Assembly (NCBI GenBank): GCA_022709525.1 | Contig: JAKLIQ010000002.1 | Location: forward strand, 128,984 to 192,983 | Source of the DNA: Candidatus Omnitrophota bacterium | Lineage (GTDB): Bacteria > Omnitrophota > Omnitrophia > Omnitrophales > Aquincolibacteriaceae | Direction: 5' to 3' | Length of the DNA: 64,000 bases | Shown here: positions 1 to 64,000 of the stretch, piece after piece | Layout of the letters: each line of letters opens with the position of its first letter | How positions within the stretch are numbered: position 1 is the stretch's first letter | Made by a program: the position numbers and the translations under genes | The notes under the pieces: generated by a model | The model's input: only the letters and a program-made list of their open reading frames with translations | What the model was told of the DNA's origin: nothing | Databases searched by the model: none

Positions 1-359
1 AGACTGAACTCATCCTGGCCGCGAAGCACCGTAATGATGCCGAGATAGGAAAAGATGATCGCCGTCGCGACGCCGAAATTCCTGTTCACATCTTCCGGAA
101 AATTCGCGTAGGCCAGCACCATCATAAAAAGGCGCTGCGTGAGAAGACCGAGAGCGAAACCGGCAATCACGGAAAGAATGTTCCGAACGGTGTACTGCTT
201 GAAGAAAATGTCGATTAAAACAATGATGCTACCGCCCAACACCCCCGCCGCCGCCGAGATCCAGGCGCCGTAAGGAAGATTGAGACCGGAAAGCCATTGC
301 GCGTAATGACCGAAAATGCCACAGCAAAGAACAAAAAGAATCCTTATAAAAAGTATCAT
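1..359 (-). CDS. Polytopic membrane protein, N-terminal part only (possibly PIN/TRAM-domain family); ORF continues beyond window start
   Basis: Minus-strand ATG at 359..357 reads MILFIRILFVLCCGIFGHYAQWLSGLNLPYGAWISAAAGVLGG... with several hydrophobic segments. No stop codon before the window edge. Confidence 0.35.
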   Translation of the reverse strand, partial: MILFIRILFVLCCGIFGHYAQWLSGLNLPYGAWISAAAGVLGGSIIVLIDIFFKQYTVRNILSVIAGFALGLLTQRLFMMVLAYANFPEDVNRNFGVATAIIFSYLGIITVLRGQDEFS

Positions 360-449
360 GATCACAACTCCTTTGATCGTCCGCGTCAAGCGGGTATGAA
401 TGATAGTTTATATTCATTGGTTCCTATTCGATGAACATCATGGTTTCGT

Positions 450-1181
450 TTAAACTAGCCAGAGAAAATACCATTTTCTCTTGCTCTTTGAGTCCTTGCG
501 GACGAGTTTCCAGGGATGCGCCCGCACATCTTTTGCGAACGCGTCCATTTCCTGATAAAGATCGTCTTCCATCACGAGCCTTCCGAGCGTCCCTTCCCCT
601 TTTTCGACCTTAGCCGCCACAGTGGCAAGCGAAGCGCTCAAAGACTCGATATTTTTAAAGCTTTGATTGATATCCCCGTCGGGTTTTTTGAGCGAATCGT
701 TAAGTGACCCGCTCAGCGAGGAAATATTATCCAAAGCCTCGTGGGCCTTATCCATCATTTCCTCGACCGCCACCAAAGGCACTCCCTCAACCACCGAACC
801 CTTGCGAAGAAGCGGAAAAGCGCCGGGCCTCGGGGTGATCTCGACATGCGGTTCGCTTAAAATATGCGTACCCCGTATCGTGAACTCGTAATTTTCTCTG
901 ATTTCCGCCCCCTTTTCAATGAAAAGTTTGACCTTCACGCGGTTCTGCTGTTTCGCCCCGTCATAGAAAAGGTCCACCTTGCTCACTTCACCGACGCGAA
1001 CGCCCGCCATGCGCACCGGCGCCCCTTTATTGAGGATGCTGACATAATCGTAAATCACGTCCACCGTATAGCCGGAACGGAACAGATAAACACCGCTGAC
1101 AAAAAAGAGGACTAACGTCAAAAAGATGAATCCCAGGATGACAAAGACCCCCACCGAAACCTCGTCGTTTTTCTTCTTCAT
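450..1181 (-). CDS. mlaD: MCE-domain phospholipid ABC transporter substrate-binding protein MlaD
   Basis: The 243-aa product has an N-terminal TM helix followed by an MCE domain. It overlaps the stop codon of the upstream ABC ATPase. Confidence 0.8.
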   Translation of the reverse strand: MKKKNDEVSVGVFVILGFIFLTLVLFFVSGVYLFRSGYTVDVIYDYVSILNKGAPVRMAGVRVGEVSKVDLFYDGAKQQNRVKVKLFIEKGAEIRENYEFTIRGTHILSEPHVEITPRPGAFPLLRKGSVVEGVPLVAVEEMMDKAHEALDNISSLSGSLNDSLKKPDGDINQSFKNIESLSASLATVAAKVEKGEGTLGRLVMEDDLYQEMDAFAKDVRAHPWKLVRKDSKSKRKWYFLWLV

Positions 1182-1957
1182 AATTGCTCCATTTCTTTTT
1201 TAGAATGATTCGTAATAGGCCCGTGCGCCGAACCGGTAATAAATTGCTGAACAACAGGATCGGGAGAACGCCGGATCTCATCCGGCGTCCCGACAGCAAT
1301 GATCCGTCCTTCGTAAAGCATGGCGATCCGGTCGGCCACCTTGTAGGCGCTTGTCATATCGTGGGTCACCACGATCGAGATCACCTTCAGCTGCTTCTGC
1401 ATCCTTAAAATAAGATCGTTAATGACGTCGGCGTTGATCGGGTCCAGGCCGGTCGTCGGTTCGTCATAAAGAATGATCTTCGGCTCATTGCAGATCGCGC
1501 GCGCGAGCCCCACTCTTTTCTTCATCCCGCCCGAGAGACTTGCGGGCATAAGCTCCTCAACGCCTTCGAGGCCGACCAACCCGAGCTTTTCCCGGACTTT
1601 CTCGTCGACCGTGTTTTCCGAAAGCTTGGTATGTTCGATCAGCGAAAAACCCACATTGTCCCGCACGGTCAAAGAATCAAAAAGCGCGGCCCCCTGGAAA
1701 AGCATGCCGAGCTGAAGCCGGAACTGGTCCTGTTCGTCCGGCGCCATCGAGAACATCGAGCGGCCATCGATCTTAATGTCCCCCTGGTCCGGCTCTAGGA
1801 TCGCCATGATGTGCTTCAAGAGCACGCTTTTCCCGCAGCCCGAGCGGCCGATGATCACCACCGTCTCCCCCTCTTGAATGGTCAGATCGACCCCTCGAAG
1901 AACATGCTGCGTACCGAACCACTTATGAAGCCCTTGGATCTGGATCACAAAACCCAT
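1178..1957 (-). CDS. mlaF: Phospholipid ABC transporter ATP-binding protein MlaF
   Basis: Walker A motif GRSGCGKS, ABC signature LSGGMKKRVGLARA and Walker B motif ILYDEPT are all present. The gene sits between mlaE and mlaD. Confidence 0.85.
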   Translation of the reverse strand: MGFVIQIQGLHKWFGTQHVLRGVDLTIQEGETVVIIGRSGCGKSVLLKHIMAILEPDQGDIKIDGRSMFSMAPDEQDQFRLQLGMLFQGAALFDSLTVRDNVGFSLIEHTKLSENTVDEKVREKLGLVGLEGVEELMPASLSGGMKKRVGLARAICNEPKIILYDEPTTGLDPINADVINDLILRMQKQLKVISIVVTHDMTSAYKVADRIAMLYEGRIIAVGTPDEIRRSPDPVVQQFITGSAHGPITNHSKKEMEQL

Positions 1958-1963
1958 CCTTCG

Positions 1964-2776
1964 TTAAAAGAAATAAAAGAGCGCCGAAAAAAGCGCGTCG
2001 GAAGCGATCACCATAATAAGCGAAACCACGACCGCAAGCGTTGTGGCGCGACCCACGCCTTCGGCCCCGCCGCGCGCGTTAAAACCGAAATAACATCCTA
2101 CGACCGTGATGATCCCGCCGAAAAAGAACGCCTTGATCAGCCCCGTTACCACGTCCTTGACCATCAAAGCATCGATCCCGCGCTTGATGTACATATGAGA
2201 ACTCATCCCGAGCTTAAAGACCGAGATAAGATAACCCCCGAACATCCCGATCACGTCCGCATAAATGGTCAAAATAAAAAGCATGAAGAGGCCCGCGATA
2301 AAGCGCGGAACCACCAGGTATTGGACGGGATTTGTCGCGAGGGATTCCAACGCGTCGATCTGCTCGGTGACCTTCATGGTCCCAAGCTCTGCCGCGATCG
2401 AGGCGCCCACGCGGCCCGCGACCACCATGGCGGTCAACACGGGGCCAAGTTCGCGGCACAAAGAAACCGAGATCAGATCGGATGTGAACTTTTCCGCCGA
2501 AAAAAGACGCAGTTGATAGGCGGACTGGAGGGCAAGGACCATCCCTGTGAATAACATCGTAAGAAAAACCAAAGGAAGCGACATAACACCGATCTTGTTC
2601 ATCTGGTCCAGCGTCGCTTTCCAGCGGATCTTTTTTGAGGTCATCAGAACGCAGGTATTCGCGAAAAGATAAGAGATGCCGCCGGCCCCTTTAAAAATAT
2701 CGATACATCCCGCGCCAAAATCCCTCAGCCACGATCGGACGGACACGGTCTTTCTCAGCTGACGCCACTCCATCAC
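1964..2776 (-). CDS. mlaE: Phospholipid ABC transporter permease MlaE
   Basis: A 270-aa polytopic permease with MlaE/YrbE-like topology, lying upstream of mlaF. Confidence 0.85.
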   Translation of the reverse strand: MMEWRQLRKTVSVRSWLRDFGAGCIDIFKGAGGISYLFANTCVLMTSKKIRWKATLDQMNKIGVMSLPLVFLTMLFTGMVLALQSAYQLRLFSAEKFTSDLISVSLCRELGPVLTAMVVAGRVGASIAAELGTMKVTEQIDALESLATNPVQYLVVPRFIAGLFMLFILTIYADVIGMFGGYLISVFKLGMSSHMYIKRGIDALMVKDVVTGLIKAFFFGGIITVVGCYFGFNARGGAEGVGRATTLAVVVSLIMVIASDALFSALFYFF

Positions 2777-2790
2777 AACACCCCTCCGCT

Positions 2791-4728
2791 CTAAAACCTT
2801 AATTTGGGCCCTAGCTTTAACGCTGATTCTTCTTCGTCGTCCCGGGCCGCAGGATCCCCCTCATCATGAGACGCCTTCGGAGAGCCGGCCTCGAGTACCG
2901 AAAATTCACCCCAATCGCCCAACTTCGCGCGGTTCATCTCCAAACCGCCCTTTTCTTTATGGAGCGAAGCTTCGATCCCTTTCCATATCACGAACTTGTC
3001 CGGAGTCTGTATTTTTACTCCGGCAAATATATTGTCAAGCTTCAAATCCAATGCGCCGGTCAGAAAAAAAACTGTCCTGCCTTTCCAGATCTTCGAATCC
3101 TTCAGGGGCAGGTACGGGAGAAATCCCCGGAGTTGAATGATACCACGGTCGTAATCGAGTTGCCCCCATTTTCCGTCGCGGATATTAAAGACGGCTGAGA
3201 TTTCCGGATTCTGAAAATCCCCCTCCACGTTCAATTTTCCTTCCATATGGCCGCCAAGGGCCTTCGGAAGCGGTTTGGCCATGAATTCCTGAATACGCCC
3301 GAGGTCCAGGTCCGGAACGTGGACCGTGAATTTTGCCTTGGGCTTTTTATCCCGGAGCGTGACCTGACCCGTCATCCGGAGCCGCTCCCCCCAGGAGCTC
3401 CGGAACCCGGTGATCCCGGCCGGGCTTAGGTCAAAACTTCCTTTAAAATCTTCGAAAGGCTGCTGGTCCAAAATAAAATAATCCGTTTCGAAATCCCCTT
3501 TGAAGAGAATGTCCCGCCCTTTCCATCGAAGGGACGCCGCATGAAGAAAAAGCTTTCCCTTTGTCACAAGGTCCAGTCCCCAGAATTTCACGTGATCAAA
3601 GTTGAAGTTGAGCACAAAATCAAGCCCGCGCAGATTTGAATGGATCGCCATACGCCTGGCGTTTTTCTCAAGAAGCCATTCGTAGTTGCCGGTCGCAAAA
3701 TCCAGTTCGCCGCGGCCTTGATACCCCGAATCAACCGTGAGCGTCTCCACAATAAAGCGCTTCTTTTCCTGGCGTGCTTTGCCGTTGAATTGATAGGCGG
3801 CCCCTTCGAAAACCTTGACCGAACCGGAAAGGTCCTGGCGCGAAAGATCCAAAAAGACATCAAGCTTGAAGGCGATTGCGGTCTTTCCGACCTCAAGATG
3901 ACATTCGATCTTGGGCTGGCGATCTTGATTTAAAAAAGCGCCCGAAAGTTCCGCGCTCCACCCGTAAAGGGTCCCCGTCAGTTCCTCAAAAAATAAGTCG
4001 CGATCCGCCCACCGGACCTTTCCCGTAAGGGCCTTGAGTGGAAGCGGGATGTCTTGGGCAAAATCCATACCCTCCAGCTCAAGCCAAAGATCATGAGTTT
4101 TTCCCGAAGGGTCCACGGTTCCGCGGATACGGACCCGGCCTTCCATGAGGCCGCTTGCGCGGGCCCGGATATCCACTTCGACTTTTTTATCCGCAACCGG
4201 CTGGATCTTCCCGTCCACGTTGTGAAGCAGGATCTCTTTCCCCAGCGAAGGAAGAAGATAACGGATCTCGCCCCCCGTAAAATCCAGGGAGGGCACAAAA
4301 AAACCCGGAAGCCCTCCGGAAGAATTCTCAAAATAACGGTAAGGAAACTCGTCCGGCTCGATCAGGATCGCCGGGTTTTTCAAGACAACGCCGGCAGGCA
4401 CATCCCATTTGCGCTCCCAAAGCTGGCGGATGTGGTATTGGAATAAAAGACGCTCCACGCGGACCAACTGGGAGCCGCCTTTCGAGGAAGGGGTCTCGAT
4501 CAGGATCTTTTCAAGGGCCAGCTTGGTGAAATGGTAGGGCCGGATCTCGCCGATATGAACCTTGGCTTTAAGGTATTCGCCGACCTTTTGTTCGGCGAAA
4601 CGCTTGAAATCTTCCGATTGGGCGATCCCGTAAAGAAAAAAATTCAAAGAGATGAATAAAAGAAGGGCGACGAGCGCTGAAAGGGAGAAAAGAAGCTTCA
4701 GGAAAGAAAGAGCCCGGCGCATGATCAC
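2791..4728 (-). CDS. AsmA-like / outer-membrane-biogenesis family protein (hypothetical), N-terminal TM anchor
   Basis: A 645-aa protein with an N-terminal hydrophobic helix followed by a long beta-rich periplasmic region. It lies immediately upstream of mlaEFD. Confidence 0.4.
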   Translation of the reverse strand: MIMRRALSFLKLLFSLSALVALLLFISLNFFLYGIAQSEDFKRFAEQKVGEYLKAKVHIGEIRPYHFTKLALEKILIETPSSKGGSQLVRVERLLFQYHIRQLWERKWDVPAGVVLKNPAILIEPDEFPYRYFENSSGGLPGFFVPSLDFTGGEIRYLLPSLGKEILLHNVDGKIQPVADKKVEVDIRARASGLMEGRVRIRGTVDPSGKTHDLWLELEGMDFAQDIPLPLKALTGKVRWADRDLFFEELTGTLYGWSAELSGAFLNQDRQPKIECHLEVGKTAIAFKLDVFLDLSRQDLSGSVKVFEGAAYQFNGKARQEKKRFIVETLTVDSGYQGRGELDFATGNYEWLLEKNARRMAIHSNLRGLDFVLNFNFDHVKFWGLDLVTKGKLFLHAASLRWKGRDILFKGDFETDYFILDQQPFEDFKGSFDLSPAGITGFRSSWGERLRMTGQVTLRDKKPKAKFTVHVPDLDLGRIQEFMAKPLPKALGGHMEGKLNVEGDFQNPEISAVFNIRDGKWGQLDYDRGIIQLRGFLPYLPLKDSKIWKGRTVFFLTGALDLKLDNIFAGVKIQTPDKFVIWKGIEASLHKEKGGLEMNRAKLGDWGEFSVLEAGSPKASHDEGDPAARDDEEESALKLGPKLRF

Positions 4729-4734
4729 TCTGCG

Positions 4735-7197
4735 CTATGTTGCTTTTTCAAAAGAGATCCTCTCGCCTCGGATCTCCGCGCGGATCTTATCCCCCTCCTG
4801 GAATTTTCCGCCCAGGATCTCTTCGGCCAGAACGTTCTCGATATAACGCTGGATCGTCCGCTTGAGCGGCCGGGCTCCGAAGACGGGGTCGTAGCCGTGA
4901 TCGATGAGAAACTTCAGGACCTCATCGGAGAGGATCAGTTCCATTTTCTTGTCCTTGAGACGGTCCTGCACCTCTTTAAGCTCGATGTGGATGATCTGCT
5001 CGAGGTCCTGGCGCGTCAGCGGATGAAAGACGATCGTATCATCCACGCGATTCAAGAATTCCGGCCGGAAGACCTTTTTGGTCTCATCCAAAAGTTTCTG
5101 CTTCAGAACGTCGTAGTTCATTTCGTCTTTTTTCGGCGCAAAACCCAGGTCTCCTTGTTTGCGAATGAGATCGGCTCCGACGTTGGAGGTCATGATCACG
5201 ATCGTGTTGCGAAAATCCACCTTCCGCCCGAACGAATCCGTCAGGCGCCCTTCTTCCATGAGCTGAAGGAGGATATTGAAGACATCGGGATGCGCTTTCT
5301 CGATCTCATCCAACAGTACCACTGAATACGGCCGGCGGCGCACTTTCTCGGTAAGCTGCCCTCCTTCCTCATAGCCCACGTAACCGGGAGGCGCCCCAAC
5401 CAGGCGCGATACGTTGAATTTTTCGCCATATTCGGAGCAATCCACCACGACGACCGCGTCTTCATCGCCGAACATAAAATCAGCGAGCGCGCGGGCCAGA
5501 AGCGTTTTCCCGACCCCTGTGGGACCTAAGAAAATGAAAGAACCGATCGGCCGCCGCGGATTGCGGAGCCCCGAGCGTGAACGGCGGACTGCGTGCGCTA
5601 TGGCACGGATCGCTTCATCCTGACCGATGATCTTTTTGTGCAACTCCTCTTCCATTTTAAGAAGGCGCGCCGTCTCTTTTTCCTCAAGGCGCGCGAGCGG
5701 TACTCCTGTCCATTTAGAAACCACAAACGCGATGTCTTCCTCGGTCACCTGCACTTCAACCTCGGATTTGGACTCTTTCCAGCTTTTTTTCATCCGCTGA
5801 AGCTCTTCCTTGGCTTTGCGTTCGTCATCGCGCATCTTGGCCGCTTTTTCAAAATCCTGGGCCTTGATCGATGCCTCTTTTTCGCGGCGCAGGGCCTCGA
5901 TCTCGGATTCCGCTTTTTTGAGGTCTTTCGGCATTGTGGTCACGGAAAGCCGCGCGCGGGAAGCGGCCTCATCGATAATATCGATCGCTTTATCCGGCAG
6001 AAAACGGCCGGAGATATAGCGGTCCGAAAGCTTCGCCGCCGCTTCAAGCGCCTCATCGAGGATCTTCACCCGGTGATGGGCCTCGTACTTATCGCGCAAC
6101 CCTTTCAGGATCTGGATCGTGTCATCTACAGAAGGCGGGTCGACGACCACAGTCTGGAAACGGCGGGCAAGGGCCGCGTCCTTTTCGATGTATTTCCGGT
6201 ATTCATCAAGCGTGGTGGCGCCGATGCACTGGATCTCGCCGCGGGAAAGAGAGGGTTTAAGGATATTGGAAGCGTCGATCGCGCCCTCCGCGCCGCCCGC
6301 CCCGACCAGGGTATGCAATTCATCGATAAAGATCATGACATTTTCCGTGCGGCGGATCTCATCCATCACGGCCTTGATGCGTTCTTCGAACTGTCCGCGG
6401 TATTTCGTTCCGGCCACCATCAACGCAAGGTCGAGCACGACGATACGCTTATCGGCCAAGATCTCGGGGACATCGCCCGCAATGATCTTTTGCGCAAGAC
6501 CTTCCACGATCGCGGTTTTTCCAACGCCTGCTTCGCCTAAAAGCACGGGGTTATTCTTCGTGCGACGCGCGAGAATCTGGATCACACGCTCGATCTCATC
6601 CTGACGACCCACGACGGGATCGAGCTTTCCATCGCGCGCTAATTGCGAAAGATCCCGCCCAAAAGCATCCAGCGCCGGCGTCTTTGTTTTGGCTTTGCTT
6701 CCGGCACCGGGCCCGGCCGGACCGGCCTGCGAACCACCACCCGGTTCGCCGCCCGGGGTCGTGGAACCCAGAAGTTTGATCACTTCGGCGCGCACTTTAT
6801 TGAGGTCAAGCCCGACGTTCATCAGCACATGACTTGCGACGCCTTCACCTTCCTTGATAAGACCTAGGAGCAAGTGTTCCGTTCCGATATAGTTATGGCC
6901 CAAGCGACGCGCCTCGTCCATAGCAAGCTCGATCACCTTCTTAGCCTTGGGCGTGAAAGGAATATCCCCGGAAACGACCGTGCTTGGCCCGAACTGGACA
7001 AGTTTTTCCACTTCCAGGCGGATCGTATCAAGCGAAAGCCCGAGATTTTGAAGCACTGCGGCGGCGACGCTTTCCCCCTCCTTGATCAGCCCGAGCAGGA
7101 TATGCTCTGTTCCGATGTAGTCGTGATTGAACCTTTTGGCTTCTTCCTTGGCGAGAATGATGACTTTCCTGGCTCTTTCAGTAAAACGATCGAACAT
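4735..7197 (-). CDS. clpC: ATP-dependent Clp protease ATP-binding subunit ClpC (two Clp_N repeats, two AAA+ modules, UVR linker)
   Basis: The N-terminus carries repeated motifs GTEHILLGL and GTEHLLLGL. Two Walker A motifs are present (GEAGVGKT and GPTGVGKT). A UVR-like linker reads [12 protein letters not shown]. Confidence 0.9.
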
Positions 7198-7262
7198 GGT
7201 AACCCTCCGAATTAAAACGCTAATTCAAACCTTTCATTAGTAACGGAATAATCAGGTTTTCC

Positions 7263-8327
7263 TTAAAGAATCACTTTCGCAAAATATTCGCGGATCCGGG
7301 CAGCGCGGCGGGCATCGCGCTCCGTCGCGCTGAGCTCCCGGCCGTTCAATTTCTGCAAATGGGCCGGCTGGATCAAGAGAAAAAGCTGGTTCAGGTCCGT
7401 ATGGGTCACCTGCCCTTCCAGGACGCCAACATCGATCCCGACCTGCACGAGCGATAAAAGCTGGATCGCCTCCGACGAAGACATCATCCGGGCCGCCTTG
7501 AGCGTCGCCAGCGCGCGCCAGATCTGATCTTCCATTTTGGATTTCCGCTTTTTTTTCAAATATTCCCTGGCCTCACGCTCATGTGTGATGACCTGCCGGA
7601 TCACGCCTTCCAAGTTCGAAATGATCTCCTCTTCGGGCTGTCCGAGCGTGATCTGGTTTGAGAATTGAAAGAAGTTCCCGCTGGCCTGCGTCCCCTCGCC
7701 GTAGAGGCCGCGCACGGCAAGATTCAACTTTGAAAGCGCTTGCAGGACCTTGTGGACCTGTTTGGTAAGCACAAGACTCGGCAGATGAAGCATGCAGGAG
7801 GCGCGGATCCCCGTTCCGACATTGGTCGGGCAGGCCGTCAGGTACCCCAGCGTCGCGTCAAAAGCATAATCCAGTTCTTTTTCAAGTTCATTGTCGATCT
7901 CATCGGCAATGCGCCAGGTCTCGACAAGATTGAGGCCCGACTGGAACACTTGAAGCCGCAGATGATCCTCCTCGATCACCATCATGCTTACCGTTTCATC
8001 CGGCGTGATCACGACCGCGTTTTTACCTTCCTCCGCAACCAACTCCCGGCTGACCAAGTGACGCTCCAGAAGAAATTGCCGGTCAAGATCGGAAAGGTCC
8101 GGCGAGGAAATAAAATAGCTCTTTTTAAGGAAATTCGAACTTTTTACCGCGCTCTGCACTTCATTGATGATCGCGTCACGCTGGCTCTCGGCAAGGCGGC
8201 TTAGGAACGGGTAATGCCCCAAATTGCGCGCCAAGCGAAGGCGCGAACTGATCACGACATCGCTCTCGGGCCCCGTGGCACGCAGCCAGTTGACCGGCTT
8301 ATCGATAAAACGGTCGACCTCACTCAC
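7263..8327 (-). CDS. mcsB: Protein arginine kinase McsB (ATP:guanido phosphotransferase)
   Basis: Carries the phosphagen-kinase signature CPTNVGTGIRAS. The likely GTG start at 8327 overlaps the mcsA stop within GTGAGTGA. The longer ORF-track start at 8504 would read through the mcsA coding sequence. Confidence 0.8.
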   Translation of the reverse strand: MSEVDRFIDKPVNWLRATGPESDVVISSRLRLARNLGHYPFLSRLAESQRDAIINEVQSAVKSSNFLKKSYFISSPDLSDLDRQFLLERHLVSRELVAEEGKNAVVITPDETVSMMVIEEDHLRLQVFQSGLNLVETWRIADEIDNELEKELDYAFDATLGYLTACPTNVGTGIRASCMLHLPSLVLTKQVHKVLQALSKLNLAVRGLYGEGTQASGNFFQFSNQITLGQPEEEIISNLEGVIRQVITHEREAREYLKKKRKSKMEDQIWRALATLKAARMMSSSEAIQLLSLVQVGIDVGVLEGQVTHTDLNQLFLLIQPAHLQKLNGRELSATERDARRAARIREYFAKVIL

Positions 8328-8841
8328 CTTTGGCCTTCTTTCCCTTTTTAAGTTTTTCTTCGGCCTGTTTGATCTCGTCGCGCAAACGCGCCGCTTCCTC
8401 AAAAGCTTCCGTTTGGATGCTCTTGCGGAGCTGCTCCTGAAGTTGGCGCAAATCGTGGATGTTCCGGGTGCCTTTCGGGATCCGGGACGGCTTTTTGCCC
8501 ACATGATAATTCGACCGCTGGACTTGTTTGATCAAAGCGGCAAGCGGTTTCTGGAACGCAGCGTAACAGCCCGCGCAACCGAGACGGCCGTTCTTGGCAA
8601 AATCTTCGTAGTTCATGCCGCAATCCTTGCAAACAAGCGTGATTTTTTTGCCGGTACCGCCGGAAACCCCCTCGGCATCCGCCGCGCCGGCCAGGAGATC
8701 GCCAAAATTAAAATAGGTCTTGAACTCCGTGCCTTTTTCCTCGGCGCAGGATTCACAGATATGGACTTCGGCCATTTTACCGTTGACGATCTCGGTCAAA
8801 TGGATGGTCGCTTCCTTGGTGCCGCAAATATTGCAGATCAT
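8320..8841 (-). CDS. mcsA: McsA, protein arginine kinase activator (zinc-finger CxxC pairs plus UVR motif)
   Basis: Four CxxC pairs are present (CNICG, CESC, CKDCG, CAGC). The C-terminal region resembles a UvrB/C motif. Confidence 0.75.
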   Translation of the reverse strand: MICNICGTKEATIHLTEIVNGKMAEVHICESCAEEKGTEFKTYFNFGDLLAGAADAEGVSGGTGKKITLVCKDCGMNYEDFAKNGRLGCAGCYAAFQKPLAALIKQVQRSNYHVGKKPSRIPKGTRNIHDLRQLQEQLRKSIQTEAFEEAARLRDEIKQAEEKLKKGKKAKGE

Positions 8842-8869
8842 GAGAGGTTGGCTCCGAAATCAGGGCGGA

Positions 8870-9775
8870 TCAAAGCGTATAACGCACGCCGTCCTTATGG
8901 GTCAGGGCCCGGAAATCCTTCAAAAGCATATTCGTGATCTTGCCCGGCTTCCCTGCCCCAATCCCGCGGCCGTCGATCTTAACGACCGGAATGACTTCGG
9001 CCGCCGTTCCGGTCAGGAACACTTCGTCGGCGTTAAAAAGGTCATGGCGCGTAAGAACGCGTTCCTCGAAAGGCAGCTTGATCCTTCCGGCGATCTCGAT
9101 AATGGCCTGGCGCGTGATCCCCTTGAGCGCGCCGAGATAGGTCGGAGGCGTCAGCAAAATATAATCCTTCACCGTTTGGCCTTTTCCGATCTTTTTGATC
9201 ATGAAGACGTTATCGCCCGTACATTCCGCCACATAGCCCTGATGATTCAGAAGCAGCGCCTCAATGCACCCGCCGTTCTTCGCCTCGATCTTCGCCAAGA
9301 TATTGTTGAGATAATTCAGGCTTTTGATCGAAGGATTGACCGCCTCAGGCAGATTCCGCACGGTCGGAACGGTGATGATATCGAGACCTTTCTGGTAAAG
9401 CGTTTTGGGATAAAGCGTGATCTTATCGGTGATAATAAAAACCGTCGCCTTTTTGCAAAGCCAAGGCGAAAGCCCGAGATCCCCCACGCCGCGCGTCACA
9501 ACCACACGGATGTAGGCATCTTTAAGTTTATTTTTCTTGAGCGTTTCGATGATCGCCGTTTTCATGGCTTTCACATCCATCGGGATCGTGAGCATGATCG
9601 TATGCGCCGATTCCCAAAGCCGGGTCAAATGCTCGTCGAGCTTGAAGATCAGGCCGCCGTAAGCGCGGATCCCTTCAAAAACACCGTCGCCGTAAAGAAG
9701 CCCGTGGTCAAAGATCGAGATCTTTGCTTCGTTTTTGGGATACCATTTACCGTCGATATAAACCTGAAGCTCCAT
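8870..9775 (-). CDS. ilvE: Branched-chain amino acid aminotransferase (class IV PLP enzyme)
   Basis: The 301-aa product matches a class IV aminotransferase fold, with motifs EGIRAY and LTGTAAEV. Confidence 0.8.
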   Translation of the reverse strand: MELQVYIDGKWYPKNEAKISIFDHGLLYGDGVFEGIRAYGGLIFKLDEHLTRLWESAHTIMLTIPMDVKAMKTAIIETLKKNKLKDAYIRVVVTRGVGDLGLSPWLCKKATVFIITDKITLYPKTLYQKGLDIITVPTVRNLPEAVNPSIKSLNYLNNILAKIEAKNGGCIEALLLNHQGYVAECTGDNVFMIKKIGKGQTVKDYILLTPPTYLGALKGITRQAIIEIAGRIKLPFEERVLTRHDLFNADEVFLTGTAAEVIPVVKIDGRGIGAGKPGKITNMLLKDFRALTHKDGVRYTL

Positions 9776-9792
9776 ATTTTTCTCCTGTCCTT

Positions 9793-10527
9793 TTATAAGA
9801 CCGGCTTATTGTTAATGATCGTTTCGGGGCCCGGCACCATCGGATGGGCCGGAATCAGGACGCCGTCCTGAAGGCGATAGGAACGATCGTGGCGAAACGC
9901 TGTTTCTTCGTCATGCGTTACGATTAAAAACGCCTGGCCTTCCTGCTGGTTCAATTCGTTGATAAGCGTCATGACCGACGACGCGGTCTCAGGATCCAGG
10001 TTCCCCGTCGGCTCGTCGCAAAGCACGACTGAGGGGCGGTTCACAAGAGCCCGCGCGATCGCCACGCGTTGCTGTTCTCCGCCCGAAAGCTCGGAAGGAA
10101 AATGGGTCCTCCGGTTCCAGAGACGAACGCGTTTCAGCACCTCCTTGACCCAGGGCTTGTTCGGCTTGTTCGCGATCAAGGTCGGTAAAAGGACATTTTC
10201 ATAAACGGTCAATTCCGGCAAAAGATGATAAAACTGGAAGACAAACCCCACCTGCCGGCTGCGCAATCTCGCCAGCTCCCTTTCCGACATCTCCGTCATA
10301 TCTTTCCCTTCAAAAAAGATCTTGCCGTCCGTCGGGCGGTCCAAGCCGCCTAAGACATGCAGCAAAGTCGATTTCCCGCATCCTGATTTTCCCGTGATAA
10401 AAACCATTTCACCTTTCCGGATGATCAGCTGCACCGAACGGAGGATCTCAAGGGTACCGGCCGGAGTTTCGTAATTGCGACGGATATCGAACGCGCTGAG
10501 CAAAGGGACATCGACCACGTTACTCAT
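9793..10527 (-). CDS. lolD: Lipoprotein-releasing ABC transporter ATP-binding protein LolD
   Basis: Walker A motif [12 protein letters not shown] signature [15 protein letters not shown] and Walker B motif VLCDEPT are present. It overlaps the FtsX-like permease upstream by 8 nt. Confidence 0.8.
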
Positions 10528-11827
10528 AACGGAGCGCCTCCACAGGGTTCAGGTTCGCCGCGCGATGCGCCGGATAAAAGCCGGCGATGACGGCGACAAT
10601 CATCGCAAAGCCGACGATTAGGGCCGCATCCGGCAAATGCACTTCGGCGGGGATCTTATCGAAAAGATAAATATCGCTCGGGAACACCTCAAGCCCCGTT
10701 GTTTTCTTAAGAAAATCCGCTACCGGGTTCAAATTGTAGGCGAGGGAAAGCCCCAACACCGCGCCAAGGATCACGCCGACCGAGCCGATGCTGAACCCTT
10801 CGATGATGAAGATCTTTCCGACATTGGCGCGTGTTGCGCCAAGCGCCCGCAGAATACCGATATCTTTGGTCTTTTCCATTACGACCATGGTCAAAGTGGA
10901 AATGATATTGAAAGCCGCGACGAGGATGATCAATGCCAGCAGGATCGTCATGACGCTCTTTTCAACCTTAAGCGCCTGAAAGAAATTCTGGTTCATGTCA
11001 TACCAGGAACGGAAATAGTAGACGCTGGAAAAGTCGCCCGCGATCACCCATTTCCACTTTTCGGCTTCGTCCACATTCCTGAAGCGCATGCTGATCCCCG
11101 AAACTTTTGAGCCCATTTGATAGACCCGCTGCGCCTGCTCGACCGTAATGAGGGCAAGCGAGGTGTCGAAATCATTCATCCCAACATTGTAAATACCGCG
11201 CACAAGAAATGGCCAGCTTCTGACATGCATTGGAAGAGGCACAAGAGGATTTTCCGGCTCGGGGATCGGCGTGATCATGTAGATCACATCCCCTACTTGA
11301 GCGCCGAGCGCGGCTGCTAAATTCTCGCCGATAAAAATACTACCCTGGCGCGTTTCGACCTTGTGCTTGAAGAACCAAAGGAACCTTTTGCGCTCCGTCT
11401 GGACGGAATCCTTGAAATTCAAGGACCCGGACACCATATTGTTCTCAAAAGCACTCAGGTCCTCGCTTTCGGGATCGATGCCTTTGACAATGACCCCGGT
11501 GGCGTTCTTGGTGCTTCGGAGGATCGCCTGGCCTTCCACGAATTTTGCCACCGAAACAAGCCCGGGGATATTATGCCTGCGGATCGCCACGATATCGCGG
11601 TCCGCATCTTCGATCCCGTCGACTTTTTCGATCCTCAAGTGCGGTTGAACGCCCACGATCTTTGATTTGAGTTCGCGGTCGAATCCACTCATCACGGCAA
11701 GCACCACGATCAAGGCCATCACGCCGATCGCAACACCCAGGACCGAAATGAACGAGATCAATGAAATAAACCCCGTCTTCCGTCGACGCATCAAATGCCT
11801 TCCAGCGATAAAAGTTTCAAATCCCAT
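10520..11827 (-). CDS. lolC: Lipoprotein-releasing system permease LolC/LolE (FtsX/MacB-type)
   Basis: A 435-aa protein with four TM helices and a large periplasmic loop after TM1. Confidence 0.75.
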   Translation of the reverse strand: MGFETFIAGRHLMRRRKTGFISLISFISVLGVAIGVMALIVVLAVMSGFDRELKSKIVGVQPHLRIEKVDGIEDADRDIVAIRRHNIPGLVSVAKFVEGQAILRSTKNATGVIVKGIDPESEDLSAFENNMVSGSLNFKDSVQTERKRFLWFFKHKVETRQGSIFIGENLAAALGAQVGDVIYMITPIPEPENPLVPLPMHVRSWPFLVRGIYNVGMNDFDTSLALITVEQAQRVYQMGSKVSGISMRFRNVDEAEKWKWVIAGDFSSVYYFRSWYDMNQNFFQALKVEKSVMTILLALIILVAAFNIISTLTMVVMEKTKDIGILRALGATRANVGKIFIIEGFSIGSVGVILGAVLGLSLAYNLNPVADFLKKTTGLEVFPSDIYLFDKIPAEVHLPDAALIVGFAMIVAVIAGFYPAHRAANLNPVEALRYE

Positions 11828-11843
11828 AGATTCCTCTCACCTT

Positions 11844-11885
11844 CTGTACACACCGGGTGTGGCACGCCACACCCGGTGTGTACAG
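11844..11885. terminator. 42-nt near-perfect palindrome (20-bp arms) between the lysS stop and the lolC start; likely bidirectional terminator or protein-binding site
   Basis: The sequence CTGTACACACCGGGTGTGGCacGCCACACCCGGTGTGTACAG was read directly from the window. Confidence 0.5.
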
Positions 11886-11888
11886 GGT

Positions 11889-13280
11889 TTATTCGATGTT
11901 TTCGTCTGCTTTCTTTTCGGGTTTAAGCTGCGGGAATAAGATCACGTCCCGGATCGACGCCTGGTTCGTCAAAAGCATCACGAGCCGGTCGATCCCGATC
12001 CCGAGGCCGCCCGCGGGCGGCATACCGTACTCCAAGGCCATTAAAAAATCTTCGTCGATCTCTTTATGTTCCCCGATCAGTTCTTTTTGTGCCGTAAGGC
12101 GTTCGCGCTGGATCGCCGGATCATTGAGCTCCGAAAAAGCGTTCGCGATCTCCATCTTGGCGACAAAAAGCTCGAAGCGATAGACCAACTCCGGATCCTC
12201 GGCCTTGGCTTTGGCCAGAGGCGTCATCACGGTCGGATAATCGATCACAAAAGTCGGATCCCAAAGGTCTTTCTCGACCTTTTCGCCAAAGATCTCGTTT
12301 AAGATATCAATGTCTTCCATATCCTTCGTGACCTCGATATGGAATTTCTTCGCGGCTTCCCGCGCGGATATTTTTCTGAAATCGATCCCGGTGGCTTCCT
12401 GGAGCGCACCGTAAAAAGAGATCCGCCTCCACGGGGTTCTGAAATGGAGCGTTTTATCGCCCCACGCGACCTCGTCTTTGCCGTAAAGCATCACCACAAG
12501 ATGATGCACCATTTCCTCCGTGATCGCCATCATATCTTCATAATCCGCATAGGCCTGATAAAGCTCGAGCATCGTGAATTCCGGATTGTGCCTTACCGAA
12601 ATACCTTCGTTACGGAAATTACGGTTGATCTCGTAGACCTTTTCGAAACCGCCGACAAGTAGACGCTTCAGATAAAGTTCCGGCGCCACGCGAAGAAAAA
12701 GATCCGTATGGAGTGTGTGGTGATGCGTCACGAAAGGCTTCGCGCGGGCGCCGCCCGCCAGCGGCTGCATCATGGGCGTTTCGACTTCCATAAACCCTTT
12801 TTTGTCCAGAAACGCTCTTATTTCCCGGATGATCCGGCTGCGGGCCTTGAAAGTCGCCCGGACCTCATCATTTGAAATAAGATCCACATAACGATGCCGG
12901 TAGCGCGTCTCAACATCCTTCAAGCCGTGCCATTTTTCGGGAAGCGTGCGGACGATCTTGGAAAGCCGCTCGAATTTCTCGATCTTGATCGTCGGCTCGC
13001 CGGTCTTGGATTTGAAGAGTTCCCCTTCGATTCCAATGATATCGCCCAGTGAGAGGCCTTTAAAAAACTCGTAGCCCTCTTCGCCTAGAAGGTCCTTCTT
13101 GGCATAGACTTGCATGCGCCCTTCCTCATCTTTAAGATCAGCGAACGCGCTCTTCCCCATATCACGGCGCGTCATAAGACGCCCCGCGACGCGCACCTTC
13201 CGACCTTCTTGGAAACTCGCAAGAAGCTCCCCTAAAGAATCTTTGGGAAGGAACCTATGCCCGTAATCTGAAACACCCAT
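11889..13280 (-). CDS. lysS: Lysine--tRNA ligase (class II)
   Basis: An OB-fold N-terminus is followed by class II aaRS motifs FMEVETPMM and [10 protein letters not shown]. Confidence 0.9.
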
Positions 13281-13373
13281 TTAGAATGATCCTTATTCCT
13301 TGATGCTCCCCGCCGGAGGACGGATCCGTCCGAAGCCTTTTGGCGGAAATGATTTAAGACGATTGAAGCGATT

Positions 13374-13402
13374 ATTATATGTTAGTTTCAAGGCAGGGTC
13401 AA
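13374..13402 (-). promoter_or_regulatory. Sigma70-type promoter for lysS: TTGACC, 17-nt spacer, TATAAT
   Basis: The minus strand reads TTGACCctgccttgaaactaacaTATAAT. This lies about 90 nt upstream of the lysS ATG. Confidence 0.55.
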
Positions 13403-13422
13403 TCAACCTCGGGAAGGCGATT

Positions 13423-14049
13423 CTAACGGGAGGGTAATGCTTTAAGAAACGATTGAATTTTCCGCCGGATCAGACGGAATTTCCGATGTTCGATCCATTC
13501 CCTTCGAAAGATGCTTGAACCGACCGCGATGGCGCCGGCGCCGTTTTGAAAATAAGTTTTTGTATTCTGAGGTGTCACTCCCCCGCAGGCGAGCAGTTCG
13601 ATCTCCGGAAAAGGGCCTTTTAGTTCTTTAAAATATTCCGGCCCAAAGCAGCTTGCCGGAAAGACTTTGACCATCGTAGCGCCGGCCTGCCACGCTTCGT
13701 AGATATCCGACGGAATGAGCGCCCCCGGAAAAACGGGGATCTTTTGTTTGACACAATATTGGACAACAGGCCTGATCAGAACAGGGCTGACAATGAAGGT
13801 TGCGCCGGCCTGAAGAGCTTCCTGAAGATCTTTCATGCTCAGGACCGTTCCGGCGCCGATCATGAGTTTTTTACCGTACCGGCTGGCGGCGTTCCTGATA
13901 AGCTTGGCCGCGCCTGCGGTATTCATCGTGATCTCAACGGCTTCAAGCCCGCCGGATATGATCGTATCGAAAAGGGGGTCCAGCGATTTTTGGGAAATGC
14001 CCCGCAAAATACCGAGGACCGGTTTTTTCCGGAACCGCTTAAGATCCAT
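13423..14049 (-). CDS. eda: KDPG / 4-hydroxy-2-oxoglutarate aldolase (Eda family)
   Basis: A 208-aa class I aldolase TIM barrel with motifs GAGTVL and VKVFPA. Confidence 0.75.
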   Translation of the reverse strand: MDLKRFRKKPVLGILRGISQKSLDPLFDTIISGGLEAVEITMNTAGAAKLIRNAASRYGKKLMIGAGTVLSMKDLQEALQAGATFIVSPVLIRPVVQYCVKQKIPVFPGALIPSDIYEAWQAGATMVKVFPASCFGPEYFKELKGPFPEIELLACGGVTPQNTKTYFQNGAGAIAVGSSIFRREWIEHRKFRLIRRKIQSFLKALPSR

Positions 14050-14051
14050 GC

Positions 14052-15005
14052 TTATTCCACTTCGGAACTTCCCGCGAAACTGTCGTAGAATTCGCGGTAT
14101 TTATCCTTGCGGTCGCTGTTGCGGAGTTCAAGCGCGGATTTAGGATGTTCGTCGAGAATGCCCGTGATGGCATAAGGGATCACATAGCCCCACTCGACTT
14201 CTTTCTGCAGAGGGATCATTTCTTTAGAAATAATGTCGAGAATAGGCCGGATATCGAATTTCGGGTTCTTTAAAAAACCAAGGAGCAGTTCGGTCGGGCA
14301 GTTCCCCGCCGCGCGCCCCATTCCGAAGATCGTGCTATCCAGATAATTCGCTCCATGGATGATCGCCTCGATCGTGTTCCCGAAACCTAATTGCTGGTTG
14401 TTGTGGGCATGGATGCCGATCTCTTTGGTCTTGATGATGCTTTTGGCTTTTTTGATCAGATATTCCACGGTCTCCTGATAAAGAGCGCCATTGCTGTCGA
14501 CGATATAGACGACATTGCAGCGGCATTCTTTTTCAAGTTGGGCGAAACATTCGTTGAGTTCCACCTCGAGGACCTTGGAGATGGCCATGAGGTTGACGGC
14601 TGTTTCATAGCCTTTGTCCGCGAAATGGTTCGCAAGACGGATCGCCTTATCCACGTCCTTCACATAGCAGGCCGTCCGGATCATATCGACCGGGCTGTCT
14701 TTTTTGGGCTTGATATCGTCAAGGTCGACCCGGTCCACGTCCACCATGACTGAGATCTTGGTCTTCGATTCGATCCCCTCGGTCACGCGGCGAATAGTGT
14801 CGTCTTCGCAGAATTTCCAGGCCCCGTATTTCTTGGCATCAAAGAGCTTTTGAGAATTCTTATACCCGATTTCCATATAGTCGATGCCGGCCTGCGAGAT
14901 GGCCCTGAAAATTTCCCGGACGAACCGGTCATCGAAACCATGATTATTCATGAGGCCGCCGTCGCGGATCGTGCAATCCAAAACCTTGATCTGTTCCCGG
15001 TACAT
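14052..15005 (-). CDS. HMGL-like (DRE-TIM metallolyase) aldolase, 4-hydroxy-2-oxovalerate aldolase-like
   Basis: The N-terminus reads VLDCTIRDGG. The core segment IVDSNGALYQ...IGIHAHNNQQLGFGNTIEA...GMGRAAGNCPTE resembles HMGL-family enzymes. Confidence 0.55.
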   Translation of the reverse strand: MYREQIKVLDCTIRDGGLMNNHGFDDRFVREIFRAISQAGIDYMEIGYKNSQKLFDAKKYGAWKFCEDDTIRRVTEGIESKTKISVMVDVDRVDLDDIKPKKDSPVDMIRTACYVKDVDKAIRLANHFADKGYETAVNLMAISKVLEVELNECFAQLEKECRCNVVYIVDSNGALYQETVEYLIKKAKSIIKTKEIGIHAHNNQQLGFGNTIEAIIHGANYLDSTIFGMGRAAGNCPTELLLGFLKNPKFDIRPILDIISKEMIPLQKEVEWGYVIPYAITGILDEHPKSALELRNSDRKDKYREFYDSFAGSSEVE

Positions 15006-15128
15006 AGTCTGCTCCTTTGACTTTCAGTAGATTAGAAAGTGCATTCTAGTCGGATTTTCCGTTTCTCAAAGTAGATTATTCGGCGGCTCCATCGAGCGCT
15101 CCAACGCCCTCCGGAGGGGCAATTTGGC

Positions 15129-15156
15129 TTGACCGCCCTCCTCCATTTGTTATGAT
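15129..15156 (+). promoter_or_regulatory. Sigma70-like promoter: TTGACC, 16-nt spacer, TATGAT, ending 9 nt before the GT2 ATG (leaderless-type)
   Basis: Read directly as ttgaccgccctcctccatttgttatgat, followed by gccggtcgtATG. Confidence 0.4.
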
Positions 15157-15165
15157 GCCGGTCGT

Positions 15166-16311
15166 ATGCAGATCTTGGCAACAGCGATCACGGGTTTACT
15201 TTTTTTCCTTCTGGCGGGATGGATCTACCGCAGCGGACGGGCGCTCTCCGAACTCAAACAGGCCCCCGCGTTAAAATTGAAATTGCCGGTATCCCGCACC
15301 GGAAGAGTTTCTGTCCTGATCCCGGCGAAAAATGAAGAAAAAAATATCGCGGATTGCGTCCGGCCTTTTCTCTCCCAGCTGCACGAGGGCGATGAGATCC
15401 TCGTGATCAATAACTACTCGGAAGACAGGACGGAAACGATCCTCCGGGAACTTGGCGCCGATGAGATCCTGCCCGACGGTTCCGGACGGAATTTAAAATT
15501 CCGCTACCTTAACACCCCCCAAACCCCTGAAGGATGGACCGGCAAGAATTTTGCGCTCCATCTCGGAACCCAGTGCGCCTCGGGCGACTGGTTTTTTTTC
15601 ACCGACGCCGACACCCGCCATGAACCCGGAAGCGTTGATACCGCTCTCGCGTTCGCGGAAGCCCGTCAGCTCGATCTTTTGACGCTCTTGCCGCGCTGCA
15701 TCACGGGAAGTTTCTGGGAAGATGTGATCCAACCTTGCGCGATGGGCTATATGGGGCTCTGGTTCCCGATCCGCAAGGTCAATGACCCCGCATCCAAAGC
15801 GTATTTCGGGAACGGACAATACCTGCTCATCCGCGCGGACCATTACCGAAAGATCGGCGGGCATGCCGCGGTCAAGGACGCTTTTCTTGAAGATTTTGCG
15901 CTCATGAAAAAAACGAAGGAGACCGGGGCGTGGGGCATGTGCGCATTCGGCATGGAGATCTACGGCACACGCATGTACGATTCTTTTGATGCCCTTTGGC
16001 GCGGCTGGCGCCGCATCTTTCTGCATGCGTTCGAGCAAAAACCGTGGCCCATCCTGCGACGCGCGCTAAGCGTTTTTTTGTTTTCGCTTTTTCCCGCGTT
16101 AGCCCTGCTCACCCTGCCGCACGGCCTTTCGCTTTCGCTTTGCCTTTTGATCCTTGCGATCGTTTTCGCAACAGCCGCCAAAACGCACGCGATCGTCAAA
16201 GCCAAGAAACGCTACGCGCTCCTTCACCCACTGGCGGCGCTCGTCTTCACGGGGATCCTTCTCGACGCTTTCCGCATGGCCATTCTCAAGCACCCGACCC
16301 GCTGGCGTTAA
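15166..16311 (+). CDS. Family 2 glycosyltransferase (membrane-anchored, GT-A fold)
   Basis: An N-terminal TM helix is followed by motifs VLIPAKNEE and DADT and a C-terminal polytopic region. The gene converges on the lipid operon. Confidence 0.7.
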   Translation: MQILATAITGLLFFLLAGWIYRSGRALSELKQAPALKLKLPVSRTGRVSVLIPAKNEEKNIADCVRPFLSQLHEGDEILVINNYSEDRTETILRELGADEILPDGSGRNLKFRYLNTPQTPEGWTGKNFALHLGTQCASGDWFFFTDADTRHEPGSVDTALAFAEARQLDLLTLLPRCITGSFWEDVIQPCAMGYMGLWFPIRKVNDPASKAYFGNGQYLLIRADHYRKIGGHAAVKDAFLEDFALMKKTKETGAWGMCAFGMEIYGTRMYDSFDALWRGWRRIFLHAFEQKPWPILRRALSVFLFSLFPALALLTLPHGLSLSLCLLILAIVFATAAKTHAIVKAKKRYALLHPLAALVFTGILLDAFRMAILKHPTRWR

Positions 16312-16370
16312 AAAAAGCGTTACCCCGGATCCGGCCCAAGGTAACGCTTTTCCTGAAGAAAAATTTCTTG

Positions 16371-16697
16371 TTAGTTTTTTTTCTGCTTTTTGGAAGTCTG
16401 AGAAGAGGGCTTGGTGCTTTTTTTATCCGAAGATTTCTTTTTGGATGTCTTCGTGGTCTTTTTGGACTTTTCTTTTTTCTTCTTCCCTTTTTCTTTCTGA
16501 TCGGCTGTGACCGCTTCCGCGGTGCTGGCGACATTACTGGCCTGCCCCGTGTTCCCCGGAGCGCTTTCATTCGACGCGGCAGACTCCGGCTCCACCGGCA
16601 GCATTGGATCAAGCTCCTGAGCGATATTGGCGCGAACGCCGGGAACGCCTAAAACCAAGAAGGTCAAGAGGGTAAAAAAAACTGTCATTTTTTTCAC
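16371..16697 (-). CDS. Secreted low-complexity Lys/Ser/Thr-rich protein (hypothetical)
   Basis: A signal peptide reads MKKMTVFFTLLTFLVLGVPGVRA. The rest of the protein is a K/S/T-rich tail. Confidence 0.4.
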   Translation of the reverse strand: MKKMTVFFTLLTFLVLGVPGVRANIAQELDPMLPVEPESAASNESAPGNTGQASNVASTAEAVTADQKEKGKKKKEKSKKTTKTSKKKSSDKKSTKPSSQTSKKQKKN

Positions 16698-16725
16698 GAA
16701 AATATCTCCTTAAAATAAAATTTGA

Positions 16726-17823
16726 TCAGATCGCCAGGTAACCGACTTTTACGGCATAACGGACAAGGGTCTTGAGGAACGCATCATCCGTTTTCGGCAT
16801 GGAGATCCCGGTCCCGCGCAGGATCTCGCGGGTGTTCGTCGTGTCAAAAGTCAGCTGTCCGTTCAAATAACCCAGATAGGGCTCCATCATCGAAAAAACC
16901 ATCTGCTCCTGCGGGTTCATTTTACTCTTGGAAAAATGTTTGGGATCGATGACCTCGATCGGAGGAACGGCCGAATAATCTTCTTTTCCCATTTTCAGGA
17001 GCATCCCGATCGAAGGCGGTTTTGGCGCCACAACGTGGAAGGCTTTGTTGACGCTCCGAGGGTCTTTTACGATCGCACAAGTGGCCTTGATCACGAAATC
17101 GATGGGAACGATGTTGAAGGTGTTCTCGGGATGGGTCGGGATCTTCGAGAGAACCCCGTGCGCGAAGAGTTTGATAAAAGGGTAGATGACATTGAATTCC
17201 GAGACCTCGCCGGTCTCGGAATGGCCGACCACGATGCTGGGCCGGATGATCGTGACCGGAAGACCTTTCGCCATCGCTTCGCGCACTTTGGTCTCGGCCT
17301 TATACTTACTTGACTCGTAATAATTCGCGAAAACAGGTTTGGCAGGCAGCTCATCTTCCTTGGAGCAATGATCCCAGACGCTACCGGCTACGAAGGCCGT
17401 GCTGAAATAAATAAAACGCTCGAGCTTTCCCTTCTTTTTGAGGTCCCAGGCGAGTTCCAGCGCGTGCTCGGTACCGCCCACATTGATCTGCTGGCACTCT
17501 TTTTCCGTCCCGTTCAAGGCAGTCAACGCGGCGATGTGATAAAAAGTCTTGCATTCGTGCTCGAGGTATTCTAGATCAGCTTTCTTGATACCGAATTTAT
17601 GATGCGTGACATCGCCTTCGATCACATGAATGCGGGATCCAAGATGAGAATCAAGACCGATCGAGGTGAGGATCTTTTCGACGCGCTCCTTGTGGGTCAT
17701 CCGGTTCTTGGCGCGCGCCAGAACAGCGATCTCGACGTCAGTGGTCTTGAGGAGTTCCTTGACGAGCTCCTGCCCTAAGACGCCGGTCGCGCCGGTCATA
17801 AAGATCAAATTACGTGCCATCAT
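16726..17823 (-). CDS. Thioester reductase / fatty acyl reductase-type SDR (NAD_binding_4, male-sterility family)
   Basis: The nucleotide-binding motif FMTGATGVLG and catalytic motif YYESSKYKAE (YxxxK) are present. The gene overlaps the KS gene by 14 nt. Confidence 0.75.
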   Translation of the reverse strand: MMARNLIFMTGATGVLGQELVKELLKTTDVEIAVLARAKNRMTHKERVEKILTSIGLDSHLGSRIHVIEGDVTHHKFGIKKADLEYLEHECKTFYHIAALTALNGTEKECQQINVGGTEHALELAWDLKKKGKLERFIYFSTAFVAGSVWDHCSKEDELPAKPVFANYYESSKYKAETKVREAMAKGLPVTIIRPSIVVGHSETGEVSEFNVIYPFIKLFAHGVLSKIPTHPENTFNIVPIDFVIKATCAIVKDPRSVNKAFHVVAPKPPSIGMLLKMGKEDYSAVPPIEVIDPKHFSKSKMNPQEQMVFSMMEPYLGYLNGQLTFDTTNTREILRGTGISMPKTDDAFLKTLVRYAVKVGYLAI

Positions 17824-19111
17824 ATCTCCTTAAAGCCAAACAAATATTCTGCCCGCCGAAGCCGAAGGAATTTGACAATGCTATCTGAACATTGGACCGT
17901 CTTGCCGTGTTCGGCACATAGTCCAGATCGCATTCGGGATCCGGTTCCTCATAATTGATCGTCGGCGGGATGATCGAATCGCGCATCGACAGAAAACAAA
18001 TGATCGCTTCCACAACGCCGGCGGCGGCGATCATGTGCCCGAGCATGGATTTCGTCGAACTGACGGGCACCTTGCGGGCATATTCCCCCATGACTTTTTT
18101 GATCGCGAGGGTCTCCAGGGAATCGTTCACCGCCGTGGAAGTTCCGTGAGCATTGATATAATCAATATTTTGCGGGCCGATGCAAGCTTTTTCCATCGCG
18201 ATCTCGATCGCGCGGGCCGCTCCCCGGACCTCTGGGTCCATATCCGTAAGCCGGTAGGCATCGGCGGTCGAGCCGTAACCGACGATCTCGCCGTGGATCG
18301 CGGCATGGCGTTTTCGCGCATGCTCCAGTTCTTCCAGGATCAAAGCTCCGGCGCCTTCGGAGATCACGAAACCGTCCCTTTTTTTATCGAATGGCCGCGA
18401 AGCCTTCTCGGGTTCATGGTTCCTCGTCGAGATCGCGGTCAAAAGACTGAATCCCGCAACCCCCATCGGATAGATCATGGAATGAGAACCACCGGTCATG
18501 ACAATATCCGCGTCCCCGCGGCGGATCCACTCGAAGGCCTCCCCGATCGCTTGAGAAGACGCGGCACAGGCGGTAAGGCAATTGGAAACGGGGCCCCGGA
18601 TATCAAAAAGCCGCGTCAGATGGGTCACGGTCATGAAGGGCTGGCTTTCCAATTCCCGGAGCGCGCTCATGTTCCGGAGCGCGCCCTCCACATACCGGGC
18701 CTTATCCACGATCTCGGTGGCGCCTTCGGTAAAAGAGGGTACCAGGGTCTTGATGAACGGATCAAAATCGATCCCGCTGTCACCCGCCCCAAAATAGATC
18801 CCGAAGCGGTTCGGATTGAGCGAGAGGGGCTCGAGCATGGCGTTCTTATACGCTTCGGCCGCGGCCTGCAGCGCGAAAAAAGTACTGCGGCCGGCGCAGC
18901 CAAGCGGCGGATTCCGCTCAAGCCATTTTTCGAATGAGAATCCTTTGACTTCGCCCGCAATGCGCGTCGGAAAACGGCTCGCGTCAAAAAGCGTGATGGG
19001 GCCGATCCCCGACTTGCCTTGCGTCAAGCGGAGCCAGGTATCCCGCACGGAATTCCCGAGAGGCGTCACAGCGCCCATACCGGTCACAACCACTCTGCGT
19101 TCTTTTAACAT
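17810..19111 (-). CDS. Beta-ketoacyl-ACP synthase (KS-alpha, FabF/type II PKS-like, catalytically intact)
   Basis: The catalytic cysteine motif TACAASSQAIGE and the histidine motifs NAHGTSTAVND and SMLGHMIAAAG are all present. Confidence 0.9.
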   Translation of the reverse strand: MLKERRVVVTGMGAVTPLGNSVRDTWLRLTQGKSGIGPITLFDASRFPTRIAGEVKGFSFEKWLERNPPLGCAGRSTFFALQAAAEAYKNAMLEPLSLNPNRFGIYFGAGDSGIDFDPFIKTLVPSFTEGATEIVDKARYVEGALRNMSALRELESQPFMTVTHLTRLFDIRGPVSNCLTACAASSQAIGEAFEWIRRGDADIVMTGGSHSMIYPMGVAGFSLLTAISTRNHEPEKASRPFDKKRDGFVISEGAGALILEELEHARKRHAAIHGEIVGYGSTADAYRLTDMDPEVRGAARAIEIAMEKACIGPQNIDYINAHGTSTAVNDSLETLAIKKVMGEYARKVPVSSTKSMLGHMIAAAGVVEAIICFLSMRDSIIPPTINYEEPDPECDLDYVPNTARRSNVQIALSNSFGFGGQNICLALRRYDGT

Positions 19112-20388
19112 TTTTTGAACACCAAGGATGCGTTTTGGCCGCCGAAGCCGAACGTGTTGAGCAGCGCTATTTTGACATCGCAGGACTTTGCCTTATCTTT
19201 GACAAAAGGCAGCGGGCACTCGGGATCCGGGTCTTTAAGATTGGTCACGGGCGGGATCTGCCCTTTTTTCGTCGCGAGAACCGTGATCACGGCTTCCGCG
19301 CTACCCGTACCGTAAACCAAATTCCCCGTCACCGGCTTTACTGCCGTCACATGAAGCTTTTTAAAACTCGAAGAATAAAACGAGTGGACCGCAAGCGATT
19401 CCTGGACGTCTTCCTGCGGAATGCCGCTCCCGTTCGCCATCAAAAGATCCACGTCGGACGGCTCAAGCGCGGCGTCCTCAAGGGCCCTGCGGATCGCGAC
19501 GCGCTTACCCGCAAAGTCATCGGGGTCGCGCGGATCATAATTAAAATCCGAAGAAGACCCGTAACCCGCGACCTCCGCATAGACCGAAGCCCCCCGTTTT
19601 TTTGCGCTCTCCAGTGATTCCAGGACAAGGATGCCGGCGCCTTCGCCCAAAACGATCCCGTCGTGTTTTCGATCGAACGGCGTATAGGCTTTTTCAGGCG
19701 ACGTTTCTTTGGCGGAAAGAAACCCGAGGAGTTGAAAGCGGGAAACGCCCATGGCGTTCAATTTAGAATCCGTACCGCCGGCCAGCATGATATCGGCGTC
19801 ACCGCGTTCGATCACGCGGTACGCTTCCCCGATCGCCTGAGTCGCCGCGGCCGAAGAGGTCGTGATCGTATTATTGGGGCCGCGCAGCTGATTGGCCACG
19901 GAAATATGACAAGCTGGCATGTTCGGAAGATACTTCAGGAACCATAGCGGAAAAAGCGACCGGATCCCGTCTTGGCCGAACTTGGTCATGGAAAAATGCC
20001 CGTTCTCGTCCAGTCCGTTCCGAAATCCCACTCCCACTTCATCGAGATCGTTATTGATGATACCGGTGCCGAGGATCACGCCGATGCGGGTTGGATCGTA
20101 ATTTTCTTTGGAAAGTTTCGCGTCCCTAAGCGCCAGACAGCTCGCCGACACCGCCATTTGGATCTCGCGCGACATCAATTTGATGGACTTGCGGTTCTCG
20201 ATGAATTGCTTAGGATCGAATTGCGGGAGCATCCCCGCGTATTTGAAGGAAGGTCCCATCCGAAGCGGCTCGGCGCTGCGAACAGCGGAACGGCCGTGAA
20301 CGGCGGCATCCCAATAAGGTTCCCAACCGATCCCGCAGGCGGTAATGACGCCGAATCCCGTGACGACAACGCGACGCTTGGAGGTCAT
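19105..20388 (-). CDS. KS-beta / chain-length-factor-like ketosynthase paralog (catalytic Cys and both His replaced)
   Basis: The protein has a KS fold, but the active-site motifs are altered. TTSSAAATQAIGE carries Cys to Ser, LMANGSGIPQ carries His to Asn, and VTGNLVYGTGSAE carries His to Asn. It overlaps the KS-alpha gene by 7 nt. Confidence 0.8.
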   Translation of the reverse strand: MTSKRRVVVTGFGVITACGIGWEPYWDAAVHGRSAVRSAEPLRMGPSFKYAGMLPQFDPKQFIENRKSIKLMSREIQMAVSASCLALRDAKLSKENYDPTRIGVILGTGIINNDLDEVGVGFRNGLDENGHFSMTKFGQDGIRSLFPLWFLKYLPNMPACHISVANQLRGPNNTITTSSAAATQAIGEAYRVIERGDADIMLAGGTDSKLNAMGVSRFQLLGFLSAKETSPEKAYTPFDRKHDGIVLGEGAGILVLESLESAKKRGASVYAEVAGYGSSSDFNYDPRDPDDFAGKRVAIRRALEDAALEPSDVDLLMANGSGIPQEDVQESLAVHSFYSSSFKKLHVTAVKPVTGNLVYGTGSAEAVITVLATKKGQIPPVTNLKDPDPECPLPFVKDKAKSCDVKIALLNTFGFGGQNASLVFKKC

Positions 20389-20822
20389 GAGGATTGAACG
20401 ACCTTTTCGCGGACTTTGAAATGATCCATGAAAGCGTCATGAAAGGTAACGGATTTTTTTTGCGAAGAAGAGAGCCCGTCGACGGCCATTAAAAGAAGTT
20501 TTGCGCGCGCCACCGGGCCTTCCGAACAAGTAATCGTGGCTTCAAGCCATCCGCCTTCAGACCCGAGACTTTCCGACCACGCCTCAACCTGAAGAGGTGT
20601 TCCGGGCTTTGGAACGCTCGTCACGGTAGCGCTTTCGATCTTGGCGAAGATGAGATCTTTTTGATAGTCGCTTTCCGCGCCGACCAAAAGCCCGCCCGTT
20701 TGGGCCATCATTTCGATGAAAAGGACCTCCGAGCTGTAGGGGGCCTGCGGGACTTTAGAGGATGCGGTCGCCTTTTTGCCGCGCTGGATCGAATGGACTT
20801 TTTCAAGAAGAAGCCAGCGCAT
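20385..20822 (-). CDS. Hotdog-fold FabZ/FabA-like protein lacking the catalytic His (probable non-catalytic dehydratase partner)
   Basis: A helix motif EMMAQTGGLLVG is present. There is no HxxGxP His motif. Confidence 0.5.
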   Translation of the reverse strand: MRWLLLEKVHSIQRGKKATASSKVPQAPYSSEVLFIEMMAQTGGLLVGAESDYQKDLIFAKIESATVTSVPKPGTPLQVEAWSESLGSEGGWLEATITCSEGPVARAKLLLMAVDGLSSSQKKSVTFHDAFMDHFKVREKVVQSS

Positions 20823-20823
20823 A

Positions 20824-21207
20824 TCATCTCCAGATCATGGCCTGCGCGCCGACAAGATCGCCGCTCCGGAAAAAGTGCCCTTCGCCGCGATAAAACTTCC
20901 GCGTCCGGCCTGCGCGCCATTCCATTTCAAAATGATCCCCCGCGCGCTTCTTGATCCTCATCCCCTGGAAACCTTCGAGGCCCATCCAGGATTCCCCGCA
21001 AGCCTTAAAGAACGCCTCCTTAGCCGTAAAAAGTTCCGCGAATTCCTGGAGTGAAAGTCGCTTGAACGAACGGCGCTCGGAGGGATTGAGGAAGCGTTCG
21101 CGAACATAGTCTTTATGCCGGGAAAGAAACTCTTTAACGCGGCCGCGGGATATGAGATCGACGCCGACGCCGCGAAGCGCGGTGGTTTTTTGTTTTACGA
21201 GCAGCAT
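20824..21207 (-). CDS. AcpS-type 4'-phosphopantetheinyl transferase (cluster-associated second copy)
   Basis: A 127-aa protein with motifs GVGVDLI and FTAKEAFFKA. The canonical acpS is at 59996..60376. Confidence 0.7.
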   Translation of the reverse strand: MLLVKQKTTALRGVGVDLISRGRVKEFLSRHKDYVRERFLNPSERRSFKRLSLQEFAELFTAKEAFFKACGESWMGLEGFQGMRIKKRAGDHFEMEWRAGRTRKFYRGEGHFFRSGDLVGAQAMIWR

Positions 21208-21608
21208 TTATCGGAGCAGGAATTCTTGCCCAAGCGGTCGGTCAGATAACGGAGAAGCATCTTGACCGTGAAACAATCGGCCAGCTTTGTGATCTGAGGG
21301 TCTTTTTTGAATTCATCAAGCTCAAGATAAGGAAGTTTTGTCCGAAGCTCCGTGAGGCCCTCAGCTGTAACCACGCCCTCTTTGACGAAACGTTCGTCAT
21401 TGAGGAGATGGCTCGGGAAGAGATCGCCGGCCGGGATCTTGAGATCGAAGGCCTTTTCGAGACGAAAGACGATGTCGATAAAATCAATGGATTCGGCCCC
21501 CAGATCCCGCTTCAGGGAAGCTTCCGGGGTGACCTCGGATTCATCGACGCCGAGCGCTCCGGCGAGTGTTTGCTGCACTTTCGCAAAAAGTTCTTTCTCC
21601 ATGATCAT
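21195..21608 (-). CDS. Acyl carrier protein with ~55-aa C-terminal extension ending in Cys-rich CSDKCCS
   Basis: The phosphopantetheine attachment motif DLGAESIDFID is present. A good SD (AGGAAGGA) lies upstream. Confidence 0.75.
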   Translation of the reverse strand: MIMEKELFAKVQQTLAGALGVDESEVTPEASLKRDLGAESIDFIDIVFRLEKAFDLKIPAGDLFPSHLLNDERFVKEGVVTAEGLTELRTKLPYLELDEFKKDPQITKLADCFTVKMLLRYLTDRLGKNSCSDKCCS

Positions 21609-21630
21609 TCTTTCGTCCTTCCTAAGTTGT

Positions 21631-22038
21631 CTATGACAATGGTGATGGCTGAGGATTTTTAACTTTGGCCAGCGTCAGTTTGGCCGACACGGCAACTTCG
21701 CCGTGATAATACAACTTTGCGTCCCAGGTCGTCTCTGCGTCCGTTCCCTGCACAAGCGTCAGGCGGCTTTCCCAATCATCGCCCGGCCTGAGGTATTTCG
21801 TGAACCGGGTGGCCCGTATTTGTTTTAAGAAATAATGCTGCCCTGCACCGCCCTTTAAGGAATCCAAATAACGTTCGGCGGTCTGTTTCAGCATTTCAAG
21901 CGCCAGAACTCCCGGCAGCACCGGAAATCCCGGAAAATGATCTTGGAAGAACTCCGAGTCTTCGGGGATGCGGCCGCAAGCCGTGATCCCCTCACCTTCC
22001 TTGGCCCAAAGTACCTTCTCGATCGCGAGTTTTGTCAT
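21631..22038 (-). CDS. FabZ-like beta-hydroxyacyl-ACP dehydratase (hotdog, catalytic His present)
   Basis: The active-site motif reads FFQDHFPGFPVLPGVLALEML. Confidence 0.8.
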   Translation of the reverse strand: MTKLAIEKVLWAKEGEGITACGRIPEDSEFFQDHFPGFPVLPGVLALEMLKQTAERYLDSLKGGAGQHYFLKQIRATRFTKYLRPGDDWESRLTLVQGTDAETTWDAKLYYHGEVAVSAKLTLAKVKNPQPSPLS

Positions 22039-22042
22039 GATC

Positions 22043-22723
22043 TCATTTTTTCTCTAGCACATAGACCCCGTTCAAAATGCGAAATCCGGCAAGCCAGGTA
22101 TAAAAATTTTTAAAGGAAGCCACTTTAAAACCTGCCGTCCCAAAAAACCCCCTCCACGCTTCATCCGTGCGAAATTGATGCGGATGAGACATGAACTCCA
22201 CGTTCAAGAGCCGGTCCCGGACGATCGTCCAGAACCGCCCGAGCGCATGATGATAAAGGTCCTCAACGACAATGACTTTGCTGCGCGTTACCCGGCGCAC
22301 TTCTTTAAAAAGCGCTTCCGGGTCCGGGACATGATGAAGCATCGTCACAAGGATCGTCACATCAAAACTTTGATCCGGGAACGGGATCCGGGATCCGTCA
22401 TAGAGCATGACCGGGACTTTTTGATACCCGGGTTTTACCACATCCAGCACCAAGGACTCATGTCCGCGCTTGCGTAACGGCTCGGCATAAAACCCCCAGC
22501 CCCCGCCCAAATCCAAAATGCGGGAACCCGGAGAAAACTCTTTCTCAAAAAACCGTACGATATTTTCGGCGCGCGCCTCAAGGGCGCGATGGACAAAACG
22601 GCTTACAATCCCATCCAGCGCCAGGCGCTGGAAACCTTGCAGGCTTTTTTTGATTGAGTTCACGATGCTGGTCGTTCTGTTTTTGAGCGGAGAATTATAG
22701 CATAGGGCGTCTTTTTGCCCCAA
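22043..22723 (-). CDS. Class I SAM-dependent methyltransferase
   Basis: Motif I reads ILDLGGGWG. An acidic residue follows the beta2 strand (VLDVV). Confidence 0.7.
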   Translation of the reverse strand: MGQKDALCYNSPLKNRTTSIVNSIKKSLQGFQRLALDGIVSRFVHRALEARAENIVRFFEKEFSPGSRILDLGGGWGFYAEPLRKRGHESLVLDVVKPGYQKVPVMLYDGSRIPFPDQSFDVTILVTMLHHVPDPEALFKEVRRVTRSKVIVVEDLYHHALGRFWTIVRDRLLNVEFMSHPHQFRTDEAWRGFFGTAGFKVASFKNFYTWLAGFRILNGVYVLEKK

Positions 22724-22842
22724 GAATCTTTTTTGATGCCAACCTCCGTCCCCGGTTTATCCTTTTTCCTTCCGATTTCATTTGATATCTGCTATCTTAC
22801 CCACCATCCTGGCTTTTGTTTTCATATCATTAATGGCTGCCA

Positions 22843-22889
22843 GGATGACCCCAATTTCAACTTCATTAAAATTGAAAGGTATTGGGACC
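22843..22889 (+). promoter_or_regulatory. Copy C of a conserved ~48-nt element ending exactly at the fabL-like ATG
   Basis: Read as GGATGACCCCAATTTCAACTTCATTAAAATTGAAAGGTATTGGGACC, followed directly by ATG. See findings for the three-copy comparison. Confidence 0.6.
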
Positions 22890-23648
22890 ATGACGAATCC
22901 GCTGAAAGGCAAAGTCGCTCTCATTACAGGGGCTTCCCGGGGCATCGGACGAGCCATCGCCCACCGCTTGGCCGAAGACGGTGTTCATATTGCGGTCAAT
23001 TATCTTCAGAATGAAGCGGCCGCGAAAAAGACCGTTGAAGAGCTCCAGGCCAAGGGCGTCAAAGCCGAGGCCTTCCAGGCGAATGTCGGTGATCTCGATA
23101 CTCACAATCCCCTGCTTGAAAATGTCCTCAAAACCTTCGGAACGCTGGATATCCTGATCCACAACGCGGCGCTCGGCGCTTTCAAGCCTGTTCATCGCCT
23201 TAAGATGAACCAGTGGGATCTTTCCATGGATATCAACGCTAAAGCGTTCCTGGCGCTTACTCAAAAAGCGCTTCCGATCATGGAAGCGAAAAAGGAAGGC
23301 ATCATCATCGCTCTCTCAAGTCTGGGCGCGCACCATTTTATCCCCAACTACGGTGCTATCGGGATCTCCAAAGCCGCGATCGAAACCACGGTCCGCTATC
23401 TCGGCGTGGAATTAATGCCGAAGGGCATCAGGGTGAACGCGGTTTCAGGCGGGCTCGTCGATACGGATGCGTTGAAATCATTCCCGTTTTTTGACGCTTT
23501 TAAGGAAGAGGTTTTAAAGCGGACTCCCGCCGGAAGGATCGGAAAACCCGAGGATATGGCCCGCGTGGTCGCGTTCCTTTGCTCCCCGGAATCGTCCTGG
23601 ATCGTCGGCCAAACCCTCATCGCCGACGGCGGACTTTCCCTCATCTAA
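22890..23648 (+). CDS. fabL: FabL/FabI-type enoyl-ACP reductase (SDR with Y-x6-K)
   Basis: The nucleotide-binding motif GASRGIGRA is present. IPNYGAIGISKAAIETTVRYLG resembles FabI [22 protein letters not shown]. The start was chosen at the ATG that has the conserved upstream element. Confidence 0.75.
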   Translation: MTNPLKGKVALITGASRGIGRAIAHRLAEDGVHIAVNYLQNEAAAKKTVEELQAKGVKAEAFQANVGDLDTHNPLLENVLKTFGTLDILIHNAALGAFKPVHRLKMNQWDLSMDINAKAFLALTQKALPIMEAKKEGIIIALSSLGAHHFIPNYGAIGISKAAIETTVRYLGVELMPKGIRVNAVSGGLVDTDALKSFPFFDAFKEEVLKRTPAGRIGKPEDMARVVAFLCSPESSWIVGQTLIADGGLSLI

Positions 23649-23658
23649 AAAGACCGGC

Positions 23659-23850
23659 TTAATTCCCCGGCTTCGGCTTGCACTCTTTGCTTTGGCAGCA
23701 GCATTGGCCGATCAACTCTTTAATGATGATCACAGCGCCGAGAACCGTCAAAGCGATCGCGCCCCATGCGACTTTCCACCAGGCGAAAACGATCACAAGC
23801 GCGCCGATAAGGATGCCGCAGCAACAGCATGGTTTTTTAGCTTCTTCCAT
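23659..23850 (-). CDS. Small membrane protein with CCCC and CCC cysteine clusters (hypothetical)
   Basis: The 63-aa product reads MEEAKKPCCCCGILIGALVIVFAWW...QCCCQSKECKPKPGN. A strong SD (AAAAGGAGGG) lies upstream. Confidence 0.5.
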   Translation of the reverse strand: MEEAKKPCCCCGILIGALVIVFAWWKVAWGAIALTVLGAVIIIKELIGQCCCQSKECKPKPGN

Positions 23851-23861
23851 AATCCCTCCTT

Positions 23862-24071
23862 TTAGCTGGTTGTGATGCTCCCCGGGGCGGGACTGCCGGG
23901 AATATAATCCGCCGTATCAAAACCTACTTGTCTGCCTTTTGCTTCTCCTTTTGAATCTGTATGCCAATAACCGGCGCCGCCCGAAAAACGGACGCATCCC
24001 GGAAAAAAAATAATGAAAAATAACGCGCACAAAAAAGCTATCCCGCGAAATAAATGACCCATGTTATCCAT
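23862..24071 (-). CDS. Small secreted/membrane-anchored protein (hypothetical)
   Basis: A signal-like N-terminus is present (FLCALFFIIFFPGC). Confidence 0.3.
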   Translation of the reverse strand: MDNMGHLFRGIAFLCALFFIIFFPGCVRFSGGAGYWHTDSKGEAKGRQVGFDTADYIPGSPAPGSITTS

Positions 24072-25638
24072 GTTTTCTACTCCCTTGGGCGACCCCGAGG
24101 CTCATGATCAAGAAAACCCCCATCACCGCGAACGGGAACATCCATCCTCCTTTCCTGAAAAAAGTATAGGAAGTCAGAAGCGGAAGGTCCAGCGTCTTTT
24201 GCCCAAAAACAAAAATGGCCTCGCCTTTCTGATCCGTCACGGTCCCCAGGATCTCCCCGCGATGGGAAATAAAGGCGGAGACGCCCGTATTGGCCGAACG
24301 CACTACCGCGACCCCGTTCTCCACGGCGCGGAAGATCGAGGCCTGAAGATGCTGGAACGGAGCGCCGGTATGCCCAAACCAGGCGTCATTGGTGATCACA
24401 ACGATAAATTTCGCGCCGCGATCCGCCAAGAATCTCGCAAGATCTGAAAAAATATCCTCAAAACAGATCAGGACCCCGAACGGCCATTCCTCCCGTCCCC
24501 ACCGGAAGATCACCGAATCGACTCCCGCGCTGAAATCACCCACCCCAAGCGCGTCCGCGATAGGCGTCAACCAGCCCAAAATGAATTTGAGCGGAACATA
24601 TTCTCCAAACGGCACAAGCCGTAATTTGTCGTAATATTTTTGAAAAGCACCGTCTTTTTCCAAAAGGTATGCGCTGTTGTAAACCTCCTGCTCGCTGACC
24701 CAACGAAGCCCGCCGATCAAGAGAGGGGTTTGGACTTCCTGCGCGAGACGGGAGATCTGTTCCGCCTGAAGGTCTCTGTTGAAGTAACCCGGAAAAGCCG
24801 CTTCCGGCCAAATGATGAGATCTGATTGTTCCATCGCGGCAAGCTGGGTCAAGCGGTCATAGATCTCGAGTATTTTTTCTTTGGCCATGACAGCCCATTT
24901 GACGGATTGCGGGATATTCCCCTGGAGGATCGAAACCCGAAGGTATTCTTGGGGCCGGGCCGGCTGCCCGAGCGTTATTTTCCCGTAGCCCAAAAGACCC
25001 GCAAGGGTCAGAACCGCGGCCAAAATAAAACCCAAAACTATGCGGCGGTTCTTATGCTCCGCGAAGGCATAAAAAAAAGAAACGTTAACAAATGCGATCA
25101 CAAATCCAAGCCCGTAGGCCCCGAAAAGATTCGCGAACTGGATAAGAGGAACATAAGCGGATTGGGAATACGCGAGGAGATTCCACCCGAACCCGAAGAC
25201 CGGCATTTCGGAACGGAAGATCTCGGAAAACGTCCATGCCAGGCTGATCCAAAGGGCTTTAAAAATAACCGACCGTTTCGATCTCATTCCGCGGTGAACG
25301 AACCAGGCGAATATCATAAAATAAAAAGACTCCATCACTGTGACCATGATCCATCCCGGAGCCGAAACGTGAGTGAGCCAATGCATGGAAAAACCAAAAA
25401 AAGCGATACCGGCGATCAACCCATAACCCAAGGACTGCGAAAGATCATGCGCGCGATGAATGGCTGCCAGAAGCGGTATGAAAGCGACCCATGCGAGGAA
25501 TCCCCAACCGGGGGACGGATAACAGACCGCGAGCAAAATACCGGAACATGCGGCTAACAACTTCGGAGAAAGGCGCAGGGCGCGCGCGAACTTCTTCTTG
25601 GATTTTGCGGATAATTCGTGTTGGGAATTAAGACTCAT
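24064..25638 (-). CDS. lnt: Apolipoprotein N-acyltransferase
   Basis: A polytopic N-terminus is followed by a CN-hydrolase domain ([18 protein letters not shown]). The start was trimmed to MSLNSQ so the gene does not run through the secA 3' end. Confidence 0.8.
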
Positions 25639-28312
25639 TGACACCACAACATTTTTTATATTTTTTCCCGCTGCCGCAGGGACAGGGATCATTGCGGCCG
25701 ACTTTCTCGTGGGCGCGTTTGATAGGCGTCGGAGCCTGATCATCGGGAGCTTCGTTGCGCGGCGAAAAAGGCGACGGAGCGTTCATACCGCGCGGAAGTT
25801 TCGCGGAAGGCGCCGGCTTCGATTCCGGAAGAACCGCTTCGGGATGAAGATATTGTGTTTTGGATTCTTCGACCGGATTGGCCAGCTTTGTTTCACGAAC
25901 CGCCTGAACGCGGAAGAGAAGTTCCACAGCCTCTTCCTTGACGCTATCGGTCATCTGATCGAACATATCGAATGCTTCACGTTTGTATTCCACAAGCGGG
26001 TCACGCTGGCCGTAAGCGCGTAAGCCGATCCCCTCCCGCAGATTGTCGAGGGCGTAAAGATGTTCTTTCCACTTCGTATCGATCACCTGAAGCAGGATGA
26101 AACGCACCAGATACTGCGTGCGCTCCGGGCCGAATTCCCGTTCGCGCAACTCAAGCTGCTGGGCGGCTCTTTCTTCCAGCGCCTCCAGCAAAGCGTCCAT
26201 ATTATCGAGATTCTTTTCAACGGCCTCGCGGAACCCTCCGCCGAATTTTTCGCTTAATGCCGTAATGAGCCCTTCGGGGTCTTTATCCTCTTCGCGAATA
26301 TCGGGATTAATGTAAGTCAGGACCAAGTTCTCGATCACATTCTCGATCATTTGAAGCACGTGTTTTTTTAGTTCTTCGGGCGCTCCTTTTAAGACCAGAT
26401 CGCGCTCACCGTAGATCAGTTCGCGCTGGCGGTTCATGACATCGTCATATTCAAGCAGGTGTTTGCGGATCTCAAAGTTGTGGGCTTCCACGCGCTTCTG
26501 CGCGGTTTCCATCGCGCGGCTCACGAGCGGGTGCTGGATCTCATCACCCTCCTGCATCCCGAGACGTTGCATCATGGTCGAAATGCGGTCTGAGCCGAAA
26601 AGCCGCATGAGCTCGTCTTCAAGCGCAATAAAAAATTTCGAAGAACCGGGATCGCCTTGGCGCCCGCAACGGCCTCGCAACTGGTTATCGATGCGACGCG
26701 CCTCATGGCGCTCGGTGCCGATCACGGCAAGCCCGCCTTTTTCAGCCACGCCGGGGCCAAGCACAATATCCGTCCCGCGGCCGGCCATATTGGTCGCGAT
26801 CGTCACGATGCCGGGCTGCCCTGCCTGCGCCACGATCTCGGCTTCTTTTTCATGATACTTTGCGTTCAGTACCACGTGCGGCAAATTGATCTTCTGGAGC
26901 ATGCGGCTTAAACGTTCGGATTTTTCGATCGAGATCGTACCGACCAGTACCGGCCTTCCTTTTTTGTGCTCTTCGACGACCTCTCGCACCACCGCGTCGA
27001 ATTTTTCTTTTTCAGTCCGGTAAACACAATCCGCGGAATCAATACGGACACATGGGCGATTCGGCGGCATCACCACCACATCCAGCTTGTAGATCTTATC
27101 GAATTCTACCGCTTCGGTCGCGGCCGTACCGGTCATGCCGGCGAGTTTTTTATACATACGGAAATAATTCTGGAAGGTCACGGTCGCAAGCGTCTGGTTC
27201 TCGCGGCGGATCTCAACCCCCTCTTTGGCTTCAAGCGCCTGATGAAGCCCATCGGAGAAACGCCGGCCCGGCATGAGACGGCCGGTAAATTCGTCCACGA
27301 TCAGGATCTCCCCGTCTTTGACAACATAATCGACGTCGCGTTCAAAAAATTCCTTCGCGCGTAAAGCCGTCATCACATGATGCCGCTCGGCGACAGTGTC
27401 GGAATCGTGCATGTTCTCGACGCCCATGAATTTGGCAGCTTTCGATTCTCCCTGCTCGGTCATGCGGATCGTTTTGGCTTTTTCATCCGCGATGTAATCG
27501 CATTCTTTCTTGATCTCCTCGAGCTTGGCTTTCCACTCGGGATCGACCTCTTCTTTGACGATGCGGTGACCTTTAAGCGAAAGCGCGGCGCGCTCGGCCT
27601 TGTAATATTTGTCGGTGGAATCTTCGGCGGGACCTGAAATAATGAGCGGCGTGCGGGCTTCATCGATCAGAATGGAGTCGACTTCGTCAACGATCGCGTA
27701 ATGAAGCGGCCGCTGGACGCGCATATCAAGGCTTGTCACCATGTTGTCGCGCAGATAATCAAAGCCGAATTCGTTATTCGTCCCATAAGTGATATCGGAG
27801 GCGTAGGCTTTTTGGCGTTCTTCGTGCGGGATATCGTGCTGGATCACGCCTACTGTGAGCCCCAAAAATTCGTAAATGGGCCCCATCCAATTCCGGTCGC
27901 GGCGAGCGAGGTAGTCGTTGACGGTCACAAGGTGCACGCCTTTGCCTTCAAGGGCGTTGAGATAGATCGGCAGCGTGGCCACAAGCGTTTTTCCTTCACC
28001 GGTGGACATTTCGGCGATCTTCCCTTTATGGAGCACGATGCCGCCCAGGATCTGGACGTCGAAATGACGCATTTTTGTTGTGCGTTTCGAAGCTTCGCGC
28101 ACTACGGCAAAAGTTTCCGGAAGGATATCATCGAGCGTCGCGCCTTCCACGAGGCGTTTTTTGAATTCGCCTGTTTTGGCCCGGAGCTCTTCATCAGAAA
28201 GTTTTTGAATGGCGGGTTCAAACGCGTTCACCTGCGCCACGATCGGCCAAAGGAGCTTGAGTGTCCGGGTATTCTGCGTTCCGAATATTTTTTGAAGGAT
28301 ATAACCGAGCAT
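25628..28312 (-). CDS. secA: Preprotein translocase ATPase SecA
   Basis: DEAD-like motor motifs are present. The C-terminal zinc finger reads [14 protein letters not shown]. Confidence 0.95.
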
Positions 28313-28326
28313 GGATGATCCGTTCG

Positions 28327-29437
28327 CTAATTCTTTGTCACATTCTGTTTAAGATATGCCTCGATAAAAGGGTCGAGATCCCCGTCCATCACCGCATCCC
28401 CGTTCGAAGTTTCGACATCCGTGCGGTGGTCTTTGACCATCGTATAAGGATGAAACACATAAGAGCGGATCTGGGAACCCCATTCGATCTTCTTTTTGGG
28501 CCCGTATTGCGACGCAAGCGCCGCTTCTTTTTCCTGGCGCAATCTTTCATAAAGTCGCGCCTTTAAGACCTTCATCGCTACCTGCTTATTCTGCGCCTGA
28601 GAACGTTCATTTTGGCATTGCGTCACGATGCCTGTCGCGAGGTGCGTGATACGGATCGCGCTGGAGGTTTTATTCACATGTTGCCCGCCCGCCCCGCCGG
28701 CCCGATAGGCGTCGATCCGGATATCAGCTTCCTTGATCTCGATCTCGGGAATGTCGTCCACTTCCGCGATCACGTCCGCGGACGCGAACGATGTGTGGCG
28801 GCGTTTATTGGCGTCAAAAGGCGAGATGCGCACGAGACGGTGAACGCCCGATTCGGCTTTCAGATAACCATAAGCGTAACCCCCCTGCACGATAAAAGTC
28901 GCGCTTTTAACCCCGGCTTCTTCCCCCTGCATCAGATCGACCATTTGAATGTTATAGCTATGCTGTTCGGCCCACCGCGTATACATACGCAAGAGCATCT
29001 GCGCCCAGTCGCAGGCCTCGGTGCCGCCAGCGCCGGCATTAATACTGACGATCGCATTGTTGGAATCAAAAGGTCCGGATAGAAGGCGCTGGAATTCCAG
29101 GAGCTCGACTTCGCGGCCTAATTTGGCGACATCCTGCTCAAGCTCTTTGAGGGATTCTTCCTGATTCTCATCCACCATTGCGAGGAGCTCAAGAAGGTCA
29201 TTGAGGGATTGATGGGCTTTCTGCCAGGGATCGACGATCTTTTTGAGGGTTTTCAGCCGTTCAACGGTGGCCTGGGCGTCCTGCTGACGGTCCCAGAAAT
29301 CAGCGCGAGCCATCTTTTCGTTGATGCCGGCGATCTCGCGCTCTTGACCTTCAAGGTCAAAGATACCCCCTTATCTCTTGGAGCTTTTCCTTGAGATCCT
29401 TAAGACGGTCCTGGAGTGCGGCGATTTGTTCTTTCAT
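28327..29437 (-). CDS. prfB: Peptide chain release factor 2, with programmed +1 ribosomal frameshift
   Basis: The upstream mini-[29 protein letters not shown] ends at CTT TGA C (29362..29356). It is preceded by the SD-like motif AGGGGG. The +1 frame continues DLEGQER...MARADFWD... and contains the GGQ motif ([11 protein letters not shown]) and SPF. Confidence 0.9.
29356..29362 (-). other. prfB +1 frameshift site CUU UGA C
   Basis: The sequence GGGGGTATCTTTGAC was read on the minus strand. Confidence 0.85.
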
Positions 29438-29447
29438 AAGTTGGAGT

Positions 29448-29476
29448 AGTTTACTGAATGAGGAGGGGTTTTACAA
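29448..29476 (-). promoter_or_regulatory. Candidate prfB promoter: TTGTAA, 17-nt spacer, TAAACT, ending 10 nt before the ATG
   Basis: The minus strand reads TTGTAAaacccctcctcattcagTAAACTactccaacttATG. Confidence 0.35.
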
Positions 29477-29568
29477 GGGAGAACGAGCGCGATATATAAC
29501 GGACAACGCGCAATGAACGTTTTTCGCGTTGAACTTTGCGCCTGCCTGCCGGCAAGGCAGGCGTTGCG

Positions 29569-29757
29569 CTAAATCATCGGATTGCGGCGGTGTTTGACCG
29601 TAGAAAGCTTTGCAGCCGCGGCAAAAAATACGGCTACAACGATCAAGCTTTTCGGATCGAAAGAACGGAACCCGAAAACGATCAAATAGAGAATCAAACA
29701 CGCAATGACCGCGAGCGCGCCGGTTGCAATCAATTTATGTCTCTGGGGCTCTGTCAT
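29569..29757 (-). CDS. Small membrane protein (hypothetical, ~62 aa)
   Basis: A strong SD (TAGGAGGTG) lies 5 nt before MTEPQRHKLIATGALAVIACLILYLIVFGF... Confidence 0.4.
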   Translation of the reverse strand: MTEPQRHKLIATGALAVIACLILYLIVFGFRSFDPKSLIVVAVFFAAAAKLSTVKHRRNPMI

Positions 29758-29921
29758 GGAACACCTCCTACGATACTGCTTGCCGTCCACATTCAGGTGT
29801 AAACCAAACGAAAACGCCCAACTTCCGACATCTCTAACGACGGCATTATCCTATCCTGACTTTTGTTTTTTTTCAACAGAAGGTAGTCAAGACGGTCATC
29901 AGCCGTTCCATGCTTGACCTT

Positions 29922-30134
29922 TTATCCCTTCTTTGCCTCTTTGCCCTTTAAGGCATCGATAAACATCAAAACAAGCTTTCCCACCAGCCAGATCAGCAAG
30001 AGACCAAGCGCAATGACCACAAGGACTCTCAAGGCAAGACCCAATAGAAGCAGGAACGGAAAGAGCAGTATGCCCAACCCGGCAAGCGCAAGCGCCGCAA
30101 CAATGACAAGCAATCCCACAAAAAATTCCTTCAT
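29922..30134 (-). CDS. Small hydrophobic membrane protein (hypothetical, 70 aa)
   Basis: An SD (AAAGGAG) lies upstream. The product contains two TM helices. Confidence 0.45.
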   Translation of the reverse strand: MKEFFVGLLVIVAALALAGLGILLFPFLLLLGLALRVLVVIALGLLLIWLVGKLVLMFIDALKGKEAKKG

Positions 30135-30254
30135 CGGAGATCTCCTTTCTTTATGAAACCTGCCGCAACGGCGTCATTACATAGTTTTATACCTTCCCTT
30201 ACACGGTTTTTTGGTTATAATCCCTCTCCTGATAGCGCTTTCGTATTTATCCAT

Positions 30255-30330
30255 GGTGGGCGTAGCTCAATTTGGTTAGAGCACAAGATTGTGGATCTTG
30301 GGGTTGCGGGTTCAATTCCCGTCGCCCACC
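30255..30330 (+). tRNA. tRNA-His (anticodon GTG) with encoded G-1
   Basis: Cloverleaf read by eye as GGTGGGCGTAGCTCAATTTGGTTAGAGCACAAGATTGTGGATCTTGGGGTTGCGGGTTCAATTCCCGTCGCCCACC. Confidence 0.85.
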
Positions 30331-30346
30331 CTTTTAAAATATCCTC

Positions 30347-30889
30347 ATGCACCGACTCATTGCGATAAAAAAAGTTAGCGACATTCCTTCATTCTACCGC
30401 CGCAGCCCCATCGGCCGGCTGCTGGAGTACCATAATCTGGGGCGTCCTTTCGAAGACTACTCCCATGCGCAACTCTTGGTCGGCATGTGCATGGACCATC
30501 GAAAATACCTCCATATCCCGGACAATTTCGCCTTTATCATGCGGACCGGCGGCGCCAACCTCCGGTATAGCGAATTCAAGGTTTCTTACGCGATCGCTGT
30601 AGGCGGCGTTTCCGCGATCGCCCTGATCGGGCACGACCAGTGCGGCATGGTCAACCTCGCCTCCCGGAAAGATCTTTTCATTAAAGGATTGGTAAAGTAC
30701 GGCGGCTGGAAGAAAAAGGACGCCGAAGAACATTTTCTGAGTTCGTTTATGAAATTCGAGATCGGTCATGAGGCCGATTTTGTCTTAAGCGAAGTGAAGC
30801 GCCTCCGCCTGCGATACCCCAAAGTCAAAGTCGCCCCCATGATCTACAAAATGAAGGACAACCGGCTCTACCTTTTAAAGGAAAAATGA
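30347..30889 (+). CDS. Beta-class carbonic anhydrase-like protein
   Basis: The zinc-ligand motifs CMDHR and HDQCGM are present. Confidence 0.55.
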   Translation: MHRLIAIKKVSDIPSFYRRSPIGRLLEYHNLGRPFEDYSHAQLLVGMCMDHRKYLHIPDNFAFIMRTGGANLRYSEFKVSYAIAVGGVSAIALIGHDQCGMVNLASRKDLFIKGLVKYGGWKKKDAEEHFLSSFMKFEIGHEADFVLSEVKRLRLRYPKVKVAPMIYKMKDNRLYLLKEK

Positions 30890-30905
30890 TCTTTTTGGAT
30901 CGGAT

Positions 30906-32732
30906 ATGACTTTAAAAAAAATAAGATCCATTTTATTCCTGGCCCTGTTCACGGCGCTCGCCGGACGGCTTTTCGCCGGGACTCCGCCTTCCCCCGAGAC
31001 GACCAAAGGCCCGCTTCCCGATTCCCAGGTTCTTTTGATCTTTGTTGACAGTCTCCGGCCTGACATTGTGGACCTCATGGTTGAAAAAGGCCGGCTTCCT
31101 AATATTAAAAAATTCTTCTATGATAAAGGCCTCCGCTTTCAGAATTTTTTCAGCACATTCCCCTCTTTGACGGTCAATGCCTATACCTGCCTCATAACGG
31201 GAAAACGCCCCGATCAATCCGGGCTTAAAGCGCAGTCTCTTTTCGAGCGATTCCCTACGCGCAAGAAAAACATCATGAAGCGGATGTTCTTCATCCCCGA
31301 GAAATTCCCCCGCTATTTCAATATGCTCACCAACGTGGAAAAGGCGCCGGCGGTCCTGAAGCAGAATAAGGCCAAGGCCCTTTACGATTACCTCGGGGAG
31401 AAATACCACACAGCCCTTGTCCCCGTCAGCCCGTCGGCGATCCCCTGGGCTTGGCCCCATGTCGCCTCCAACGAAGTCGACCACGCTTATTTTGTCACAA
31501 CAGAGGCGCCGGCGATGCTGGACGATCTGAACGGAAAATATGCGGTCCGTTACATGGTTCCGGATACCCGGGCAAAACTCCTTATTGTTTGGTTCACCTT
31601 GCTGGATGAAGAACAGCACCGGCGCGAAAGGGGGCAATTTGACGAGGCCGTTCAAAAGGAAATGGACAATGTCGACGAATGGCTCGGAAAGATCTACGAC
31701 GGGCTTGTCAGAGAATCGAACGGCCGCCAACCTTATGTGATCCTATTTTCCGACCACGGCGCGTACGGCGGGCAAAATGGCGTCTATAATCAGCCCTATT
31801 ACATCGGACGTGATCTTTTCTATCGGATATTCAAGATGAACGTCCGTGGCCCTGATTATACGATCAGCCACGCCGGAACCGATCTTGCGTCCTACGCCTA
31901 TATTGACAATATGGGGCGCGGCCAAGCGCGTATTTTCTTACCGGCCGGCGACAGCACCTCCGGGAATTGGGAACGACCGAACACTTTCTATGAACTGACT
32001 CATTACGGCCTGGGGCCTAACCGGAAACCCGTGGATCTTGTCAGCGAACTTTTAAATATTAATTTAGAGTCCCGGAACAAATTCCCCGGAACGATCGATC
32101 CCCATCCTATCGACCTCCTTTTTGTAAAACTCGCCGAAGATCTGGTCTACGTGGCGCGCCGCGGCGGCATCGAAGCGCTGATCGAGATCGGTCGTGAGGG
32201 CGAGCATCTGCGGTACCGCTACAGGCCGATCCGGAATTTCTCGCAGGACCAGACCGGACAATGCACTTTTGAGGAAACCTCTTCAGCGGATCCTTTTGGT
32301 TATTTGACGGACCCGAAATTCCGCGCTGAGGATCGGGCTGCGTTTCTCCAGGAATTTCATGACGACCGGGAATGGCTGGAAGCGACTTATGAAACCGCTT
32401 ATCCCGATGCCGTCACGGCTGTGGCCCGGGCCCTGTCCTGGAAACCCGAACTTTCTCATTTGGCCCGGTCGCAGGATCCCGACCTCTGGATCTCCGCCGC
32501 GTCTGGGTGGAACTTCAGGATCGAAGACATTAACGGCGCGGACCACGGCGCGATCTTAAAAGACGCGCTTCGATCCACCTTAATGCTCTCCGGACCTCAC
32601 ATCCGGACCGGGACCGAATCAGCGCCCCACCGCCTTATCGATCTGACGCCGACCCTGATGCAGCTGGTCGGTTATAAGAAAAAAACAGACTTTGACGCGG
32701 CTGCGATCGAAAATATCTATGAGAACGCCTAA
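30906..32732 (+). CDS. Secreted alkaline-phosphatase-superfamily phosphodiesterase / nucleotide pyrophosphatase-like protein
   Basis: A signal peptide is followed by motifs DSLRPD and FPSLTVNAYTCLITG, which resemble the NPP/type I phosphodiesterase family. Confidence 0.65.
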   Translation: MTLKKIRSILFLALFTALAGRLFAGTPPSPETTKGPLPDSQVLLIFVDSLRPDIVDLMVEKGRLPNIKKFFYDKGLRFQNFFSTFPSLTVNAYTCLITGKRPDQSGLKAQSLFERFPTRKKNIMKRMFFIPEKFPRYFNMLTNVEKAPAVLKQNKAKALYDYLGEKYHTALVPVSPSAIPWAWPHVASNEVDHAYFVTTEAPAMLDDLNGKYAVRYMVPDTRAKLLIVWFTLLDEEQHRRERGQFDEAVQKEMDNVDEWLGKIYDGLVRESNGRQPYVILFSDHGAYGGQNGVYNQPYYIGRDLFYRIFKMNVRGPDYTISHAGTDLASYAYIDNMGRGQARIFLPAGDSTSGNWERPNTFYELTHYGLGPNRKPVDLVSELLNINLESRNKFPGTIDPHPIDLLFVKLAEDLVYVARRGGIEALIEIGREGEHLRYRYRPIRNFSQDQTGQCTFEETSSADPFGYLTDPKFRAEDRAAFLQEFHDDREWLEATYETAYPDAVTAVARALSWKPELSHLARSQDPDLWISAASGWNFRIEDINGADHGAILKDALRSTLMLSGPHIRTGTESAPHRLIDLTPTLMQLVGYKKKTDFDAAAIENIYENA

Positions 32733-33813
32733 ATTAGCGGCTCTTATTTTTTGGGTCTTTTTTTCTTTTATTCCTGCGGCTTTCGCGCTGACGGCAGTCG
32801 AGGATTCCGCCGAAGACCTCTATTGGTCGGACCCGATGACGGTCCATGATTACAAGAAAAGATCCGACCTCCACAGCATTTCAGTCTCGGCCCTGGCAAC
32901 CACCGAGCTTGAATTCGTCAGACTTGGGGACGGGCTGATCCAATTGATCGCCCGGAACAAACGTAGCCCCATTTCCCGGTCGCTTGACACGCTGGAATAC
33001 GCTTATTCCAAACTTCCCCGGATCGAACCGGTCCGGCGCTTTGGGCAATTATGGGATGCTTTGCAGCTTCGCCAGCTCTCTTTATCCGACGCCCGTATCG
33101 CCGGCTCCGTGCTGTTCGGCGGCAGCTTCGGCAGCATCACGCCGATGATGCAGGTGCGCGTCCATAACCTTTTTGTCTGCATTGAGGATATCCTTTATGA
33201 TATCGACGGCGCGGTCATGTATCCTTTCAATTGGGGTATTTCTACGCTGCGCGAAAAACCCACGCAGGTCAAAAGTTTGGGTTACGCCGTTGACGGCCTC
33301 AGCTTCCTGCGCCAGCATATTTCGTCGGTTCTGAAATACGTCAATAAAAAGGTCGTCCGCGCCAGTTCCGAGATCGTCATGAGCATTGAAAAGACCCACG
33401 ACGCCATGATCCGGAGAAAGCTGAAAAAACAACGCGGACATTTATTGATCTATTCGAAAATGCCGGTTTCCGTTTTTGAAAAAAACCGCTCCTATTTTAC
33501 CACCGACAAGGGCCGGGTTTCGGCGGGAACGCTCGACGAATGGTATAAAAAGATCTTTACCAATCCTGAGCTTTTGCCTGAAGACGTGCGCGACGCCGAT
33601 CTTCTTGCTGTCAAAATCACGGCGGAAGAGGATCCATCGCAGGAGATCATCGTTGCGGCGGAATACCGGGTCTGGGATGAGACCCCCCGCGAACTTAAAA
33701 AATATGTCATTACCTCCGATGAATTCCGGGAACTGATCAAATCCTATGACGCGCCTTCCCCGGCGGCGCCCTCGGCCCCAGAAATCACTTGCAAAATCGA
33801 TCATCCTCTGTAA
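32719..33813 (+). CDS. Hypothetical secreted protein
   Basis: The signal peptide reads MRTPKLAALIFWVFFSFIPAAFALTA. No family was recognised. Confidence 0.45.
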   Translation: MRTPKLAALIFWVFFSFIPAAFALTAVEDSAEDLYWSDPMTVHDYKKRSDLHSISVSALATTELEFVRLGDGLIQLIARNKRSPISRSLDTLEYAYSKLPRIEPVRRFGQLWDALQLRQLSLSDARIAGSVLFGGSFGSITPMMQVRVHNLFVCIEDILYDIDGAVMYPFNWGISTLREKPTQVKSLGYAVDGLSFLRQHISSVLKYVNKKVVRASSEIVMSIEKTHDAMIRRKLKKQRGHLLIYSKMPVSVFEKNRSYFTTDKGRVSAGTLDEWYKKIFTNPELLPEDVRDADLLAVKITAEEDPSQEIIVAAEYRVWDETPRELKKYVITSDEFRELIKSYDAPSPAAPSAPEITCKIDHPL

Positions 33814-33833
33814 ACTCCCTTCATTAATCATTT

Positions 33834-35081
33834 TTGCTCCGAAAAACGGGGAACATGAATAATCCTGTCCGCTCTCCTAAAAACACGCTGCTTGCCAGGA
33901 TCGAAGCGCTGAACTGTCGGATCCAAGAGGCCAAAAAACGCGACCTCTATCCTTACATGCATTCCTCCGACGCTGTCGACGGCGTTCACATCACGATCCG
34001 TGGCAAGCCGATGCTCCAATTCTCCTCCTATTCCTACCTCGATCTCCTGGGACACCCCAAGATCAATGCGGCGGCCAAAAAGGCCCTTGAAGAATTCGGA
34101 ACAGGCACTCACGGCGTCCGGTTCCTGACCGGGACCACACGCATCCACCAGGAGCTTGAAAAAAAGATCGCGTCATTTAAAAAAACCGAGGAGGCGATCG
34201 CGCTTTCCACGGGTTACGGCGCCAATTGCGGGACTATTTCGGCGTTGCTGGGTCGAAACGACACCGTGATCTCCGATAAGGTCAATCACGCGAGCATAGT
34301 GGACGGGTGCATCTTATCGCGCGCGCAATTCGTCCGCTTCGAACATAATGACATGGCCTCGCTTGAAGAATCGCTCGAAAAAGCGCCGAAAAAAGGGGTG
34401 AAACTTGTGGTCGCTGATGCTGTCTTCAGTATGGACGGCGACATTATTAATCTTCCGCAAGTAATCCGTCTCTGCCGCAAATTCAAGGCCCTTCTTATGA
34501 TCGACGAGGCGCATTCGCTTGGGGTCCTCGGAAAAAAAGGTACCGGGATCGAGGAACATTTCGGGATCGACCCGGCCGAAGGCTTGATCGATATCAAGAT
34601 GGGAACTTTGAGCAAAACGATCCCTTCGATCGGCGGTTATATCGCCGGCAATTCGAAGCTTGTTAATTTCCTAAAACACTCGATCCGTCCTTTTATCTTT
34701 TCCGCTTCCCTGCCGCCGGCCTCCGCCGCGGCCGCCAAAGCATCATTTGAGGTCATCGAGGAAGAAACATGGCGTATTAAAAAACTCCACGAAAATATGC
34801 ATTATTTCCTTAAGACGCTCCGAATGAACGGTTTTACCACGCTCCAAAGTCAAAGCCCCATTGTCCCGATCATTATCGGCGACGACGCAAAGGCCTTGGA
34901 GATGACCCGCCTCGCGAGACAAGAAGGGATCTTTATTGTGCCGATCCTTCCCCCTGCCGTGCCGCCTCATACAACCCGCATCCGGACAACGGTAACCGCG
35001 GGCCATTCCCTTCAAGAGATCGAGCGCGCCATCAATGCCTTTGCAAGGATCGCAAGGTCGCTCGGCATCATTAAACCGTAA
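33834..35081 (+). CDS. Alpha-oxoamine synthase (PLP), serine palmitoyltransferase-like
   Basis: The sequence has a fold-type I AOS fold. NHASIVDG is present. The PLP lysine motif GTLSKTIPSIGGYIAG is of the S-K type seen in bacterial SPT rather than the G-K type of BioF/Kbl. Confidence 0.7.
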   Translation: MLRKTGNMNNPVRSPKNTLLARIEALNCRIQEAKKRDLYPYMHSSDAVDGVHITIRGKPMLQFSSYSYLDLLGHPKINAAAKKALEEFGTGTHGVRFLTGTTRIHQELEKKIASFKKTEEAIALSTGYGANCGTISALLGRNDTVISDKVNHASIVDGCILSRAQFVRFEHNDMASLEESLEKAPKKGVKLVVADAVFSMDGDIINLPQVIRLCRKFKALLMIDEAHSLGVLGKKGTGIEEHFGIDPAEGLIDIKMGTLSKTIPSIGGYIAGNSKLVNFLKHSIRPFIFSASLPPASAAAAKASFEVIEEETWRIKKLHENMHYFLKTLRMNGFTTLQSQSPIVPIIIGDDAKALEMTRLARQEGIFIVPILPPAVPPHTTRIRTTVTAGHSLQEIERAINAFARIARSLGIIKP

Positions 35082-35113
35082 CCTCCGACAGCCATCCTTC
35101 AAAGGAAGGATCC

Positions 35114-35890
35114 ATGATAAAAAGCTACGTTTTAATTACCGGCGCTTCCGAAGGGCTCGGCCGCGAATTAGCCAGGATCTTTTTCCGGAATGGGCACTCT
35201 CTGGTCTTGGTCGCCCGCAACCAGGCCCGACTCGAAGAACTTGCCAAGGCACTGAACCCCAGCGATCTTTCCATGATCAAAATCCTTACCGCTGACCTAT
35301 CGACCCCTGACGCTGCCGATCAATTGAAAACAACTCTCGATAAGCTTGGTCTGGAAATAGGGGTCTTGGTCAATAACGCGGGATCCGGCCTTCATGGTTT
35401 TTTTTATGAAACGGATTGGAAAGCCACGGAAGCCATGCTGAATCTTAACATGGTCTCTCTCACGCGGCTGACGCGGCTCCTTCTTCCAGGCATGATCCGC
35501 CGGGGCCGGGGAAAGATCCTGAATATCGCGTCCACTGCCGCCTTCCAGCCCGGACCTTTTATGGCCGCTTATTTCGCCTCCAAAGCTTGTGTTTTATCCC
35601 TGACAGAGGCTCTTGCGGAGGAGCTTGCAGGGACCGGCGTTACCGTCACTGCCTTTTGCCCGGGACCCATACGAACTCAATTCCAGACAAGATCCCATAC
35701 CGAAAATATCCGGGAAAACGCTTTTGCCATGGACGCCCAAGACGCCGCGCGGGCCGCTTACCGGGGGCTGCTTCGATCCAAACGCCTTGTGGTCCCGGGC
35801 TGGGTGAATAAGCTTTTGGTTTTCCTGGTCCGGCTTTTTCCCCGCCGGATCGTGGTCCGGGCGGCCCGTTTTTTCGAGGAAAAGTGTTGA
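35114..35890 (+). CDS. Classical SDR oxidoreductase (3-ketodihydrosphingosine reductase-like)
   Basis: The nucleotide-binding motif TGASEGLGRE and catalytic motif YFASK (YxxxK) are present. It lies directly downstream of the AOS. Confidence 0.7.
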   Translation: MIKSYVLITGASEGLGRELARIFFRNGHSLVLVARNQARLEELAKALNPSDLSMIKILTADLSTPDAADQLKTTLDKLGLEIGVLVNNAGSGLHGFFYETDWKATEAMLNLNMVSLTRLTRLLLPGMIRRGRGKILNIASTAAFQPGPFMAAYFASKACVLSLTEALAEELAGTGVTVTAFCPGPIRTQFQTRSHTENIRENAFAMDAQDAARAAYRGLLRSKRLVVPGWVNKLLVFLVRLFPRRIVVRAARFFEEKC

Positions 35891-36000
35891 TCGACCATAA
35901 CCGCCGGTGCCAAACATAAAAACCCCTTGCAAATTCATCCGGCATCGATAGACTTCACTGCGTATTTCAAAAATCCCCTATACATAAGGAGTTTCAAAAA

Positions 36001-37791
36001 ATGGCAACGCCTCTTGAAAAATGGGTTGAAGAACAAGCTCGGCTGACTAAACCGGCCAGGATCCACTGGTGTGACGGCTCGGAAGCCGAAGCTAAACAGT
36101 TGATCGAGATCGGCATGAAGGAAGAGACGATCAATGGAAAGCCCGTTTTTCAGAAATTAAATGATAAGGATTGGCCGAACGCCTATCTCCACCGCTCTCA
36201 TCCTAACGACGTTGCCAGGACCGAACAACTTACCTTTGTTTGCCATCCGAACAAGGAGACCGCCGGCCCCAATAATAACTGGATGGACCCTGCGGAAGCT
36301 AAAGCGAAAATGACAAAACTTTTCGACGGCTGCATGCGGGGCCGCACGATGTACGTCATGCCTTATATGATGGGACATCCCAAATCCCCTTACGCCAAGG
36401 CCTGCGTCCAGATCACGGATAACAGTTATGTGGCCGTCAGCATGCGGATCATGACGCGGATGGGGAAAGAAGCGCTTGATCGGATCGGAAATTCCGAAAA
36501 TTTTGTCCGCGGACTTCATTCCGTGGGCGATCTGAACCCCGAACGGCGTTTCATCATGCATTTCCCGCAGGAAAACCTTGTCTGGAGCTTTGGATCCGGC
36601 TACGGCGGCAATGCCCTGCTCGGCAAAAAATGTTTCGCGCTCCGCATCGCCTCCTGTATCGGCTTGAGGGAAGGATGGCTTGCCGAACACATGCTGATCA
36701 TGGGGATCCAGGACCCCAAGGGAAAAACCACCTATATCGCCGCGGCTCTTCCTTCGGCTTGCGGAAAAACGAACCTCGCGCTCATGCAATCGGCGCTTCC
36801 CGGATACAAGGTCTGGACCCTGGGCGATGACATCGCGTGGCTCAATGTCGGCCCCGACGGGAGACTTTATGCGATCAATCCCGAAGCGGGATTCTTCGGT
36901 GTCGCCCCCGGCACATCGCTTAAAACGAATCCCAGAATGGTCGAGACGCTCAAGAACGACAAATTTTTTCCGACTCTTTTTACAAATACTGCACTCGATA
37001 ACGATACGAACGAACCCTGGTGGGAGGGCTTGGACGGTGCCATGCCTAAGAATGTCGCGGATTGGCAGGGAAACCCGTGGGATCCTTCCAAAGGAACGAA
37101 GGCCGCCCACCCGAATTCCAGATTCACGGTTTCCATGTATAACTGCCCCACGCTCGCCAAAGAAGTGGACGACCCCAAAGGCGTTCCGATCTCGGCGATC
37201 CTGTTCGGCGGAAAACGCGCCAAGCTTATCCCTCTTGTCGCCGAGGCCTCCAGCTGGCAGAACGGCGTTTTCTTCGGAACCCGTATGGGTTCCGAGATCA
37301 CGGCTGCGGCTTCGTCCCTTACGGTCGGAGCGATCCGCCGTGATCCCATGGCCATGCTCCCCTTCTGCGGCTACAACATGGGAGATTATTTCAGCCACTG
37401 GTTGAACATCGGCAAAAAACTCAAACATCCTCCCAAGATCTACTCGATCAACTGGTTCCGCACGGATGAGAACGGAAAATTCATCTGGCCGGGCTTCGGG
37501 GATAACATTCGCGTTATCAAGTGGGTCCTGGACCGCATCGATGGAAAAGTGGGCGCTAAAGAAACCCCTCTCGGGTCCGTTCCTGATATGAAGGATTTCG
37601 ACCTTTCGGGGCTGAATATTCCGCAAGATAAGATCGAGCGGCTTTTTTCGGTCCATCCGACGGAATGGGCGGGCGAACTTCAGGAGATCGAAAAATATCT
37701 TTCGGAATTCGGCGCGCACACTCCCGAGGCGATCTGGCAGGAATACCGCTCTCTCGCTGAAAAGCTCGGGCACGCAACCACCGTAAAATAA
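36001..37791 (+). CDS. pckG: Phosphoenolpyruvate carboxykinase (GTP)
   Basis: The kinase-1a motif reads LPSACGKTNLALM. Length and overall profile fit GTP-dependent PEPCK. Confidence 0.9.
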   Translation: MATPLEKWVEEQARLTKPARIHWCDGSEAEAKQLIEIGMKEETINGKPVFQKLNDKDWPNAYLHRSHPNDVARTEQLTFVCHPNKETAGPNNNWMDPAEAKAKMTKLFDGCMRGRTMYVMPYMMGHPKSPYAKACVQITDNSYVAVSMRIMTRMGKEALDRIGNSENFVRGLHSVGDLNPERRFIMHFPQENLVWSFGSGYGGNALLGKKCFALRIASCIGLREGWLAEHMLIMGIQDPKGKTTYIAAALPSACGKTNLALMQSALPGYKVWTLGDDIAWLNVGPDGRLYAINPEAGFFGVAPGTSLKTNPRMVETLKNDKFFPTLFTNTALDNDTNEPWWEGLDGAMPKNVADWQGNPWDPSKGTKAAHPNSRFTVSMYNCPTLAKEVDDPKGVPISAILFGGKRAKLIPLVAEASSWQNGVFFGTRMGSEITAAASSLTVGAIRRDPMAMLPFCGYNMGDYFSHWLNIGKKLKHPPKIYSINWFRTDENGKFIWPGFGDNIRVIKWVLDRIDGKVGAKETPLGSVPDMKDFDLSGLNIPQDKIERLFSVHPTEWAGELQEIEKYLSEFGAHTPEAIWQEYRSLAEKLGHATTVK

Positions 37792-37807
37792 TTTTCCAGG
37801 GTCTTTT

Positions 37808-37841
37808 TAAAAACCGGCCATGCCACATGGCCGGTTTTTTT
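37808..37841. terminator. Bidirectional rho-independent terminator (A-run, 9-bp GC-rich stem CCGGCCATG/CATGGCCGG, T-run) between convergent pckG and metH
   Basis: Read directly as AAAAACCGGCCATGCCACATGGCCGGTTTTTTT. Confidence 0.8.
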
Positions 37842-37980
37842 ATCCCGTCTTCGCAGAAGACCTCGGGCGTAAGCCCGAGGCTGAATACGAGGGATAATCC
37901 CGCCGCATTTTGGCGTGGATGCTTCGGCGGGATGTCGCCGAAGCTGTGAGGTACCACGGCCGTGAGGCCGTGGGGCTCCA

Positions 37981-40900
37981 TTAGAGGCCGAAGTATTTCG
38001 CCTGAGGGTGATGCGCGATGATCGCCGAGGTGGACTGCTCGGGGACCATTTGAAAGGTTTCGCTCAACGTGATCCCGATCTTCTGCGCGGGCAGGACTTC
38101 GAAGAGCTTTTTCTGGTCTTCGAGATGAGGGCAGGCCGGATAGCCAAAACTGTAACGCGACCCCTGGTATTTTTGCCGAAAGATCTCTTCTTTGGTCTTC
38201 TTGTCTTGATGACTGATCCCCATATCCCGGCGGATCATAAGATGCGTATATTCGGCCAAGGCCTCGGTCGCTTCCACGGAAAATCCGTGAAGATAAAGAT
38301 ATTCCGTATACTTGTTGGCCCGGAAAAGTTTTTGCTCCGTCTCGGAAGCGCGACGCCCCATGGTCACGGCCTGGAACGCCACCACATCCGGTTCGCCGCC
38401 CTTCGGCCTGAAAAAATCCGCGATGCATTGATAGGGTTCCCTTGTCTGACGCGGGAACTTGAAACGGGTCAACTCGTTCGTCCCTGAACCGTCCAGGATC
38501 ACCAATTCGTCATTCTCGGAATAACAATGGAAAAACCCATAGATGACGCGGGGTTCAAGAAGCTTTTCGCGGATCGTCTTTGCCTTGAACTGTTCAAAAA
38601 TGGGTTCCACATTCTCCTGGAGAAAAAGCTCGAATTCCCGGGGCGTCCTTTCCCCTTGTTTGAACTGCCACTGGGCCCGGAAAAGCGCCGTCTTATTGAT
38701 CCAGCCAAACAGATCCTGAAGCCGGATATTTTTGATGATCCGGTAGCCGTAGAACGGGACCTTCGGGATCGGATTATCGCGGTGAACGTGAAACAGGGGG
38801 CCGGATGAACGCTTCGCGGTCCCGCTTGACGGTTTTTCGGAAGAGGATCTTCGCGGATTCCGGGGTGTTGGGATCTCCTCCAAAACAGGAGAAGCTGTTT
38901 TCGGGCCTATTTCTTTTTTGATCCCCTCCATGATCTTTAACCCGGAAAAAGCGTCCCGGCCGTAATGCACGGGACCCTGATAGGCCTTGGCGAGATCTCC
39001 TTCCACATAACGTTCGGTCAGGGCGGCGCCACCGCAGATCACCGGAAGCTTGACCCCGCGCCGGGCCATTTCCTCAAGATCCTCCTTCATGATCAAGGTG
39101 GATTTGACAAGAAGGCCGGAAAGGCCGATGGCGTCGGCCCGGTTTTCAAGCGCGGCCTTAACGATCGCGTCGACCGGCTGCTTGATGCCGATGTTGAACA
39201 CCTTGTAACCGTTATTCGTGAGGATGATATCCACGAGGTTCTTTCCGATATCATGAACATCGCCTTTCACGGTCGCGAGCACGATACGCCCGCGCTCCTG
39301 GCCTTCTTTCTTTTCCATGAACCGCTCAAGATAAGCCACGGCTTTTTTCATGACTTCGGCTGATTGCAACACAAAAGGAAGCTGCATTTTACCGGCGCCG
39401 AAGAATTCTCCAACTTGTTTCATGCCGTCGAGAAGAAACCGGTTGATGATCTCGAGCGGTTTGTATTTTTGAAGCGCCTCATCAAGATGGGCTTCCAGGC
39501 CTTCCGCGCTGCCTTCGATGATGTGACGCTTTAAAACCTCTTCGATCGCCCCTTGAACGGTGCCGCCTCCCTGCCCCTGCGGGATCCCTTGTTTTTTCTC
39601 AAAATGTGCGATGAATTCCTGAAGAGGATCTTTGCCGTCGACCCATTTGTTGTGAAGCAGGCGCCTTGCCGCCTCAAGGTCTTCCGGCTCGATCTTGAAA
39701 AGCGGCACGATCTTTTTGGCGTGAACGATCGCCGCGTCAAGGCCGGCCTTGACACATTCATCGAGAAAAACACTGTTGAGGATCTGCCGCGCGCGCGGCG
39801 CGAGTCCAAAGGAAATATTGCTCACGCCGAGGATCGTGTGAACGCCCGGCAAATCCCGCTTGAGCCGCCGGATCGCTTCGATCGTTTCCGGCGCCGCATT
39901 CCGGAACTCTTCGCTCCCGCTTCCGACCGTAAAGGTCAGGAGATCGAAGAAAAGGTCTTCCGAGCGGATACCGTACTGCTGGGTCACGATCTGATGGATG
40001 CGTTTGGCGATGCGAAGCTTTTCATCCCGTGTTTTCGCCATGCCTTTTTCGTCGATCGTAAGAACGACCAGCCCCGCGCCATAGCGTTTCGCCATCGGGC
40101 AGATCTTGCGCAAACGTTCGCCCCCGTCTTCCAGATTGATCGAGTTGATGATGGGCTTGCCCGCGATCCGCTTAAGCGCCTCTTCGATCACCGCCGGTTC
40201 GGTGGAATCGATCATGACGGGAACGGTCACGTGCTGGTTAAAACGGCTGACCGCCTCGATCATGTCCTTTTTCTCGTCCCGGCCAACATAAGCCACGCAA
40301 AGGTCCACAAGATGAGCGCCTTCCTTGACCGCTTCGCGCGCCACGCCGGTCATGGCGTCATAATCTTCGCGCTCCAAAATCTGTTTGAACTTTTTACTTC
40401 CGTTGGCGTTGGTCTGCTCCCCGACAAGAAGCGGCGGAGGTTTTTGACTGTAAGCGGCAATGCCGTAGAGACTCGCGCAAGCGGGCTCATGTTTAGGCGT
40501 CCGCTGTTTGGGCGCACAGGACCCGATCTTTTCGACAACCGCTTTTAGATGTTCGGGAGTAGTCCCGCAACACCCGCCGACGATCGAAACGCCGAATTCT
40601 CTGACAAAACGTTCGATGTGGGAGGCGAATTCTTCCGGAGGAAGTTTGTAGTGAGCGACGCCGCCGATATTTTCCGGAAGGCCGGCATTCGGAAGCACGG
40701 AAATATTCTTTGAAGAGTTTTCGCAGAAAAAACGCACGAGTTCGCTCATCTCCGAGGGGCCGGTCGCGCAATTGATCCCGATCACGTTCACCGGGAACAT
40801 CTCGAGCGTGGCGATCACGGAAGTAACATCCGTTCCAAGGAGCATGGTGCCGCTGGATTCAAAAGTCACTTGAGCGATCAAAGGCAATTTCTTTCCGGTT

Positions 40901-41436
40901 TCCCTGAAAAGCTCTTCCGCGGCGATGATCGCGATCTTGGCCTGAAGGAGGTCTTGGCAGGTTTCGATGATGATGCCGTCCACGCCGCCGGCCATGAGGC
41001 CCCTGCATTGTTCTTTGTAGGCGTTTTTCAGCTCATCGAAACCGATGTGGCCAAGTGAGGGAAGTTTTGTTCCGGGACCGACGGAGCCCAGCACGAAACG
41101 GGGGTGATCGGGCGTGGCATATTTTTGCGCAGCTTCCCGGGCGAGCTTGGCAGCCGCTTCATTGATCTCAAGCACGCGATCTTCCAACCCGTATTCGGCA
41201 AGAACGATCCGGTTCGCCCCGAAAGTATCGGTTTCGACAGCGTCGCATCCGACCGCGAGAAAACTTTCGTGGACGCTCCTGACGGCATCGGGCTTGGTAA
41301 TGACCAGATATTCATTGCAGCCGTCCTTACCTCCGAAATCCTGGGGCGTAAGGTTAAGCTTTTGGAGATTGGTGCCGAGCGCCCCGTCAAGAACAAGGAC
41401 CTTCTCATGGAGTCGTTTTAAAAATGGGTGTGCCAT
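37981..41436 (-). CDS. metH: Cobalamin-dependent methionine synthase MetH (Hcy-binding, pterin-binding, B12-binding and activation domains)
   Basis: The B12-binding motif DVHDIGKN is present. Start set at the ATG at 41436 (MAHPFLKRL...); the ORF track's TTG at 41454 lies inside the conserved upstream element. Confidence 0.9.
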   Translation of the reverse strand: MAHPFLKRLHEKVLVLDGALGTNLQKLNLTPQDFGGKDGCNEYLVITKPDAVRSVHESFLAVGCDAVETDTFGANRIVLAEYGLEDRVLEINEAAAKLAREAAQKYATPDHPRFVLGSVGPGTKLPSLGHIGFDELKNAYKEQCRGLMAGGVDGIIIETCQDLLQAKIAIIAAEELFRETGKKLPLIAQVTFESSGTMLLGTDVTSVIATLEMFPVNVIGINCATGPSEMSELVRFFCENSSKNISVLPNAGLPENIGGVAHYKLPPEEFASHIERFVREFGVSIVGGCCGTTPEHLKAVVEKIGSCAPKQRTPKHEPACASLYGIAAYSQKPPPLLVGEQTNANGSKKFKQILEREDYDAMTGVAREAVKEGAHLVDLCVAYVGRDEKKDMIEAVSRFNQHVTVPVMIDSTEPAVIEEALKRIAGKPIINSINLEDGGERLRKICPMAKRYGAGLVVLTIDEKGMAKTRDEKLRIAKRIHQIVTQQYGIRSEDLFFDLLTFTVGSGSEEFRNAAPETIEAIRRLKRDLPGVHTILGVSNISFGLAPRARQILNSVFLDECVKAGLDAAIVHAKKIVPLFKIEPEDLEAARRLLHNKWVDGKDPLQEFIAHFEKKQGIPQGQGGGTVQGAIEEVLKRHIIEGSAEGLEAHLDEALQKYKPLEIINRFLLDGMKQVGEFFGAGKMQLPFVLQSAEVMKKAVAYLERFMEKKEGQERGRIVLATVKGDVHDIGKNLVDIILTNNGYKVFNIGIKQPVDAIVKAALENRADAIGLSGLLVKSTLIMKEDLEEMARRGVKLPVICGGAALTERYVEGDLAKAYQGPVHYGRDAFSGLKIMEGIKKEIGPKTASPVLEEIPTPRNPRRSSSEKPSSGTAKRSSGPLFHVHRDNPIPKVPFYGYRIIKNIRLQDLFGWINKTALFRAQWQFKQGERTPREFELFLQENVEPIFEQFKAKTIREKLLEPRVIYGFFHCYSENDELVILDGSGTNELTRFKFPRQTREPYQCIADFFRPKGGEPDVVAFQAVTMGRRASETEQKLFRANKYTEYLYLHGFSVEATEALAEYTHLMIRRDMGISHQDKKTKEEIFRQKYQGSRYSFGYPACPHLEDQKKLFEVLPAQKIGITLSETFQMVPEQSTSAIIAHHPQAKYFGL

Positions 41437-41484
41437 AGTCCCAATACCTTTCAATTTTTACGAAGTAGAAATTGGGGCGATCCC
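41437..41484 (-). promoter_or_regulatory. Copy B of the conserved ~48-nt element ending exactly at the metH ATG
   Basis: The minus strand reads GGGATCGCCCCAATTTCTACTTCGTAAAAATTGAAAGGTATTGGGACT, followed directly by ATG. Confidence 0.6.
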
Positions 41485-41673
41485 AACCACCCTCTATGTA
41501 AAGAAATTCAGGTTGGGATAGAAAAAATATTCTATCACGGGAAATGAAAAACAGGAAAGAAGGAAGAATTCCCGTTTTCGGAACGGGAAAATCAAGCGCC
41601 CTGATGAATCTGTTATTTGCTAAATGGATCATCAGGACTGCATTGATTTCCCGATTCTTTTCTCTATGGAAAA

Positions 41674-43116
41674 TCAAGCGGGGTGAAAGAAGGCGTAAAT
41701 GCGGGCGGCCGTCCCTCGTTCGATCCCCGGAACGGCGCAAAGCTCGTCGATGCCGGCCTTTCGGATCTCATCGATCGAATTAAAATGACGCAGCAGGATC
41801 TTTTTCCGCCTCTCCCCGATCCCGGGGATATCGTCAAGCATCGAACGCTCCAACGACCTTGATTTGAGCTTTCGGTGGTAAGTGATCGCGAAGCGGTGCG
41901 CTTCATCACGGATCTTTTTCAGGAGATAGAGCGCCGGGGAATCCGAGGGGATCACGAGCGGATCCTTCCATTTCAAAGCATGGACCCATTCGAATTGCTT
42001 GGCGATGGCGATCAGCTCCATGGACTCCATCCCTTCCCGCACAAGGGCCTTGGCGGCGGTATTCAAATGCCCCCTGCCTCCGTCGATCATGATCAGATCG
42101 GGCGCAAAATCCTCCCGGCCCTCTTTGATGGCACGCAGCATGCGCGTCAGCGCCTCGGCGATCATGGCATAATCATTGATCCCCGAGACGCCTTTGATCT
42201 TGTAGCGACGGTACCCGAATTTATCGGGAAGTTCGCGATAAAAACTCACTTTGGACGCCACGGCTTCCTCGCCCTGGACATTGGAAACGTCAAAACATAC
42301 GATCCTCTCGGGTATTCTTGAGAGCTTAAGGCGCTGTTTGAGCTCCAAAGTCGCCGAAAGCGATATGCCCTGCCCGGGATTCTTGGGAAGAAACCTTTTT
42401 CTCTTGAGTTTGGATAGAGCTTCCAACTGTTCTTTGAAGAATTGCGCGTCCTCAAAACGTAATTCCCGGCTGGCCTTTTCCATGCGTTCTTCAAGGTATT
42501 CCGCAAAACTTTTTTTGCGGGCGCCGAGAAAGCGTTTGATCTCGCGGATCAGCCGGTCGTATTCGGGTTTGACCTCCGGTTGGATGCAGGGAGCTATGCA
42601 TTGCTTCAAGTGATAATAAAGACAGGCCGTTTTGGGAAGCGTCTGGCATTTTCTTATCGGAAAAAGCCCGTGGAGGAGATCCGCGGCCTGGCGCAACAGC
42701 TTTGCGTCCGTGTAAGGCCCGTAATAATCGGCTTTGCGGTCTGTTTTCTGCCTTGTCACGCAAAGGCGGGGAAATTTTTCACGGGTGATCTTAAGGAGCG
42801 GAAAACTTTTATCATCTTTGAGCTCTTGATTGTACTTCGGCTGGCATTTGCGCACGAGGTGGGCTTCCAAAAGCAGGGCGTCCATCTCGGTCGGGGTGTC
42901 GATGTGGTCGATTGCGCGCACCTGACGCATGAGAACGGCGACCTTGGGGATCGGCGCTGGGATTTTGAAATAGCTACGGACTCTTTTGCGAAGCGATTTG
43001 GCTTTGCCGATATAGAGGATCTTCCCGCCGGCATCACGCATAAGATAAACGCCGGGCGTCGAAGGAAGGGCTCCGGCGCTCTGTCGAAGGTTTTTAAAAG
43101 GATCGACGGTTTTCAT
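41674..43116 (-). CDS. uvrC: Excinuclease ABC subunit C (GIY-YIG N-terminus, C-terminal HhH)
   Basis: The GIY-YIG region reads PGVYLMRDAGGKILYIGKAKSLRKRVRSYF. The C-terminal HhH reads IPGIGERRKKIL. Confidence 0.8.
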   Translation of the reverse strand: MKTVDPFKNLRQSAGALPSTPGVYLMRDAGGKILYIGKAKSLRKRVRSYFKIPAPIPKVAVLMRQVRAIDHIDTPTEMDALLLEAHLVRKCQPKYNQELKDDKSFPLLKITREKFPRLCVTRQKTDRKADYYGPYTDAKLLRQAADLLHGLFPIRKCQTLPKTACLYYHLKQCIAPCIQPEVKPEYDRLIREIKRFLGARKKSFAEYLEERMEKASRELRFEDAQFFKEQLEALSKLKRKRFLPKNPGQGISLSATLELKQRLKLSRIPERIVCFDVSNVQGEEAVASKVSFYRELPDKFGYRRYKIKGVSGINDYAMIAEALTRMLRAIKEGREDFAPDLIMIDGGRGHLNTAAKALVREGMESMELIAIAKQFEWVHALKWKDPLVIPSDSPALYLLKKIRDEAHRFAITYHRKLKSRSLERSMLDDIPGIGERRKKILLRHFNSIDEIRKAGIDELCAVPGIERGTAARIYAFFHPA

Positions 43117-43143
43117 GGGTCATCCCACCTTTGAACACCGGTG

Positions 43144-44706
43144 TTATGCCGCCCCATCCACAAGATTCTCGGCTTCTTCGGGATGGGATTCGGGTTTCCG
43201 TTTCTTTTTGAACCACGCAAACGCTTCTTGAATCTCAGGAACGCGGCAGACAAAACAAAGCCCGAGGTAACCCAACGTGGCGGCCGCGATGCTCCCGAAT
43301 ACCTGTAAAAGCTGCCGCGTGGTGCTTGCCCCAGGGATCCAGATCTTTAAAAGTTCCCAGCTGAAGTAGCAGAGAACCCCCATCGCGATCGAAGCCGCTA
43401 GAATACGCAGGAAAGAGGCTCCGATCTCCCGGAACGGGAATTCTCCGACCCTTTTAGGGTAAAAATAGATCAGCTGTCCAAGCTGGAGAATGCCCGAAAG
43501 CGATGTCCCGAGCGCAAGGCCCGCCTCTTTCAACGGGATCATGAGGATCAGATTGAAGGCAATGTTTGAAATAAGGGCAATGACGGAAGTCCGCATGGGC
43601 GTTCTGGAATCATGAGCCGCATAATAACCGCTATTCAAGATCTTTTGGCCGGCGAACGCGAACAGTCCTATCGTATAACCCAACAAAACGGCGGCGCTTC
43701 GCGCGGTTGAAACGGCATCAAACTCGCCTCGCTCAAAAAGCAGCCGGACAATGGGCTCCCGCATAACAACGAGCCCGACCGATGAAGGGATGATAATGAA
43801 AAAAACGCTCCGCAAAGCAAAGGAAAGCGTTTTGCGCGATGCTTCTTTTTCCCCGCGGGCGATCTGCTGCGCGAGCATCGGAAGGAGCGCCGTTCCCATC
43901 GCTAAAGCAAAAACACCGAGCGGGAATTGCATAAGACGGTTCCCGTACCAAAGACTGGAGTTCGCCCCCGGCCCGATCATCATGCCGAGCGTCATGTCGA
44001 CCGTGATATTGATCTGGACCACCGCAAAACTCAGGACGACCGGCAATAAAAGCCGCCATGTTTTCTTAAGCCCCTCATAACCCATATCCCAGATCCAGCG
44101 AAATTTAAAACCGATCCGGCAAAGCGGGGGCCATTCCACGGCGACATGCAGGAATCCCGCGAAAAGAACGGCATAAGAAAGCCAGCGTATCCTTCCGAGA
44201 TAATCCTGCCCAACCCAGGACGGCACCCAGATCACTGCGGCGATCCAGACCAGGTCAAGAATAGCGGGCCCGGCCGCGGGCGCGAGAAAATGGCGGTGGC
44301 TGTTCAGGATCCCCATCCCGAGCGCGTAAAGGGAAAGGAACCAAAGGTAAGGGAAAAGGATGCGCGAGAGCTCAAGGGTCAGCATCACGGTTTGGGACTG
44401 AAAACCGGCTTTGAGCAGGAAATGGAGGAGTGTTTCCACCAACACGATAAAAGCGAGAAGCGCGACGCTTAAAAAGCTGATCGTGATGTTGGCGAACCGG
44501 AACGCTTCGGCCGGGCTTTTTTGCGCGTGGATTTCGTTATAGACCGGGATAAAGGCGCTCGTCAGCCCTCCCTCCCCGACAACGCGGCGGAAAAGGTTCG
44601 GCAGCATGAACGCGTAAAGAAAGGCGTCCCATTGCCAGCTGGTCCCGAATTGCTTGGCACTTACAATGTCCCGGAAAAGACCGCAAATGCGGCCGATCAA
44701 GGTCAT
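43144..44706 (-). CDS. murJ: Lipid II flippase MurJ
   Basis: A MATE-like protein with 14 TM helices. The N-terminal region LIGRICGLFRDIVSAKQFG parallels E. coli MurJ. The start is uncertain because the long ORF would overlap the rpsT RBS and start codon. Confidence 0.7.
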   Translation of the reverse strand: MTLIGRICGLFRDIVSAKQFGTSWQWDAFLYAFMLPNLFRRVVGEGGLTSAFIPVYNEIHAQKSPAEAFRFANITISFLSVALLAFIVLVETLLHFLLKAGFQSQTVMLTLELSRILFPYLWFLSLYALGMGILNSHRHFLAPAAGPAILDLVWIAAVIWVPSWVGQDYLGRIRWLSYAVLFAGFLHVAVEWPPLCRIGFKFRWIWDMGYEGLKKTWRLLLPVVLSFAVVQINITVDMTLGMMIGPGANSSLWYGNRLMQFPLGVFALAMGTALLPMLAQQIARGEKEASRKTLSFALRSVFFIIIPSSVGLVVMREPIVRLLFERGEFDAVSTARSAAVLLGYTIGLFAFAGQKILNSGYYAAHDSRTPMRTSVIALISNIAFNLILMIPLKEAGLALGTSLSGILQLGQLIYFYPKRVGEFPFREIGASFLRILAASIAMGVLCYFSWELLKIWIPGASTTRQLLQVFGSIAAATLGYLGLCFVCRVPEIQEAFAWFKKKRKPESHPEEAENLVDGAA

Positions 44707-44845
44707 GATCGCGACGACGGCGGCGGCCCTGACAAGATGCCGTTTTCCGGACCCGCGGCCGGCCTCCCCCCGGGGAACCTGATTGACAGGACCTATCTCG
44801 CGTGCTACATTACCGCCACTTTTTTCACCAAAAGGAGTCATCGAA

Positions 44846-45109
44846 ATGCCCAATATTCGTTCTGCCGCAAAGCGTGTTCGCAGCGACGCTAAAAAACGTG
44901 CGAGGAATATGGCCGTTCTTTCCGAGCTGAAATCCCTCAGCAAAAGACTGGCTCAACTGGCTTCGGAGCCCGAAAAGGCCCAGGCCCTCGCATCGAACCT
45001 CGTCGCACGCTACGACAAGGCGGTCACAAAAAACGCGATCCCGCGTGGCCGAGCAAACCGGAGAAAATCCCGGATCGCTCTGTTTCTCGCCAAGATCAAG
45101 AAAAAGTAA
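44846..45109 (+). CDS. rpsT: 30S ribosomal protein S20
   Basis: The product begins MPNIRSAAKRVRSDAKKRARN. The RBS AAAGGAG lies 9 nt upstream. Confidence 0.85.
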   Translation: MPNIRSAAKRVRSDAKKRARNMAVLSELKSLSKRLAQLASEPEKAQALASNLVARYDKAVTKNAIPRGRANRRKSRIALFLAKIKKK

Positions 45110-45126
45110 TCCCTCAAATTTCTTTT

Positions 45127-45165
45127 AAAAACCCGCTTTACCGGTTACCGGGAAGCGGGTTTTTA
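45127..45165. terminator. Bidirectional rho-independent terminator between convergent rpsT and holA
   Basis: Read directly as AAAAACCCGCTTTACCGGTTACCGGGAAGCGGGTTTTT. Confidence 0.75.
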
Positions 45166-45173
45166 AATGCCTT

Positions 45174-46115
45174 TTACGACGCATATTCCAAGAGCCAGGC
45201 CTCCACTCCCGGAACGCCTTCGATCTGGCCGGTCTTGCTTTTTTTGTCGATCTGATAAAGCGCTTCGACAGCCGCTTCCAAGCGTTCCGTCGGAAAACGC
45301 TTTAAGGCCGCGAGACGGGCCGGAGGCATGCGAAGTTTCGAACAAATTTCACGCTCGGAGACTCCCGATCTTAAGAGCGTCGCAGCTTCCCACAGTTGCC
45401 GCAACTGCCAGTGCAAGATACCGACCAGGGACACAAGATCGGCTTCATAGAGCCCCATAAGATCGCGGAATACTTGAAGGGCTCGGGCCGGATCCCGGTC
45501 CACAAGAGCCGCTGTGAGCTTGAAGACGTCCATCTCCGACCAATTCTCTTCGAATTTCAAGACCATAGCTTCATCGATCTCTCTCCGATCCCCGGAGAAT
45601 TGAACGATCCGCTCGATCATCGTATCTAAAAACACCACCGCTTCACCGCACATGGCAAGAAGCTTCGCCTTAGCGCCCGGAGTCATGACCTTCCCGTGCT
45701 GTGCAAGCTTCTGCTGGATAAAGGACGCCCCGGCGCCACGCGCTTCTTCTTTGGCAAGCGGGATCACCTGGCCCCTGGCTTTGACGATCTTCTGGAGCTC
45801 GGAAACACCTTTAATCTCCTCCGCCTCAAAGATCAGGGTCGTCCCCTGCGAAGGATGTTCCAGGTAGGCCTCCAGAACGGCGAGATCCGCGCTCTTGAGC
45901 GATCCCGCGCTCTGGATGCAAAAGATCTGACCGGAAGAAAAAAACGGTAGGGTCCTTGCGGCGGAGAGGATCTCTTCTAAGGAAGATTCGCCCAGGTCAT
46001 AGGTCTGACGGGCCAGAGGCGCTTTTGTTCCTTTTTCAATCTCGGCCGTAAGGGCTTTGATTTTTTGAGCCCTAAGGAATGAATCTCCGGCGATGAGAAA
46101 AAGGTCTGTTCTCAC
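45174..46115 (-). CDS. holA: DNA polymerase III delta subunit
   Basis: A 313-aa protein. Its position downstream of lptE follows the canonical leuS-lptE-holA order. Confidence 0.65.
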   Translation of the reverse strand: MRTDLFLIAGDSFLRAQKIKALTAEIEKGTKAPLARQTYDLGESSLEEILSAARTLPFFSSGQIFCIQSAGSLKSADLAVLEAYLEHPSQGTTLIFEAEEIKGVSELQKIVKARGQVIPLAKEEARGAGASFIQQKLAQHGKVMTPGAKAKLLAMCGEAVVFLDTMIERIVQFSGDRREIDEAMVLKFEENWSEMDVFKLTAALVDRDPARALQVFRDLMGLYEADLVSLVGILHWQLRQLWEAATLLRSGVSEREICSKLRMPPARLAALKRFPTERLEAAVEALYQIDKKSKTGQIEGVPGVEAWLLEYAS

Positions 46116-46134
46116 GGGATGATAAGGGAGAGGG

Positions 46135-46707
46135 CTACCAATCTTCGACGATGCGGTCTACGATATTTTTCGCCAAATCAGCAACGGCGGCTTGGGACGC
46201 TTTTTGCTCACCGATCGAGGTCACGGTAGCCGTGGACTCATCTGGAACGCTCTGCGTGCCCCGCAAGGTCGGGCCGGTCACATAATACTCCGTGTCTCCG
46301 GTAAAGTTCGGCTCTTCCCAGAGAAGATCGCCCGTTTTAGCGTCTACAAGCTGGATCTTGACGACGATAAAAATGCGGTATTCTTTGACCTCTTCAAGCT
46401 GGCTGAAACGCAGGCCTTCCTGTTCGTACTGGAGAAGATCGGTCTTAAGGATCGCGTCCGCTTTCTTTTCTTCGGCGATCCGTAAAGTGCCGTCCATCTG
46501 GATACCGCGGATCACGGCATTGGTGATATCCATCTCAAGCCCCTGCTGATAAGCATAGACTTGCTCCATATCAAGCTTGTTTTTTACGGTCTCGATATAG
46601 ATCGTTTTGATATCACGCGGAAGCACCGTTTTGCGCGTATACCCGCATCCGCTCAAAACCACGCTCATCGCCAGAAAAAAGATCCCGATCGATCGAATAG
46701 TTCTCAT
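46135..46707 (-). CDS. lptE: LPS-assembly lipoprotein LptE
   Basis: The signal plus lipobox reads FFLAMSVVLSGCGY. The gene lies upstream of holA. Confidence 0.6.
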   Translation of the reverse strand: MRTIRSIGIFFLAMSVVLSGCGYTRKTVLPRDIKTIYIETVKNKLDMEQVYAYQQGLEMDITNAVIRGIQMDGTLRIAEEKKADAILKTDLLQYEQEGLRFSQLEEVKEYRIFIVVKIQLVDAKTGDLLWEEPNFTGDTEYYVTGPTLRGTQSVPDESTATVTSIGEQKASQAAVADLAKNIVDRIVEDW

Positions 46708-46720
46708 GATAAATCCCCGT

Positions 46721-49711
46721 TCATCCGTTAACGGCAAACCGCTCTTTTTCGTTGGTAAGAAAATCGTGCCGGGTCGCCAAGTCCGCAAGACGCTGCGCGA
46801 TGCGGTCTTTTTCCGTCATAAGGTCCTGCTGCATGGCCTTGGAAGTAATGGTCGGAAGCACTTTATCCGCTTCGGCGAGCCGTTTTTCAAGGATCGCCCT
46901 CTCCTTTTGCTCGATAGCGAGCTCTTCGTCGATCAAACCGGCAAGTTCCTCGCCGATCTTTTTGTACTCCTTATAGTGCTTGGCGCCTTCGGCGTCCGTC
47001 GGGATCTCTTTCAAAGCGGCATCCCCCAACAGAATCCCCTGTTCTTGGGCGTAAATACTATAGGCGATCTCAAGCTGCTCTCTTAAACTCATGGCGTCTT
47101 CCCGAAGCTCTTTTTCATCCGGAGCCGACTCTGCTTTGTCCGTTTTCCCGGATTCGGATCCCGCCGGTTCTGTTTCTGCCGGCGAAGGCGTCGGCGTCTT
47201 TTCTTTAATAACGGTTTCAGTTGCTTCCAGCTTGGCCTTAAGGCGATCGAGTTCTTTCGTCTGATTGTCCAAACGGTTCAAAAGCGCATCCTGCCGGTTT
47301 TTCTTTGGAACGACCCGCTTCGCGCTTTGGATCGCTTCCTCAATGAAAACATAAGGCACTTTGACAAGCGAGGAGCGGAATTTCATCCCGCCGGCCAAGG
47401 ACGCCTTGGCATTCAGGATCTCGAGTTCTTTTTCAAGTTTCCGGATCTCCTGATCCTGCGCCTGGATCATCAGACTCTCGAGTTCGATCTCTTCCTGAAG
47501 TTTTTTGGCCTCGGCGTTCGCTTCCGGCTTGGCCGCTTCACGCGTCAAGGTCTCATCTTTGTTGGGAAGGCCAAAAATGAACGCTTTGACCAAATAGGCG
47601 GGGCCCGTAACGGGTTTTGCTAATGTCTTCAGGACTTTTTTGTCGCCTTCTTTGGGGTTCAGGGCCTCCTCTAATTCCTTGAGAAGCTCATTTTTACGCT
47701 TGTTGCGGTCCTGAATATCCTGATACCGCTTGCGTAATTCCTTTTCAACACTTTTGATCTCTTTGCGAAGCTTGCGGGCATCGACTTCTTTTTCTTCTTC
47801 GAGAGACTTCATCATAGCGGCCTGCTCTTGCTTTGCCAGTTCCTTGTCAAAAGCGGTGGAAAGCGTATCCACGATATCCTGTTGGGTCCTGACCTGCTCG
47901 CTTAAGTGCATCTTAAGCTCCAGAAGTTCCTGGATATCCATCTTCTGAAGATCGCCGGTTTCGGCCGCAAGCGGGTTGTAGGCGGTTTTTCCGGTAGCCC
48001 GGCTTTCGATCATCGCCTCAAGCTCCTGCTCTGCCAATTTTCCGAAATGTTTTTCGTAAAGCGCCATTTTCTCGTCCAGCTTGGCTTCAAGCGCTTCGAT
48101 CTGCTGCTCGCGAGCAAGAAGTTTTGGATCCGAAGGCTTCGCGGGATCGCCCTTCGTGATGCCACGCAAACGTTTTCTCTTAAGGCCGCTTTCGGAACGT
48201 TCCGGGGTAAGAAGCGCCTGAAGCTCACTATAGCGCTTATAAAGTTTTTCTTTTTTCTCAAGGAGTTCTTTTTTCTCCTTGGAGAGCTTGTAAAGCTCTT
48301 TTTCATCCATCTTGCGTATTTTTTCGACGGGAGTTTCCGGCTGTCCCATGAACGGGATCAGATGCTCGTAGAAGCGCTCATCCGAAACGCCAAGCTCGGA
48401 ACGCCAGGATTCAAGGCGGTCTCTTTCCTCGGCAAGCGCGTCGCGTTCGGCTTCAAGCGAGGCCTGCCAACGGTCGATCGCCTTCTGGAAATCGGGCGAG
48501 GTGTTGCCTTTAAAACGTTTTTTCTTCCGTTCGAGCTCTTTGAATTTTTCTTTAAGTTCATGCTCGCGACGTTTGAGGTCTTTTTTGCGGCGCTCCAAAC
48601 TCTCGGCCTTGTTCTTATCGAGCGAGTTGATGCGTTTTTTTACCTGATCGATCTCTTTTTTAAGCTGCTCTTTTTCCGCCTTTTGGTCGTGCCCGAGCGA
48701 ATGGTACCGTGCTTCAAGGATCCCGAGCTCTTTTTGAAGTTCCTCCTCTTTCGCGTTGAGGTATTGGACCGGCTCCTCCAGCGAATGGAGTTTTTCGGAA
48801 GCCTTCTGCCCCCAACCGGTGTTCGGGTATCTCTTGGCCGTATCCCGGTAATAGATCAGGGCGCTTTCAAGATAATTTTCTTTTTCATAATAAAGCCCGA
48901 CGCGGTAATTTTTTTCGGCGTTCAATTCATCGACTTCCTGGCTGATCTTTGCCGCTTTTTCCGCTTCCTCCGAACCGGGATAACGCTTCAGATAGCTTTC
49001 GGCCTGCCGGGCCGCTTCATCCAAAGCGCTTTGGTCGCGCGTCTGGCTAGAAGATTTCGCATAGGCCGCCTCCGCCATCTGCAAACGCGCTTGTTGGATC
49101 AAACCGCTCTGCGGGTATTGATCGATCAGGGCTTGAAAAGCTTCGACGGCATTGTCATATTGGCCCGACCGCTGATAGGCAACTCCGAGATTGAACTGGG
49201 CCTTGTCCCCGAATTCCCCGTAGGGCGCCGCTTCGACTATTTTCTGAAAAACTTCGATCGCTAAGGGCAGTGAAGGCCGTATTTCAAGCCCCATCAGTTT
49301 TCCCTTTTTGCCCGAAAGAAACATAATGCCGATCTGATATTCGCGCTCGATCACTTCCTCAAAGCGTTCGCTTTGCGGGTAGGATTTGATCAGGGCTTGA
49401 TAGGCCCGGTGAGCTTCGACAAAATCGCCCGTTTCTTCATAAATGGTGCCGAGACGGTATTGCGACTCAGGAGCTACGCGGGACTGAGGGTATTTTTTCA
49501 GGAGGGCTTTAAACTGTTCGGCGGCTTTATCCAGTTTCTTTTCTTTGTAGAGATCAAGGGCGTTCTCAAAGATGTCGTCGGCTTCGCTTTGGGTGTCGGA
49601 CTCCGTATTGATGAATTTCCCCTGTTCGGGGGACCAGACCCAATCCGCGGAAACAAAAGACTGCGGCAGGAGCAATACGGCGATGAAGGTTAAAACCTTC
49701 GAAATTCTCAT
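46721..49711 (-). CDS. Secreted TPR-repeat protein with ~600-aa Lys/Glu-rich coiled-coil region (hypothetical)
   Basis: A signal peptide is followed by N-terminal TPR repeats of YbgF/BamD type, repeated as KKYPQS...SYPQS...QYPQS. Long heptad-like KE-rich segments follow. Confidence 0.55.
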   Translation of the reverse strand: MRISKVLTFIAVLLLPQSFVSADWVWSPEQGKFINTESDTQSEADDIFENALDLYKEKKLDKAAEQFKALLKKYPQSRVAPESQYRLGTIYEETGDFVEAHRAYQALIKSYPQSERFEEVIEREYQIGIMFLSGKKGKLMGLEIRPSLPLAIEVFQKIVEAAPYGEFGDKAQFNLGVAYQRSGQYDNAVEAFQALIDQYPQSGLIQQARLQMAEAAYAKSSSQTRDQSALDEAARQAESYLKRYPGSEEAEKAAKISQEVDELNAEKNYRVGLYYEKENYLESALIYYRDTAKRYPNTGWGQKASEKLHSLEEPVQYLNAKEEELQKELGILEARYHSLGHDQKAEKEQLKKEIDQVKKRINSLDKNKAESLERRKKDLKRREHELKEKFKELERKKKRFKGNTSPDFQKAIDRWQASLEAERDALAEERDRLESWRSELGVSDERFYEHLIPFMGQPETPVEKIRKMDEKELYKLSKEKKELLEKKEKLYKRYSELQALLTPERSESGLKRKRLRGITKGDPAKPSDPKLLAREQQIEALEAKLDEKMALYEKHFGKLAEQELEAMIESRATGKTAYNPLAAETGDLQKMDIQELLELKMHLSEQVRTQQDIVDTLSTAFDKELAKQEQAAMMKSLEEEKEVDARKLRKEIKSVEKELRKRYQDIQDRNKRKNELLKELEEALNPKEGDKKVLKTLAKPVTGPAYLVKAFIFGLPNKDETLTREAAKPEANAEAKKLQEEIELESLMIQAQDQEIRKLEKELEILNAKASLAGGMKFRSSLVKVPYVFIEEAIQSAKRVVPKKNRQDALLNRLDNQTKELDRLKAKLEATETVIKEKTPTPSPAETEPAGSESGKTDKAESAPDEKELREDAMSLREQLEIAYSIYAQEQGILLGDAALKEIPTDAEGAKHYKEYKKIGEELAGLIDEELAIEQKERAILEKRLAEADKVLPTITSKAMQQDLMTEKDRIAQRLADLATRHDFLTNEKERFAVNG

Positions 49712-49753
49712 AAGTGGTTTATAATCTTCGGGTTAGGAAAATTTTGAGGCGTT

Positions 49754-49783
49754 ACTATAGCATGAGCTCTGAAAAGCTGTCAA
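49754..49783 (-). promoter_or_regulatory. Candidate promoter for the TPR/coiled-coil gene: TTGACA, 18-nt spacer, TATAGT
   Basis: The minus strand reads TTGACAgcttttcagagctcatgcTATAGT. Confidence 0.35.
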
Positions 49784-49839
49784 TAAAATACCCGCGATCT
49801 TCCGAAGACTGGGAGCTTTTGGAACTCCGGAGGTCGGAC

Positions 49840-52152
49840 CTACGGATATAAATAAGTTCCGAGGGCGCCTTTTAGAAAAGATATGACCTCAAGCCGGGAG
49901 CCGGCGCTCCGGAAACTCAGGGCTCCCGTATTTCCCAAGTCAAAAAAAGGAATGCCACGGGATATCAAACGATCCGCCAGAAGCGGCTGCCAGAGAGGCG
50001 AAACGACAAGAAGGGGTCTTGCGAGACCGAGCCACTCGAAGAACTCATCCGGGATCGCTTCGGATGACTTCGGGGAAGGCAGGAAAACCGCGTGGATCTC
50101 TCCCCCGTCTTTATGTTGGGATAATTCTTCCCAAAGTGCTCTCTCCCAGCGTGACGCGACCAGGATCCGCCAAGGGCCTGCAATGACCGTGAAGGCGATG
50201 CCTTTGGGAGACTGCGCTGCCACGCGTATCTTTTCCCCTCCCATCCGCACTTCATCGTCTTTTCCGATCACGTCAGATTTTTTATGGATCCGGCGCAGCA
50301 TGGCGAGAAAATGATCCGGAACATACCCGCATCCTTTCGGGTGAAGAAGGATTGGAAAAGAAAAGCTTCGAGCGATCGAAACAAGGCCTCCCGTATTCGT
50401 TTTGGAAAGATCGCTCAGGACGATCCCTTCCAGACTGCGAGCCCCGAAGCTTCTCAGGTAGGGAACGGCGAGCCACTCGCCTTGATCGGAAGGAAAGCTC
50501 CGGCCGGCATTCAAAAACCATTCGGCGCCATTCGAAAATCGCATATGCGCCAGCTGGTTCCGGCCGGCTGCGAGAGCCGTAAATTCAAATCCGCGTTCCC
50601 TGAAGTTCATAAAAAAAGAAACAGAAACGCAAAGCCATGCGCACCCGAGGAGACCGATCCAAACATGCTTTCCGCGCAACGGTTTTTTCCATAAAAAAAG
50701 AATACCGGCTAAAATCGCGTAATAGCTCCAGAGCTTCGTTTGCGGCGGCCGTTCCAGAAACCAGTATCCCCACTGCCATTGAGCAAGAGAAGCAATCCAC
50801 ATCAGCGACATTTGGATCATCCACGAGGAAACGGTCGCAAGAAAAAGCCCCGCGAAGGGAATGCCGGAAAAAAGGATCGCCAACAGCGCCGTAAACAGCG
50901 CCGCATCACACAAGGGAATGGCCACAATGTTCGCAAGAATGCTGACGGGAGAGAAAATATTGAAATAATAAAGCGCGAGCGGGAATGTTCCCGCAAGGAC
51001 CGCCAGACTCGAACCCAGGGAAAGCGTCCATGCGTTCATGCGTGAAAAAATGGGGAGGATGAGGATCAGGGAAAGAACGCAAAGGAAAGAAAGCTGGAAT
51101 CCGACACCCCAAAGAGCGCTCGGGTTCCAAAGCAATATGATAAAAAAGGCGAAACAAAGCGAATTGAGAAGATGCGCCGGCCTCCCGGCTAGTACCGCAA
51201 GAAGCGCCAACGCGGCGCCGCATCCCGCGCGTTGGATCGGCACGCCCGCGCCGGAAAAACCGATATAAAAAAGCACTACCAAAATAGCCAGCATGGACGC
51301 CTGACGGTATCCCAATCCGGAAAAAAGAAAGAGGATGTAGAGCGTCCCGGCGATCATGGTGATATTCATGCCGCTGATCGCCAAAAGATGGATCGTCCCC
51401 GTTCTCATAAATTGATCCCGGACCTCCGAAGCCACATCGCCGCGAAGCCCCAGGACAAGCGCTTTAACGATCGCGGCTTCCTGCGGCTTGTTATAAAGCC
51501 GGTCGATCAGGGCCGCGGAATGACGACGGGTTTCAGCAATAATCCTCGCCGGAACCCACCAATTCCCCGCCTTGATCAATCGAACGCTTCGTTTGCCGAT
51601 CGCGCGAAAAACCGCCCGGACATCTTTTTGCGCCAAAAAATCCGCGTAATCAAATTCGCCGGGATTCAAGGCGCGCTTCGGCACGCTCAGTTCTCCAAAA
51701 ATACGGATCTGATCGCCGACCTTCGGAATCAAGGATGGCTGCAGCAAGAATACTTGGACATACCCGGAAACTTCGTGGAGCTTCCGGGTACCATTCTTTT
51801 TCAGGAGAATTGATCGCGCCTTGAGAATAAATCCGACGTTTACCCGTTTCCCCCGGGTCCGGACCTCCGGCAAGGAATGGACGATCCCTTCGAGACTCGC
51901 GCGGGACGGATCGGTGAATTGCTCGACCGCGCGCTCAGGGATCCGTGCGTCAAGCTTCGCACACAAACTTCCGGCGCAGACAAGGCAGCTGATAAAAAGC
52001 GGCATAAAAAACTTCGAGCTGCGCAAACACCAAAGAAGGGCCGATCCGAAGACTAAAACGCTCAACGACGCAGCGGCCGGAACCGGCCCATACCGCTCGG
52101 CGATGATCCCTAGCGCAAATCCGGACCCGATCCAAAAGAAAGGAAGTTTCAT
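49840..52152 (-). CDS. comEC: ComEC/Rec2 family DNA-uptake channel protein
   Basis: A DUF4131-like N-terminus and competence domain are present (HLLAISGMNITMIAG). Confidence 0.8.
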   Translation of the reverse strand: MKLPFFWIGSGFALGIIAERYGPVPAAASLSVLVFGSALLWCLRSSKFFMPLFISCLVCAGSLCAKLDARIPERAVEQFTDPSRASLEGIVHSLPEVRTRGKRVNVGFILKARSILLKKNGTRKLHEVSGYVQVFLLQPSLIPKVGDQIRIFGELSVPKRALNPGEFDYADFLAQKDVRAVFRAIGKRSVRLIKAGNWWVPARIIAETRRHSAALIDRLYNKPQEAAIVKALVLGLRGDVASEVRDQFMRTGTIHLLAISGMNITMIAGTLYILFLFSGLGYRQASMLAILVVLFYIGFSGAGVPIQRAGCGAALALLAVLAGRPAHLLNSLCFAFFIILLWNPSALWGVGFQLSFLCVLSLILILPIFSRMNAWTLSLGSSLAVLAGTFPLALYYFNIFSPVSILANIVAIPLCDAALFTALLAILFSGIPFAGLFLATVSSWMIQMSLMWIASLAQWQWGYWFLERPPQTKLWSYYAILAGILFLWKKPLRGKHVWIGLLGCAWLCVSVSFFMNFRERGFEFTALAAGRNQLAHMRFSNGAEWFLNAGRSFPSDQGEWLAVPYLRSFGARSLEGIVLSDLSKTNTGGLVSIARSFSFPILLHPKGCGYVPDHFLAMLRRIHKKSDVIGKDDEVRMGGEKIRVAAQSPKGIAFTVIAGPWRILVASRWERALWEELSQHKDGGEIHAVFLPSPKSSEAIPDEFFEWLGLARPLLVVSPLWQPLLADRLISRGIPFFDLGNTGALSFRSAGSRLEVISFLKGALGTYLYP

Positions 52153-52159
52153 ATTTGTG

Positions 52160-52190
52160 ATTATATATTAAAATATTAATTTTAATTCAA
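52160..52190 (-). promoter_or_regulatory. AT-rich promoter region for comEC: TTGAAT ... TATAAT ending 7 nt before the ATG (leaderless-type)
   Basis: The minus strand reads TTGAATtaaaattaatattttaaTATATAATcacaaatATG. Local GC content drops sharply across 52153..52260. Confidence 0.4.
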
Positions 52191-52337
52191 ATTTTTAGAT
52201 AAAGATAATTCGGGCGAAAGAACTCACGCTAGAAAAGTTTTTGATACTGAAAGGCGAGAAAAATTGCGAGGGCTAAAAGAAGGATTGTAAGGATCGTGTG
52301 CTGGTGCCGCCGGAGCCGGGACATTTCAAACGCCTCA

Positions 52338-52823
52338 TCAAAGCTTCAGATGGATCTCTTTGCCTTCGATATCCAGCCGTACCTCGCCGGTCCCGATCTC
52401 TTTAACAACGGCCTTCCCGGAAAGTACATCCCCTACGCCCACGATGTTTTCGTTGATCACCGCCATGGCTTTGCCGCCCAGATTCGTGATCCCGGTAAGA
52501 CGGTAGATATTCCCGGAAAAGATCCTGACAGGCACTTGAGGCATGATCGTGGTCGTGACAAAAGACGCTTGGGTCTTCGGATGGTCCTGGCGGGTTAAAA
52601 AATAGTAAAGTCCGGCAACGACTCCCAAAAACAGGATAGCGACGACAGCCCCGCGGAAAAACCGTTTTTGCTTGGAATATTTTTTCTGGACTTGGATCAG
52701 TTCATGTTCAAGGTTTGTTCCGGTCGGATCGCGTTCCCACGGCTTCGGCGCGGCAACGGGAGTGCTCGTCCTCGTTTCCTGAGCGCGGCTTGTTTTTTCA
52801 AGAGCTTGCTGGATCAGGCTCAT
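52338..52823 (-). CDS. GspB/ExeB-like single-pass membrane protein (partner of ExeA)
   Basis: The ATG overlaps the exeA stop as ATGA. A single TM helix is followed by a periplasmic domain. Confidence 0.4.
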   Translation of the reverse strand: MSLIQQALEKTSRAQETRTSTPVAAPKPWERDPTGTNLEHELIQVQKKYSKQKRFFRGAVVAILFLGVVAGLYYFLTRQDHPKTQASFVTTTIMPQVPVRIFSGNIYRLTGITNLGGKAMAVINENIVGVGDVLSGKAVVKEIGTGEVRLDIEGKEIHLKL

Positions 52824-53629
52824 ACGGCCACCCCCTGCAGATCGGCCTCGGCGCATTCCACCAGCATCGGGTCGACCGTTAAAGTGTTCTTGGTAAATGC
52901 GGCGAGCAACGCCCGGTCCGCCAGAACATTGATGATCCGGGGGATTCCCGCCGAAAGTTCGTAAATGCGCCGGATGGCCTCGGGCGTAAAAAAATTCTCG
53001 CGAGCGCCGGCCACGGTCAAACGATGACCGATATAATGGCCGGCTTCTTCAAGACTTAGCTCGGGCAGATGGCACCGCACGGTGATCCGTTGACGCAGCT
53101 GTTTGAGGTCCCGGCGTTTCAAAAGATCGTCCAGTTCGGGCTGCCCCATCAAGATGATCTGGAGAAGTTTTTGCGTCGTGGTTTCGAGATTCGAAAGGAG
53201 CCGGATCTGTTCAAGAGCGCGGGGCGGCAAAAGCTGGGCCTCATCAATAAGCACGACGGCATTAAATCCTTTGGCGCTTTCTTCGAGAAGAAAACGGTTC
53301 AAACAATCAAAATACTCCTTGCGCTTCTTGGCCCTCGGTTTTAACCCGAAATCCTCGACGATCCCCTGGAGGAGTTCAAGCTCCGAAAGCTTGGGATTAA
53401 AAACAAGCGAACTATGGACGTTCTCGCCAAGTTGCTGAAGGAACATACGCGAAAGGGTGGTCTTCCCCGCCCCGATCTCTCCGGTCACCTGGATAAAACC
53501 GGACCGCCGGTCCACCCCGTAGCGCATCGCTGAAAGAGCGGCCTGATGGTGTTTGCTTAAATAGACAAAACGGGGGTCCGGCGTAACATTGAACGGAGAT
53601 TCGCTTAATCCGAAAAACCCTTCGTACAT
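52820..53629 (-). CDS. exeA: ExeA/GspA/MshM-family AAA+ ATPase
   Basis: The Walker A motif reads GEIGAGKTTL. Walker B reads VVLIDEAQ. Confidence 0.75.
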   Translation of the reverse strand: MYEGFFGLSESPFNVTPDPRFVYLSKHHQAALSAMRYGVDRRSGFIQVTGEIGAGKTTLSRMFLQQLGENVHSSLVFNPKLSELELLQGIVEDFGLKPRAKKRKEYFDCLNRFLLEESAKGFNAVVLIDEAQLLPPRALEQIRLLSNLETTTQKLLQIILMGQPELDDLLKRRDLKQLRQRITVRCHLPELSLEEAGHYIGHRLTVAGARENFFTPEAIRRIYELSAGIPRIINVLADRALLAAFTKNTLTVDPMLVECAEADLQGVAV

Positions 53630-53710
53630 GGCGACCTCGAGAAGAATCGTTGATCTTTCTGCTTAAAAGAACGGCACAATCTTAAAGGGACTTAAGGAAG
53701 ACGGGAAAAA

Positions 53711-55756
53711 TCAACTCCGGGAAAAAGAAAATTCAAAAATACGCCCGTCTTTGCGGGCAATGTGAACATTGAACGGGTAGCGGCCGTCTTTGGAATGAAC
53801 TGTCTTTTGCCCTGTCATGAGGTCACGAGCCGTCATCTTGCCGCCGATCCCCAGGAGCGCAGGGATAAAGATCGTCGCGCTTTTGTCCTCGTTGCCATTG
53901 TTAACCACGACCATGTAATAGCGGTTCCCCCGGCTAAAGAGCGCTGTGGTCACGTCCCGGGTCAGCGAATAACTGAAAAGGGGCGTCTTCAGGTAACTCA
54001 GAATGCCCAGCACCAGTTCCGGGACCGGCTCCACGCCAAGATGGACGATCTTCCCTTTGCCGACCTTTTTAATATAACCGATCGTCTGTTTCCCGTAAGT
54101 GCCGAGATCGGCGCGGATCTTTTCGCATCCGGAAGCTTTAAAAACATAGACCGAACTGTTAAGGGCGACGGGGGTTCCGCCTTTACCAAGCGTGATCGAA
54201 AACTGCCTTTTGAACTCGAAAAGGGTCCGCTCCGGATCCTCGAACCCGATAATCTGATATGGCTTGAAATCGTCATCCTTGCGCGGGAATGACCGGAACG
54301 CCACAAGCGTCCCTCCTGCTTCCACATACCGGCGAAGGTTCTGGTGCGCGGACCTTTCGAGCCATTGGTTGCCGGAGTAGAAAAGGACTTTCTTTTTAGG
54401 AAGCCCGGAGCGCGGATCGCACATTTCGTAATCCACATCGCCTTGATAAAGCGCCACCAGGATGGGGCTATTGTGATTCAGGGTCCGGGCGGCATACTGA
54501 AGCGGGTTGAAGGTGACGCCGACTTCGGTAAGTTTTTTGAGCGAAGTGGGCTTCAGCTGTTTGAAAGCTGAAACGATCTGCTTAAAAACATCGTAAAGTT
54601 CCCCGCGCACGCGTCCCCATTCATTGATGGGCGACATGTACCAATTGTCGCGGTTCACCAGCATATACCAATTCCAACCCTTGACCCCGGCCAGGAACGC
54701 CGAAAGACAGATCATGCGGTAATGGTTCGGCGTCAGCACGCTGGTTTCATAATGACGGCCATGCCAGATCCCCGACTGGAATTCCGCGATAAATGGAAGT
54801 TTGGAAACGCTCGAAAGATAACGGATCTTGTCGCAAAGCTTGCGGTGCTCGAACTCGTCTTCTTTCAGCTCATTGGACGGGTAAAGGTCCAGGCCGATCA
54901 TGTCGGCGGCTTCCTGGAACAGGGCCCAATCATGGGCATAAAAGAACGGGTAAGTATTCAGATAGACCGGAATATCGACGCCCAGGTCGCGGTACATCCG
55001 GATATTCTCGGTCGCGCATTGCTGCGTATACCAGTACTTGAACTTAAAATAATCGAGATGCCGCTTAAGCTCTTTATCGCCCTTAAGCGGAAGCCCTTTT
55101 TCGCCGGGCAGCATGGTGGCGATAAAAGGCGACGCTTCCCGGAACGAACGGTATTCTGTTCCCCACGCCTCGTTGAGGGACGAAAGATCATCCTGATAAA
55201 GATCTTTGATAAAATCCTGGAAAAGCCCGGGCTTTTGCGAAAGCCCGTATTGGTGGCCAAAAACATCCGGCCAAGGATCGATCTCGTTATCCGCTTGCAG
55301 TAGAAGGATGTGGCCATTCTTGCGCGAAGCGAGATAGGGCAAGAATACTTTGCTGACCTGTTTGAGATAATCTTTGGCGTAAGAAATGAATTTCGGGTGC
55401 AACCGGTGGTATTTGTAGGCGTAATCGGGAACGCCGTCATGAGGCCATTCACTGTAAATGTAAGGGCCGGGCCGGAGGATCAGCCAAAAACCTTCTTTGC
55501 GGGTAAGATCAAGAAACGCCTTGAGGTTGCGCGCCTCGTCCGTCCTGCCGGTAAAATCAAAGCGGCCGCGTTTATATTCATGAAAATCCCACGGAACATA
55601 GGTGGAAATGATTTCGATCCCCATCTCGCGGACGCGGCGAAGCGCTTCGCGCCAGTAGTGCGGGTTCAGGCGCCAGTAATGGACCTCGCCGGAAATAAGG
55701 GGGATCTCTTTTTTTCCGATAAAAAGTTTTTGATTTTTGATTTCGACTTTAGGCAT
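53711..55756 (-). CDS. Glycoside hydrolase family 35-like beta-galactosidase
   Basis: Motifs ISGEVHYWR and [12 protein letters not shown] are present on a TIM-barrel N-terminus. The start overlaps the leuS stop. Confidence 0.6.
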
Positions 55757-58208
55757 CCGCCACCACGAGATTGACCGTTCGCCCCGGAACCACAATGATT
55801 TTTTTAAGGACTTTTCCGGCCAGCATTTCTTTCACACGGGGCTGCTCTAGCGCCAGCTGCTTGATCTCTTCTTCGTCCTGACTACGAGAAACGACCATTT
55901 TAGCCCGGACTTTACCGCCCACAAGGATCGCCAGTTCGGCCTGATCCTCCACAAGATACAGCTCATCATACTCGGGCCATTTTTCATAAGCAAGCGTCTT
56001 CGCATGTCCCAAACGCTGCCATAACTCCTCGGCCAGATGCGGGGCAAAAGGCGCCAAAAGAAGCACGAATTTTTCAAGCGCTTCCCTCGCGTGATCCTGC
56101 TCCTGCGCGGCTTCGTTGACAAAGATCATAAGAGCCGAGATCGCTGTGTTGAATCTCAGGCCCTCCAGGTCTTCGGTCACTTTTTTGATCGTCTTATGAA
56201 GCGTCTTCAACTCCGCCGTGTTGGCCGGACGCTGAACGATATTAGCGTGAAGCTTTTCATCTTTATCGATAAAAAGCCGCCATGCTTTCCCGAGAAACCG
56301 GTAAACGCCTTCGACGCCCGAGTTCGCCCAAGGTTTGGTCATTTCAAGCGGGCCCATGAACATTTCGTAGAGACGGAGACTGTCGGCGCCGTATTGCGCG
56401 ATCATCTCGTCGGGATTGACGACATTGCCGCGCGATTTGGACATTTTCTGATTGTCCTCGCCCAAGATCATGCCCTGGTTCGTGAGTTTTTGGAAAGGCT
56501 CTTTGGTGGAAACGAAACCGAGATCATAAAGCACTTTGTGCCAGAACCTGGCATAGAGAAGATGCAGCACGGCATGTTCGGCGCCGCCCACATAAAGATC
56601 GACATTCATCCAATATTTCTCTTTTTGAGGATCGACCAGGGCTTTTGCGTTCTTCGGGTCTAAATAACGAAGATAATACCAACAGGAACCCGCCCATTGC
56701 GGCATGGTGTTCGTTTCCCGCACGGCCTTGCCGCCGCATTTCGGACATTTGCAGGCAAGCCACTCCTCAGCTTTAGCAAGCGGCGGTTCAGCATTACCCG
56801 CCGGCGTGTAATCTTTCATTTCGGGAAGTTGGAGCGGCAACTCTTTTTCCGGTATGAGCACCGGCCCGCATTTTGAACAATGGACGACCGGGATCGGTTC
56901 TCCCCAATAACGTTGGCGGCTGAAAAGCCAGTCCCGAAGCTTATATTGCACTGCCTCTTTTCCGATCTTTCTTTCCTCAAGCCATTGCGTGATCTTTTTC
57001 TTCGCTTCCGGCGTTGGAAGCCCGGTAATGAGCCCGGAGTTCACGCTGACACCATCCCCGACGAAACCGATCGAATCCTTCCCGTCCGGCGCTTGAACGA
57101 CCACCTCGACGGGCAAACGATACGCCCGGGCAAATTCAAGATCGCGCGTATCGTGCCCAGGCACGGCCATGATCGCGCCGGTCCCGTACCCCATAAGGAC
57201 ATAATCTGCGATCCATACAGGGATCTTTTTATCGTTCACCGGATTGATGGCGTAGGCACCCGTAAAAACGCCTGTCTTTTTTTTGGCGAGATCGGTGCGG
57301 TCAAGGTCGGACTTGTGCGTCGCGGTAGCTACATATTCGTCTACGGCTTTTTTTTGAGCAGGCGCGGTGATCCTGGCCACAAGCGGATGCTCCGGCGCAA
57401 GAACCATATAAGTAGCGCCAAAAAGCGTATCCGGCCGTGTGGTAAAAACGGAGATCTCAGCTTTCAAATTTGAGATTTGAAATTTTACTTCCGCGCCGGT
57501 GGATTTCCCGATCCAGTTGCGCTGCATCTCTTTAATGGGTTCGGACCAATCCAGAAGCTCCAGATCTTTCAGAAGGCGTTCGGCATACGCTGTGATCTTC
57601 AGGATCCATTGCCGAAGCGGGCGTCGGTAAACATTTTTATGGCCCTTGCGCTCGCAAGTGCCGTCCGCATCCACCTCTTCATTGGCAAGCACAGCTTTGC
57701 AACCATCGCACCACCAAACGGGGATCTCGGCCTCATAGGCCAGGCCTTTTTCAAAAAGCTTCATAAAGATCCACTGGGTCCACCGGTAATAATGGGGATC
57801 GGTGGTATCAATTTCGCGATCCCAATCATAGCTGAAACCAACCTGTTGGATCTGACGTTTGAAGGTCTGGATGTTGTTTTGTGTGGTGTCGCGTGGGTGT
57901 GTGCCGGTTTCTATGGCGTATTGTTCGGCGGGAAGTCCGAAAGCGTCCCAGCCCATGGGGTGGAGAACGTTAAAACCGCGCATTCTTTTGTACCGGCTGA
58001 CGATGTCGGTCGCGGTATAGCCTTCCAGATGGCCGACATGGAGCCCTGATCCGGAGGGATAAGGGAACATGTCGAGAACATAATATTTTGGCTTTTCGCA
58101 ACCCGGCTCGCCGGGGTCGGGAGAGCGAAAGGTCTTACGGTCAGACCAATAGGTCTGCCATTTTTTCTCGATGACATCGAAAGGATAAGCTTTAAAGCCG
58201 CTGGCCAT
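55749..58208 (-). CDS. leuS: Leucine--tRNA ligase
   Basis: The HIGH motif reads HVGH. The KMSKS motif is present as KMSKS. Confidence 0.95.
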
Positions 58209-58245
58209 AGGAGGGGTTATTGTAGCAAAAGAGCGAGGATAATTC

Positions 58246-58273
58246 TTGAAAAAAAAGCTAATTCCACTAAGAT
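58246..58273 (+). promoter_or_regulatory. Candidate tRNA-operon promoter: TTGAAA, 16-nt spacer, TAAGAT
   Basis: Read directly as ttgaaaaaaaagctaattccactaagat. This lies about 50 nt upstream of tRNA-Ala. Confidence 0.4.
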
Positions 58274-58323
58274 GCTGACTGCTCTGCAGTCGGATCTTCC
58301 CGCGAAATCATTTCTTTGAACGT

Positions 58324-58399
58324 GGGCCGGTAGTTCAGTTGGTAGAACGCTACAATGGCATTGTAGAGGTCAGGGGTTCAACTCCCCTCCGGTCCACCA
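58324..58399 (+). tRNA. tRNA-Ala (anticodon GGC), G3:U70 pair, CCA encoded
   Basis: Read as GGGCCGGTAGTTCAGTTGGTAGAACGCTACAATGGCATTGTAGAGGTCAGGGGTTCAACTCCCCTCCGGTCCACCA. Confidence 0.85.
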
Positions 58400-58408
58400 T
58401 TTTTATTA

Positions 58409-58494
58409 GCGAGAGTGGCGGAACTGGCAGACGCACTGGACTCAAAATCCAGCGGTGCTCAAACACCATGAGGGTTCGACTCCCTCCTCTCGCA
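58409..58494 (+). tRNA. tRNA-Leu (anticodon CAA), type II with long variable arm
   Basis: Read as GCGAGAGTGGCGGAACTGGCAGACGCACTGGACTCAAAATCCAGCGGTGCTCAAACACCATGAGGGTTCGACTCCCTCCTCTCGCA. Confidence 0.85.
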
Positions 58495-58518
58495 CTGGTT
58501 TTCCCCCGATTTCTCCGA

Positions 58519-58926
58519 TCAAAAAAGCGTCTGGGGTTTTAGAGGCAGGTCGTCCTGATCGCCCGGCACGAACGCAAAAACCACATCCCATAACCCGCAA
58601 CCCAGGCGTGTCAGCGACCGGAAGGTCCCGTCAACAACACCCGCCATATCCCGGATCGCGCGGGAATTGCCGTTCGTCTTTCCGTCATATTCCTTGACGG
58701 TTAAAGGGATCTCCCACGGAAAACTCACGATATTTTTGACGCCGCGGGTGAATGTTCTTCCAAGCTGGGTGAAATAACCGGGCTCGGGCTCCGCGTAAGC
58801 GGGGCTAAGAAGGGCAAACCATAACGAAATGAACAAGAGACCCGTGATCTTAACTTTCATGGACCGCTCCTGACCTTTGGGTAATGCTTCTTTGGGCGAA
58901 ACAAACTTAAAGTTTTTAACTGCCAC
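58519..58926 (-). CDS. Hypothetical secreted protein
   Basis: An internal Met is followed by the signal peptide MKVKITGLLFISLWFALLSPAYA. The exact start is uncertain. Confidence 0.4.
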   Translation of the reverse strand: MAVKNFKFVSPKEALPKGQERSMKVKITGLLFISLWFALLSPAYAEPEPGYFTQLGRTFTRGVKNIVSFPWEIPLTVKEYDGKTNGNSRAIRDMAGVVDGTFRSLTRLGCGLWDVVFAFVPGDQDDLPLKPQTLF

Positions 58927-58984
58927 AGCCGATGAACTTTATGCGTAGCAGTGATCATTTCAAAAACATGAACAAGAGGAAACG

Positions 58985-59176
58985 ATGAAATCAGCTTACA
59001 GTTGCCCCGCGTGCCAATGGTCCGGCAGTGAAGCGAGCTTCGTCACAAAGATCCTCTCCATCATGTACCGCCCCAAACACGACAATATCCAGGCCTTCAA
59101 GCAGATCAAATGCCCCAAATGCCATAATTTGGTAACGATCATTTTTGAAACGCTTGACGGCACGATCGTCAAGTAG
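58985..59176 (+). CDS. Small zinc-ribbon protein (CxxC...CxxC), hypothetical
   Basis: The 63-aa product contains CPAC...CPKC. Confidence 0.35.
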   Translation: MKSAYSCPACQWSGSEASFVTKILSIMYRPKHDNIQAFKQIKCPKCHNLVTIIFETLDGTIVK

Positions 59177-59198
59177 CTCCCTCTTTTCCCCAGATCTT

Positions 59199-59972
59199 TT
59201 AACGCAAACACCCAAAGTGCGTCAATCTGATCCCGAGATGGTCGATGTACTTGCGGAGCTCTTTTAAGCTGAAAAGCTGATATTCCCTCTCGCGAGGGAT
59301 CGTGAGCGAACTGATCTCGCAAAGCTCATCATCCACCCACCCGGGATGGCACATGATCTCGCTGGTGCCTTCCGGCAACGTAAAGAGAAGATGCCGCAAC
59401 ACTTCTTCCGTCCAAAAAGTATGGGGATCGATGTTCCTGTAGAAATGGTCGGTCGTTTTAAGATTCTTGTGAATATTTTTAACGTCCGGTTCGGTAAGAA
59501 GACGGGTCCAGCGGATGGGCAGCTTGTTCTTTTTAGCGATCAAGGCGAGCGCCTCGAGAAAAGGCCGGTAATCATGCATGTGGTGGTGAACGTCCACATG
59601 GGTTGGCAACCGTTTGAAAATCTTCACGAATTTTTGGAGTTGGGCTTTAAATTCCTCGGCGATCTCGGAAATGGGCGGTAATCTTTTAGCGGAGTACTGG
59701 TCTTTTTTCTTGAAACGCCCGTCTTTTTGAAGAAGGGACTTCACCAGCGACGGCTTCGCCACGGGTTTTCCAAGCGTCACGTTCAGATGAAGCCCGATGC
59801 CAAGCTTTTTCCGGGATAAAAGTTCGCCCACCACGTCGGATTCGACCGGAAGATTGACCAGGAAAGTCGTGCTGGTCACAATGCCATTCTCATGCGACTT
59901 GAGAATGGCCTCCGTGACCCGGGAAGTTAAATTGCAATCATCCGCGTTGACGATCAGCGTTCGTTGTTTCAT
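59199..59972 (-). CDS. YdjC/ChbG/HpnK-family carbohydrate deacetylase
   Basis: The product begins MKQRTLIVNADDCNL. Confidence 0.7.
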   Translation of the reverse strand: MKQRTLIVNADDCNLTSRVTEAILKSHENGIVTSTTFLVNLPVESDVVGELLSRKKLGIGLHLNVTLGKPVAKPSLVKSLLQKDGRFKKKDQYSAKRLPPISEIAEEFKAQLQKFVKIFKRLPTHVDVHHHMHDYRPFLEALALIAKKNKLPIRWTRLLTEPDVKNIHKNLKTTDHFYRNIDPHTFWTEEVLRHLLFTLPEGTSEIMCHPGWVDDELCEISSLTIPREREYQLFSLKELRKYIDHLGIRLTHFGCLR

Positions 59973-59995
59973 GGCCGGCCATAATCTCCGTGCTG

Positions 59996-60376
59996 TTATG
60001 GGATAACGATCACCACAGTCGCGATGGCGTATTCCCGTTCATGCGCGACTGATAACTCGACCTGGGACTTTGCCGGAAGACGCAATCGCTTCCGGCTTTC
60101 CGCATCCAGCGCGATATAGGGCTTCCCCGTCGCCTCGCGCCGGACCTCGATCCCCGAAAGTCTTTGCCCCTGTTTCGGGCGTATTTTAAGAGCTTTCAGG
60201 ACGGCTTCTTTGGCCGCGAAACGCGCCGCATAATGCTCGAATTTCATGCGCTTCGAACCGCAGTAATCCTGTTCCGCCGCGCTAAAGACACGCTGAAGGA
60301 ACTTGTTGCCAGACCTCGCGATCATCTCTTCCATCCGCCGGACCTTGACGAGGTCGATACCCTGAAGGATCTTCAC
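59996..60376 (-). CDS. acpS: Holo-ACP synthase (housekeeping AcpS)
   Basis: Motifs GIDLVKV and FAAKEAVLKAL are present in a 126-aa product. Confidence 0.8.
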   Translation of the reverse strand: MKILQGIDLVKVRRMEEMIARSGNKFLQRVFSAAEQDYCGSKRMKFEHYAARFAAKEAVLKALKIRPKQGQRLSGIEVRREATGKPYIALDAESRKRLRLPAKSQVELSVAHEREYAIATVVIVIP

Positions 60377-60388
60377 AAAACGGCCACT

Positions 60389-60697
60389 CTAAGAAGCAAC
60401 GGCGGTTCGAAGAAACCAATAAGCCAACGCGGCAATGATCAGAACGGAAATAATGTAGAAATTATTAAAACGCCAGAAATCCCACAGCCGCTGACCGAGT
60501 GAGATCGAAGGGCCCGCCTTTTTTTTCTTCAGCAGGACATCATACTTGAGGTTCAAAACCTCTTCTTTCCGAAACCGGATATACACGCCGCCGATCTTGT
60601 AGGCATGGAGGACACCGTCGCGGATGAACTTTTCGATCATTTGCTGTTCGATCTCGAGGTAATTCTTCACCTCATCGAGAGTCAGCATGTTATTCAT
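60389..60697 (-). CDS. Excisionase-family HTH DNA-binding protein with C-terminal TM helix
   Basis: An N-terminal HTH (LTLDEVKNYLEIEQQMIEKFIRDG) is followed by C-terminal hydrophobic helices. Confidence 0.45.
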   Translation of the reverse strand: MNNMLTLDEVKNYLEIEQQMIEKFIRDGVLHAYKIGGVYIRFRKEEVLNLKYDVLLKKKKAGPSISLGQRLWDFWRFNNFYIISVLIIAALAYWFLRTAVAS

Positions 60698-60763
60698 GGT
60701 ATACGGACCTTTTCGGAGAAACAGATTGCGTGATGAATGGGACCGGAACGCTTCAAAGAAGCC

Positions 60764-61297
60764 TTAAACGCGAGCACGCTCCTGCTGGATCCACTGGTCG
60801 ATCTCGGACTTGGTAAAGACCCAGTGGCCGCTTTCAAAACGGGCCGGGATCTTTTTTGCATTGGCCCATTCTTCGACGACGCGCGCTTCAACCTCCAGGT
60901 ACTGCGCCACATCCTTAAGCGTCAGGAACACGTCGGGCCCCTCGGAAGCGCTTACGCCTTGCATGGTCACAAGCCCTTGAAGCATGGCGCCATCCCCCAC
61001 GCTCAAACGCGGCGTCGTAAGATTCCCTTTAAGAGTCGCGGTCCCTAGGATCGACAGACTGCGCGATGCCACAACATCCCCGGAGACTTTGCCTGCGATC
61101 ACAATGCTATCGCCGTGGATATTCGCCGTAACCTTGGCGTTCTCCCCGATCGTAAGATTGCCGCGCGTGTCGAGCTTGCCTTCGAAGCTTCCGTTAATGC
61201 GCAAATTGACGGGATCCTTGAACGAAATGGTCCCTTGCATGCTTGCGTCAACGTCGAGAATCTTTTCCTGGATATCTTCCTTTTTCTTATTGGCCAT
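60764..61297 (-). CDS. Bactofilin-domain protein fused to a C-terminal excisionase/MerR-type HTH
   Basis: Beta-helical bactofilin repeats (IxGxVxGD-like) are followed by LTLKDVAQYLEVEARVVEEWANAKKIPA. The start was set at the ATG that has the SD AAAGGAGA 8 nt upstream. Confidence 0.6.
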   Translation of the reverse strand: MANKKKEDIQEKILDVDASMQGTISFKDPVNLRINGSFEGKLDTRGNLTIGENAKVTANIHGDSIVIAGKVSGDVVASRSLSILGTATLKGNLTTPRLSVGDGAMLQGLVTMQGVSASEGPDVFLTLKDVAQYLEVEARVVEEWANAKKIPARFESGHWVFTKSEIDQWIQQERARV

Positions 61298-61334
61298 GGT
61301 CGCTCTCCTTTGGAGGCATTGTGGGATAAAAAAC

Positions 61335-61384
61335 TTAGTCCCAATTCCTATCAATTTCAGAGAATCTGAAATTGGGGCAATCCT
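61335..61384 (-). promoter_or_regulatory. Copy A of the conserved ~48-nt element in the 5' leader of the bactofilin-HTH gene
   Basis: The minus strand reads AAGGATTGCCCCAATTTCAGATTCTCTGAAATTGATAGGAATTGGGACTAAG. Confidence 0.6.
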
Positions 61385-61426
61385 TGTCAACCATTCGAGA
61401 AAAAAATACCAGACAAGGATGATTCA

Positions 61427-61455
61427 TTATCTTCATTTTATCGGACCTTGTCAAT
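61427..61455 (-). promoter_or_regulatory. Sigma70-type promoter: TTGACA, 17-nt spacer, GATAAT, upstream of element copy A
   Basis: The minus strand reads TTGACAaggtccgataaaatgaaGATAAT. Confidence 0.45.
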
Positions 61456-61545
61456 GAATGGCGCGAGACTCGGGACTTGTTCCCCGGGGCCCGTTGGATG
61501 CCCGCTTTTCTCGAGTCCCCAGCCCCGAGTAATAAGTTCCATTTT

Positions 61546-62628
61546 TTATTGGATCTCTCCCGCCCCCCAGCAAACGCCGCAGCGATAAAATACGGCGAAT
61601 TGGCCCGGCGTTACGGCGCGCTGCGGTTTTTGGAAAACGATCCGGGCTCTGCTCCCTGAAAGCGGATAAAGTGTTCCCGGCGTCGCCGCCTGACGGTAAC
61701 GGATCTTTGTCTGGACACGAACAGGACGCTCAGGTTTCCCTCCGATAAAATTGCAAAGCGAAAGCGATACCTCCCGGCTTAAAAGTTCTTTTTCATGGCG
61801 GGTAACGTGAAGGATGTTTTTCTTTGCGTCCGACCCCTTGACAAAAAAAGGACCGCCGGAGAATCCGAGCCCCTTGCGTTGGCCGATCGTATAAAAGTGA
61901 AGGCCTTGATGTTTGCCGATCATCTTGCCGTCGTCATCACACACTTCCCCTTCCCTCCGGCCGATCTTTTTTGTTAAAAAAGAATCCATAGAACCGCCTG
62001 AAACAAAACAAAAGTCCTGGCTCTGTTTCCGTTTAAGAAAAACTTCAAACCCCCGCTTGACCGCCATTTGATAGACCTCTTGCTTCGTATAAGCCCCAAG
62101 CGGAAACACAATATGTTTTAATTGTTCCTGGGAAAGAAAGCTGAGCGAATAGGTTTGGTCTTTTTCTCTATCTCTTCCAACAAGCAATTCATAACGATGA
62201 GTTTTCGGATTTTTTCGAACCCGGGCATAATGGCCGGTCGCCACATGATCGATCCCGCGGCGATTCGCCCATCCTAAAAGCTGTTTGAATTTAAGAAACC
62301 GGTTGCACATCACGCAGGGGTTGGGGGTTTTGTGGCCTTTTAAACGTTCGAGGAAATAATCGATCACTTCTTTTTTAAAATCACGGGATACGTCAAAGAC
62401 ATGGTGAGAAACGCCGAGTTTTTTACAGACATTTGCGGCGATCCGGAATGATTCCGCGCTGCAGCAAATATTTTCCCTGAGCCCGTTTGCCTTATCTTTC
62501 CAAACAGGATATTTCAATGAAACGCCCACGGGATCCCAGCCCTGCTCTTTTAAAAGGACAAGGGCCATAGAAGAATCCACGCCGCCCGACATGCCGACCA
62601 CGATAGATTTCCGTTTCAAAACGGACAT
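61546..62628 (-). CDS. mnmA: tRNA-specific 2-thiouridylase MnmA
   Basis: The PP-loop reads VVGMSGGVDSS. Catalytic Cys residues are present. Confidence 0.9.
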   Translation of the reverse strand: MSVLKRKSIVVGMSGGVDSSMALVLLKEQGWDPVGVSLKYPVWKDKANGLRENICCSAESFRIAANVCKKLGVSHHVFDVSRDFKKEVIDYFLERLKGHKTPNPCVMCNRFLKFKQLLGWANRRGIDHVATGHYARVRKNPKTHRYELLVGRDREKDQTYSLSFLSQEQLKHIVFPLGAYTKQEVYQMAVKRGFEVFLKRKQSQDFCFVSGGSMDSFLTKKIGRREGEVCDDDGKMIGKHQGLHFYTIGQRKGLGFSGGPFFVKGSDAKKNILHVTRHEKELLSREVSLSLCNFIGGKPERPVRVQTKIRYRQAATPGTLYPLSGSRARIVFQKPQRAVTPGQFAVFYRCGVCWGAGEIQ

Positions 62629-62634
62629 AAAAGA

Positions 62635-63330
62635 TCAGGGCCTTCCGAAGGAATGATAGAAACCCGAAAGACGGAGGGCAAAAGCCGCGGCAGATTGAGA
62701 AGAAGAAGAGATCTTGATCCGTCTTAAAAGATAGGGATTCCCGATGAATTTCCGGTCATGGATATGGCTTGCGGCGCAGCCGTAGGCGTAACCGGCTCCT
62801 TGCGCCATTTCGACGATCTTTTCGTTAAAAGACCCGGAAGGATAAGAGATCGCACTGACTTCCCGACCGAGCTGTTCTTCCAGGATCTTTTTCGAAGCGA
62901 CAAGTGAAATCCATGCCTCTTTTTCCGGAATATCGGAAAGAGGTCTGTGCTCAAGCCCGTGGCTTCCAATCTCAATACCCGGAACCTCCGCCATTTCGCG
63001 GAGCATATCCCAGTTCATGAACCCCTCCTGACCGATGTCTTGCGGGGTCGCAAAGAAAGTGGCTGCGAATCCGAATTCTTTTAAGACCGGCAAAGCCCAG
63101 CGATAGTTATCCGCATAGCCATCATCGAATGTGATGGCTGCCTTGCGATCCAAAAAGCCTTCCGTCCACCCGCCTCTCGCGCAGGATTCAAGTGTCACGA
63201 TCTTAAAGCCCCATTTTTTAAGCAAAAGCATCTGCTGCCTGAAAATCTGAGGGCTGATCGCGAGTTTATTGTTTGGAAAACGCCCAGGATCCAAGCTGTG
63301 ATAAGCAAGAATGGGAATAAATCTGCTCAC
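62635..63330 (-). CDS. Polysaccharide deacetylase (NodB homology domain)
   Basis: Motifs ITFDDGY and HGLEHRPL are present. Confidence 0.75.
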   Translation of the reverse strand: MSRFIPILAYHSLDPGRFPNNKLAISPQIFRQQMLLLKKWGFKIVTLESCARGGWTEGFLDRKAAITFDDGYADNYRWALPVLKEFGFAATFFATPQDIGQEGFMNWDMLREMAEVPGIEIGSHGLEHRPLSDIPEKEAWISLVASKKILEEQLGREVSAISYPSGSFNEKIVEMAQGAGYAYGCAASHIHDRKFIGNPYLLRRIKISSSSQSAAAFALRLSGFYHSFGRP

Positions 63331-64000
63331 GGAAGATCCTCGATGGCGTCCTCATAAACCTTCTGGATCCCTTCATACATTTTCCGGGATGAATAATCCA
63401 AAGCCCCTTCATTCGCCGCATGGCTCATGCGCAAACGAAGCGCGGGATCCCGGGCATAATCAAAAAGGCAGCGGGCCAGGTCCGCCGCATCTTCTCTTTT
63501 GAAAAGAAGACCCCGACTTCCCTGCGCCAAGAGCTCTTCGATACCGCCTGAATTAGAACCCACGAGCGGAAGCCCGGCAACCATCGCCTCCAGGATCGAA
63601 AGTCCGAACGCTTCCGGCCAAAGATAAGGCGCAATAAAAATGTCCGCCGCTTTAAGCGGTTTTTCGATCGCCGTTTCGTTTCCGGCAAAAAAAACAACGT
63701 CTTCGAGACCTAATTCTGAGACCCTGTTCTTTAATTCTTGTGTATAACCGGGATCGCCGGCGCCGGCGATCAAAAGGCGCATTCCGAGAACCTGGCGATG
63801 AACGATCGCAAAGGCATCGATAAGAATATGGACGCCTTTGACGGGGATCAATCTTGAAAGCGATAAGACCACGATATCGTCGGGACGGTATCCGTAGCTT
63901 TTGCGGATCTCCTCGCGGTCGACTTTTTCCAATTTTGAACGCAATTTCCCGATATCGATCCCGTTAAGCACGACCGTGATCGGAGGAAGATTTTTCGCGC
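63327..64000 (-). CDS. GT4/GT1-family glycosyltransferase, C-terminal part (start lies beyond window end)
   Basis: The retaining-GT signature reads EAFGLSILEAMVAGLPLVGSNSGGIEE. Confidence 0.7.
   Translation of the reverse strand, partial: AKNLPPITVVLNGIDIGKLRSKLEKVDREEIRKSYGYRPDDIVVLSLSRLIPVKGVHILIDAFAIVHRQVLGMRLLIAGAGDPGYTQELKNRVSELGLEDVVFFAGNETAIEKPLKAADIFIAPYLWPEAFGLSILEAMVAGLPLVGSNSGGIEELLAQGSRGLLFKREDAADLARCLFDYARDPALRLRMSHAANEGALDYSSRKMYEGIQKVYEDAIEDLP

Follow-up and report, generated by a model that had tools for sequence, protein, structure and literature searches.

The locus described here, from an uncultured Omnitrophota bacterium, consists of four co-directional ORFs on the + strand (positions 30906-35890) of a 64-kb window, that is, of the whole stretch of 64,000 nucleotides that was analyzed. 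We consider it probable that these genes make up two units that are adjacent by happenstance. One unit, an SPT-like alpha-oxoamine synthase (AOS) together with a classical SDR, would begin the formation of sphingoid long-chain bases with two reactions, in the eukaryote/Bacteroides order. The AOS, a PLP enzyme in the cytoplasm, would condense a long-chain acyl thioester (CoA or ACP) with a small amino acid, L-serine being the likeliest, to give a 3-keto long-chain base and CO2, and the SDR, probably NADPH dependent and membrane associated, would reduce the 3-keto group to yield a sphinganine-type amino alcohol. For N-acylation and the head group, the genes would lie elsewhere or the enzymes would be of an unrecognized kind. 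The other unit, an NPP-like protein and an orphan protein, would be an exported enzyme of two subunits that belongs to the alkaline-phosphatase superfamily, a phosphodiesterase or a phosphotransferase that probably acts on envelope phospholipid or phospho-head-groups.

Table 1. Features of the locus and its upstream neighbor (window coordinates)
Feature	Coordinates	Strand	Properties
beta-Carbonic-anhydrase-like	30347..30889	+	180 aa; CxDxR and HxxC motifs; Pfam Pro_CA 24 bits, below the 25.7 cut-off
NPP/AlkP-superfamily phosphodiesterase-like	30906..32732	+	608 aa; Pfam Phosphodiest 2.4e-18; N-terminal signal-like segment
Orphan secreted protein (putative)	32692/32719-33813	+	373/364 aa; no Pfam; N-terminal signal-like segment
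SPT-like alpha-oxoamine synthase (AOS)	33834/33855-35081	+	408 aa from ATG 33855 (public annotation), 415 aa from in-frame upstream TTG 33834; Pfam Aminotran_1_2 7.5e-62
Classical SDR	35114..35890	+	258 aa; Pfam adh_short 7.5e-48, 163 bits

All four ORFs of the original prediction were found on the + strand when read from the sequence (Table 1). The NPP and orphan genes overlap by 14 nt, and gaps of 41 nt and 32 nt separate the orphan from the AOS and the AOS from the SDR, respectively. The AOS and SDR genes are adjacent and co-directional and therefore probably form an operon. The Pro_CA-like gene accompanies the locus in close relatives, where it lies upstream in L097 and L107 only; no evidence of a role for this neighbor was found. 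A lipid cluster 10 kb away had been suggested as the source of an acyl-ACP for the AOS. The cluster is real (16726-23648) and lies on the strand opposite to the locus, with secA, prfB and tRNA-His in between. None of its components recurs near the AOS in the loci of other genomes, and a link between the two found no support and is speculation.

An SPT-like identity of the AOS, in preference to Kbl or BioF, is supported by its position in the tree, its diagnostic residues and the gene context of its relatives. Like the Bacteroidota SPTs (S. multivorum, PDB 3A2B/8GUH; B. fragilis BF2461; B. thetaiotaomicron BT_0870), it is a fold-type-I enzyme with all PLP-binding and catalytic residues. The Schiff-base Lys, stacking His, Asp-x-x-His and carboxylate-binding Arg expected of such an AOS are present, and PLP-Lys254, His145, Asp217, His220 and R377 are invariant across the family. 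The protein contains GTLSKTIPSIGGYIAG. The S-K context of the lysine, which had been called typical of bacterial SPT, is not specific to it: T-L/F-S-K also occurs in every labelled Tdh-linked Kbl and in the Thermus BioF/Kbl. The best matches in both the PDB and NCBIfam were to SPTs, namely, the S. multivorum enzyme (321 bits) and the SerpalmtaseCFB model, although the curated NCBIfam SPT cut-offs were all missed (CFB 442/640 bits, beta 324/500, alpha 284/670). Identity to SPT is ~42% (about 40-42%) and to Kbl ~40%, which is a slight margin.

In a neighbor-joining tree of 98 sequences, the AOS fell inside a super-clade with the validated Bacteroidota SPTs and ceramide-gene-adjacent AOSs (bootstrap, 92%). 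Trees restricted to labelled taxa recovered the same super-clade at 80-83% with three distance measures; all of these values come from neighbor joining only, without maximum likelihood, and from taxon sets without alphaproteobacterial SPT, ALAS or CqsA. The super-clade excludes BioF (the E. coli and Alicyclobacillus enzymes lie outside it) and the Tdh-linked Kbl clade, which includes the Thermus enzyme. Among its members are AOSs adjoining GNAT and NAD-epimerase genes, the bCerS/CerR architecture. The AOS itself belongs to a separate subclade that is joined by Chloroflexota sequences. A robust grouping with Kbl or BioF, and the rest of those pathways nearby, had been named as the outcome that would speak against an SPT; the AOS grouped otherwise.

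Inspection of the primary structure revealed Ala at S. multivorum position 274, where SulA has Lys and Kbl/BioF have Thr/Asn. This position is informative, as Ala versus Lys (Lys281 of cysteate acyltransferases) separates Spt from SulA (PMC9304779). Tyr25/Tyr27, G80 and L84 are likewise common to the AOS and SPT; Tyr27 belongs to the wall of the acyl site in the S. multivorum structure (PMC10196870). A274, Y25 and Y27 are found throughout the clade of the AOS. The pocket, with the signature Y52/H79/V81/P247, differs from this pattern. The Bacteroidota SPT pocket reads N52/C-A-G-S/N85/F114/A247, and that of the AOS reads Y52/T78-H79-G80-V81/T85/Y114/P247. The canonical SPT loop G-S-R-x-L-N, in which Ser81 and Asn85 contact the substrate carboxylate and water, is absent, and the AOS has G-V-R-F-L-T instead. 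V81 and T/A85 are Kbl-like, and H79, Y114 and P247 are unique. Because the pocket differs from that of canonical SPT, serine specificity of the AOS is not assured.

The gene neighborhoods of AOS relatives were also compared. Relatives at 53-63% identity (L006, L030) adjoin a DAGK-family lipid kinase gene, with or without a methyltransferase gene, and this neighborhood matches that of the validated Bacteroides SPT locus (L091, L092; BF2461/BF2462 in PMC3712910). In L032 and L054, a CerR-like epimerase gene adjoins relatives from the AOS clade. No bCerS, CerR or DAGK kinase gene was found within the 64-kb window. The nearest Chloroflexota relatives of the AOS show housekeeping synteny only. Another Omnitrophota genome carries a second, different AOS in a different cluster, and this protein groups near BioF (L043 with L060).

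The SDR carries the TGxxxGxG, NNAG and YxxxK motifs and an S-Y-K triad; an Arg follows beta-2, the C-terminal tail is hydrophobic, and there is no signal peptide. The original prediction, that a YxxxK SDR following the AOS would fit 3-ketosphinganine reduction, was strengthened by comparative data supporting the SDR as a real, conserved partner of the AOS. SDR orthologues adjoin AOS orthologues in L105, L109 and L110, in both gene orders and with different neighbors, and 20 AOS-SDR orthologue pairs share a contig, compared with ~0.8 expected by chance. The AOS also occurs with no adjacent SDR at several Omnitrophota loci (L004, L097, L099). We regard the SDR as a candidate NADPH-dependent 3-keto long-chain-base reductase. 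For a classical SDR as bacterial 3-KDS reductase there is a precedent in BT_0972 (PMC9278070). That enzyme and eukaryotic KDSR/TSC10 are, like the present SDR, classical SDRs of ~30 kDa with Gly-rich and YxxxK motifs, and they and the present SDR are likely NADPH dependent and membrane associated. BT_0972 is not clustered with SPT, in contrast to the SDR reported here, whose gene adjoins that of the AOS in many lineages. No specific similarity of the SDR to characterized KDSR was detected; its best PDB match, 4BMV (117 bits), is a generic SDR, and its score against the NCBIfam mycolate reductase model (181 bits) is under the cut-off of 380. CerR was considered as an identity for the SDR and rejected: the protein matches adh_short and not Epimerase, a CerR-like query aligns over 39 aa only, and there is no signal peptide. 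Because the SDR is classical and has no signal peptide, reduction before acylation is implied. On balance, it is plausible that the pair makes sphingoid long-chain bases as eukaryotes and Bacteroides do, by an SPT followed by a KDSR.

Several known systems resemble this pair in part. Relative to the Bacteroidota enzymes, whose SPT-DAGK kinase-methyltransferase neighborhood recurs around its relatives, the AOS stands apart in its identity, sub-cut-off score and subclade. A parallel in concept to its clade is the "Spt-like" clade B of Ding et al. (2024, ISME J, PMC11334938), which lies outside classical SPT yet groups with it. Clade B AOSs, some linked to CerR/bCerS, occur in many anaerobic phyla, including Chloroflexota (PMC11334938); Omnitrophota are not mentioned in the main text or the available supplementary files of that study, which also did not consider a classical-SDR partner such as the one that pairs with the AOS here. 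The Caulobacter-type Spt-bCerS-CerR pathway has a first enzyme of the same family and likewise builds its lipid on a long-chain base, but it continues with a GNAT-type bCerS and an epimerase-type CerR, neither of which is encoded in the window. The capnine/sulfonolipid pathway also pairs an AOS (SulA/CapB) with an SDR, the 3-ketocapnine reductase. A cysteate acyltransferase was nevertheless rejected as the identity of the AOS, which has Ala in the column equivalent to Lys281 and matches the solved cysteate acyltransferase at a lower score (205 bits).

The NPP-like protein scored 67 bits against Pfam Phosphodiest (cut-off, 23 bits), the family of bacterial NPP (Xanthomonas NPP, PDB 2GSN) and ENPP, and the motifs for the metals and the nucleophile align with those of Xac NPP. 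It retains the nucleophilic Thr as well as six metal ligands, and D48, T89, D234, H238, D283, H284 and H547 are invariant across orthologues, fused ones included. It is ~220 aa longer than Xanthomonas NPP, with a beta-rich insertion and a long C-terminal extension after the catalytic core. Both AlphaFold models were of low confidence; Foldseek with a poor model also returned NPPs only. No relatives of the orphan protein were found in Pfam, NCBIfam or the PDB, and it is represented by only 35 clusters among 5.8e9 proteins and by 41 among 1.84e9 representatives. In all contexts sampled, the orphan gene immediately follows the NPP gene; the stop and start codons usually overlap, with 11-14 nt shared by the two genes, and in distant relatives the orphan is fused to the NPP-like C terminus (P0176, P0182, P0183, P0191). 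These observations suggest that the two proteins form one exported enzyme, of which the orphan would be an obligatory partner or subunit. Unlike Xanthomonas NPP, the NPP-like protein thus appears to need, or is fused to, a domain with no known relative. From the gene data, the two would constitute a previously undescribed two-part secreted phosphodiesterase, separate from the AOS-SDR pair.

Alternative readings of the AOS-SDR pair were weighed against this explanation. Use of a substrate other than serine, with glycine or alanine giving 1-deoxy-type bases or another small amino acid giving an unusual head group and no true sphingoid base, is unlikely. The differences from structurally characterized SPT at substrate- and water-contact positions (Y52, H79, V81, T85, P247) are in its favor, as is the abundance in anoxic waters of 1-deoxyceramides, whose synthesis has been ascribed to Spt-like enzymes (PMC11334938). 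However, the same pocket signature and G-V-R-F-L-T-type loop occur in AOSs adjoining CerR-like epimerase genes (L032, L054) and sphinganine-kinase-like DAGK genes (L006, L030), Tyr52 is a known variant in genuine Spts (PMC9304779), and cysteate is disfavored by Ala, not Lys, at 274. We judge a housekeeping role of the AOS as Kbl, BioF or a Thermus-like bifunctional BioF/Kbl, with the SDR as an unrelated neighbor, to be very unlikely. In favor of such an enzyme, the scores against the bioF (411 bits; cut-off, 426.45), BioF/Kbl subfamily (406 bits) and Kbl (401 bits; cut-off, 460) models are high, those for bioF and Kbl being little short of the 442 bits for SPT; the Thermus BioF/Kbl ranks third among PDB sequence matches (307 bits, after two S. 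multivorum SPT entries); and V81 and A/T85 are Kbl-like. Both identities were rejected. The bioF and Kbl cut-offs, including that of a second Kbl model (335/493 bits), were not reached, and the AOS lies outside the BioF and Tdh-linked Kbl clades and carries Ala274 and Tyr25/27. As originally predicted, it is not in a biotin or threonine operon: no tdh or bio genes are among the annotated genes around the locus. The conserved AOS-SDR pairing would also be left unexplained, and the BioF-like AOS of the other Omnitrophota genome is a separate protein. CAI-1 biosynthesis also pairs an AOS with an NADPH-dependent reductase, and the product might by analogy be a diffusible alpha-hydroxyketone or amino-ketone signal of the CqsA/LqsA kind. 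This is extremely improbable, since the CqsA match is very weak (103 bits, compared with 321 for SPT, in the PDB; 196 compared with 442 in NCBIfam) and no cognate sensor kinase gene is adjacent.

The original prediction placed all four genes in a single module. The NPP-like and orphan genes are indeed present upstream, but one module is not established, because these two are fused in distant relatives and are found with no AOS nearby in 4 of ~10 distinct contexts (L094, L095, L096/L104, L102/L108). It is possible, though we think it a minor possibility, that the exported pair acts on the AOS-SDR lipid (periplasmic sphingolipid head-group addition or removal) or remodels phospholipids in parallel. 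Adjacency of the two units persists in one Omnitrophota sub-lineage through at least four arrangements (NPP-orphan-AOS-SDR, NPP-orphan-AOS, AOS-NPP-orphan and AOS-SDR-NPP-orphan), and 11 AOS-orphan pairs fall on a common contig, compared with 0.2 expected. Elsewhere, neighbors of the NPP pair are often membrane-lipid genes, such as MlaEFD (L004), AsmA/YhdP-like and GDSL lipase genes (L095), or plsY-gpsA with a CDP-alcohol phosphatidyltransferase gene (L098). The animal NPP family includes lipid phosphodiesterases, namely, the alkaline sphingomyelinase ENPP7 and autotaxin (ENPP2). However, that sub-lineage is the only one in which the NPP-orphan pair adjoins the AOS, and PEPCK-MetH-UvrC synteny is conserved in it, so the adjacency may be merely inherited. 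The fused form in L098 also has no AOS nearby, and L109 and L110 show AOS-SDR with no NPP-orphan. A more specific proposal, which we consider rather doubtful, is that the NPP-orphan pair is a new two-component or fused periplasmic phospho-head-group enzyme for the AOS-SDR sphingoid lipid, either a nonhomologous sphingophospholipid synthase or a sphingomyelinase-like remodeler; if true, the ultra-small Omnitrophota would have in these four genes a new bacterial route that leads to phosphosphingolipids or starts from them.

On the preferred reading, of two separate units, the NPP-orphan pair would be a clean case of an uncharacterized, lineage-restricted exoenzyme whose parts are tied together by gene order and fusion. 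The AOS-SDR pair would be a compact two-gene unit. Bacterial sphingolipid schemes comprise Spt, bCerS and then periplasmic CerR in Caulobacter, and Spt with an unlinked classical-SDR reductase in Bacteroides, where it is debated whether acylation or reduction comes first (PMC11087976). A conserved pair of Spt-like enzyme and classical SDR that has neither bCerS nor CerR in its vicinity would provide genetic evidence of a reduce-first route outside Bacteroidota. No papers linking Omnitrophota to sphingolipids were found in the searchable literature. If the assignment is true, the Omnitrophota, which are ultra-small and possibly host dependent, would join the candidate sphingolipid-producing phyla, which would matter for the interpretation of sphingolipid and 1-deoxyceramide signals from the environment.

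The alpha-oxoamine synthase (AOS), the classical short-chain reductase (SDR) and the two ORFs for secreted proteins lie where the original prediction placed them, all on the + strand and in the order listed in the table below. Database entries for the AOS begin at an ATG, and the 415-aa ORF proposed earlier corresponds to an upstream TTG start. The window comes from a Candidatus Omnitrophota MAG; for AOS, SDR and the orphan secreted protein alike, NCBI and JGI have entries under the name Omnitrophota that match at 100% identity (contigs up to 334 kb). The AOS and SDR genes are codirectional with a small gap and therefore probably form an operon. A promoter/terminator scan returned fewer sites than shuffled sequence and was uninformative; the Rfam scan gave tRNA-His as its sole match. 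The carbonic-anhydrase-like ORF is divergent, carries the zinc motifs CMDHR and HDQCG, and accompanies the locus in two relatives (L097 and L107; L handles denote loci in other genomes). A 183-aa ORF 5' of the AOS in L109 was considered as its counterpart and rejected as unrelated. Elsewhere in the window (450-8504) are the lipid-trafficking proteins MlaD/MlaF/MlaE and DUF748/AsmA-like; next come a ClpC-like ATPase and an ATP:guanido phosphotransferase that resembles the protein arginine kinase McsB. Several Omnitrophota loci are flanked by giant ORFs (predicted products, 7,000-10,000 aa) that are nearly devoid of Pfam matches.

Features of the AOS locus, the lipid cluster and loci with giant ORFs
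Feature	Position	Strand	Remark
HpnB/CruG-like glycosyltransferase (GT2)	15166-16311		beside lipid cluster
Lipid cluster	16726-23648	opposite to AOS	stand-alone thioester reductase (R-domain), two FabF-like ketosynthases, 145-aa unknown, PPTase, ACP, FabZ-like dehydratase, DVU_1556-family methyltransferase
Divergent FabL-like enoyl reductase	within 16726-23648		
tRNA-His	30256-30331	+	Rfam scan; directly 5' of carbonic-anhydrase-like ORF
Beta-carbonic-anhydrase-like ORF	30347-30889	+	180 aa; Pro_CA match just under cut-off
Phosphodiest/NPP-type protein	30906-32732	+	608 aa
Orphan secreted protein	32719-33813	+	364 aa; no Pfam or NCBIfam match; 14-nt overlap with NPP stop codon
AOS	33855-35081	+	408 aa from ATG
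Classical SDR	35114-35890	+	258 aa
GTP-dependent PEPCK	after SDR	+	
Giant-ORF locus L004	14900-17236		
Giant-ORF locus L094	8146-15035		
Giant-ORF locus L096	8515-15056		

Curated models do not decide the identity of the AOS: it scored 442 bits against SPT-CFB (cut-off, 640), 411 against BioF (cut-off, 426), 406 against the BioF/Kbl subfamily and 401 against Kbl. Among PDB sequences the top match was the S. multivorum SPT (321 bits), followed by Thermus BioF/Kbl (307), Coxiella Kbl (271), S. paucimobilis SPT (245), BioF (about 204-220), cysteate acyltransferase (205), ALAS (195) and CqsA (103). The S-K context of the PLP lysine, offered originally as a mark of SPT, does not discriminate, because Kbls linked to Tdh likewise have T-L-S-K.

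In order to obtain function-labelled references, neighbors were clustered at 80 loci from named genomes; this set comprises Chloroflexota and more distant AOSs among the matches listed, the closest Omnitrophota being absent. Among those matches, 11 AOSs adjoin threonine dehydrogenase and were labelled Kbl on that ground, and 6 adjoin an approximately 370-aa GNAT and/or an approximately 330-aa NAD-epimerase, the published Spt-bCerS-CerR architecture, confirmed with Pfam. L009 (57% identical) was rejected as a Kbl context: it lies in a Tdh cluster, with the Zn-ADH-like ORF six genes off rather than adjacent. We added Escherichia coli BioF and Kbl, BioF of the Alicyclobacillus bio operon, Bacteroides and Parabacteroides SPT, and three PDB sequences. 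In the resulting neighbor-joining tree (98 sequences, 393 columns), the query family falls inside a 60-leaf superclade that holds all SPT references and all SPT-context sequences and no Kbl or BioF (bootstrap, 92%); an inner clade of the query family with the CerR-linked L032 and L054 had 93% support. When the tree was limited to labelled taxa, three distance corrections gave 80-83% support for the separation of SPT from Kbl/BioF. The AOS thus groups with SPT when set against BioF and Kbl, as the original prediction held. This support is moderately strong without being decisive, given raw identities of about 42% with SPT and about 40% with Kbl. A second, different AOS type occurs at L043 and L060 (about 10001-11155), in one MAG each of Omnitrophota and Planctomycetales; it belongs to a conserved six-gene cluster (c56-c57-AOS-c58-c59-c60-c61) and lies near BioF in the tree.

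Active-site columns were tabulated with papers on the S. multivorum structure (PMC10196870) and on SulA (PMC9304779) as guides. This revealed that Tyr25/Tyr27, Gly80, Leu84 and Ala274 of the AOS also occur in SPT and are absent from Kbl and BioF. Tyr27 belongs to the wall of the acyl site (PMC10196870), and position 274 is the single residue separating Spt (Ala) from cysteate acyltransferases (Lys) (PMC9304779); Kbl and BioF carry Thr or Asn there. Unlike canonical Bacteroidota SPT, the AOS has Tyr52, His79, Val81, Thr/Ala85, Tyr114 and Pro247, of which Tyr52 is a known Spt variant (PMC9304779). Because this pocket signature recurs in L032 and L054 and in L006 and L030, which are linked to the lipid kinase DAGK, the AOS is a member of a second, divergent Spt-like subclade.

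Downstream of the L006 AOS (62% identical) lie a DAGK_cat/YegS_C lipid kinase and a methyltransferase, and L030 likewise has the kinase. The same partners are found at the SPT loci of Bacteroides finegoldii and Parabacteroides distasonis. On the Chloroflexota-like contig of L006 (8001-10970) the AOS-DAGK kinase-methyltransferase trio mirrors the Bacteroides/Parabacteroides SPT-DAGK-methyltransferase loci L091 and L092. BF2461 of B. fragilis, an SPT validated by genetics, adjoins a putative sphinganine kinase, BF2462 (PMC3712910). Most Chloroflexota relatives have LigA-AOS-RlmI/M50 synteny only, and the window contains no bCerS-like, CerR-like or DAGK gene.

The AOS and the SDR are genuine partners. 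Because L004 lacks the SDR, the gene seemed at first to be confined to a single lineage; wider sampling found the pair elsewhere too. The gene order at L105 is AOS-SDR-NPP-orphan-PEPCK (SDR, 66% identical); L109 has AOS-SDR-PNPOx in an unrelated neighborhood (AOS, 65%; SDR, 54%), and L110 has TerC-SDR-AOS with a 3-nt gap (AOS, 66%; SDR, 51%). As a proxy for contig sharing, we counted exact matches between the "longest contig" values of AOS clusters and SDR clusters and took the expectation from offset controls; 20 matches were found versus 0.8 expected. Many of the matching contigs are 2.4-6 kb long, too short for the two genes to lie apart. The SDR has TGxxxGxG, NNAG, S-Y-K, an Arg after beta-2 and a hydrophobic C-terminal tail, and its database matches are generic. 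In B. thetaiotaomicron, 3-ketosphinganine reductase activity has been demonstrated for BT_0972, a classical, membrane-associated, NADPH-dependent SDR; unlike the window SDR, it is unlinked to SPT (PMC9278070). The pyridoxamine-5'-phosphate oxidase gene directly 3' of the pair in the divergent lineage of L109 (10166-10747) may supply cofactor for the PLP enzyme. A Streptomyces "bifunctional SDR/PLP" protein (H1) was considered as an AOS-SDR fusion and rejected as a PKS terminal module. At L090 (5136-9173 on Streptomyces plasmid NZ_CP108162.1), a 1,345-aa PKS-type protein so annotated has at its C terminus an AOS domain that shares 47% identity with the query; its cluster, which also encodes a ketosynthase protein, an MFS transporter and a thioesterase, may specify a polyketide-derived amino-lipid pathway.

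The two secreted proteins also are one unit. The orphan gene lies directly 3' of the NPP gene in all contexts sampled, usually with an 11- to 14-nt overlap, and both proteins begin with signal-like segments. The orphan is represented by only 35 clusters among 5.8 billion proteins, none with a Pfam domain and all named ones from Omnitrophota. When 1.84 billion representatives were searched exhaustively with its profile, there were 41 matches. In four distant ones (P0176, P0182, P0183 and P0191) the conserved region of the orphan forms the C-terminal part of an approximately 1,000-aa protein, the N-terminal part of which is the same Phosphodiest enzyme, including the distinctive extension of the 608-aa NPP. 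At their N termini, P0176 and P0182 additionally carry a beta-rich domain of about 150 aa, preceded by a segment that serves as signal or anchor. Seven NPP positions, namely the Thr nucleophile and six metal ligands, are invariant across the orthologues, fused forms included. AlphaFold models (pLDDT, 57.5 for the orphan and 49 for NPP, the latter from a shallow alignment) were too poor for fold inference; Foldseek with the NPP model returned the NPP family only, adding nothing, and a PDB search with the orphan profile gave no match. Neighbors elsewhere include MlaEFD (L004), an AsmA/YhdP-like protein, a GDSL lipase and Pho-regulon genes (L095), and, for the fused P0176 (L098 8001-11063), der-plsY-gpsA directly 5' and a CDP-alcohol phosphatidyltransferase nearby. 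This recurrent link with membrane-lipid genes suggests that the substrate may be a lipid or head group.

Whether the AOS-SDR and NPP-orphan units act together was weighed from their distribution. In the sublineage with PEPCK-MetH-UvrC synteny they are adjacent in four different internal orders, and by the contig-sharing proxy AOS and orphan occur on one contig in 11 cases versus 0.2 expected. NPP-orphan occurs without the AOS at L094, L095, L096/L104 and L102/L108, and AOS-SDR without NPP-orphan at L109 and L110. We regard functional coupling of the units as unlikely. The lipid cluster, proposed originally as a possible source of acyl-ACP for the AOS, does exist, beyond secA and prfB. None of its components recurs near AOS or NPP loci elsewhere (flanks of ±10 kb), and the proposed tie found no support. 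It is a self-contained type II FAS/PKS-like cluster, and its gene content points to a methylated, possibly glycosylated lipid that would be released by reduction as an aldehyde or alcohol.

"Spt-like" enzymes have been proposed in 38 phyla, including Chloroflexota, as judged by linkage to bCerS and CerR (Ding et al. 2024; PMC11334938). The main text and supplementary files searched make no mention of Omnitrophota, and a literature search for Omnitrophota with SPT or sphingolipid found no relevant paper. The conserved pair of an Spt-like enzyme and a classical SDR, the distinct AOS pocket signature and the two-part NPP/orphan exoenzyme all appear to be new. The pair would imply a reduce-first route. 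Compact and open to direct testing, it offers a way into the dispute over step order in bacterial sphingolipid synthesis, with Omnitrophota added as a candidate sphingolipid-producing phylum.

Follow-up and report, generated by a model that had tools for sequence, protein, structure and literature searches.

Rickettsia palindromic elements lie between genes and also, in frame, inside unrelated housekeeping genes, to which they add a peptide segment, and Correia elements (CREE/NEMIS) often lie just upstream of genes, where they join the mRNA leader and alter expression (PMC10969869). A repeat with likenesses to both was analysed here in a 64,000-nucleotide stretch of a Candidatus Omnitrophota contig (hereafter the window), where one copy, copy B, overlaps the start codon of the methionine synthase gene metH. 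Copy B is a member of an ~86-nt non-autonomous mobile repeat family. We consider it likely, with a probability of about 0.75, that a mobile copy landed on the start of a probably leaderless metH gene, for which it now most likely provides a leader and a ribosome-binding site.

Three sites in the window match the pattern CCCAATTTC-N-AAATTG-N-ATTGGG, at 22850-22886 (+), 41440-41476 (-) and 61340-61376 (-); no match was present in any of 100 dinucleotide-preserving shuffles of the window. A repeat search paired 41436-41483 with 61336-61383 at 79% identity. At full length, copies A, B and C occupy 22804..22890 (+), 41436..41521 (-) and 61336..61422 (-), with scores of 84.7, 88.8 (match 41432-41527, E 4e-20) and 88.9 bits under the covariance model R1, and all three have the orientation of their downstream gene. 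The pattern stops 3 nt 5' of an ATG in copies A (GGGACC|ATG) and B (GGGACT|ATG). Copy A is joined to the start codon (ATG at 22890) of a gene for a short-chain dehydrogenase and has TGCTATCTT 7 nt 5' of its 5' junction A. Copy C stops 40 nt upstream of the start (61296) of a bactofilin-like gene, whose ATG has its own AAAGGAGAG.

The initial annotation had placed an element of about 48 nt directly before the metH ATG. The element is there, and it does adjoin the start codon, but it is really about 86 nt long. Its boundaries were set by the conservation profile and by comparisons of filled with empty sites; across about 100 copies, conservation sets in ~45 nt 5' of CCCAAT and breaks off abruptly behind ACTA. 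The unit opens with a trinucleotide, usually CTA, which is followed by P0, a stem capped by a T-rich loop, and then by a core hairpin whose arms are CCCAATTTC..GAAATTGAtAGGtATTGGG; it closes with a second occurrence of the trinucleotide. In copy B, made of CTA and an 83-nt inserted unit on the minus strand, the 5' flanking CTA (41519..41521) is identical to the last three bases of the element, which makes it either a duplicated target site or the target. The 5' arm of P0 (Sa, TCCCAACC, 41511..41518) pairs with 41481-41488 across a T-rich loop (tgaatttctttacatagagg, 41491..41510) that measures 20-21 nt in most copies. The 3' arm (Sb) and a TCG directly 5' of the core together span 41478..41490. 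The core, CCCCAATTTC-TAC-TTC-GTA-AAAATTG-AAAGGT-ATTGGG (41440..41477), contains an inner hairpin (41452-41474) and a Shine-Dalgarno-like tract, GAAAGG (41447..41452), whose last G is separated by 10 nt from the first base of the ATG. The last A (41436) of the 3' end, ACTA (Sc, 41436..41439), is the A of the metH ATG. Terminal inverted repeats of at least ~10 bp are absent: the consensus ends share only TCC...GGA, and a match of 6-7 nt (TCCCAAC/ATTGGGA) is found only in the subfamily that includes copy B.

The window also contains a solo P0 module, stem and T-rich loop without the core, at 29851..29895 (+) (R1 16.4 bits, E 0.031; nhmmer E 0.004). At 41590..41693 (+) lies a possible degenerate copy in the opposite orientation, a weak match (R1 15.4 bits, E 0.055) with a P0-like stem, CCTGATGA/TCATCAGG, and a different hairpin.

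Both stems covary. In P0, 10 of 11 pairs were changed on both sides and 88.8% of cells were paired; the inner hairpin showed covariation at three pairs. At alignment columns 54/99, 59 copies had UA and 39 had CG. Part of the core's invariance was imposed by the search pattern with which copies were collected, and variants outside that pattern preserve pairing (CAATC..GATTG, CATCCCGCC..GGCGGGATG). Within orthologous pairs the P0 loop was the least conserved part (83%, stems 93%). The predicted RNA fold, in which the GAAAGG region is partly paired, is modestly better than that of shuffled sequences (z = -1.9). Wobble pairs were no guide to the strand of a structured RNA: P0 was unbiased, and the bias in the inner hairpin came from one variant, an A at the stem base.

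The family numbers 150 copies or more, spread over 21 species of Omnitrophota MAGs. At least 118 loci were collected, nearly all from Omnitrophota MAGs and drawn from 21 species-level assemblies, and R1 found 152 matches in 694 kb, with a density of about one copy per 17-21 kb in Candidatus Omnitrophota genomes. Matches in Bacillus and relatives proved to be plain hairpins (CCCAATTTCTCAG..TTGAGAAATTGGG) unrelated to the family, and those in Mycobacterium, Moraxella, Burkholderiales and one cyanobacterium were chance matches, likewise unrelated. A search of IMG/VR for a phage origin gave no match to the element.

Orthologous sites with and without the element were found in five independent between-species comparisons, all with exact boundaries: L104 is filled and L063 empty, L076 filled and L064 and L068 empty, L049 filled and L112 empty, L070 filled and L103 empty, and L028 filled and L065 and L041 empty. 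The metH locus provides a further pair, with the element in the window and in L119 and none in L120. Because the element is present or absent with exact boundaries, insertion of the repeat is established. The empty L063 site has CTA once, and at this locus, an rpmB-like gene, TATAAT-N9-ATG in L063 corresponds to TATAAT-N9-A-element-TG in L104.

Intergenic copies occur in both orientations, 43 in the (+,+) and 24 in the (-,-) arrangement. Overall, 66 copies are oriented toward the downstream gene versus 32, and about one third are antisense to both neighbouring genes; the downstream start is at a median distance of 40 nt and the upstream gene at one of 104 nt. In six cases the element's end coincides with the TAG stop codon of a gene on the opposite strand, the mirror image of the ATG fusions. 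Most copies are intergenic and about 5-8% lie in genes, at least five being inside ORFs, in frame, with three different frames used. In AddB (L011), an AddA-like helicase (L048), a histidine kinase (L047), a protein with a ThiH-type BATS domain (L072) and a 4Fe-4S (Fer4) dicluster protein (L118), the insert has Pfam domains on either side or is spanned by one. A lipoprotein signal peptide carries an insert in L070 and none in L103. Tandem copies are arranged head-to-tail, not inverted, and the genes neighbouring the element are functionally unrelated. The initial annotation's view of a dedicated translation element gives way to that of a mobile-family copy, since other copies lie antisense between genes and in frame within genes. 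Identity between orthologous copies, at 92-95%, exceeds the ~80% of the neighbouring coding sequence, as for copy A and its ortholog in L006. This is unexpected for a purely selfish element and may point to gene conversion or to a function for the host.

The metH coding sequence (37981..41436, minus strand) was identified by the Pfam domains S-methyl_trans and Pterin_bind in its homologues. MetH relatives begin with M(A/P)HPFL, which corresponds to the ATG at 41434-41436, and the TTG start at 41454, already suspected to be an artefact, lies inside the element and is one. Translation through copy B gives APISTS*KLKGIGTMAHP, with an in-frame TAA at 41458-41460, which agrees with the earlier claim that the copy is non-coding here and conserved at the nucleotide level. 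The other two copies would read TPISTSLKLKGIGTMTNP (A) and APISDSLKLIGIGTK (C); their peptide similarity is real, but follows from nucleotide identity. A short peptide gene was rejected: sense frame 3 is open in the consensus, but copy B has its TAA there, indels in the stems put copies out of frame with one another, and residues change where stem positions covary.

Upstream of metH lies uvrC (41674-43116, minus strand), identified via the Pfam domains of the neighbouring gene in L119 and followed by a terminator-like hairpin (41569..41589, minus strand). Between this hairpin and copy B, an extended -10-like box, TGATAGAAT (41529..41537, minus strand), is located 9 nt before A41519 and is the putative metH promoter. 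The window and L119 share the arrangement TCCC(G/A)TGATAGAAT-N9-A-element-TG. In the element-free L120, whose MetH is 69% identical, TGCTAGAAT is followed by 9 nt and then ATG, the sequence reading TCCCATGCTAGAAT-ACCGAACTT-ATG. Homology of the two promoters rests on a match at 13 of 15 positions (TCCCGTGATAGAATA versus TCCCATGCTAGAATA), L120 being a 2-kb contig with different upstream synteny. The promoter is called from the consensus only, and a two-hexamer scan of the metH upstream region gave no -35/-10 pair. Elsewhere in the window, other genes lack a Shine-Dalgarno sequence and carry a -10 box 6-10 nt away from the ATG. Among start-fused copies, 6 of 11 had a -10-like hexamer 4-10 nt 5' of the junction, versus 13 of 95 others.

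These observations suggest the following course of events. In ancestral metH an extended -10 promoter (TGnTAGAAT) would have preceded the ATG by ~9 nt and a Shine-Dalgarno sequence would have been missing, so that the mRNA would have had no leader or hardly any. Counted from the -10 hexamer, the A of that start codon would be the 10th nt, a long distance for a strictly leaderless start. The empty allele can be reconstructed as TGATAGAAT-ATTTTTTCT-ATG. The element would have inserted after the CTA of CTA|TG, and the start codon would have been rebuilt because the element ends in ...ACTA. The promoter would now stand just 5' of the element, with a transcription start expected at ~41519-41522 and the whole element as a structured 5' UTR of 83-86 nt. 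Transcription of the element, on which the initial annotation had depended, is probable, given the conserved extended -10 just upstream. Translation would then begin internally, and GAAAGG, 10 nt upstream of the AUG, would most likely act as a weak Shine-Dalgarno site.

AAAGG or GAAAGG was present in 9 of 11 start-fused copies versus 3 of 107 others (Fisher p = 1.3e-9), and the fused copies span several different stem subfamilies. Such an enrichment points to selection for a Shine-Dalgarno-like site, in line with the suggestion, made from the window sequence, that GAAAGG is the likely ribosome-binding determinant. The proposal that translation needs the CAATTTC/GAAATTG hairpin found no support: start-fused copies tend to weaken the inner hairpin by a C.A mismatch, with A at the position concerned in 8 of 11 fused copies versus 20 of 107 others.

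Three other explanations were weighed against a mobile copy that became a leader. An outward-facing promoter within the element would start transcription at the A of the ATG and leave fused genes leaderless. The GGGA just upstream of the element end resembles a discriminator element. The sharp 3' boundary, exactly at ACTA, would be the point where transcription begins, the final dinucleotide is a pyrimidine then a purine, like -1/+1 of a start site, copies face the downstream gene more often than not, and Correia elements do carry promoters (PMC10969869). The hexamer at -12..-7, however, is GGTATT, with G in place of the essential -11 A, and no -35 is found at 16-18 nt; the promoter scan was empty inside the element, with no hexamers at proper spacing for sigma-70, sigma-54 or ECF factors. 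For sigma-54, GG-GC spacing is 11-12 nt and variable, where 10 is required. The antisense third of the copies, and those inside ORFs, also speak against a promoter, the insertion junction explains the sharp boundary, and the T-to-A change enriched in fused copies falls at -14, where no promoter element is known, and improves the Shine-Dalgarno match. We regard an element-borne promoter as improbable. The same low credence is given to a host cis-regulatory RNA leader (a site for a global RNA-binding protein, a thermosensor or a riboswitch) with a regulon including metH and transposition as a secondary matter. It would account for two covarying stems, for stems more conserved than loops and orthologous copies more conserved than coding sequence, and for the bias toward the 5' side of genes. 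Against it, Rfam at the gathering score returned only tRNAs in the window and 20 loci, and a scan by E-value at the site gave only noise, the best sub-threshold match being DUF2815 RNA (18.1 bits versus 41.2). No known non-coding RNA genes lay directly 3' of the element in the 20 loci. The neighbouring genes have unrelated functions, 24 copies run antisense to the co-directional genes on either side of them, at least five lie inside ORFs in three frames, and mismatches in P0 show no strand preference (G.T 28 versus A.C 26), where selection on a sense-strand RNA would favour G.U.

Still further from the data, and very improbable, is a static extragenic palindrome, REP-like or terminator-like, or an integron attC-like site, without transposition. 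The repeat is indeed palindromic, though imperfectly, and its mismatch is conserved; GTAG occurs within GGTAGTCAGGA in many copies, and CCCCAAT/ATTGGGA resembles the attC R''/R' sites (RYYYAAC/GTTRRRY). Yet the GGTGACAAGGA and GGCGACTTGGA variants lack GTAG, an A stands in place of the attC crossover G, and copies lie in genes, ~20 kb apart and beside housekeeping genes. An intrinsic terminator was rejected, as neither hairpin is followed by a T-run and the T-rich tract lies 5' of the core hairpin, within the P0 loop. Presence or absence with exact boundaries means insertion.

How the family moves was approached through its ends. The two end trinucleotides were equal in 68 of 99 copies, whereas within-class shuffles averaged 59.8 and reached 66 at most. 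The three nucleotides 5' of the core (TCG in copy B) co-vary with both end trinucleotides, the outer positions being Watson-Crick and the middle one T.T, A.A, G-C or C-G. This three-way co-variation suggests that the target is chosen by base pairing, and a plain 3-bp target duplication fits the trinucleotide data equally well. Since the end trinucleotide also co-varies with the internal one, it may be a guided target and not the duplication left by a staggered cut. In IS608, guide and cleavage sites are likewise related, a short sequence 5' of the hairpin foot matching the element ends, as in the Omnitrophota repeat. Two hairpins and three co-varying nucleotides 5' of the core appear compatible with IS200/IS605-type transposition, and are not specific to it.

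A search for a Y1 transposase (tblastn of ~1 Mb from 21 genomes, with approximate IS608 TnpA and E. coli RAYT queries) gave nothing below E = 0.4, on a sample in which a single-copy RAYT (Y1 HUH) gene is easily missed. Pairs of solo P0 and solo core 1.6-4.5 kb apart enclosed only housekeeping genes (ThrRS, ROK kinase, LptF/G) and no transposase. As to the replication strand, GC skew in the window is nearly of one sign, yet copy A is on the plus strand and copies B and C on the minus strand; the sense strand was the G-rich one at 48 of 90 loci, that is, without orientation bias, 8-kb GC skew being a proxy only.

It is tempting to see in the family a guide-directed, single-strand-type mobile 5' leader that inserts at A|TG starts and TAG stops without damage, preferentially converts leaderless genes to leadered ones, brings or quickly evolves its own Shine-Dalgarno sequence, and then persists, under selection by the host, as a structured leader that genes share. 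Taken as a whole, this extension is doubtful. If true, it would amount to a transposon-driven route from leaderless to Shine-Dalgarno-led translation throughout the phylum.

Omnitrophota are uncultured and their expression signals unknown, and the family explains a recurrent and highly conserved sequence before, behind and inside their genes. In Omnitrophota MAGs the repeat gives rise to false ORF starts, of which the TTG at 41454 is one, and to peptide inserts in real proteins, and it should for this reason be masked or annotated. The start-codon fusions are a natural experiment in which a leaderless gene gains an 86-nt structured leader, and the recurrence of GAAAGG in independent fused copies is comparative evidence of selection on a Shine-Dalgarno-like site. 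Precise filled and empty sites are a ready marker for strain-level population studies. The co-variation of end and internal trinucleotides possibly reflects a new mobilisation system with guided targets.

Among known systems, the repeat resembles the Rickettsia palindromic elements (about 100-150 bp) as a short, palindromic, dispersed repeat without a transposase of its own. Both occur in small genomes and insert in frame into functional genes, a likeness of function and not one drawn from sequence. Unlike them, it belongs to the phylum Omnitrophota, is shorter (~86 nt) and mostly intergenic, and consists of two hairpins with a matching trinucleotide at both ends. With Neisseria Correia elements and bacterial MITEs it shares hundreds of small non-coding copies, presence or absence between relatives and a short target duplication containing TA. 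Its size, dispersal, non-coding nature, exact presence or absence and matching end trinucleotides are those of a bacterial MITE, and the terminal inverted repeats of at least ~10 bp are lacking. The terminal inverted repeats of Correia elements measure 26 bp, and these elements, which contain sigma-70 promoters as well as an IHF site, serve as substrates for RNase III, whereas the Omnitrophota repeat ends only in TCC..GGA, contains no promoter consensus, and has a flanking trinucleotide that co-varies with an internal one. As in REP/REPIN and IS200/IS605-type elements (IS608, PATE), hairpin pairing is conserved over sequence, a stem mismatch is conserved, long terminal inverted repeats are absent and tandem copies run head-to-tail. 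It differs from REP/REPIN in having GTAG only in some stem variants, copies inside genes and doublets that are not inverted, and from the IS200/IS605 type in an orientation that is not tied to GC skew. To the SAM, SAH and cobalamin riboswitches it is comparable only in where it lies, immediately 5' of metH as a conserved, structured element; unlike them, it also stands before unrelated genes and inside ORFs. The Omnitrophota repeat matched nothing in Rfam, and a literature search gave no paper linking Omnitrophota to such a repeat or to MITEs; in kind it belongs with the bacterial mobile palindromic repeats already known.

As the initial annotation had described, the sequence before the metH ATG (minus strand, 41436–41483) is GGATCGCCCCAATTTCTACTTCGTAAAAATTGAAAGGTATTGGGACTA, followed by the TG of the ATG. 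A search pattern derived from this copy (copy B, 41436–41521, −), CCCAATTTC-N-AAATTG-N-ATTGGG, matched three times in the window, at 22850–22886 (+), 41440–41476 (−) and 61340–61376 (−), and in 0 of 100 dinucleotide-preserving shuffles of it. All three copies are oriented along their downstream gene: a short-chain dehydrogenase gene for copy A (22804–22890, +), metH for copy B and a bactofilin-like gene for copy C (61336–61422, −). An ATG stands 3 bases beyond the end in copies A and B, and copy C lies 40 nt before a gene start having its own AAAGGAGAG. Translation in the ATG frame gave APISTS*KLKGIGTM for copy B, which confirms its in-frame TAA, TPISTSLKLKGIGTM for copy A and APISDSLKLIGIGTK for copy C. 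Conservation is, as had been proposed, at the nucleotide level, the peptide similarity of A and C being a consequence of nucleotide identity. The suspicion that the TTG at 41454, the start in the ORF list, was an artefact also held: it lies within the element, and relatives of MetH start with M(A/P)HPFL, corresponding to the ATG at 41436.

A pattern scan of species-representative genomes yielded at least 118 loci. Save for a few chance hairpins (Bacillus, other taxa), the matches listed belong to Candidatus Omnitrophota or to unnamed MAGs, in 21 assemblies. The Bacillus-group matches (L002, L017, L022, L025, L026, L030, L056, L059, L088, L107 and L117) were set apart, as the hairpin they share, CCCAATTTCTCAG(N)TTGAGAAATTGGG, is short, unrelated and fits the pattern by chance. 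In an alignment of about 100 copies on the core, the conserved region starts ~45 nt upstream of CCCAAT and ends sharply after ACTA. It consists of an end trinucleotide (mostly CTA, otherwise CCG, CTG, CAG, CCA or CGG); a stem-loop, P0, made of arm Sa (TCCTTGTC and variants), a 20–21-nt T-rich loop and the complementary arm Sb; the bases N'N'GC; and the core, CCCAATTTC-NNN-loop-NNN-GAAATTGAtAGGtATTGGG-AC, after which the two variable bases of the 5' end are repeated. Two-sided changes were present in 10 of 11 pairs of the Sa:Sb stem, and 88.8% of cells were paired, versus only 20–44% when partners were shifted by 1–3 columns. Covariation was seen at three pairs of the inner hairpin, and the last base of the element pairs with the variable base before GC (UA in 59 copies, CG in 39, among the matches listed).

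Invariance of the core is partly imposed by the search pattern used to gather the copies. A covariance model built from their alignment (R1) recovered ~40 extra copies missed by the pattern. In copies found by R1 alone the core varies with compensation (CAATC..GATTG, or CATCCCGCC..GGCGGGATG in place of the whole inner hairpin), and the R1 matches include another type of core (GCCCAATTAACCTTTGAATTTTTTGATGGAGAATTGGGC and its relatives), preceded by the same P0 module (L051:6190–6286, L066:192–287, L084:298–393, and downstream of L011, L045, L079 and L007). The element family is modular, with sub-types. Rfam holds no family corresponding to it, no copy was found in IMG/VR, and the literature search returned no paper linking Omnitrophota with such repeats.

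In the window, R1 matched the three full copies and, besides them, only a solo stem-loop module without core (29851–29895, +; CTATCCTGACTTTTGTTTTTTTTCAACAGAAGGTAGTCAAGACGG) and a weak inverted element-like sequence (41590–41693, +; 15 bits), possibly a degenerate copy. Solo forms numbered ~36 stem-loop modules and 40 cores across the examined loci. The weak match adjoins copy B and overlaps the uvrC 3' end; it has a P0-like stem (CCTGATGA/TCATCAGG), a loop ending in AAATGG, and then a different hairpin (ATTGATTTCC..GGAAAATCAA). The window's only Rfam matches at gathering score were three tRNA genes (30256–30330, 58324–58396 and 58409–58494, all +). Elsewhere, the apparent orthologues L071:7257–7353 and L099:1937–2033 have different bases at 6 of the 10 positions of the inner hairpin, and both pair (TGC..GCT vs GAC..GTC), which suggests either compensatory change at the site or replacement by another copy. 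L011 carries an inverted pair (4925–4961, + and 7154–7190, −), each copy followed by a similar ~60-nt stretch; one is within addB, and the addB start and a QueD-like gene lie between them. At L103:1078–1174 (−), a short copy with weak P0 has a ~22-nt direct repeat (TGCCAATTTCGCCACGGCC) on each side, the usual repeat being 3 nt.

Five lines of sequence evidence argue that the element is a mobile insertion. Its orientation is not fixed: with gene calls made by a codon-usage score, and signs giving, relative to the element, the strand of the upstream and then of the downstream gene, 43 copies were +,+, 24 were −,−, 13 were −,+ and 5 were +,−, so that facing the next gene was about twice as common as not and one third of copies were antisense to both neighbours (all among the matches listed). 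Some copies are intragenic and in frame, in genes for an AddB homologue (L011), an AddA-like helicase-nuclease (L048), a histidine kinase (L047), a ThiH-type BATS domain (L072) and a 4Fe-4S dicluster protein (L118); Pfam domains flank the insert or stretch over it, and three different element reading frames are used. Exact units are present or absent between species at orthologous sites: filled L104 reads CACTATAATGAACGCCCTA[TCC...GGGACTA]TGAGAACATGC and empty L063, with a single CTA, CACTATAATAACCGGCCTATGAAAACCTGT; filled L076 reads TTTTCTA[...ACTA]AATGCCC and empty L064 and L068 read TTTTTTAAATGCCC and GTTTTAAATGCCC; likewise L049 differs from L112, L070 from L103 (within a lipoprotein signal peptide), and L028 from L065 and L041. 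End trinucleotides were identical in 68 of 99 copies (matches listed), versus a mean of 59.8 and a maximum of 66 in 2000 shuffles that swapped 3' ends within copies of the same internal trinucleotide. Head-to-tail tandems (e.g. L015, L053, L091, L096) have a common junction trinucleotide, as they should if one copy's end serves as a target for the next. The TAG stop of an opposite-strand gene is the end of 6 copies (gap −3; matches listed), a mirror of the start-codon fusions; as the unit follows a CTA and itself closes with one, A/TG and TAG are both restored.

At metH, the closest relative among the matches listed (L119, 95% identical) has the same arrangement as the window, and the next closest (L120, 69% identical) is without element, its ATG being preceded by GTCCCATGCTAGAATACCGAACTT-ATGCCGCATCCC. 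The window reads TTCCCGTGATAGAATATTTTTTCTA directly upstream of copy B. TCCC-TG-TAGAATA is common to both (13 of 15 positions), a match so good that we estimate its chance at ~1/100 such comparisons. In both, nine bases separate the hexamer from an A, which is the ATG's own A in L120 and A41519, the last base of the pre-element CTA, in the window. L120 has no Shine-Dalgarno sequence within nine bases before the ATG. The L28-like gene of L063/L104 is laid out in the same way, its box being a perfect TATAAT, and other window genes, several of them long ORFs, have a −10-like box 6–10 nt before the ATG, without Shine-Dalgarno sequence: 58208 (−, TGCTACAAT-N10-ATG), 52152 (−, TATAAT-N7-ATG), 15166 (+, TATGAT-N9-ATG) and 30347. 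Many mRNAs of this organism may be leaderless. A two-hexamer scan found no promoter upstream of copy B. The shared box, the equal spacing, the lack of a Shine-Dalgarno sequence in L120 and the similar genes suggest that metH was ancestrally of leaderless type and that the element inserted at CTA/TG. The old promoter would now start transcription at ~41519–41522, in which case the element would be the metH 5' UTR.

Eleven copies, among the matches listed, are fused to an ATG opening an ORF 60 or more codons long. The purine tract GAAAGG, pointed out initially in copy B, occurs in 9 of these 11 versus 3 of 107 others (matches listed; Fisher p = 1.3e-9), which supports it as a likely ribosome-binding tract; the family consensus at this position is GATAGG or GATAAG. 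These nine copies represent at least seven independent loci with differing stem variants, so the change arose, or was favoured by selection, on more than one occasion. AAGG stands 10 nt upstream of the AUG, and its effective spacing is ~7 nt when aligned to the canonical Shine-Dalgarno sequence, UAAGGAGGU. Fused copies also more often have a mismatching A at the base of the inner hairpin (8/11 versus 20/107) and a −10-like hexamer just before the 5' junction (6/11 versus 13/95; both among the matches listed). This pattern would be expected of an element that is part of the mRNA and has to provide the ribosome-binding site; with transcription beginning at the ATG of the fused genes it would be hard to explain. 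The idea that translation needs the hairpin was not supported, a hairpin-base mismatch being commoner in fused copies.

Conservation of the element exceeds what a decaying selfish insert would be expected to show. Copy A is 92–95% identical to its L006 orthologue, versus ~80% for the adjoining coding sequence, and over 14 orthologous pairs identity was 93% in stems, 82–83% in loops and 70% in the 5' flank. This excess could come from gene conversion between copies or from a function of the structure at host level. Stem mismatches had no strand preference (G.T 28 versus A.C 26), and thus do not speak for selection acting on RNA folding of the sense strand. Directly after the element, a ~320-nt conserved non-coding stretch (AGCGTGCCTCGTCTCAACCC...) extends to a rubrerythrin gene in L041 (2797–3110) and is also found in L028, L034, L065, L066, L073, L089 and L097, in at least four MAGs; it has no Rfam match and could represent either a structured leader or a small RNA not yet described.

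As to movement, features of IS200/IS605 single-strand transposition are known from IS608. The element is reminiscent of REP/RAYT and IS200/IS605 systems in that it is without terminal inverted repeats beyond TCC..GGA, has conserved hairpins and a T.T mismatch, and its two end trinucleotides co-vary three ways with the triplet just 5' of the core. However, no Y1 transposase was found in ~1 Mb with approximate query sequences, solo modules at the examined loci enclose no transposase, and element orientation does not track GC skew. Movement by a DDE enzyme producing a 3-bp duplication is possible.

The family can be counted among the mobile repeats that are small, palindromic and non-autonomous. 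It departs from classical MITEs in its lack of terminal inverted repeats, and from REPs in being neither consistently marked by GTAG nor strictly extragenic. Rickettsia palindromic elements, which have in-frame copies within genes, and Correia-type MITEs, whose upstream copies become leaders, are both on record (PMC10969869). The Omnitrophota element is closest in behaviour to the former, by its in-frame intragenic copies, and resembles the latter by its upstream copies that probably serve as leaders; what sets it apart is its apparently precise insertion at the start codon of leaderless genes, after which a Shine-Dalgarno-like site appears.

Follow-up and report, generated by a model that had tools for sequence, protein, structure and literature searches.

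A bactofilin fused to a winged helix and its membrane-anchored winged-helix neighbour in Omnitrophota: a proposed two-protein module and candidate chromosome-to-membrane tether

Two adjacent genes of an Omnitrophota chromosome encode a bactofilin with a C-terminal winged helix (gene A) and a small protein in which a paralogous winged helix is followed by a single transmembrane helix (gene B). They lie in a 64,000-nucleotide stretch of DNA, referred to here as the window, on the minus strand and exactly where the initial annotation had placed them, followed by acpS and a YdjC-family gene:

60764..61297 (stop codon included), minus strand: gene A, bactofilin plus winged helix, 177 aa (ORF list, Pfam, AlphaFold)
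60389..60697 (stop codon included), minus strand: gene B, small membrane-anchored HTH_17 protein, 102 aa (ORF list, Pfam)
59996..60376, minus strand: acpS (holo-ACP synthase), co-oriented, 12 nt 3′ of gene B (Pfam ACPS, 61.1 bits)
59199..59972, minus strand: YdjC-family gene, 23 nt 3′ of acpS (Pfam YdjC, 178 bits)

We propose that A and B form a two-protein module, kept throughout Omnitrophota and transcribed together with acpS. We infer that A polymerizes, that it contacts B, and that DNA binding and a cellular role follow the lines set out below, where a chromosome-to-membrane tether emerges as the single most likely reading while a scaffold that binds no DNA and a regulatory switch remain serious rivals. 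Bactofilins are widespread, poorly understood scaffolds whose clients are usually recruited by short peptides or adapters, and the Omnitrophota, very small and uncultured, are a phylum known almost entirely through metagenomes. In the present fusion a DNA-binding-type domain is built into the polymer itself, and a membrane-anchored sister domain accompanies it, phylum-wide; no paper on a bactofilin–HTH_17 fusion was found in the searchable literature.

A protein 100% identical to the product of gene A is named ‘polymer-forming cytoskeletal protein [Candidatus Omnitrophota bacterium]’. The ATG at 61297 was taken as the start of gene A, and the ORF list holds a longer frame extending upstream to a TTG at 61390; the shorter start was chosen because of a conserved Shine-Dalgarno sequence (AAAGGAGA) and because the homologues begin with MA(N)KKK. 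The core AGGAG of this element was kept in all aligned close relatives. Further upstream lies a promoter candidate whose pattern, TTGACA-N17-NATAAT, was kept in 24/26 close relatives (L001-L027) and in 0 more distant loci.

61304..61311, minus strand: Shine-Dalgarno sequence AAAGGAGA of gene A (read in the sequence)
61426..61454, minus strand: sigma-70-type promoter candidate 5′ of gene A, TTGACA, 17 nt, GATAAT (11/12 consensus matches)

Pfam searches for the Bactofilin and HTH_17 domains, recommended in the initial annotation, both scored above cut-off in gene A. Bactofilin (PF04519) covered residues 13-109 (E 4.2e-23, 81.9 bits against a cut-off of 27.9) and HTH_17 (PF12728) covered residues 124-173 (E 2.1e-12, 47.6 bits against a cut-off of 27), dividing the protein as follows:

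60962..61261, minus strand: bactofilin beta-helix domain, residues 13-112 (Pfam PF04519, Foldseek)
60929..60961, minus strand: acidic flexible linker, residues 113-123, 11 residues (pLDDT ~64)
60767..60928, minus strand: C-terminal MerR/excisionase-type winged helix, residues 124-177 (Pfam HTH_17, AlphaFold2, Foldseek)

The AlphaFold2 model of gene A had a mean pLDDT of 86, with beta-strands over residues 10-112 at about 90-96. Foldseek matched this N-terminal part to the bactofilin BacA (2n3d; TM 0.83 on target, rmsd 2.1 Å, 103 columns). Residue L106 aligned with BacA F130 and Thermus F105, positions at which F-to-R mutants do not polymerise (PMC12448750), and was L, I, M or V in 80/81 members. 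Gene A thus has in common with canonical bactofilins (Caulobacter BacA, Thermus thermophilus) a beta-helical core and a conserved hydrophobic residue at the polymerisation-critical column, but differs from them in three respects. First, its C-terminus is a folded 54-residue winged helix rather than a disordered tail. Second, windings 1-3 (residues 14-62) are almost invariant family-wide, surface residues included. Third, it lacks Phe2 of the bactofilin membrane-targeting consensus MFSKKKK, in which Phe2 and the Lys residues are critical (PMC12448750). The N-terminus of gene A, MA(N)KKKE, keeps the targeting Lys residues, and position 2 was Ala in 69, Val in 4 and Gly in 3 of the 80 loci, and never Phe; such a targeting sequence is typical of bactofilins, not obligatory. 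The linker that joins the two domains is variable in sequence and carries a mean net charge of -1.9.

Residues 124-176 were modelled as a strand-helix-helix-strand-strand-helix winged helix (pLDDT 85-96), which superimposed on BldC (6amk/6ama) with an rmsd of 1.3-1.5 Å and a TM of about 0.8. The other Foldseek matches were RacA, the RdfS excisionase, MerR regulators and CbpM; the pSK1 Par centromere binder and excisionases were among the closest solved relatives, and RacA was the best PDB sequence match (E 0.021). An excisionase/MerR-like helix-turn-helix (HTH) at the C-terminus of gene A, as claimed from the sequence at the outset, is therefore borne out by Pfam and by a confident model; that claim was to fall if the region had no HTH fold, and the region was modelled as a BldC-like winged helix.

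The residues expected to read DNA were compared with the contacts of BldC (K26, T27, T29, R30, K33, H46, R47, R48) and RacA (K15, R19, R30, Y36). Of these, gene A shows counterparts only at the K26/K15 column, basic in 69/81 members, and at the Y36 column, where it has an aromatic residue; the BldC contacts T27, T29, R30, R47 and R48 are not kept. The substitution R30A abolishes DNA binding by BldC (PMC5859096), and R19 makes key base-specific contacts in RacA (PMC4914108). In gene A the column of these two arginines was Glu/Asp in 78/81 members and that of BldC T29 was Glu in 77/81 members, so that E142 and E143 of the recognition helix stand where BldC has T29 and R30; moreover, the wing is W-V-F and non-basic. 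Judged by these residues, the fused winged helix does not resemble a canonical DNA reader.

Gene B has the following parts:

60554..60688, minus strand: winged-helix (HTH_17) domain, residues 4-48 (Pfam, hhalign against the gene A HTH)
60455..60481, minus strand: juxtamembrane motif D-F-W-R-F-N-N-F-Y, residues 73-81 (column counts, 80 loci)
60404..60460, minus strand: single transmembrane helix, about residues 80-98 (Kyte-Doolittle, AlphaFold)

HTH_17 matched residues 4-48 of gene B (E 3.9e-7, 30.7 bits against a cut-off of 27), and profile-profile comparison indicated homology to the HTH of gene A (hhalign probability 90.7%, E 1.3e-6, 32% identity), with the common signature LTL-x-[DE]-V-xx-YLE-[VI]-E. 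The HTH part of the AlphaFold model of gene B was poor (pLDDT 47-67) and its Foldseek output without meaning, so this assignment comes from sequence profiles alone. The basic wing of gene B (K34, R41, R43, K44) was kept in 78-80 of 80 members, the Gly-Gly turn was kept, and basic residues occupied the BldC R30 and K33 columns in about 50/80 members (Lys or Arg at the R30 column in 50/80). Owing to the turn and the nearly invariant wing, gene B seems better equipped than gene A to bind DNA. Mean net charge does not separate the winged helices, both being slightly acidic at about -1; it was dropped as an argument against DNA binding, since the aligned stretch of RacA is equally acidic.

Between HTH_17 and the transmembrane helix, gene B has a basic linker (KKKK) and then an amphipathic juxtamembrane stretch. 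The DFWRFNNFY motif (F74 in 79/80, F77 in 77/80, Y81 in 80/80) is conserved more strongly than the recognition helix. Kyte-Doolittle windows of 19 residues over the transmembrane segment gave 1.7-2.08 (maximum 2.08), and AlphaFold modelled a helix over residues 67-101 (pLDDT 79-91). The initial annotation had described an HTH_17-like neighbour with C-terminal transmembrane helices; the HTH_17 domain and the membrane anchor are both present, the latter as one helix, not several. The N-terminus of gene B is predicted to be cytoplasmic, because KKKK and Arg residues N-terminal of the helix fit the positive-inside rule, and with only about 5 residues beyond the membrane the protein has no sensor domain.

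Relatives of gene A were found in 404 species-level genomes. All named loci among the 80 that were kept came from Omnitrophota, as did all named members of the 361 homologues of gene B. Gene order was counted in the 79 fetched loci with readable downstream sequence: A and B were adjacent and co-oriented, with B directly 3′ of A, in 79/79, confirming that the pairing of the bactofilin fusion with a membrane HTH protein is real, and the order A, B, acpS was kept in 77/79, in different species across the phylum. The gap between A and B had a median of 67 nt, the genes overlapping in some loci, and mean column identity was 71% for gene A and 85% for gene B. The YdjC-family gene was a frequent fourth member, following acpS in most loci. 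An apparent B–acpS fusion of 228 aa (locus L040) proved to be an artefact of ORF extension, with an internal stop present.

The neighbours of the locus are chromosomal housekeeping genes (leuS, mnmA, acpS, holA, murJ, uvrC), and clustering of the ORFs of the 80 loci returned acpS, ydjC, a small secreted-looking protein, leuS, surE and other housekeeping genes as recurrent. No partition, division or condensin gene linked to the pair was found among these clustered ORFs, no peptidoglycan gene linked to A or B was seen in the 80 loci, and no linkage to parAB, smc, ftsZ or mreB was seen among the Pfam-scanned window genes or in the 80 loci. The A–B pair is a housekeeping module, neither an excisionase nor a plasmid device. 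A plasmid positioning role, one of two suggested initially, is excluded by the chromosomal housekeeping context and by the acpS gene that follows the pair. The other, chromosome positioning, is only partly supported: the architecture and the pairing are as described, but A does not resemble a canonical DNA reader and the pair showed no linkage to partition, division or condensin genes.

Our best reading, held tentatively, is a membrane-anchored filament that holds DNA mainly through gene B. Gene A would polymerise through its bactofilin beta-helix into nucleotide-independent filaments, each subunit of which would carry, on a short acidic tether, a winged helix of the MerR/excisionase type. Gene B would sit in the cytoplasmic membrane by its single C-terminal helix, with its winged helix and basic wing towards the cytoplasm, and would hold at the membrane a filament that has lost the usual N-terminal targeting peptide. 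The resulting linear array of winged helices would have high avidity for nucleoid DNA, owed chiefly to B and perhaps in part to A, and the net effect would be a chromosome tethered or organised at the membrane. RacA-DivIVA in Bacillus and the BacNOP-PadC scaffold in Myxococcus would be its analogues.

Several features count towards the tether. The closest solved relatives of the C-terminal domain of A are DNA architectural proteins with the same small winged helix, which by analogy points to DNA. The hydrophobic L106 column suggests that A can polymerise, and the missing Phe2, together with an invariable membrane-protein neighbour, suggests that B supplies the anchor. The basic wing, Gly-Gly turn and R30/K33-column basic residues of B, and the K26/K15-column basic residue of A, are likewise suggestive of DNA contact. 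High conservation, a strong promoter and a strong ribosome-binding site are more in keeping with an abundant structural protein than with a rare regulator. In addition, chromosome segregation proteins are among the known clients that bactofilins organise (PMC5703909), and direct binding of an HTH protein by bactofilins has been described (PMC13649987). Against the tether stand the Glu residues at the BldC T29/R30 columns and the non-basic wing of A, which make DNA reading by A appear less probable; the Glu found at the R30 column of CbpM, which by analogy suggests another use of the fold; and the lack of a conserved operator and of parAB, smc, ftsZ or mreB linkage among the loci. Should the module indeed tether DNA, it would connect a bactofilin to the chromosome more directly than anything described so far, and would offer a simple, reconstitutable model of a polymer lending weak winged helices high avidity.

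Of the characterised chromosome anchors, RacA is the closest in outline. RacA anchors the chromosome of sporulating Bacillus subtilis and binds GC-rich ram sites via Arg19 (PMC4914108), and RacA-DivIVA, like the proposed tether, combines a small MerR-like winged helix, a flexible linker and a self-associating module at the membrane or pole (PMC4914108). However, RacA depends on a coiled coil for self-association and on DivIVA for access to the membrane, whereas here these parts would be played by a bactofilin and a separate transmembrane protein. A RacA-type anchor in the strict sense was rejected: gene A has no coiled coil, its winged helix is C-terminal to a beta-helix, its Arg19 column is Glu/Asp, and the match is far too weak for orthology. 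The resemblance appears to be functional only. The BacNOP-PadC-ParABS system of Myxococcus xanthus offers a second likeness, a bactofilin polymer that positions the chromosome segregation machinery (PMC5703909). There the link to DNA is indirect, through PadC, ParA and ParB, whereas in gene A a DNA-binding-type domain is fused to the bactofilin itself; the PadC adapter binds the bactofilin C-terminal extension and is nucleoid-associated when made in E. coli (PMC5703909). Membership of this system was rejected, PadC, ParA and ParB being absent among the Pfam-scanned window genes (41.7-64 kb) and the recurrent neighbours in the 80 loci.

The first alternative to the tether is a membrane scaffold made of protein only, in which both winged helices would serve as protein-protein adaptors, no DNA would be bound, and B would replace the lost targeting peptide. 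B might bind the filament by pairing of the winged helices, by a contact between winged helix and beta-helix, or through the DFWRFNNFY motif, and the filament would serve envelope tasks such as cell shape, division or synthase localisation. Most characterised bactofilins have envelope-related tasks. We regard this alternative as somewhat doubtful, and the residues of A weigh on its side: where BldC and RacA have their key DNA-reading Arg, 78/81 members have Glu/Asp, the T29 column is Glu as well, and the wing is not basic, all of which an adaptor could have. CbpM provides a precedent, being a MerR fold with an acidic ‘recognition’ helix that is able to act as a protein-binding module. Like gene A it has an acid-rich second helix and Glu at the BldC R30 column, and according to the entry title of 3ucs it was crystallised with the CbpA J-domain; nevertheless, it is free-standing and pairs with a DnaJ-like protein, no such partner is seen here, and the similarity is one of fold only (TM 0.44). 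Pairing between paralogous domains is common, and the two proteins are of opposite charge where they might meet, acidic in the linker and HTH of A, basic in the KKKK linker and wing of B. A binding interface would also be expected to show the near-invariance seen in the juxtamembrane motif of B and on the surface of windings 1-3 of A. On the other hand, DNA binding is usual for HTH_17/MerR-type domains, B retains a typical basic wing and Gly-Gly turn, A retains the K26/K15-equivalent basic residue, and peptidoglycan or division genes are not linked to the pair.

Known bactofilin partners bear on the same question. Links between bactofilins and integral membrane proteins recur (PMC13649987; PMC12448750), and in transmembrane bactofilins such as Proteus mirabilis CcmA (PMC12448750) a transmembrane helix provides stable attachment instead of, or besides, an amphipathic N-terminal peptide. 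However, the CcmA segments are N-terminal in the bactofilin itself, whereas here the helix is on a separate partner, which would attach the filament. In Bacillus subtilis the HTH protein BacR (YhbD, DUF4004) is genetically linked to the bactofilins BacE/BacF, contacts bactofilin physically and localises to the membrane; the modelled interface lies near the HTH, and the contact lowers DNA binding by BacR (PMC13649987). The Omnitrophota fusion resembles, by analogy, a ‘Rosetta stone’ version of such an HTH–bactofilin pair. BacR differs in that it is soluble, stands alone (about 29 kDa for the Strep-tagged Geobacillus form) and ends in a DUF4004 part; in Omnitrophota the bactofilin carries one HTH by fusion, and the second is anchored in the membrane. 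If the winged helices are adaptors between proteins, the module would illustrate the replacement of a lost membrane-targeting peptide by a dedicated anchor and would generalise the recently reported contact between BacR and bactofilin.

A bolder form of the tether, in which the filament binds DNA directly through the winged helix on every subunit and is riveted to the membrane by the paralogous winged-helix transmembrane protein, we judge unlikely. BldC and excisionase-type proteins have a minimal winged helix without a dimerisation domain, as in gene A, and form cooperative arrays or filaments on DNA (PMC5859096); by analogy, a polymer scaffold could mimic this cooperative mode of binding. 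Assignment of the proteins to the BldC family itself (NF033787) was rejected, with scores of 22.1 and 13.7 bits against a cut-off of 77, and here the domain is fused, BldC being free-standing and of ~68 aa. Were the direct-binding filament real, it would be a built-in cytoskeleton for chromosome anchoring or segregation, and a DNA-binding bacterial cytoskeletal polymer without adapter or NTPase.

A regulatory switch similar to BacR, in which one or both winged helices would be transcription factors whose access to DNA is set by sequestration in the polymer or at the membrane, is an unlikely reading. B might be freed by proteolysis, or the HTH of A masked on polymerisation, to tune expression of the operon (acpS included) or of a wider regulon. 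The linkage of a DUF4004 HTH protein to Firmicutes bactofilins, with membrane recruitment and reduced DNA binding of BacR (PMC13649987), speaks for this, as does the role of BldC-type small winged helices as developmental regulators (PMC5859096). In the alignment of 27 close relatives the region upstream of gene A was highly conserved, and in several of them a GTGACGGTCAC palindrome adjoins the -35 element. However, these palindromes are lineage-specific only, and the alignment yielded no family-wide operator motif; nor did the 260 nt preceding gene A, searched in every locus for perfect inverted repeats, reveal a conserved operator, and no conserved repeated DNA motif was found near genes A and B. 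The extreme conservation and strong expression signals would be unusual for a dedicated regulator, and B has only its ~5 residues outside the membrane with which to sense. A BacR/DUF4004 regulator as such was rejected, there being no DUF4004 match even at E up to 10.

A mobile-element function (excisionase or recombination directionality factor, plasmid partition, or MADS phage defence) is effectively refuted: some JGI records call both proteins ‘excisionase family DNA binding protein’, low-scoring matches link them to the excisionase profile TIGR01764 ‘excise’ (27.5 and 28.5 bits against a cut-off of 28.8) and to MADS MAD1 (NF047737, 44.4 and 25.9 bits against a cut-off of 80; PADLOC mad1, 22.8 bits, gene A only), and tRNA genes lie close by, but all of these matches are under the curated cut-offs, the Pfam-scanned neighbours are housekeeping or sugar-metabolism genes without integrase, relaxase or partition ATPase, the order with acpS is kept in 77/79 loci, and GC content is flat across the window.

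Some minor observations concern the surroundings of the pair. A 10-bp palindrome in the leader of the window’s gene A sits in a ~90-nt insertion common to only 2-3 relatives. An Rfam scan of 58200-62700 returned only two tRNAs at the family gathering score, the leader giving no match; these two tRNA genes lie 2 kb from the gene pair. Lastly, an alignment of distant members showed no stretch conserved well enough to serve as a query, a scan of metagenome contigs for distant relatives gave no confirmed locus, and a distant paralogous bactofilin–HTH_17 clade adjoins a ParA/MipZ-like ATPase, a hint that fusions of this kind could connect to positioning systems.

Genes A and B are co-oriented, both lying on the minus strand within 60389-61297:

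60764-61297, minus strand: gene A, 177 aa, a bactofilin fused to a C-terminal HTH_17 winged helix
60389-60697, minus strand: gene B, 102 aa, a small HTH_17 membrane protein

The mechanical ORF of gene A reaches further upstream, to a TTG at 61390; its start was placed at the ATG at 61297, the same coordinate as in the initial annotation, because of a conserved ribosome-binding site (AAAGGAGA) and the N-termini of homologues. In the window, 66 nt separate the end of gene A from the start of gene B, acpS follows 12 nt downstream of gene B with a YdjC-family gene another 23 nt on, and mnmA lies upstream of gene A. Long antisense ORFs over both genes recur among the fetched loci of gene A relatives (60764-61048, plus strand, in the window; 6482-6817, minus strand, in locus L001) and were treated as artefacts arising merely from the strong conservation of the sense genes.

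Pfam models matched gene A at residues 13-109 (Bactofilin, 81.9 bits, cut-off 27.9) and 124-173 (HTH_17, 47.6 bits, cut-off 27). An AlphaFold2 model built from a 42-sequence alignment (mean pLDDT 86) has residues 10-112 in beta-strands, joined by a linker of low confidence (113-123) to a winged helix of strand-helix-helix-strand-strand-helix topology (124-176, pLDDT 85-96). Foldseek searches of the PDB matched the N-terminal part to the bactofilin BacA (2n3d, TM 0.83 on target) and a Thermus bactofilin, and, for the C-terminal part, found BldC (rmsd 1.3-1.5 A), with further matches there to RacA, the RdfS and Pukovnik excisionases, MerR regulators, the pSK1 Par centromere binder and CbpM. The reading of gene A as a bactofilin-HTH fusion, first made from the sequence alone, is therefore borne out by Pfam, AlphaFold2 and Foldseek, and a check for an absent HTH fold in the C-terminal region found the winged helix in both the model and the structural matches.

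F-to-R mutants of BacA F130 and Thermus F105 do not polymerise (PMC12448750); the same column in gene A holds L106, which is hydrophobic in 80/81 family members of the alignment. Bactofilin membrane targeting follows the consensus MFSKKKK, in which Phe at position 2 is critical (PMC12448750). Gene A begins MA(N)KKKE, keeping the lysines, and among 80 loci position 2 is Ala in 69, Val in 4, Gly in 3 and Phe in none; given the missing Phe2, direct membrane binding by gene A is doubtful. The family hardly varies over windings 1-3 (residues 14-62), charged surface residues included, which suggests an interaction surface over and above the needs of the fold.

Gene B matched HTH_17 at residues 4-48 (30.7 bits), an assignment that rests on profiles because its AlphaFold model is poor in the HTH part. 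The initial annotation had described a membrane-anchored HTH protein with several C-terminal transmembrane helices; the HTH_17 domain and the membrane anchor stand, but just one hydrophobic helix was found (approximately residues 80-98), with a KKKK stretch and an amphipathic segment ahead of it and about five residues after it. The protein is single-pass, its N-terminus being predicted to lie in the cytoplasm. Profile-profile comparison aligned gene A 124-167 with gene B 4-48 (probability 90.7%, E-value 1.3e-6, identity 32%), and both domains carry the motif LTL-x-[DE]-V-xx-YLE-[VI]-E-xxx-[VI]-E-x-[WF]; by this comparison the two winged helices are paralogous.

The DNA contacts published for BldC and RacA were mapped onto both winged helices by alignment, and residues were counted in 81 (gene A) and 80 (gene B) family members.

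Residues of genes A and B at DNA-contact columns of BldC and RacA.
BldC K26 / RacA K15: gene A, R/K139, basic in 69/81; gene B, Q19, variable
BldC T27: gene A, V/I140; gene B, M20, variable
BldC T29: gene A, E142, Glu in 77/81; gene B, E22, acidic in 72/80
BldC R30 / RacA R19: gene A, E/D143, acidic in 78/81; gene B, K23, basic in 50/80
BldC K33: gene A, N146, variable; gene B, R26, basic in 49/80
Wing (BldC R47, R48): gene A, W159, V160; gene B, Gly-Gly turn, then K34, R41, R43, K44 in 78-80/80

BldC R30 / RacA R19 is the key base-reading arginine, and R30A abolishes BldC binding (BldC, PMC5859096; RacA, PMC4914108). Judged by these residues, DNA binding by gene B is plausible, and the 'recognition' face of gene A appears remodelled and acidic; its winged helix may contact DNA in a weak or unconventional way, or bind protein instead. 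Net charge alone is uninformative on DNA binding, since the aligned stretch of RacA is also slightly acidic.

We tentatively favour the view that A and B form a membrane-anchored bactofilin array holding nucleoid DNA, in which gene B would be both membrane anchor and main DNA contact, and a gene A polymer, putatively in contact with gene B, would supply avidity. The closest functional analogue is RacA-DivIVA, where a winged helix is joined to a self-associating, membrane-proximal scaffold (PMC4914108); the established bactofilin chromosome organiser, BacNOP-PadC-ParABS, works via adapters (PMC5703909), and Proteus CcmA shows that transmembrane segments can serve as a bactofilin anchor (PMC12448750). 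Alternatively, the same membrane-anchored filament might work without DNA, its winged helices being protein adaptors, which we consider somewhat unlikely. CbpM, one of the structural matches of gene A, acts through protein binding rather than DNA binding. Its second helix is acid-rich, with Glu at the BldC R30 column, as in gene A, and crystal structure 3ucs has this MerR-fold protein bound to the CbpA J-domain.

In Bacillus, the HTH protein BacR (YhbD) is genetically linked to bactofilins and binds them directly; bactofilins recruit it to the membrane, bound BacR loses DNA binding, and modelling puts the interface near the HTH (2026, PMC13649987). The fusion in Omnitrophota resembles such a pairing in hard-wired form, but neither gene A nor gene B matches DUF4004, unlike BacR, and a comparable regulatory partner switch is improbable here.

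Mobile-element or plasmid functions are scarcely credible, as the A-B locus is a chromosomal core locus. Gene B directly follows gene A in 79/79 loci with downstream sequence (80 loci), with a median gap of 67 nt and an overlap of 1-4 nt in three; acpS comes after the pair in 77/79, usually with ydjC behind it. Gene B and acpS are separated by a greA-like gene (157 aa; e.g. 6854-7327 in locus L062) in seven of the more distant loci, so the B-acpS link is not absolute. Upstream genes vary across the family, mnmA being found there in close relatives only. When all ORFs of the 80 loci were clustered, the recurring neighbours were housekeeping genes only (leuS, surE, greA, aldehyde dehydrogenase, aminotransferase); the window, whose GC content is flat, also has leuS, comEC, holA, murJ and uvrC. 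On these grounds the mobile-element and plasmid readings were rejected, as was the excisionase reading, whose family model fell under its cut-off; the BldC and MAD1 models were likewise each under cut-off for the pair. The earlier proposal of a chromosome or plasmid positioning device is thus partly supported: its architecture and A-B pairing stand and its plasmid option falls, while polymerisation, contact between A and B, DNA binding and a cellular role are what we infer.

A protein 100% identical to gene A carries the name 'polymer-forming cytoskeletal protein [Candidatus Omnitrophota bacterium]'. With one genome scanned for each GTDB species, 404 encoded relatives turned up, from which 80 loci were kept (53-89% identity to gene A; those named all Omnitrophota). 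Among 1.84 billion cluster representatives, a search seeded with the gene A protein found about 20-25 clusters (50% identity level) with the full-length fusion, down to 27% identity; such a search could miss independent bactofilin-HTH fusions in other phyla. Where distant clusters carry a name, it is 'PVC group bacterium' or Omnitrophica, and NCBI taxonomy places Omnitrophota within the PVC group. The A-B module is a phylum-wide form, itself uncharacterised, of a known scaffold type; the literature searched yielded no paper on a bactofilin-HTH_17 fusion and only a passing mention of Omnitrophota bactofilins.

A second, distant paralogous bactofilin-HTH_17 clade (27% identity to gene A) occurs in Omnitrophica WOR_2, with no gene B homologue adjoining:

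Locus L084, 150-4317: distant WOR_2 clade
Locus L081, 179-3641: distant WOR_2 clade

The fusion has thus diversified within Omnitrophota. In one WOR_2 lineage it stands behind a 465-aa ParA/MipZ/CbiA-type ATPase (AMPK1_CBM match) and three genes without Pfam matches, the ATPase weakly hinting at a connection with positioning systems; in another it stands ahead of a HisKA histidine kinase, a sigma-54 activator and a response regulator.

Further features lie on either side of the pair:

58324-58495, plus strand: tRNA-Ala(GGC) and tRNA-Leu(CAA), between leuS and the small conserved protein, on the opposite strand
58519-58926, minus strand: small conserved protein, 135 aa in the ORF list, no Pfam match
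61336-61421, minus strand: ~90-nt leader insertion of gene A, with a palindrome at 61352-61376
61454-61426, minus strand: sigma-70-like promoter candidate, TTGACA, 17 nt, GATAAT, score 11/12

No integrase or repeat was seen near the tRNA genes. The small protein, kept downstream of ydjC in most closer loci, has an internal Met followed by a signal-peptide-like stretch, MKVKITGLLFISLWFALLSPAYA. The promoter candidate is conserved in 24/26 close relatives and was not found in more distant loci; no conserved operator-like repeat was found upstream of gene A among the loci examined. Within the leader insertion lie a second TTGACAAGG and the sequence CAATTTCAGA-TTC-TCTGAAATTG, a perfect 10-bp inverted repeat; the insertion has no Rfam match, occurs in just one copy in the window and is absent from most close relatives, being present in loci L002 and L004, with a similar piece further upstream in L003. 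It may represent a small element that is mobile or arose by duplication, or else a regulatory hairpin particular to this lineage. In several close relatives, L002 among them, a GTGAC-G-GTCAC palindrome, absent from the window, directly adjoins the promoter's conserved -35 element, some 175 nt ahead of the start of gene A, and could be a lineage-specific operator.

Follow-up and report, generated by a model that had tools for sequence, protein, structure and literature searches.

Within the window, i.e. the whole 64,000-nucleotide stretch of DNA that was analyzed, a gene for a 177-aa fusion of a bactofilin and an HTH_17 domain was located on the minus strand at 60764..61297 (Pfam PF04519, 4e-23, and PF12728, 2e-12), followed by a gene for a second small HTH_17 protein. 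The minus strand at its leader reads ...cattcaTTGACAaggtccgataaaatgaaGATAATgaatcATCCTTGTCtggtatttttttctcgaatggttGACAAGGATtgCCCCAATTTCAGATTCTCTGAAATTGATAGGAATTGGGACTAAGttttttatcccacaatgcctccAAAGGAGAgcgaccATGgcc. The start codon ATG (61297..61295) is preceded by the Shine-Dalgarno (SD) sequence AAAGGAGA at 61304..61311, which sits inside a small CTCC/GGAG hairpin that was conserved according to the predicted fold and the orthologues. As the sequence-only reading had stated, this ATG is in frame with, and 39 nt downstream of, an AAG at 61336.

In a consensus scan of the minus strand, a TTGACA-17-GATAAT promoter agreeing with the consensus at 11 of 12 positions was located at 61454..61426, the −35 hexamer occupying 61449..61454 and the −10 hexamer, after a 17-nt spacer, 61426..61431. 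The same promoter had previously been placed at 61455..61427; every item listed in that reading was present, with three coordinates off by 1 nt. The −35 hexamer belongs to an extended motif, TTGACAAGG (61446..61454), which was kept in ~25 close and several distant orthologues free of the element described below, and the orthologues read GATAATAAT at the place of the −10 box. Since the same −35/−10 pair was kept upstream of ~25 orthologous genes, its agreement with the consensus goes beyond chance, and the comparison supported a genuine, conserved sigma70-type promoter. Transcription is predicted to start at ~61419-61420, ~7 nt past the −10 box. A start at ~61419 would give a leader of ~122 nt, close to the ~120 nt proposed earlier. 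A CATTGACAATG palindrome over the −35 was also seen in the orthologues.

Two repeats had been pointed out in this leader, and both were found: a direct repeat of TTGACAAGG, at 61454..61446 and 61390..61382 of the minus strand (1 nt away from the positions given before), and an inverted CCTTGTC at 61418..61412 of the same strand. Where 0.43 matches to TTGACAAGG were expected in the window, three were present, and none of the shuffles gave as many. The inverted CCTTGTC/GACAAGG and the second TTGACAAGG were the arms of a hairpin, P1, of a longer structured element, here called copy A.

Structure of the element and its copies in the window

The alignment of copies extended the previously described core of ~50 nt to an element of ~92 nt with two hairpins, organized as modules M1 and M2. 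M1 is the P1 hairpin, which has 8-11 bp and a T-rich loop that is conserved; in M2, P3 is enclosed by P2, and a bulge of 9-10 nt carries an SD-like GAWAGG. A covariance model of the element (R1) was built from 100 non-redundant copies. The window contained three full copies, located before the bactofilin-HTH gene, metH and an SDR gene, and one partial copy.

Copy A (M1+M2) covers 61334..61425 of the minus strand and scored 89.2 bits with R1 (E 1.3e-20). Its M1 (61380..61420) is formed by the 5' arm ATCCTTGTC (61420..61412), a 23-nt T-rich loop and the 3' arm GACAAGGAT (61388..61380). Its M2 (61340..61377) is formed by P2 (CCCAAT/ATTGGG), P3 (TTCAGA-TTC-TCTGAA) and the 3' bulge ATTGATAGGA. It had been proposed that transcription would start about 40 nt before the element; the promoter was confirmed and the distance was not, because the ~92-nt element (61425..61334) begins at the predicted start. 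The core of copy A ends ...ATTGGGACTAAG at 61334; the corresponding ends are ...GGGACTATG in copy B and ...GGGACCATG in copy C.

Copy B (41434..41524, minus strand; 90.9 bits) makes up the whole leader of a full-length metH (MetH domains in Pfam) and has the start codon (41436..41434) at its end. An SD-like GAAAGG lies 10 nt upstream of that codon, and an extended −10 box, TGaTAGAAT (hexamer 41534..41529), is found just before the foot of P1. Copy C (22801..22892, plus strand; 86.0 bits) likewise makes up the whole leader of the SDR/enoyl-ACP-reductase gene, with the start codon (22890..22892) at its end. Hence the earlier view that one module occurs both at start codons (copies B and C) and as an internal leader element (copy A) was upheld. 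The partial copy (29848..29922, plus strand; 20.8 bits, E 0.004) has an M1-type hairpin and, after it, a short hairpin of another kind, and it lies antisense between two minus-strand genes. The reverse strands of the three full copies scored only 13-23 bits with R1, compared with 86-91 bits for the sense strands. An upstream peptide SLKLxGIGT shared between the copies was ruled out by an in-frame TAA in copy B, the likeness being at the nucleotide level.

In the window copies, P1 was a 9-bp hairpin directly 5' of the core, and its arms differed while their complementarity was kept: ATCCTTGTC/GACAAGGAT in copy A, ATCCCAACC/GGTTGGGAT in copy B and CATCCTGGC/GCCAGGATG in copy C. The structure was tested on 100 copies with 10 + 1 pairs in P1, six in P2 and six in P3. 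Standard pairing was found in 90.4% of cells, compared with 21-47% when the 3' partners were slid by 1-3 columns, and changes on both sides of a pair were recorded in 354 cells as opposed to 141 ± 13 in shuffles. Compensatory changes were observed in 10 of 11 P1 pairs, the one-pair extension included, and in 4 of 6 P3 pairs. P2 was invariant in this alignment by construction, having been fixed by the search pattern; P2 variants with CATGATT/AATCATG arms occur elsewhere. The unpaired parts conserved in sequence were the bulge ATTGAWAGGW and the T-rich loop of P1. On the sense strand of P1 and P3, C.A mismatches outnumbered G.U pairs, in counts dominated by a few expanded subfamilies, and this excess did not favor selection on a sense-strand RNA.

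Additionally, the 3-nt linker between P1 and P2 was complementary to the trinucleotide before P1 and to an identical one after GGGAC. Left flank, linker and right flank read, for example, CCG-CGG-CCG, CCA-TGG-CCA or CGG-CCG-CGG, and in a CTA-TTG-CTA class the pairing of linker and flank has a T.T mismatch at its center. The flanking trinucleotides were identical in 68 of 100 copies, and the internal linker covaried with them. A plain 2-3-bp target-site duplication, which would not make an internal linker covary, was therefore not accepted as their origin; the flank bases would instead belong to the structure or the recognition of the element. The termini of the element were alike only in the CCCAAC subfamily.

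Distribution of the family and insertion in the bactofilin-HTH leader

In an exact-pattern scan that covered a single genome of each species, at least 117 stretches were obtained, from at least 18 MAGs among the first 80 loci and with many copies in some, in a census biased towards intact, SD-bearing copies as the search pattern fixed most of M2. Every titled record among the matches listed was a Candidatus Omnitrophota MAG. When R1 was applied to 677 kb of fetched loci, 169 hits were obtained, ~50 more than with the literal pattern, so diverged copies are common. The 130 instances extracted with their flanks comprised several P1 subfamilies, and in many of these copies the end coincided exactly with a start codon. 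Some copies formed tandem arrays (period ~85 nt), and a second M2-like module (M2') was found stacked directly before M2; further forms were M1-only copies, fragments and nested copies, some of them within a non-coding composite repeat of ~450 nt. A "MPRLNPS" gene behind many copies was considered as a transposase and rejected, as it was not an ORF and belonged to the larger non-coding composite repeat.

Between co-directional genes, 42 copies were sense and 18 antisense, and divergent contexts numbered 22 compared with 11 convergent ones. About one third of the copies were not oriented toward a downstream gene, being antisense or at 3' ends. A search of the window against Rfam at gathering thresholds returned three tRNAs only and no family for the element. 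Permissive Rfam scans of copies A and B (E up to 10) gave chance-level matches only, the best being DUF2815 RNA at 18 bits with a cut-off of 41. The element was not described in the Omnitrophota literature searched, the main Omnitrophota genomics paper included. The element is a structured, modular, multi-copy and lineage-restricted repeat with insertion polymorphism.

The polymorphism was seen at the bactofilin-HTH locus itself. A metagenome scan gave 80 orthologous loci, and R1 found the element in four of them (L125, L127, L129 and L140), always at the same position. In another species (locus L064), the orthologous block of mnmA, bactofilin-HTH, HTH_17 and acpS genes was present with 77-87% protein identity and without the element. 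Around 25 close orthologues had the same promoter with TTGACAAGG at the −35, the same proximal leader, SD and ATG, and a clean empty site. The empty sites read cATTGACAAkgcc...GATAATAATgagctgg|TTTTTTTACCCCACAAT..TCTCCAAAGGAGAGCGACCATG, and the filled site of L129 reads ...AATAATGAGCT[ATCC...GGGACT]AGTTTTTTTACCCC... The proximal leader (TTTTTTATCCCACAAT..., 61298..61333, minus strand) and the SD were common to filled and empty orthologues. Since the empty orthologues kept the promoter, proximal leader, SD and ATG, these parts are older than the element, on which the gene was never dependent. On this comparison of sequences, copy A is an insertion, almost exactly at the predicted transcription start, in an older self-sufficient leader.

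On a short neighbor-joining gene tree without support values, the filled sites were scattered, each beside empty relatives. This suggests repeated gain or loss, or allele exchange, more strongly than a single inherited insertion. The polymorphism could stem from allelic recombination instead of transposition. The possibility that TTGACAAGG at the −35 was the remnant of a decayed upstream copy was discarded, as the empty-site orthologues keep it.

A mobilizing enzyme was sought in the surroundings of the copies. In ~0.9 Mb, tblastn with two HUH queries, which were crude probes, gave no HUH match, and ORF clustering, a weak test, gave no multi-copy ORF family. A RAYT-like layout was considered at one locus (L031), where an ORF lies between inverted copies, and was set aside, the ORF looking by eye like a YdbL-like secreted protein. 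Integron attC sites carry R''(RYYYAAC)...R'(GTTRRRY) boxes and stand at the 3' end of cassettes in one-directional arrays beside an integrase. They were rejected as a model, given that AAC/GTT was found in one P1 subfamily only, others having TTGTC/GACAA and similar arms, and that the neighbors were housekeeping genes in mixed orientation.

Co-option as a leader and alternative explanations

Further, the copies that end at start codons were compared with the rest. An ATG exactly 4 nt after ...ATTGG was recorded in 26 of 130 copies (20%), compared with 1.6% by chance. The tail was TATG or CATG in 25 of the 130 and AATG in one, and TAAG, TAGC and TATC tails were common. The bulge read GAAAGG in 17 of 24 start-abutting copies and in 7 of 106 others (Fisher ~1e-10), the majority state being GATAGG, a weaker SD. 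The resulting AAAGG-N10-ATG spacing fits that of genuine SDs in the window, namely AAAGG-N9-ATG at the bactofilin gene and at a 70-aa gene near 30130. A −10-like box, often TGn-extended, ended 2-14 nt (mostly 4-10 nt) before P1 in 13 of 18 abutting copies and in 15 of 75 others. Taken with the abutment of the start codon, this upstream box would make the element the whole 5' UTR in the start-abutting class. A subset of copies has thus been shaped by selection into complete leaders. The AAG of copy A had been read as a mutated ATG of the element. That view was abandoned, because an ATG at this position was the exception in the family, the SD and ATG of the gene are older than the element, and the three tails read at other filled loci (L125, L129 and L140) had no ATG at the element end.

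The genes downstream of the copies were unrelated. They include those for MetH, SDR, PtsI, flavin reductase, PlsC-type and lipid A acyltransferases, an ECF sigma factor, L28, RecX, Mfd and a glycosyltransferase; this is evidence against a riboswitch or a specific regulon. A SAM/SAH or cobalamin riboswitch, suggested by metH, was rejected on the same grounds and for want of an Rfam match. Copies kept at orthologous genes were 70-91% identical between species, compared with ~50% at synonymous sites. For the SDR copy, comparison of the window with L004 gave 89% identity in the element, 50% at third codon positions and 35% in the 100 nt upstream. Such identity is equally compatible with purifying selection on a functional RNA and with recent spread.

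We propose that the element is a lineage-specific, modular interspersed repeat of ~92 nt, similar in kind to BOX, BIME and Correia elements, which was inserted in the bactofilin-HTH leader and was repeatedly co-opted as a leader elsewhere; to this explanation we assign a probability of roughly 0.6. The family would have been gained and lost, if not mobile, over evolutionary time, and retained preferentially in the sense orientation in 5' regions. In about one fifth of the copies, B and C included, the −10 box just upstream would place P1 at the 5' end of the mRNA. In the start-abutting copies, the bulge would have been sharpened to GAAAGG at a genuine SD spacing, the last bases running into the start codon. 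In copy A, the SD and start of the element would be unused, and the insertion would add a 5'-terminal hairpin and a second hairpin before the gene's own SD. Stem-loops at the 5' terminus, as in the ompA leader, protect an mRNA from 5'-end-dependent decay; by this precedent, P1 of copy A at the extreme 5' end may be expected to protect its mRNA. The effect of copy A probably concerns mRNA stability or translation efficiency and is modulatory and dispensable, the last because ~95% of the orthologous leaders do without the element.

An alternative explanation is a purely DNA-level selfish repeat. An HUH enzyme of the REP/RAYT or IS200/IS605 kind, with its gene elsewhere in the genome, would recognize the hairpins as single-stranded DNA, and RNA structure and leader position would be by-products of target preference and gene-strand bias. 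The clean empty sites, the polymorphism scattered on the gene tree, the genome-specific subfamilies and the tandem and nested copies all agree with it. So do the C.A mismatches, which are G.T wobbles on the other strand, and the linker complementary to both flanking trinucleotides, which recalls the pairing of guide and cleavage site in IS608. However, GAAAGG, the exact start abutment and the positioned −10 boxes point to selection at the level of RNA and translation in at least one fifth of the copies, the ~0.9 Mb around the copies gave neither an HUH gene nor a multi-copy ORF, and divergent contexts exceeded convergent ones. We consider this explanation unlikely.

A further reading is distinctly doubtful. 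It holds that the element might be a guide-directed non-autonomous ssDNA transposon, in which the linker would pair, as in IS608, with the left flank and the right end, YTAG/TA sites close to transcription starts would be the preferred targets, and the inserted copies would have been domesticated in a clade of Omnitrophota as 5' UTR cassettes. If it were true, the stabilizing 5'-terminal hairpin, displayed SD, correct spacing and start codon of the element would change how translation is initiated on dozens of housekeeping genes.

It was also considered that the element may be a non-mobile cis-regulatory RNA that would be bound by a global RNA-binding factor such as a CsrA-, S1- or Hfq-like protein, or would itself act as a thermosensor, to control the translation of many diverse genes. 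The strong covariation with invariant unpaired bases in bulge and loop, the conservation between species far above synonymous sites, the alignment with the predicted transcription start and the start codon, and the motifs with GGA that both the P1 3' arm and the bulge contain would suit such an RNA. These features have to be set against an element that is missing from ~95% of orthologous bactofilin-HTH leaders and scattered where present, that is antisense or 3' in about one third of its copies (the partial copy of the window is itself antisense), that forms tandem and nested copies, that precedes functionally incoherent genes and whose majority bulge state is the weaker SD. A regulatory RNA of this kind is improbable.

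Finally, the proposal of the sequence-only reading that the TTGACAAGG repeats and the inverted CCTTGTC are operators through which the two HTH_17 proteins regulate their own genes is highly improbable: Pfam did assign HTH_17 domains to the products and the repeats are more frequent than by chance, but the inverted repeat is a covarying stem, in which pairing and not a protein recognition sequence is preserved, the same stem precedes dozens of unrelated genes in at least 18 MAGs, the inverted repeat is missing from 76 of 80 orthologous loci with the HTH_17 regulator gene, and TTGACAAGG at the −35 exists without the element. As the ancestral −35 region accounts for the upstream TTGACAAGG and the P1 3' arm for the downstream one, the direct repeat results from two independent features that coincide. 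These repeats should not be pursued as HTH-protein operators.

To our knowledge, Omnitrophota are uncultured and their gene-expression signals essentially unknown. If the co-opted interspersed repeat is the right explanation, one undescribed repeat family provides complete leaders for many unrelated housekeeping genes in one clade. It would then help to annotate promoters, start codons and 5' UTRs in Omnitrophota MAGs and would account for otherwise puzzling conserved non-coding blocks. The filled and empty leaders would constitute a natural experiment on how a mobile structured RNA module affects expression.

Comparison with known repeat families

With its many non-coding copies at unrelated loci, compensatory changes and presence/absence polymorphism, the element resembles the class of BOX, REP/BIME, ERIC and Correia repeats. 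BOX elements of Streptococcus pneumoniae are composed of stacked structured modules (boxA-boxB(n)-boxC); they are intergenic, often near gene starts, and non-coding, and they can fold as RNA and affect the expression of neighboring genes. The Omnitrophota element is a modular mosaic of the same sort, with variable stacking (M1+M2, M2'-M2, M1-only, tandem and nested forms). It differs in having no sequence similarity to BOX, in belonging to a different phylum, in its alignment to the predicted transcription start and in supplying an SD and a start codon in ~20% of copies. We know of no description of a three-way complementarity of linker and flanks in BOX.

REP/BIME repeats, which together with RAYT transposases are known from Enterobacteria and Pseudomonas, are short imperfect palindromes with hundreds of extragenic copies and species-specific subfamilies. 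Palindromes with compensatory changes, mosaic or tandem arrangement and subfamilies were likewise found here. However, REPs lie mostly 3' of genes or between co-transcribed genes, often as inverted pairs, whereas the element is biased towards 5' regions and the sense orientation, lacks a GTAG-type 5' tetranucleotide and has as its unit two unlike hairpins in a fixed pairing. In the ~0.9 Mb around the copies, no RAYT gene was detected.

Correia elements (CREE/NEMIS) of Neisseria, ~100-150 bp long, are co-transcribed, alter promoters or leaders and mRNA processing, and are polymorphic between strains. The likeness lies in a miniature element inserted near genes with TA-type flanks being common. 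Terminal inverted repeats of 25 nt and internal promoter elements are typical of Correia elements, whereas the termini of the element share few bases in most subfamilies, the promoter is outside, and the flanks covary with an internal linker instead of forming a simple TA duplication. The PATEs derived from IS200/IS605 are, like the element, strand-specific miniature elements with a pair of subterminal hairpins on one strand; the empty sites are clean in both, and a complementarity of guide and flank is a possible further likeness; they differ from it in that no TnpA/TnpB relative was detected around the copies and in the strong tie of the element to translation starts.

The element is set apart from BOX, REP/BIME, Correia elements and PATEs, as we know these families, by three features: the alignment to both the predicted transcription start and the start codon, the display of the SD in a bulge, and a linker complementary to both flanks.

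Promoter and leader of the bactofilin-HTH gene

It was observed that an 11-bp palindrome, CATTGACAATG, spanned the -35 box in most of the orthologous bactofilin-HTH promoters (loci L118-L142), its counterpart in the window being the imperfect CATTGACAAGG at 61446-61456 (-). The sequence-only reading had suggested direct and inverted repeats as possible operators for the two HTH_17 proteins, the bactofilin-HTH fusion and a second small protein; the -35 palindrome is a better candidate for an HTH_17 operator than those repeats.

Further downstream, at about 61303-61315 (-) of the window, the functional SD formed part of a short stem-loop with the sequence (T)CTCC-AAA-GGAG(A), which was conserved in orthologous leaders whether or not they carried the element. 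This hairpin may serve in translation damping or in temperature sensing.

Rfam matches and the 3' end of uvrC

At the Rfam gathering score, the whole window gave no matches beyond three tRNA genes, at 30256-30330, 58324-58396 and 58409-58494 (+). A permissive Rfam scan returned odd low-score microRNA matches, which were due to a pair of hairpins following the uvrC stop codon at about 41560-41650 (-), just upstream of the promoter of copy B, the element copy in the metH leader. The first hairpin was formed by CCTGATGA...TCATCAGG and the second, with a T-rich tail, by TTCCCGTT...AACGGGAA; both are probably terminators.

Composite repeat and further modules

The element, in which module M1 (hairpin P1) precedes M2 (P2 enclosing P3), lay inside a longer composite repeat of ~450 nt, which was non-coding and present in multiple copies, at L011, L014, L019, L027, L033, L037, L057, L059, L069, L073, L103 and L104. 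Within it, other conserved GC-rich hairpins, e.g. GCCATGCCTCGGTGGGGCATGGC, flanked the element, and the L073 copy contained an extra nested M1/M2-like unit. Two more kinds of M2-type module were recorded (L017, L025, L044, L052, L053, L101, L106; L027, L073). One, CCCCAATCTCAGCTTCGCTTCGATTGATTGGAATTGGGAC, replaced M1 and was stacked directly 5' of M2, and the other had the arms CATGATT/AATCATG. The same M2 can be preceded by differing upstream modules in orthologous genes.

Sense-strand mismatches and converging genes

In the alignment of 100 element copies, C.A mismatches exceeded G.U wobbles on the sense strand at P3 columns 81/91 and in P1 pairs, in counts dominated by a few expanded subfamilies. 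Columns 81/91 were unpaired in 41 copies, apparently mostly as C.A, and such mismatches would read as G.T/G.U wobbles on the opposite strand. At five loci (L031, L039, L072, L112 and L114), the element and a converging gene met tail-to-tail, and the element end GGGACTA, read as TAGTCCC on the other strand, supplied the TAG stop codon of that gene.
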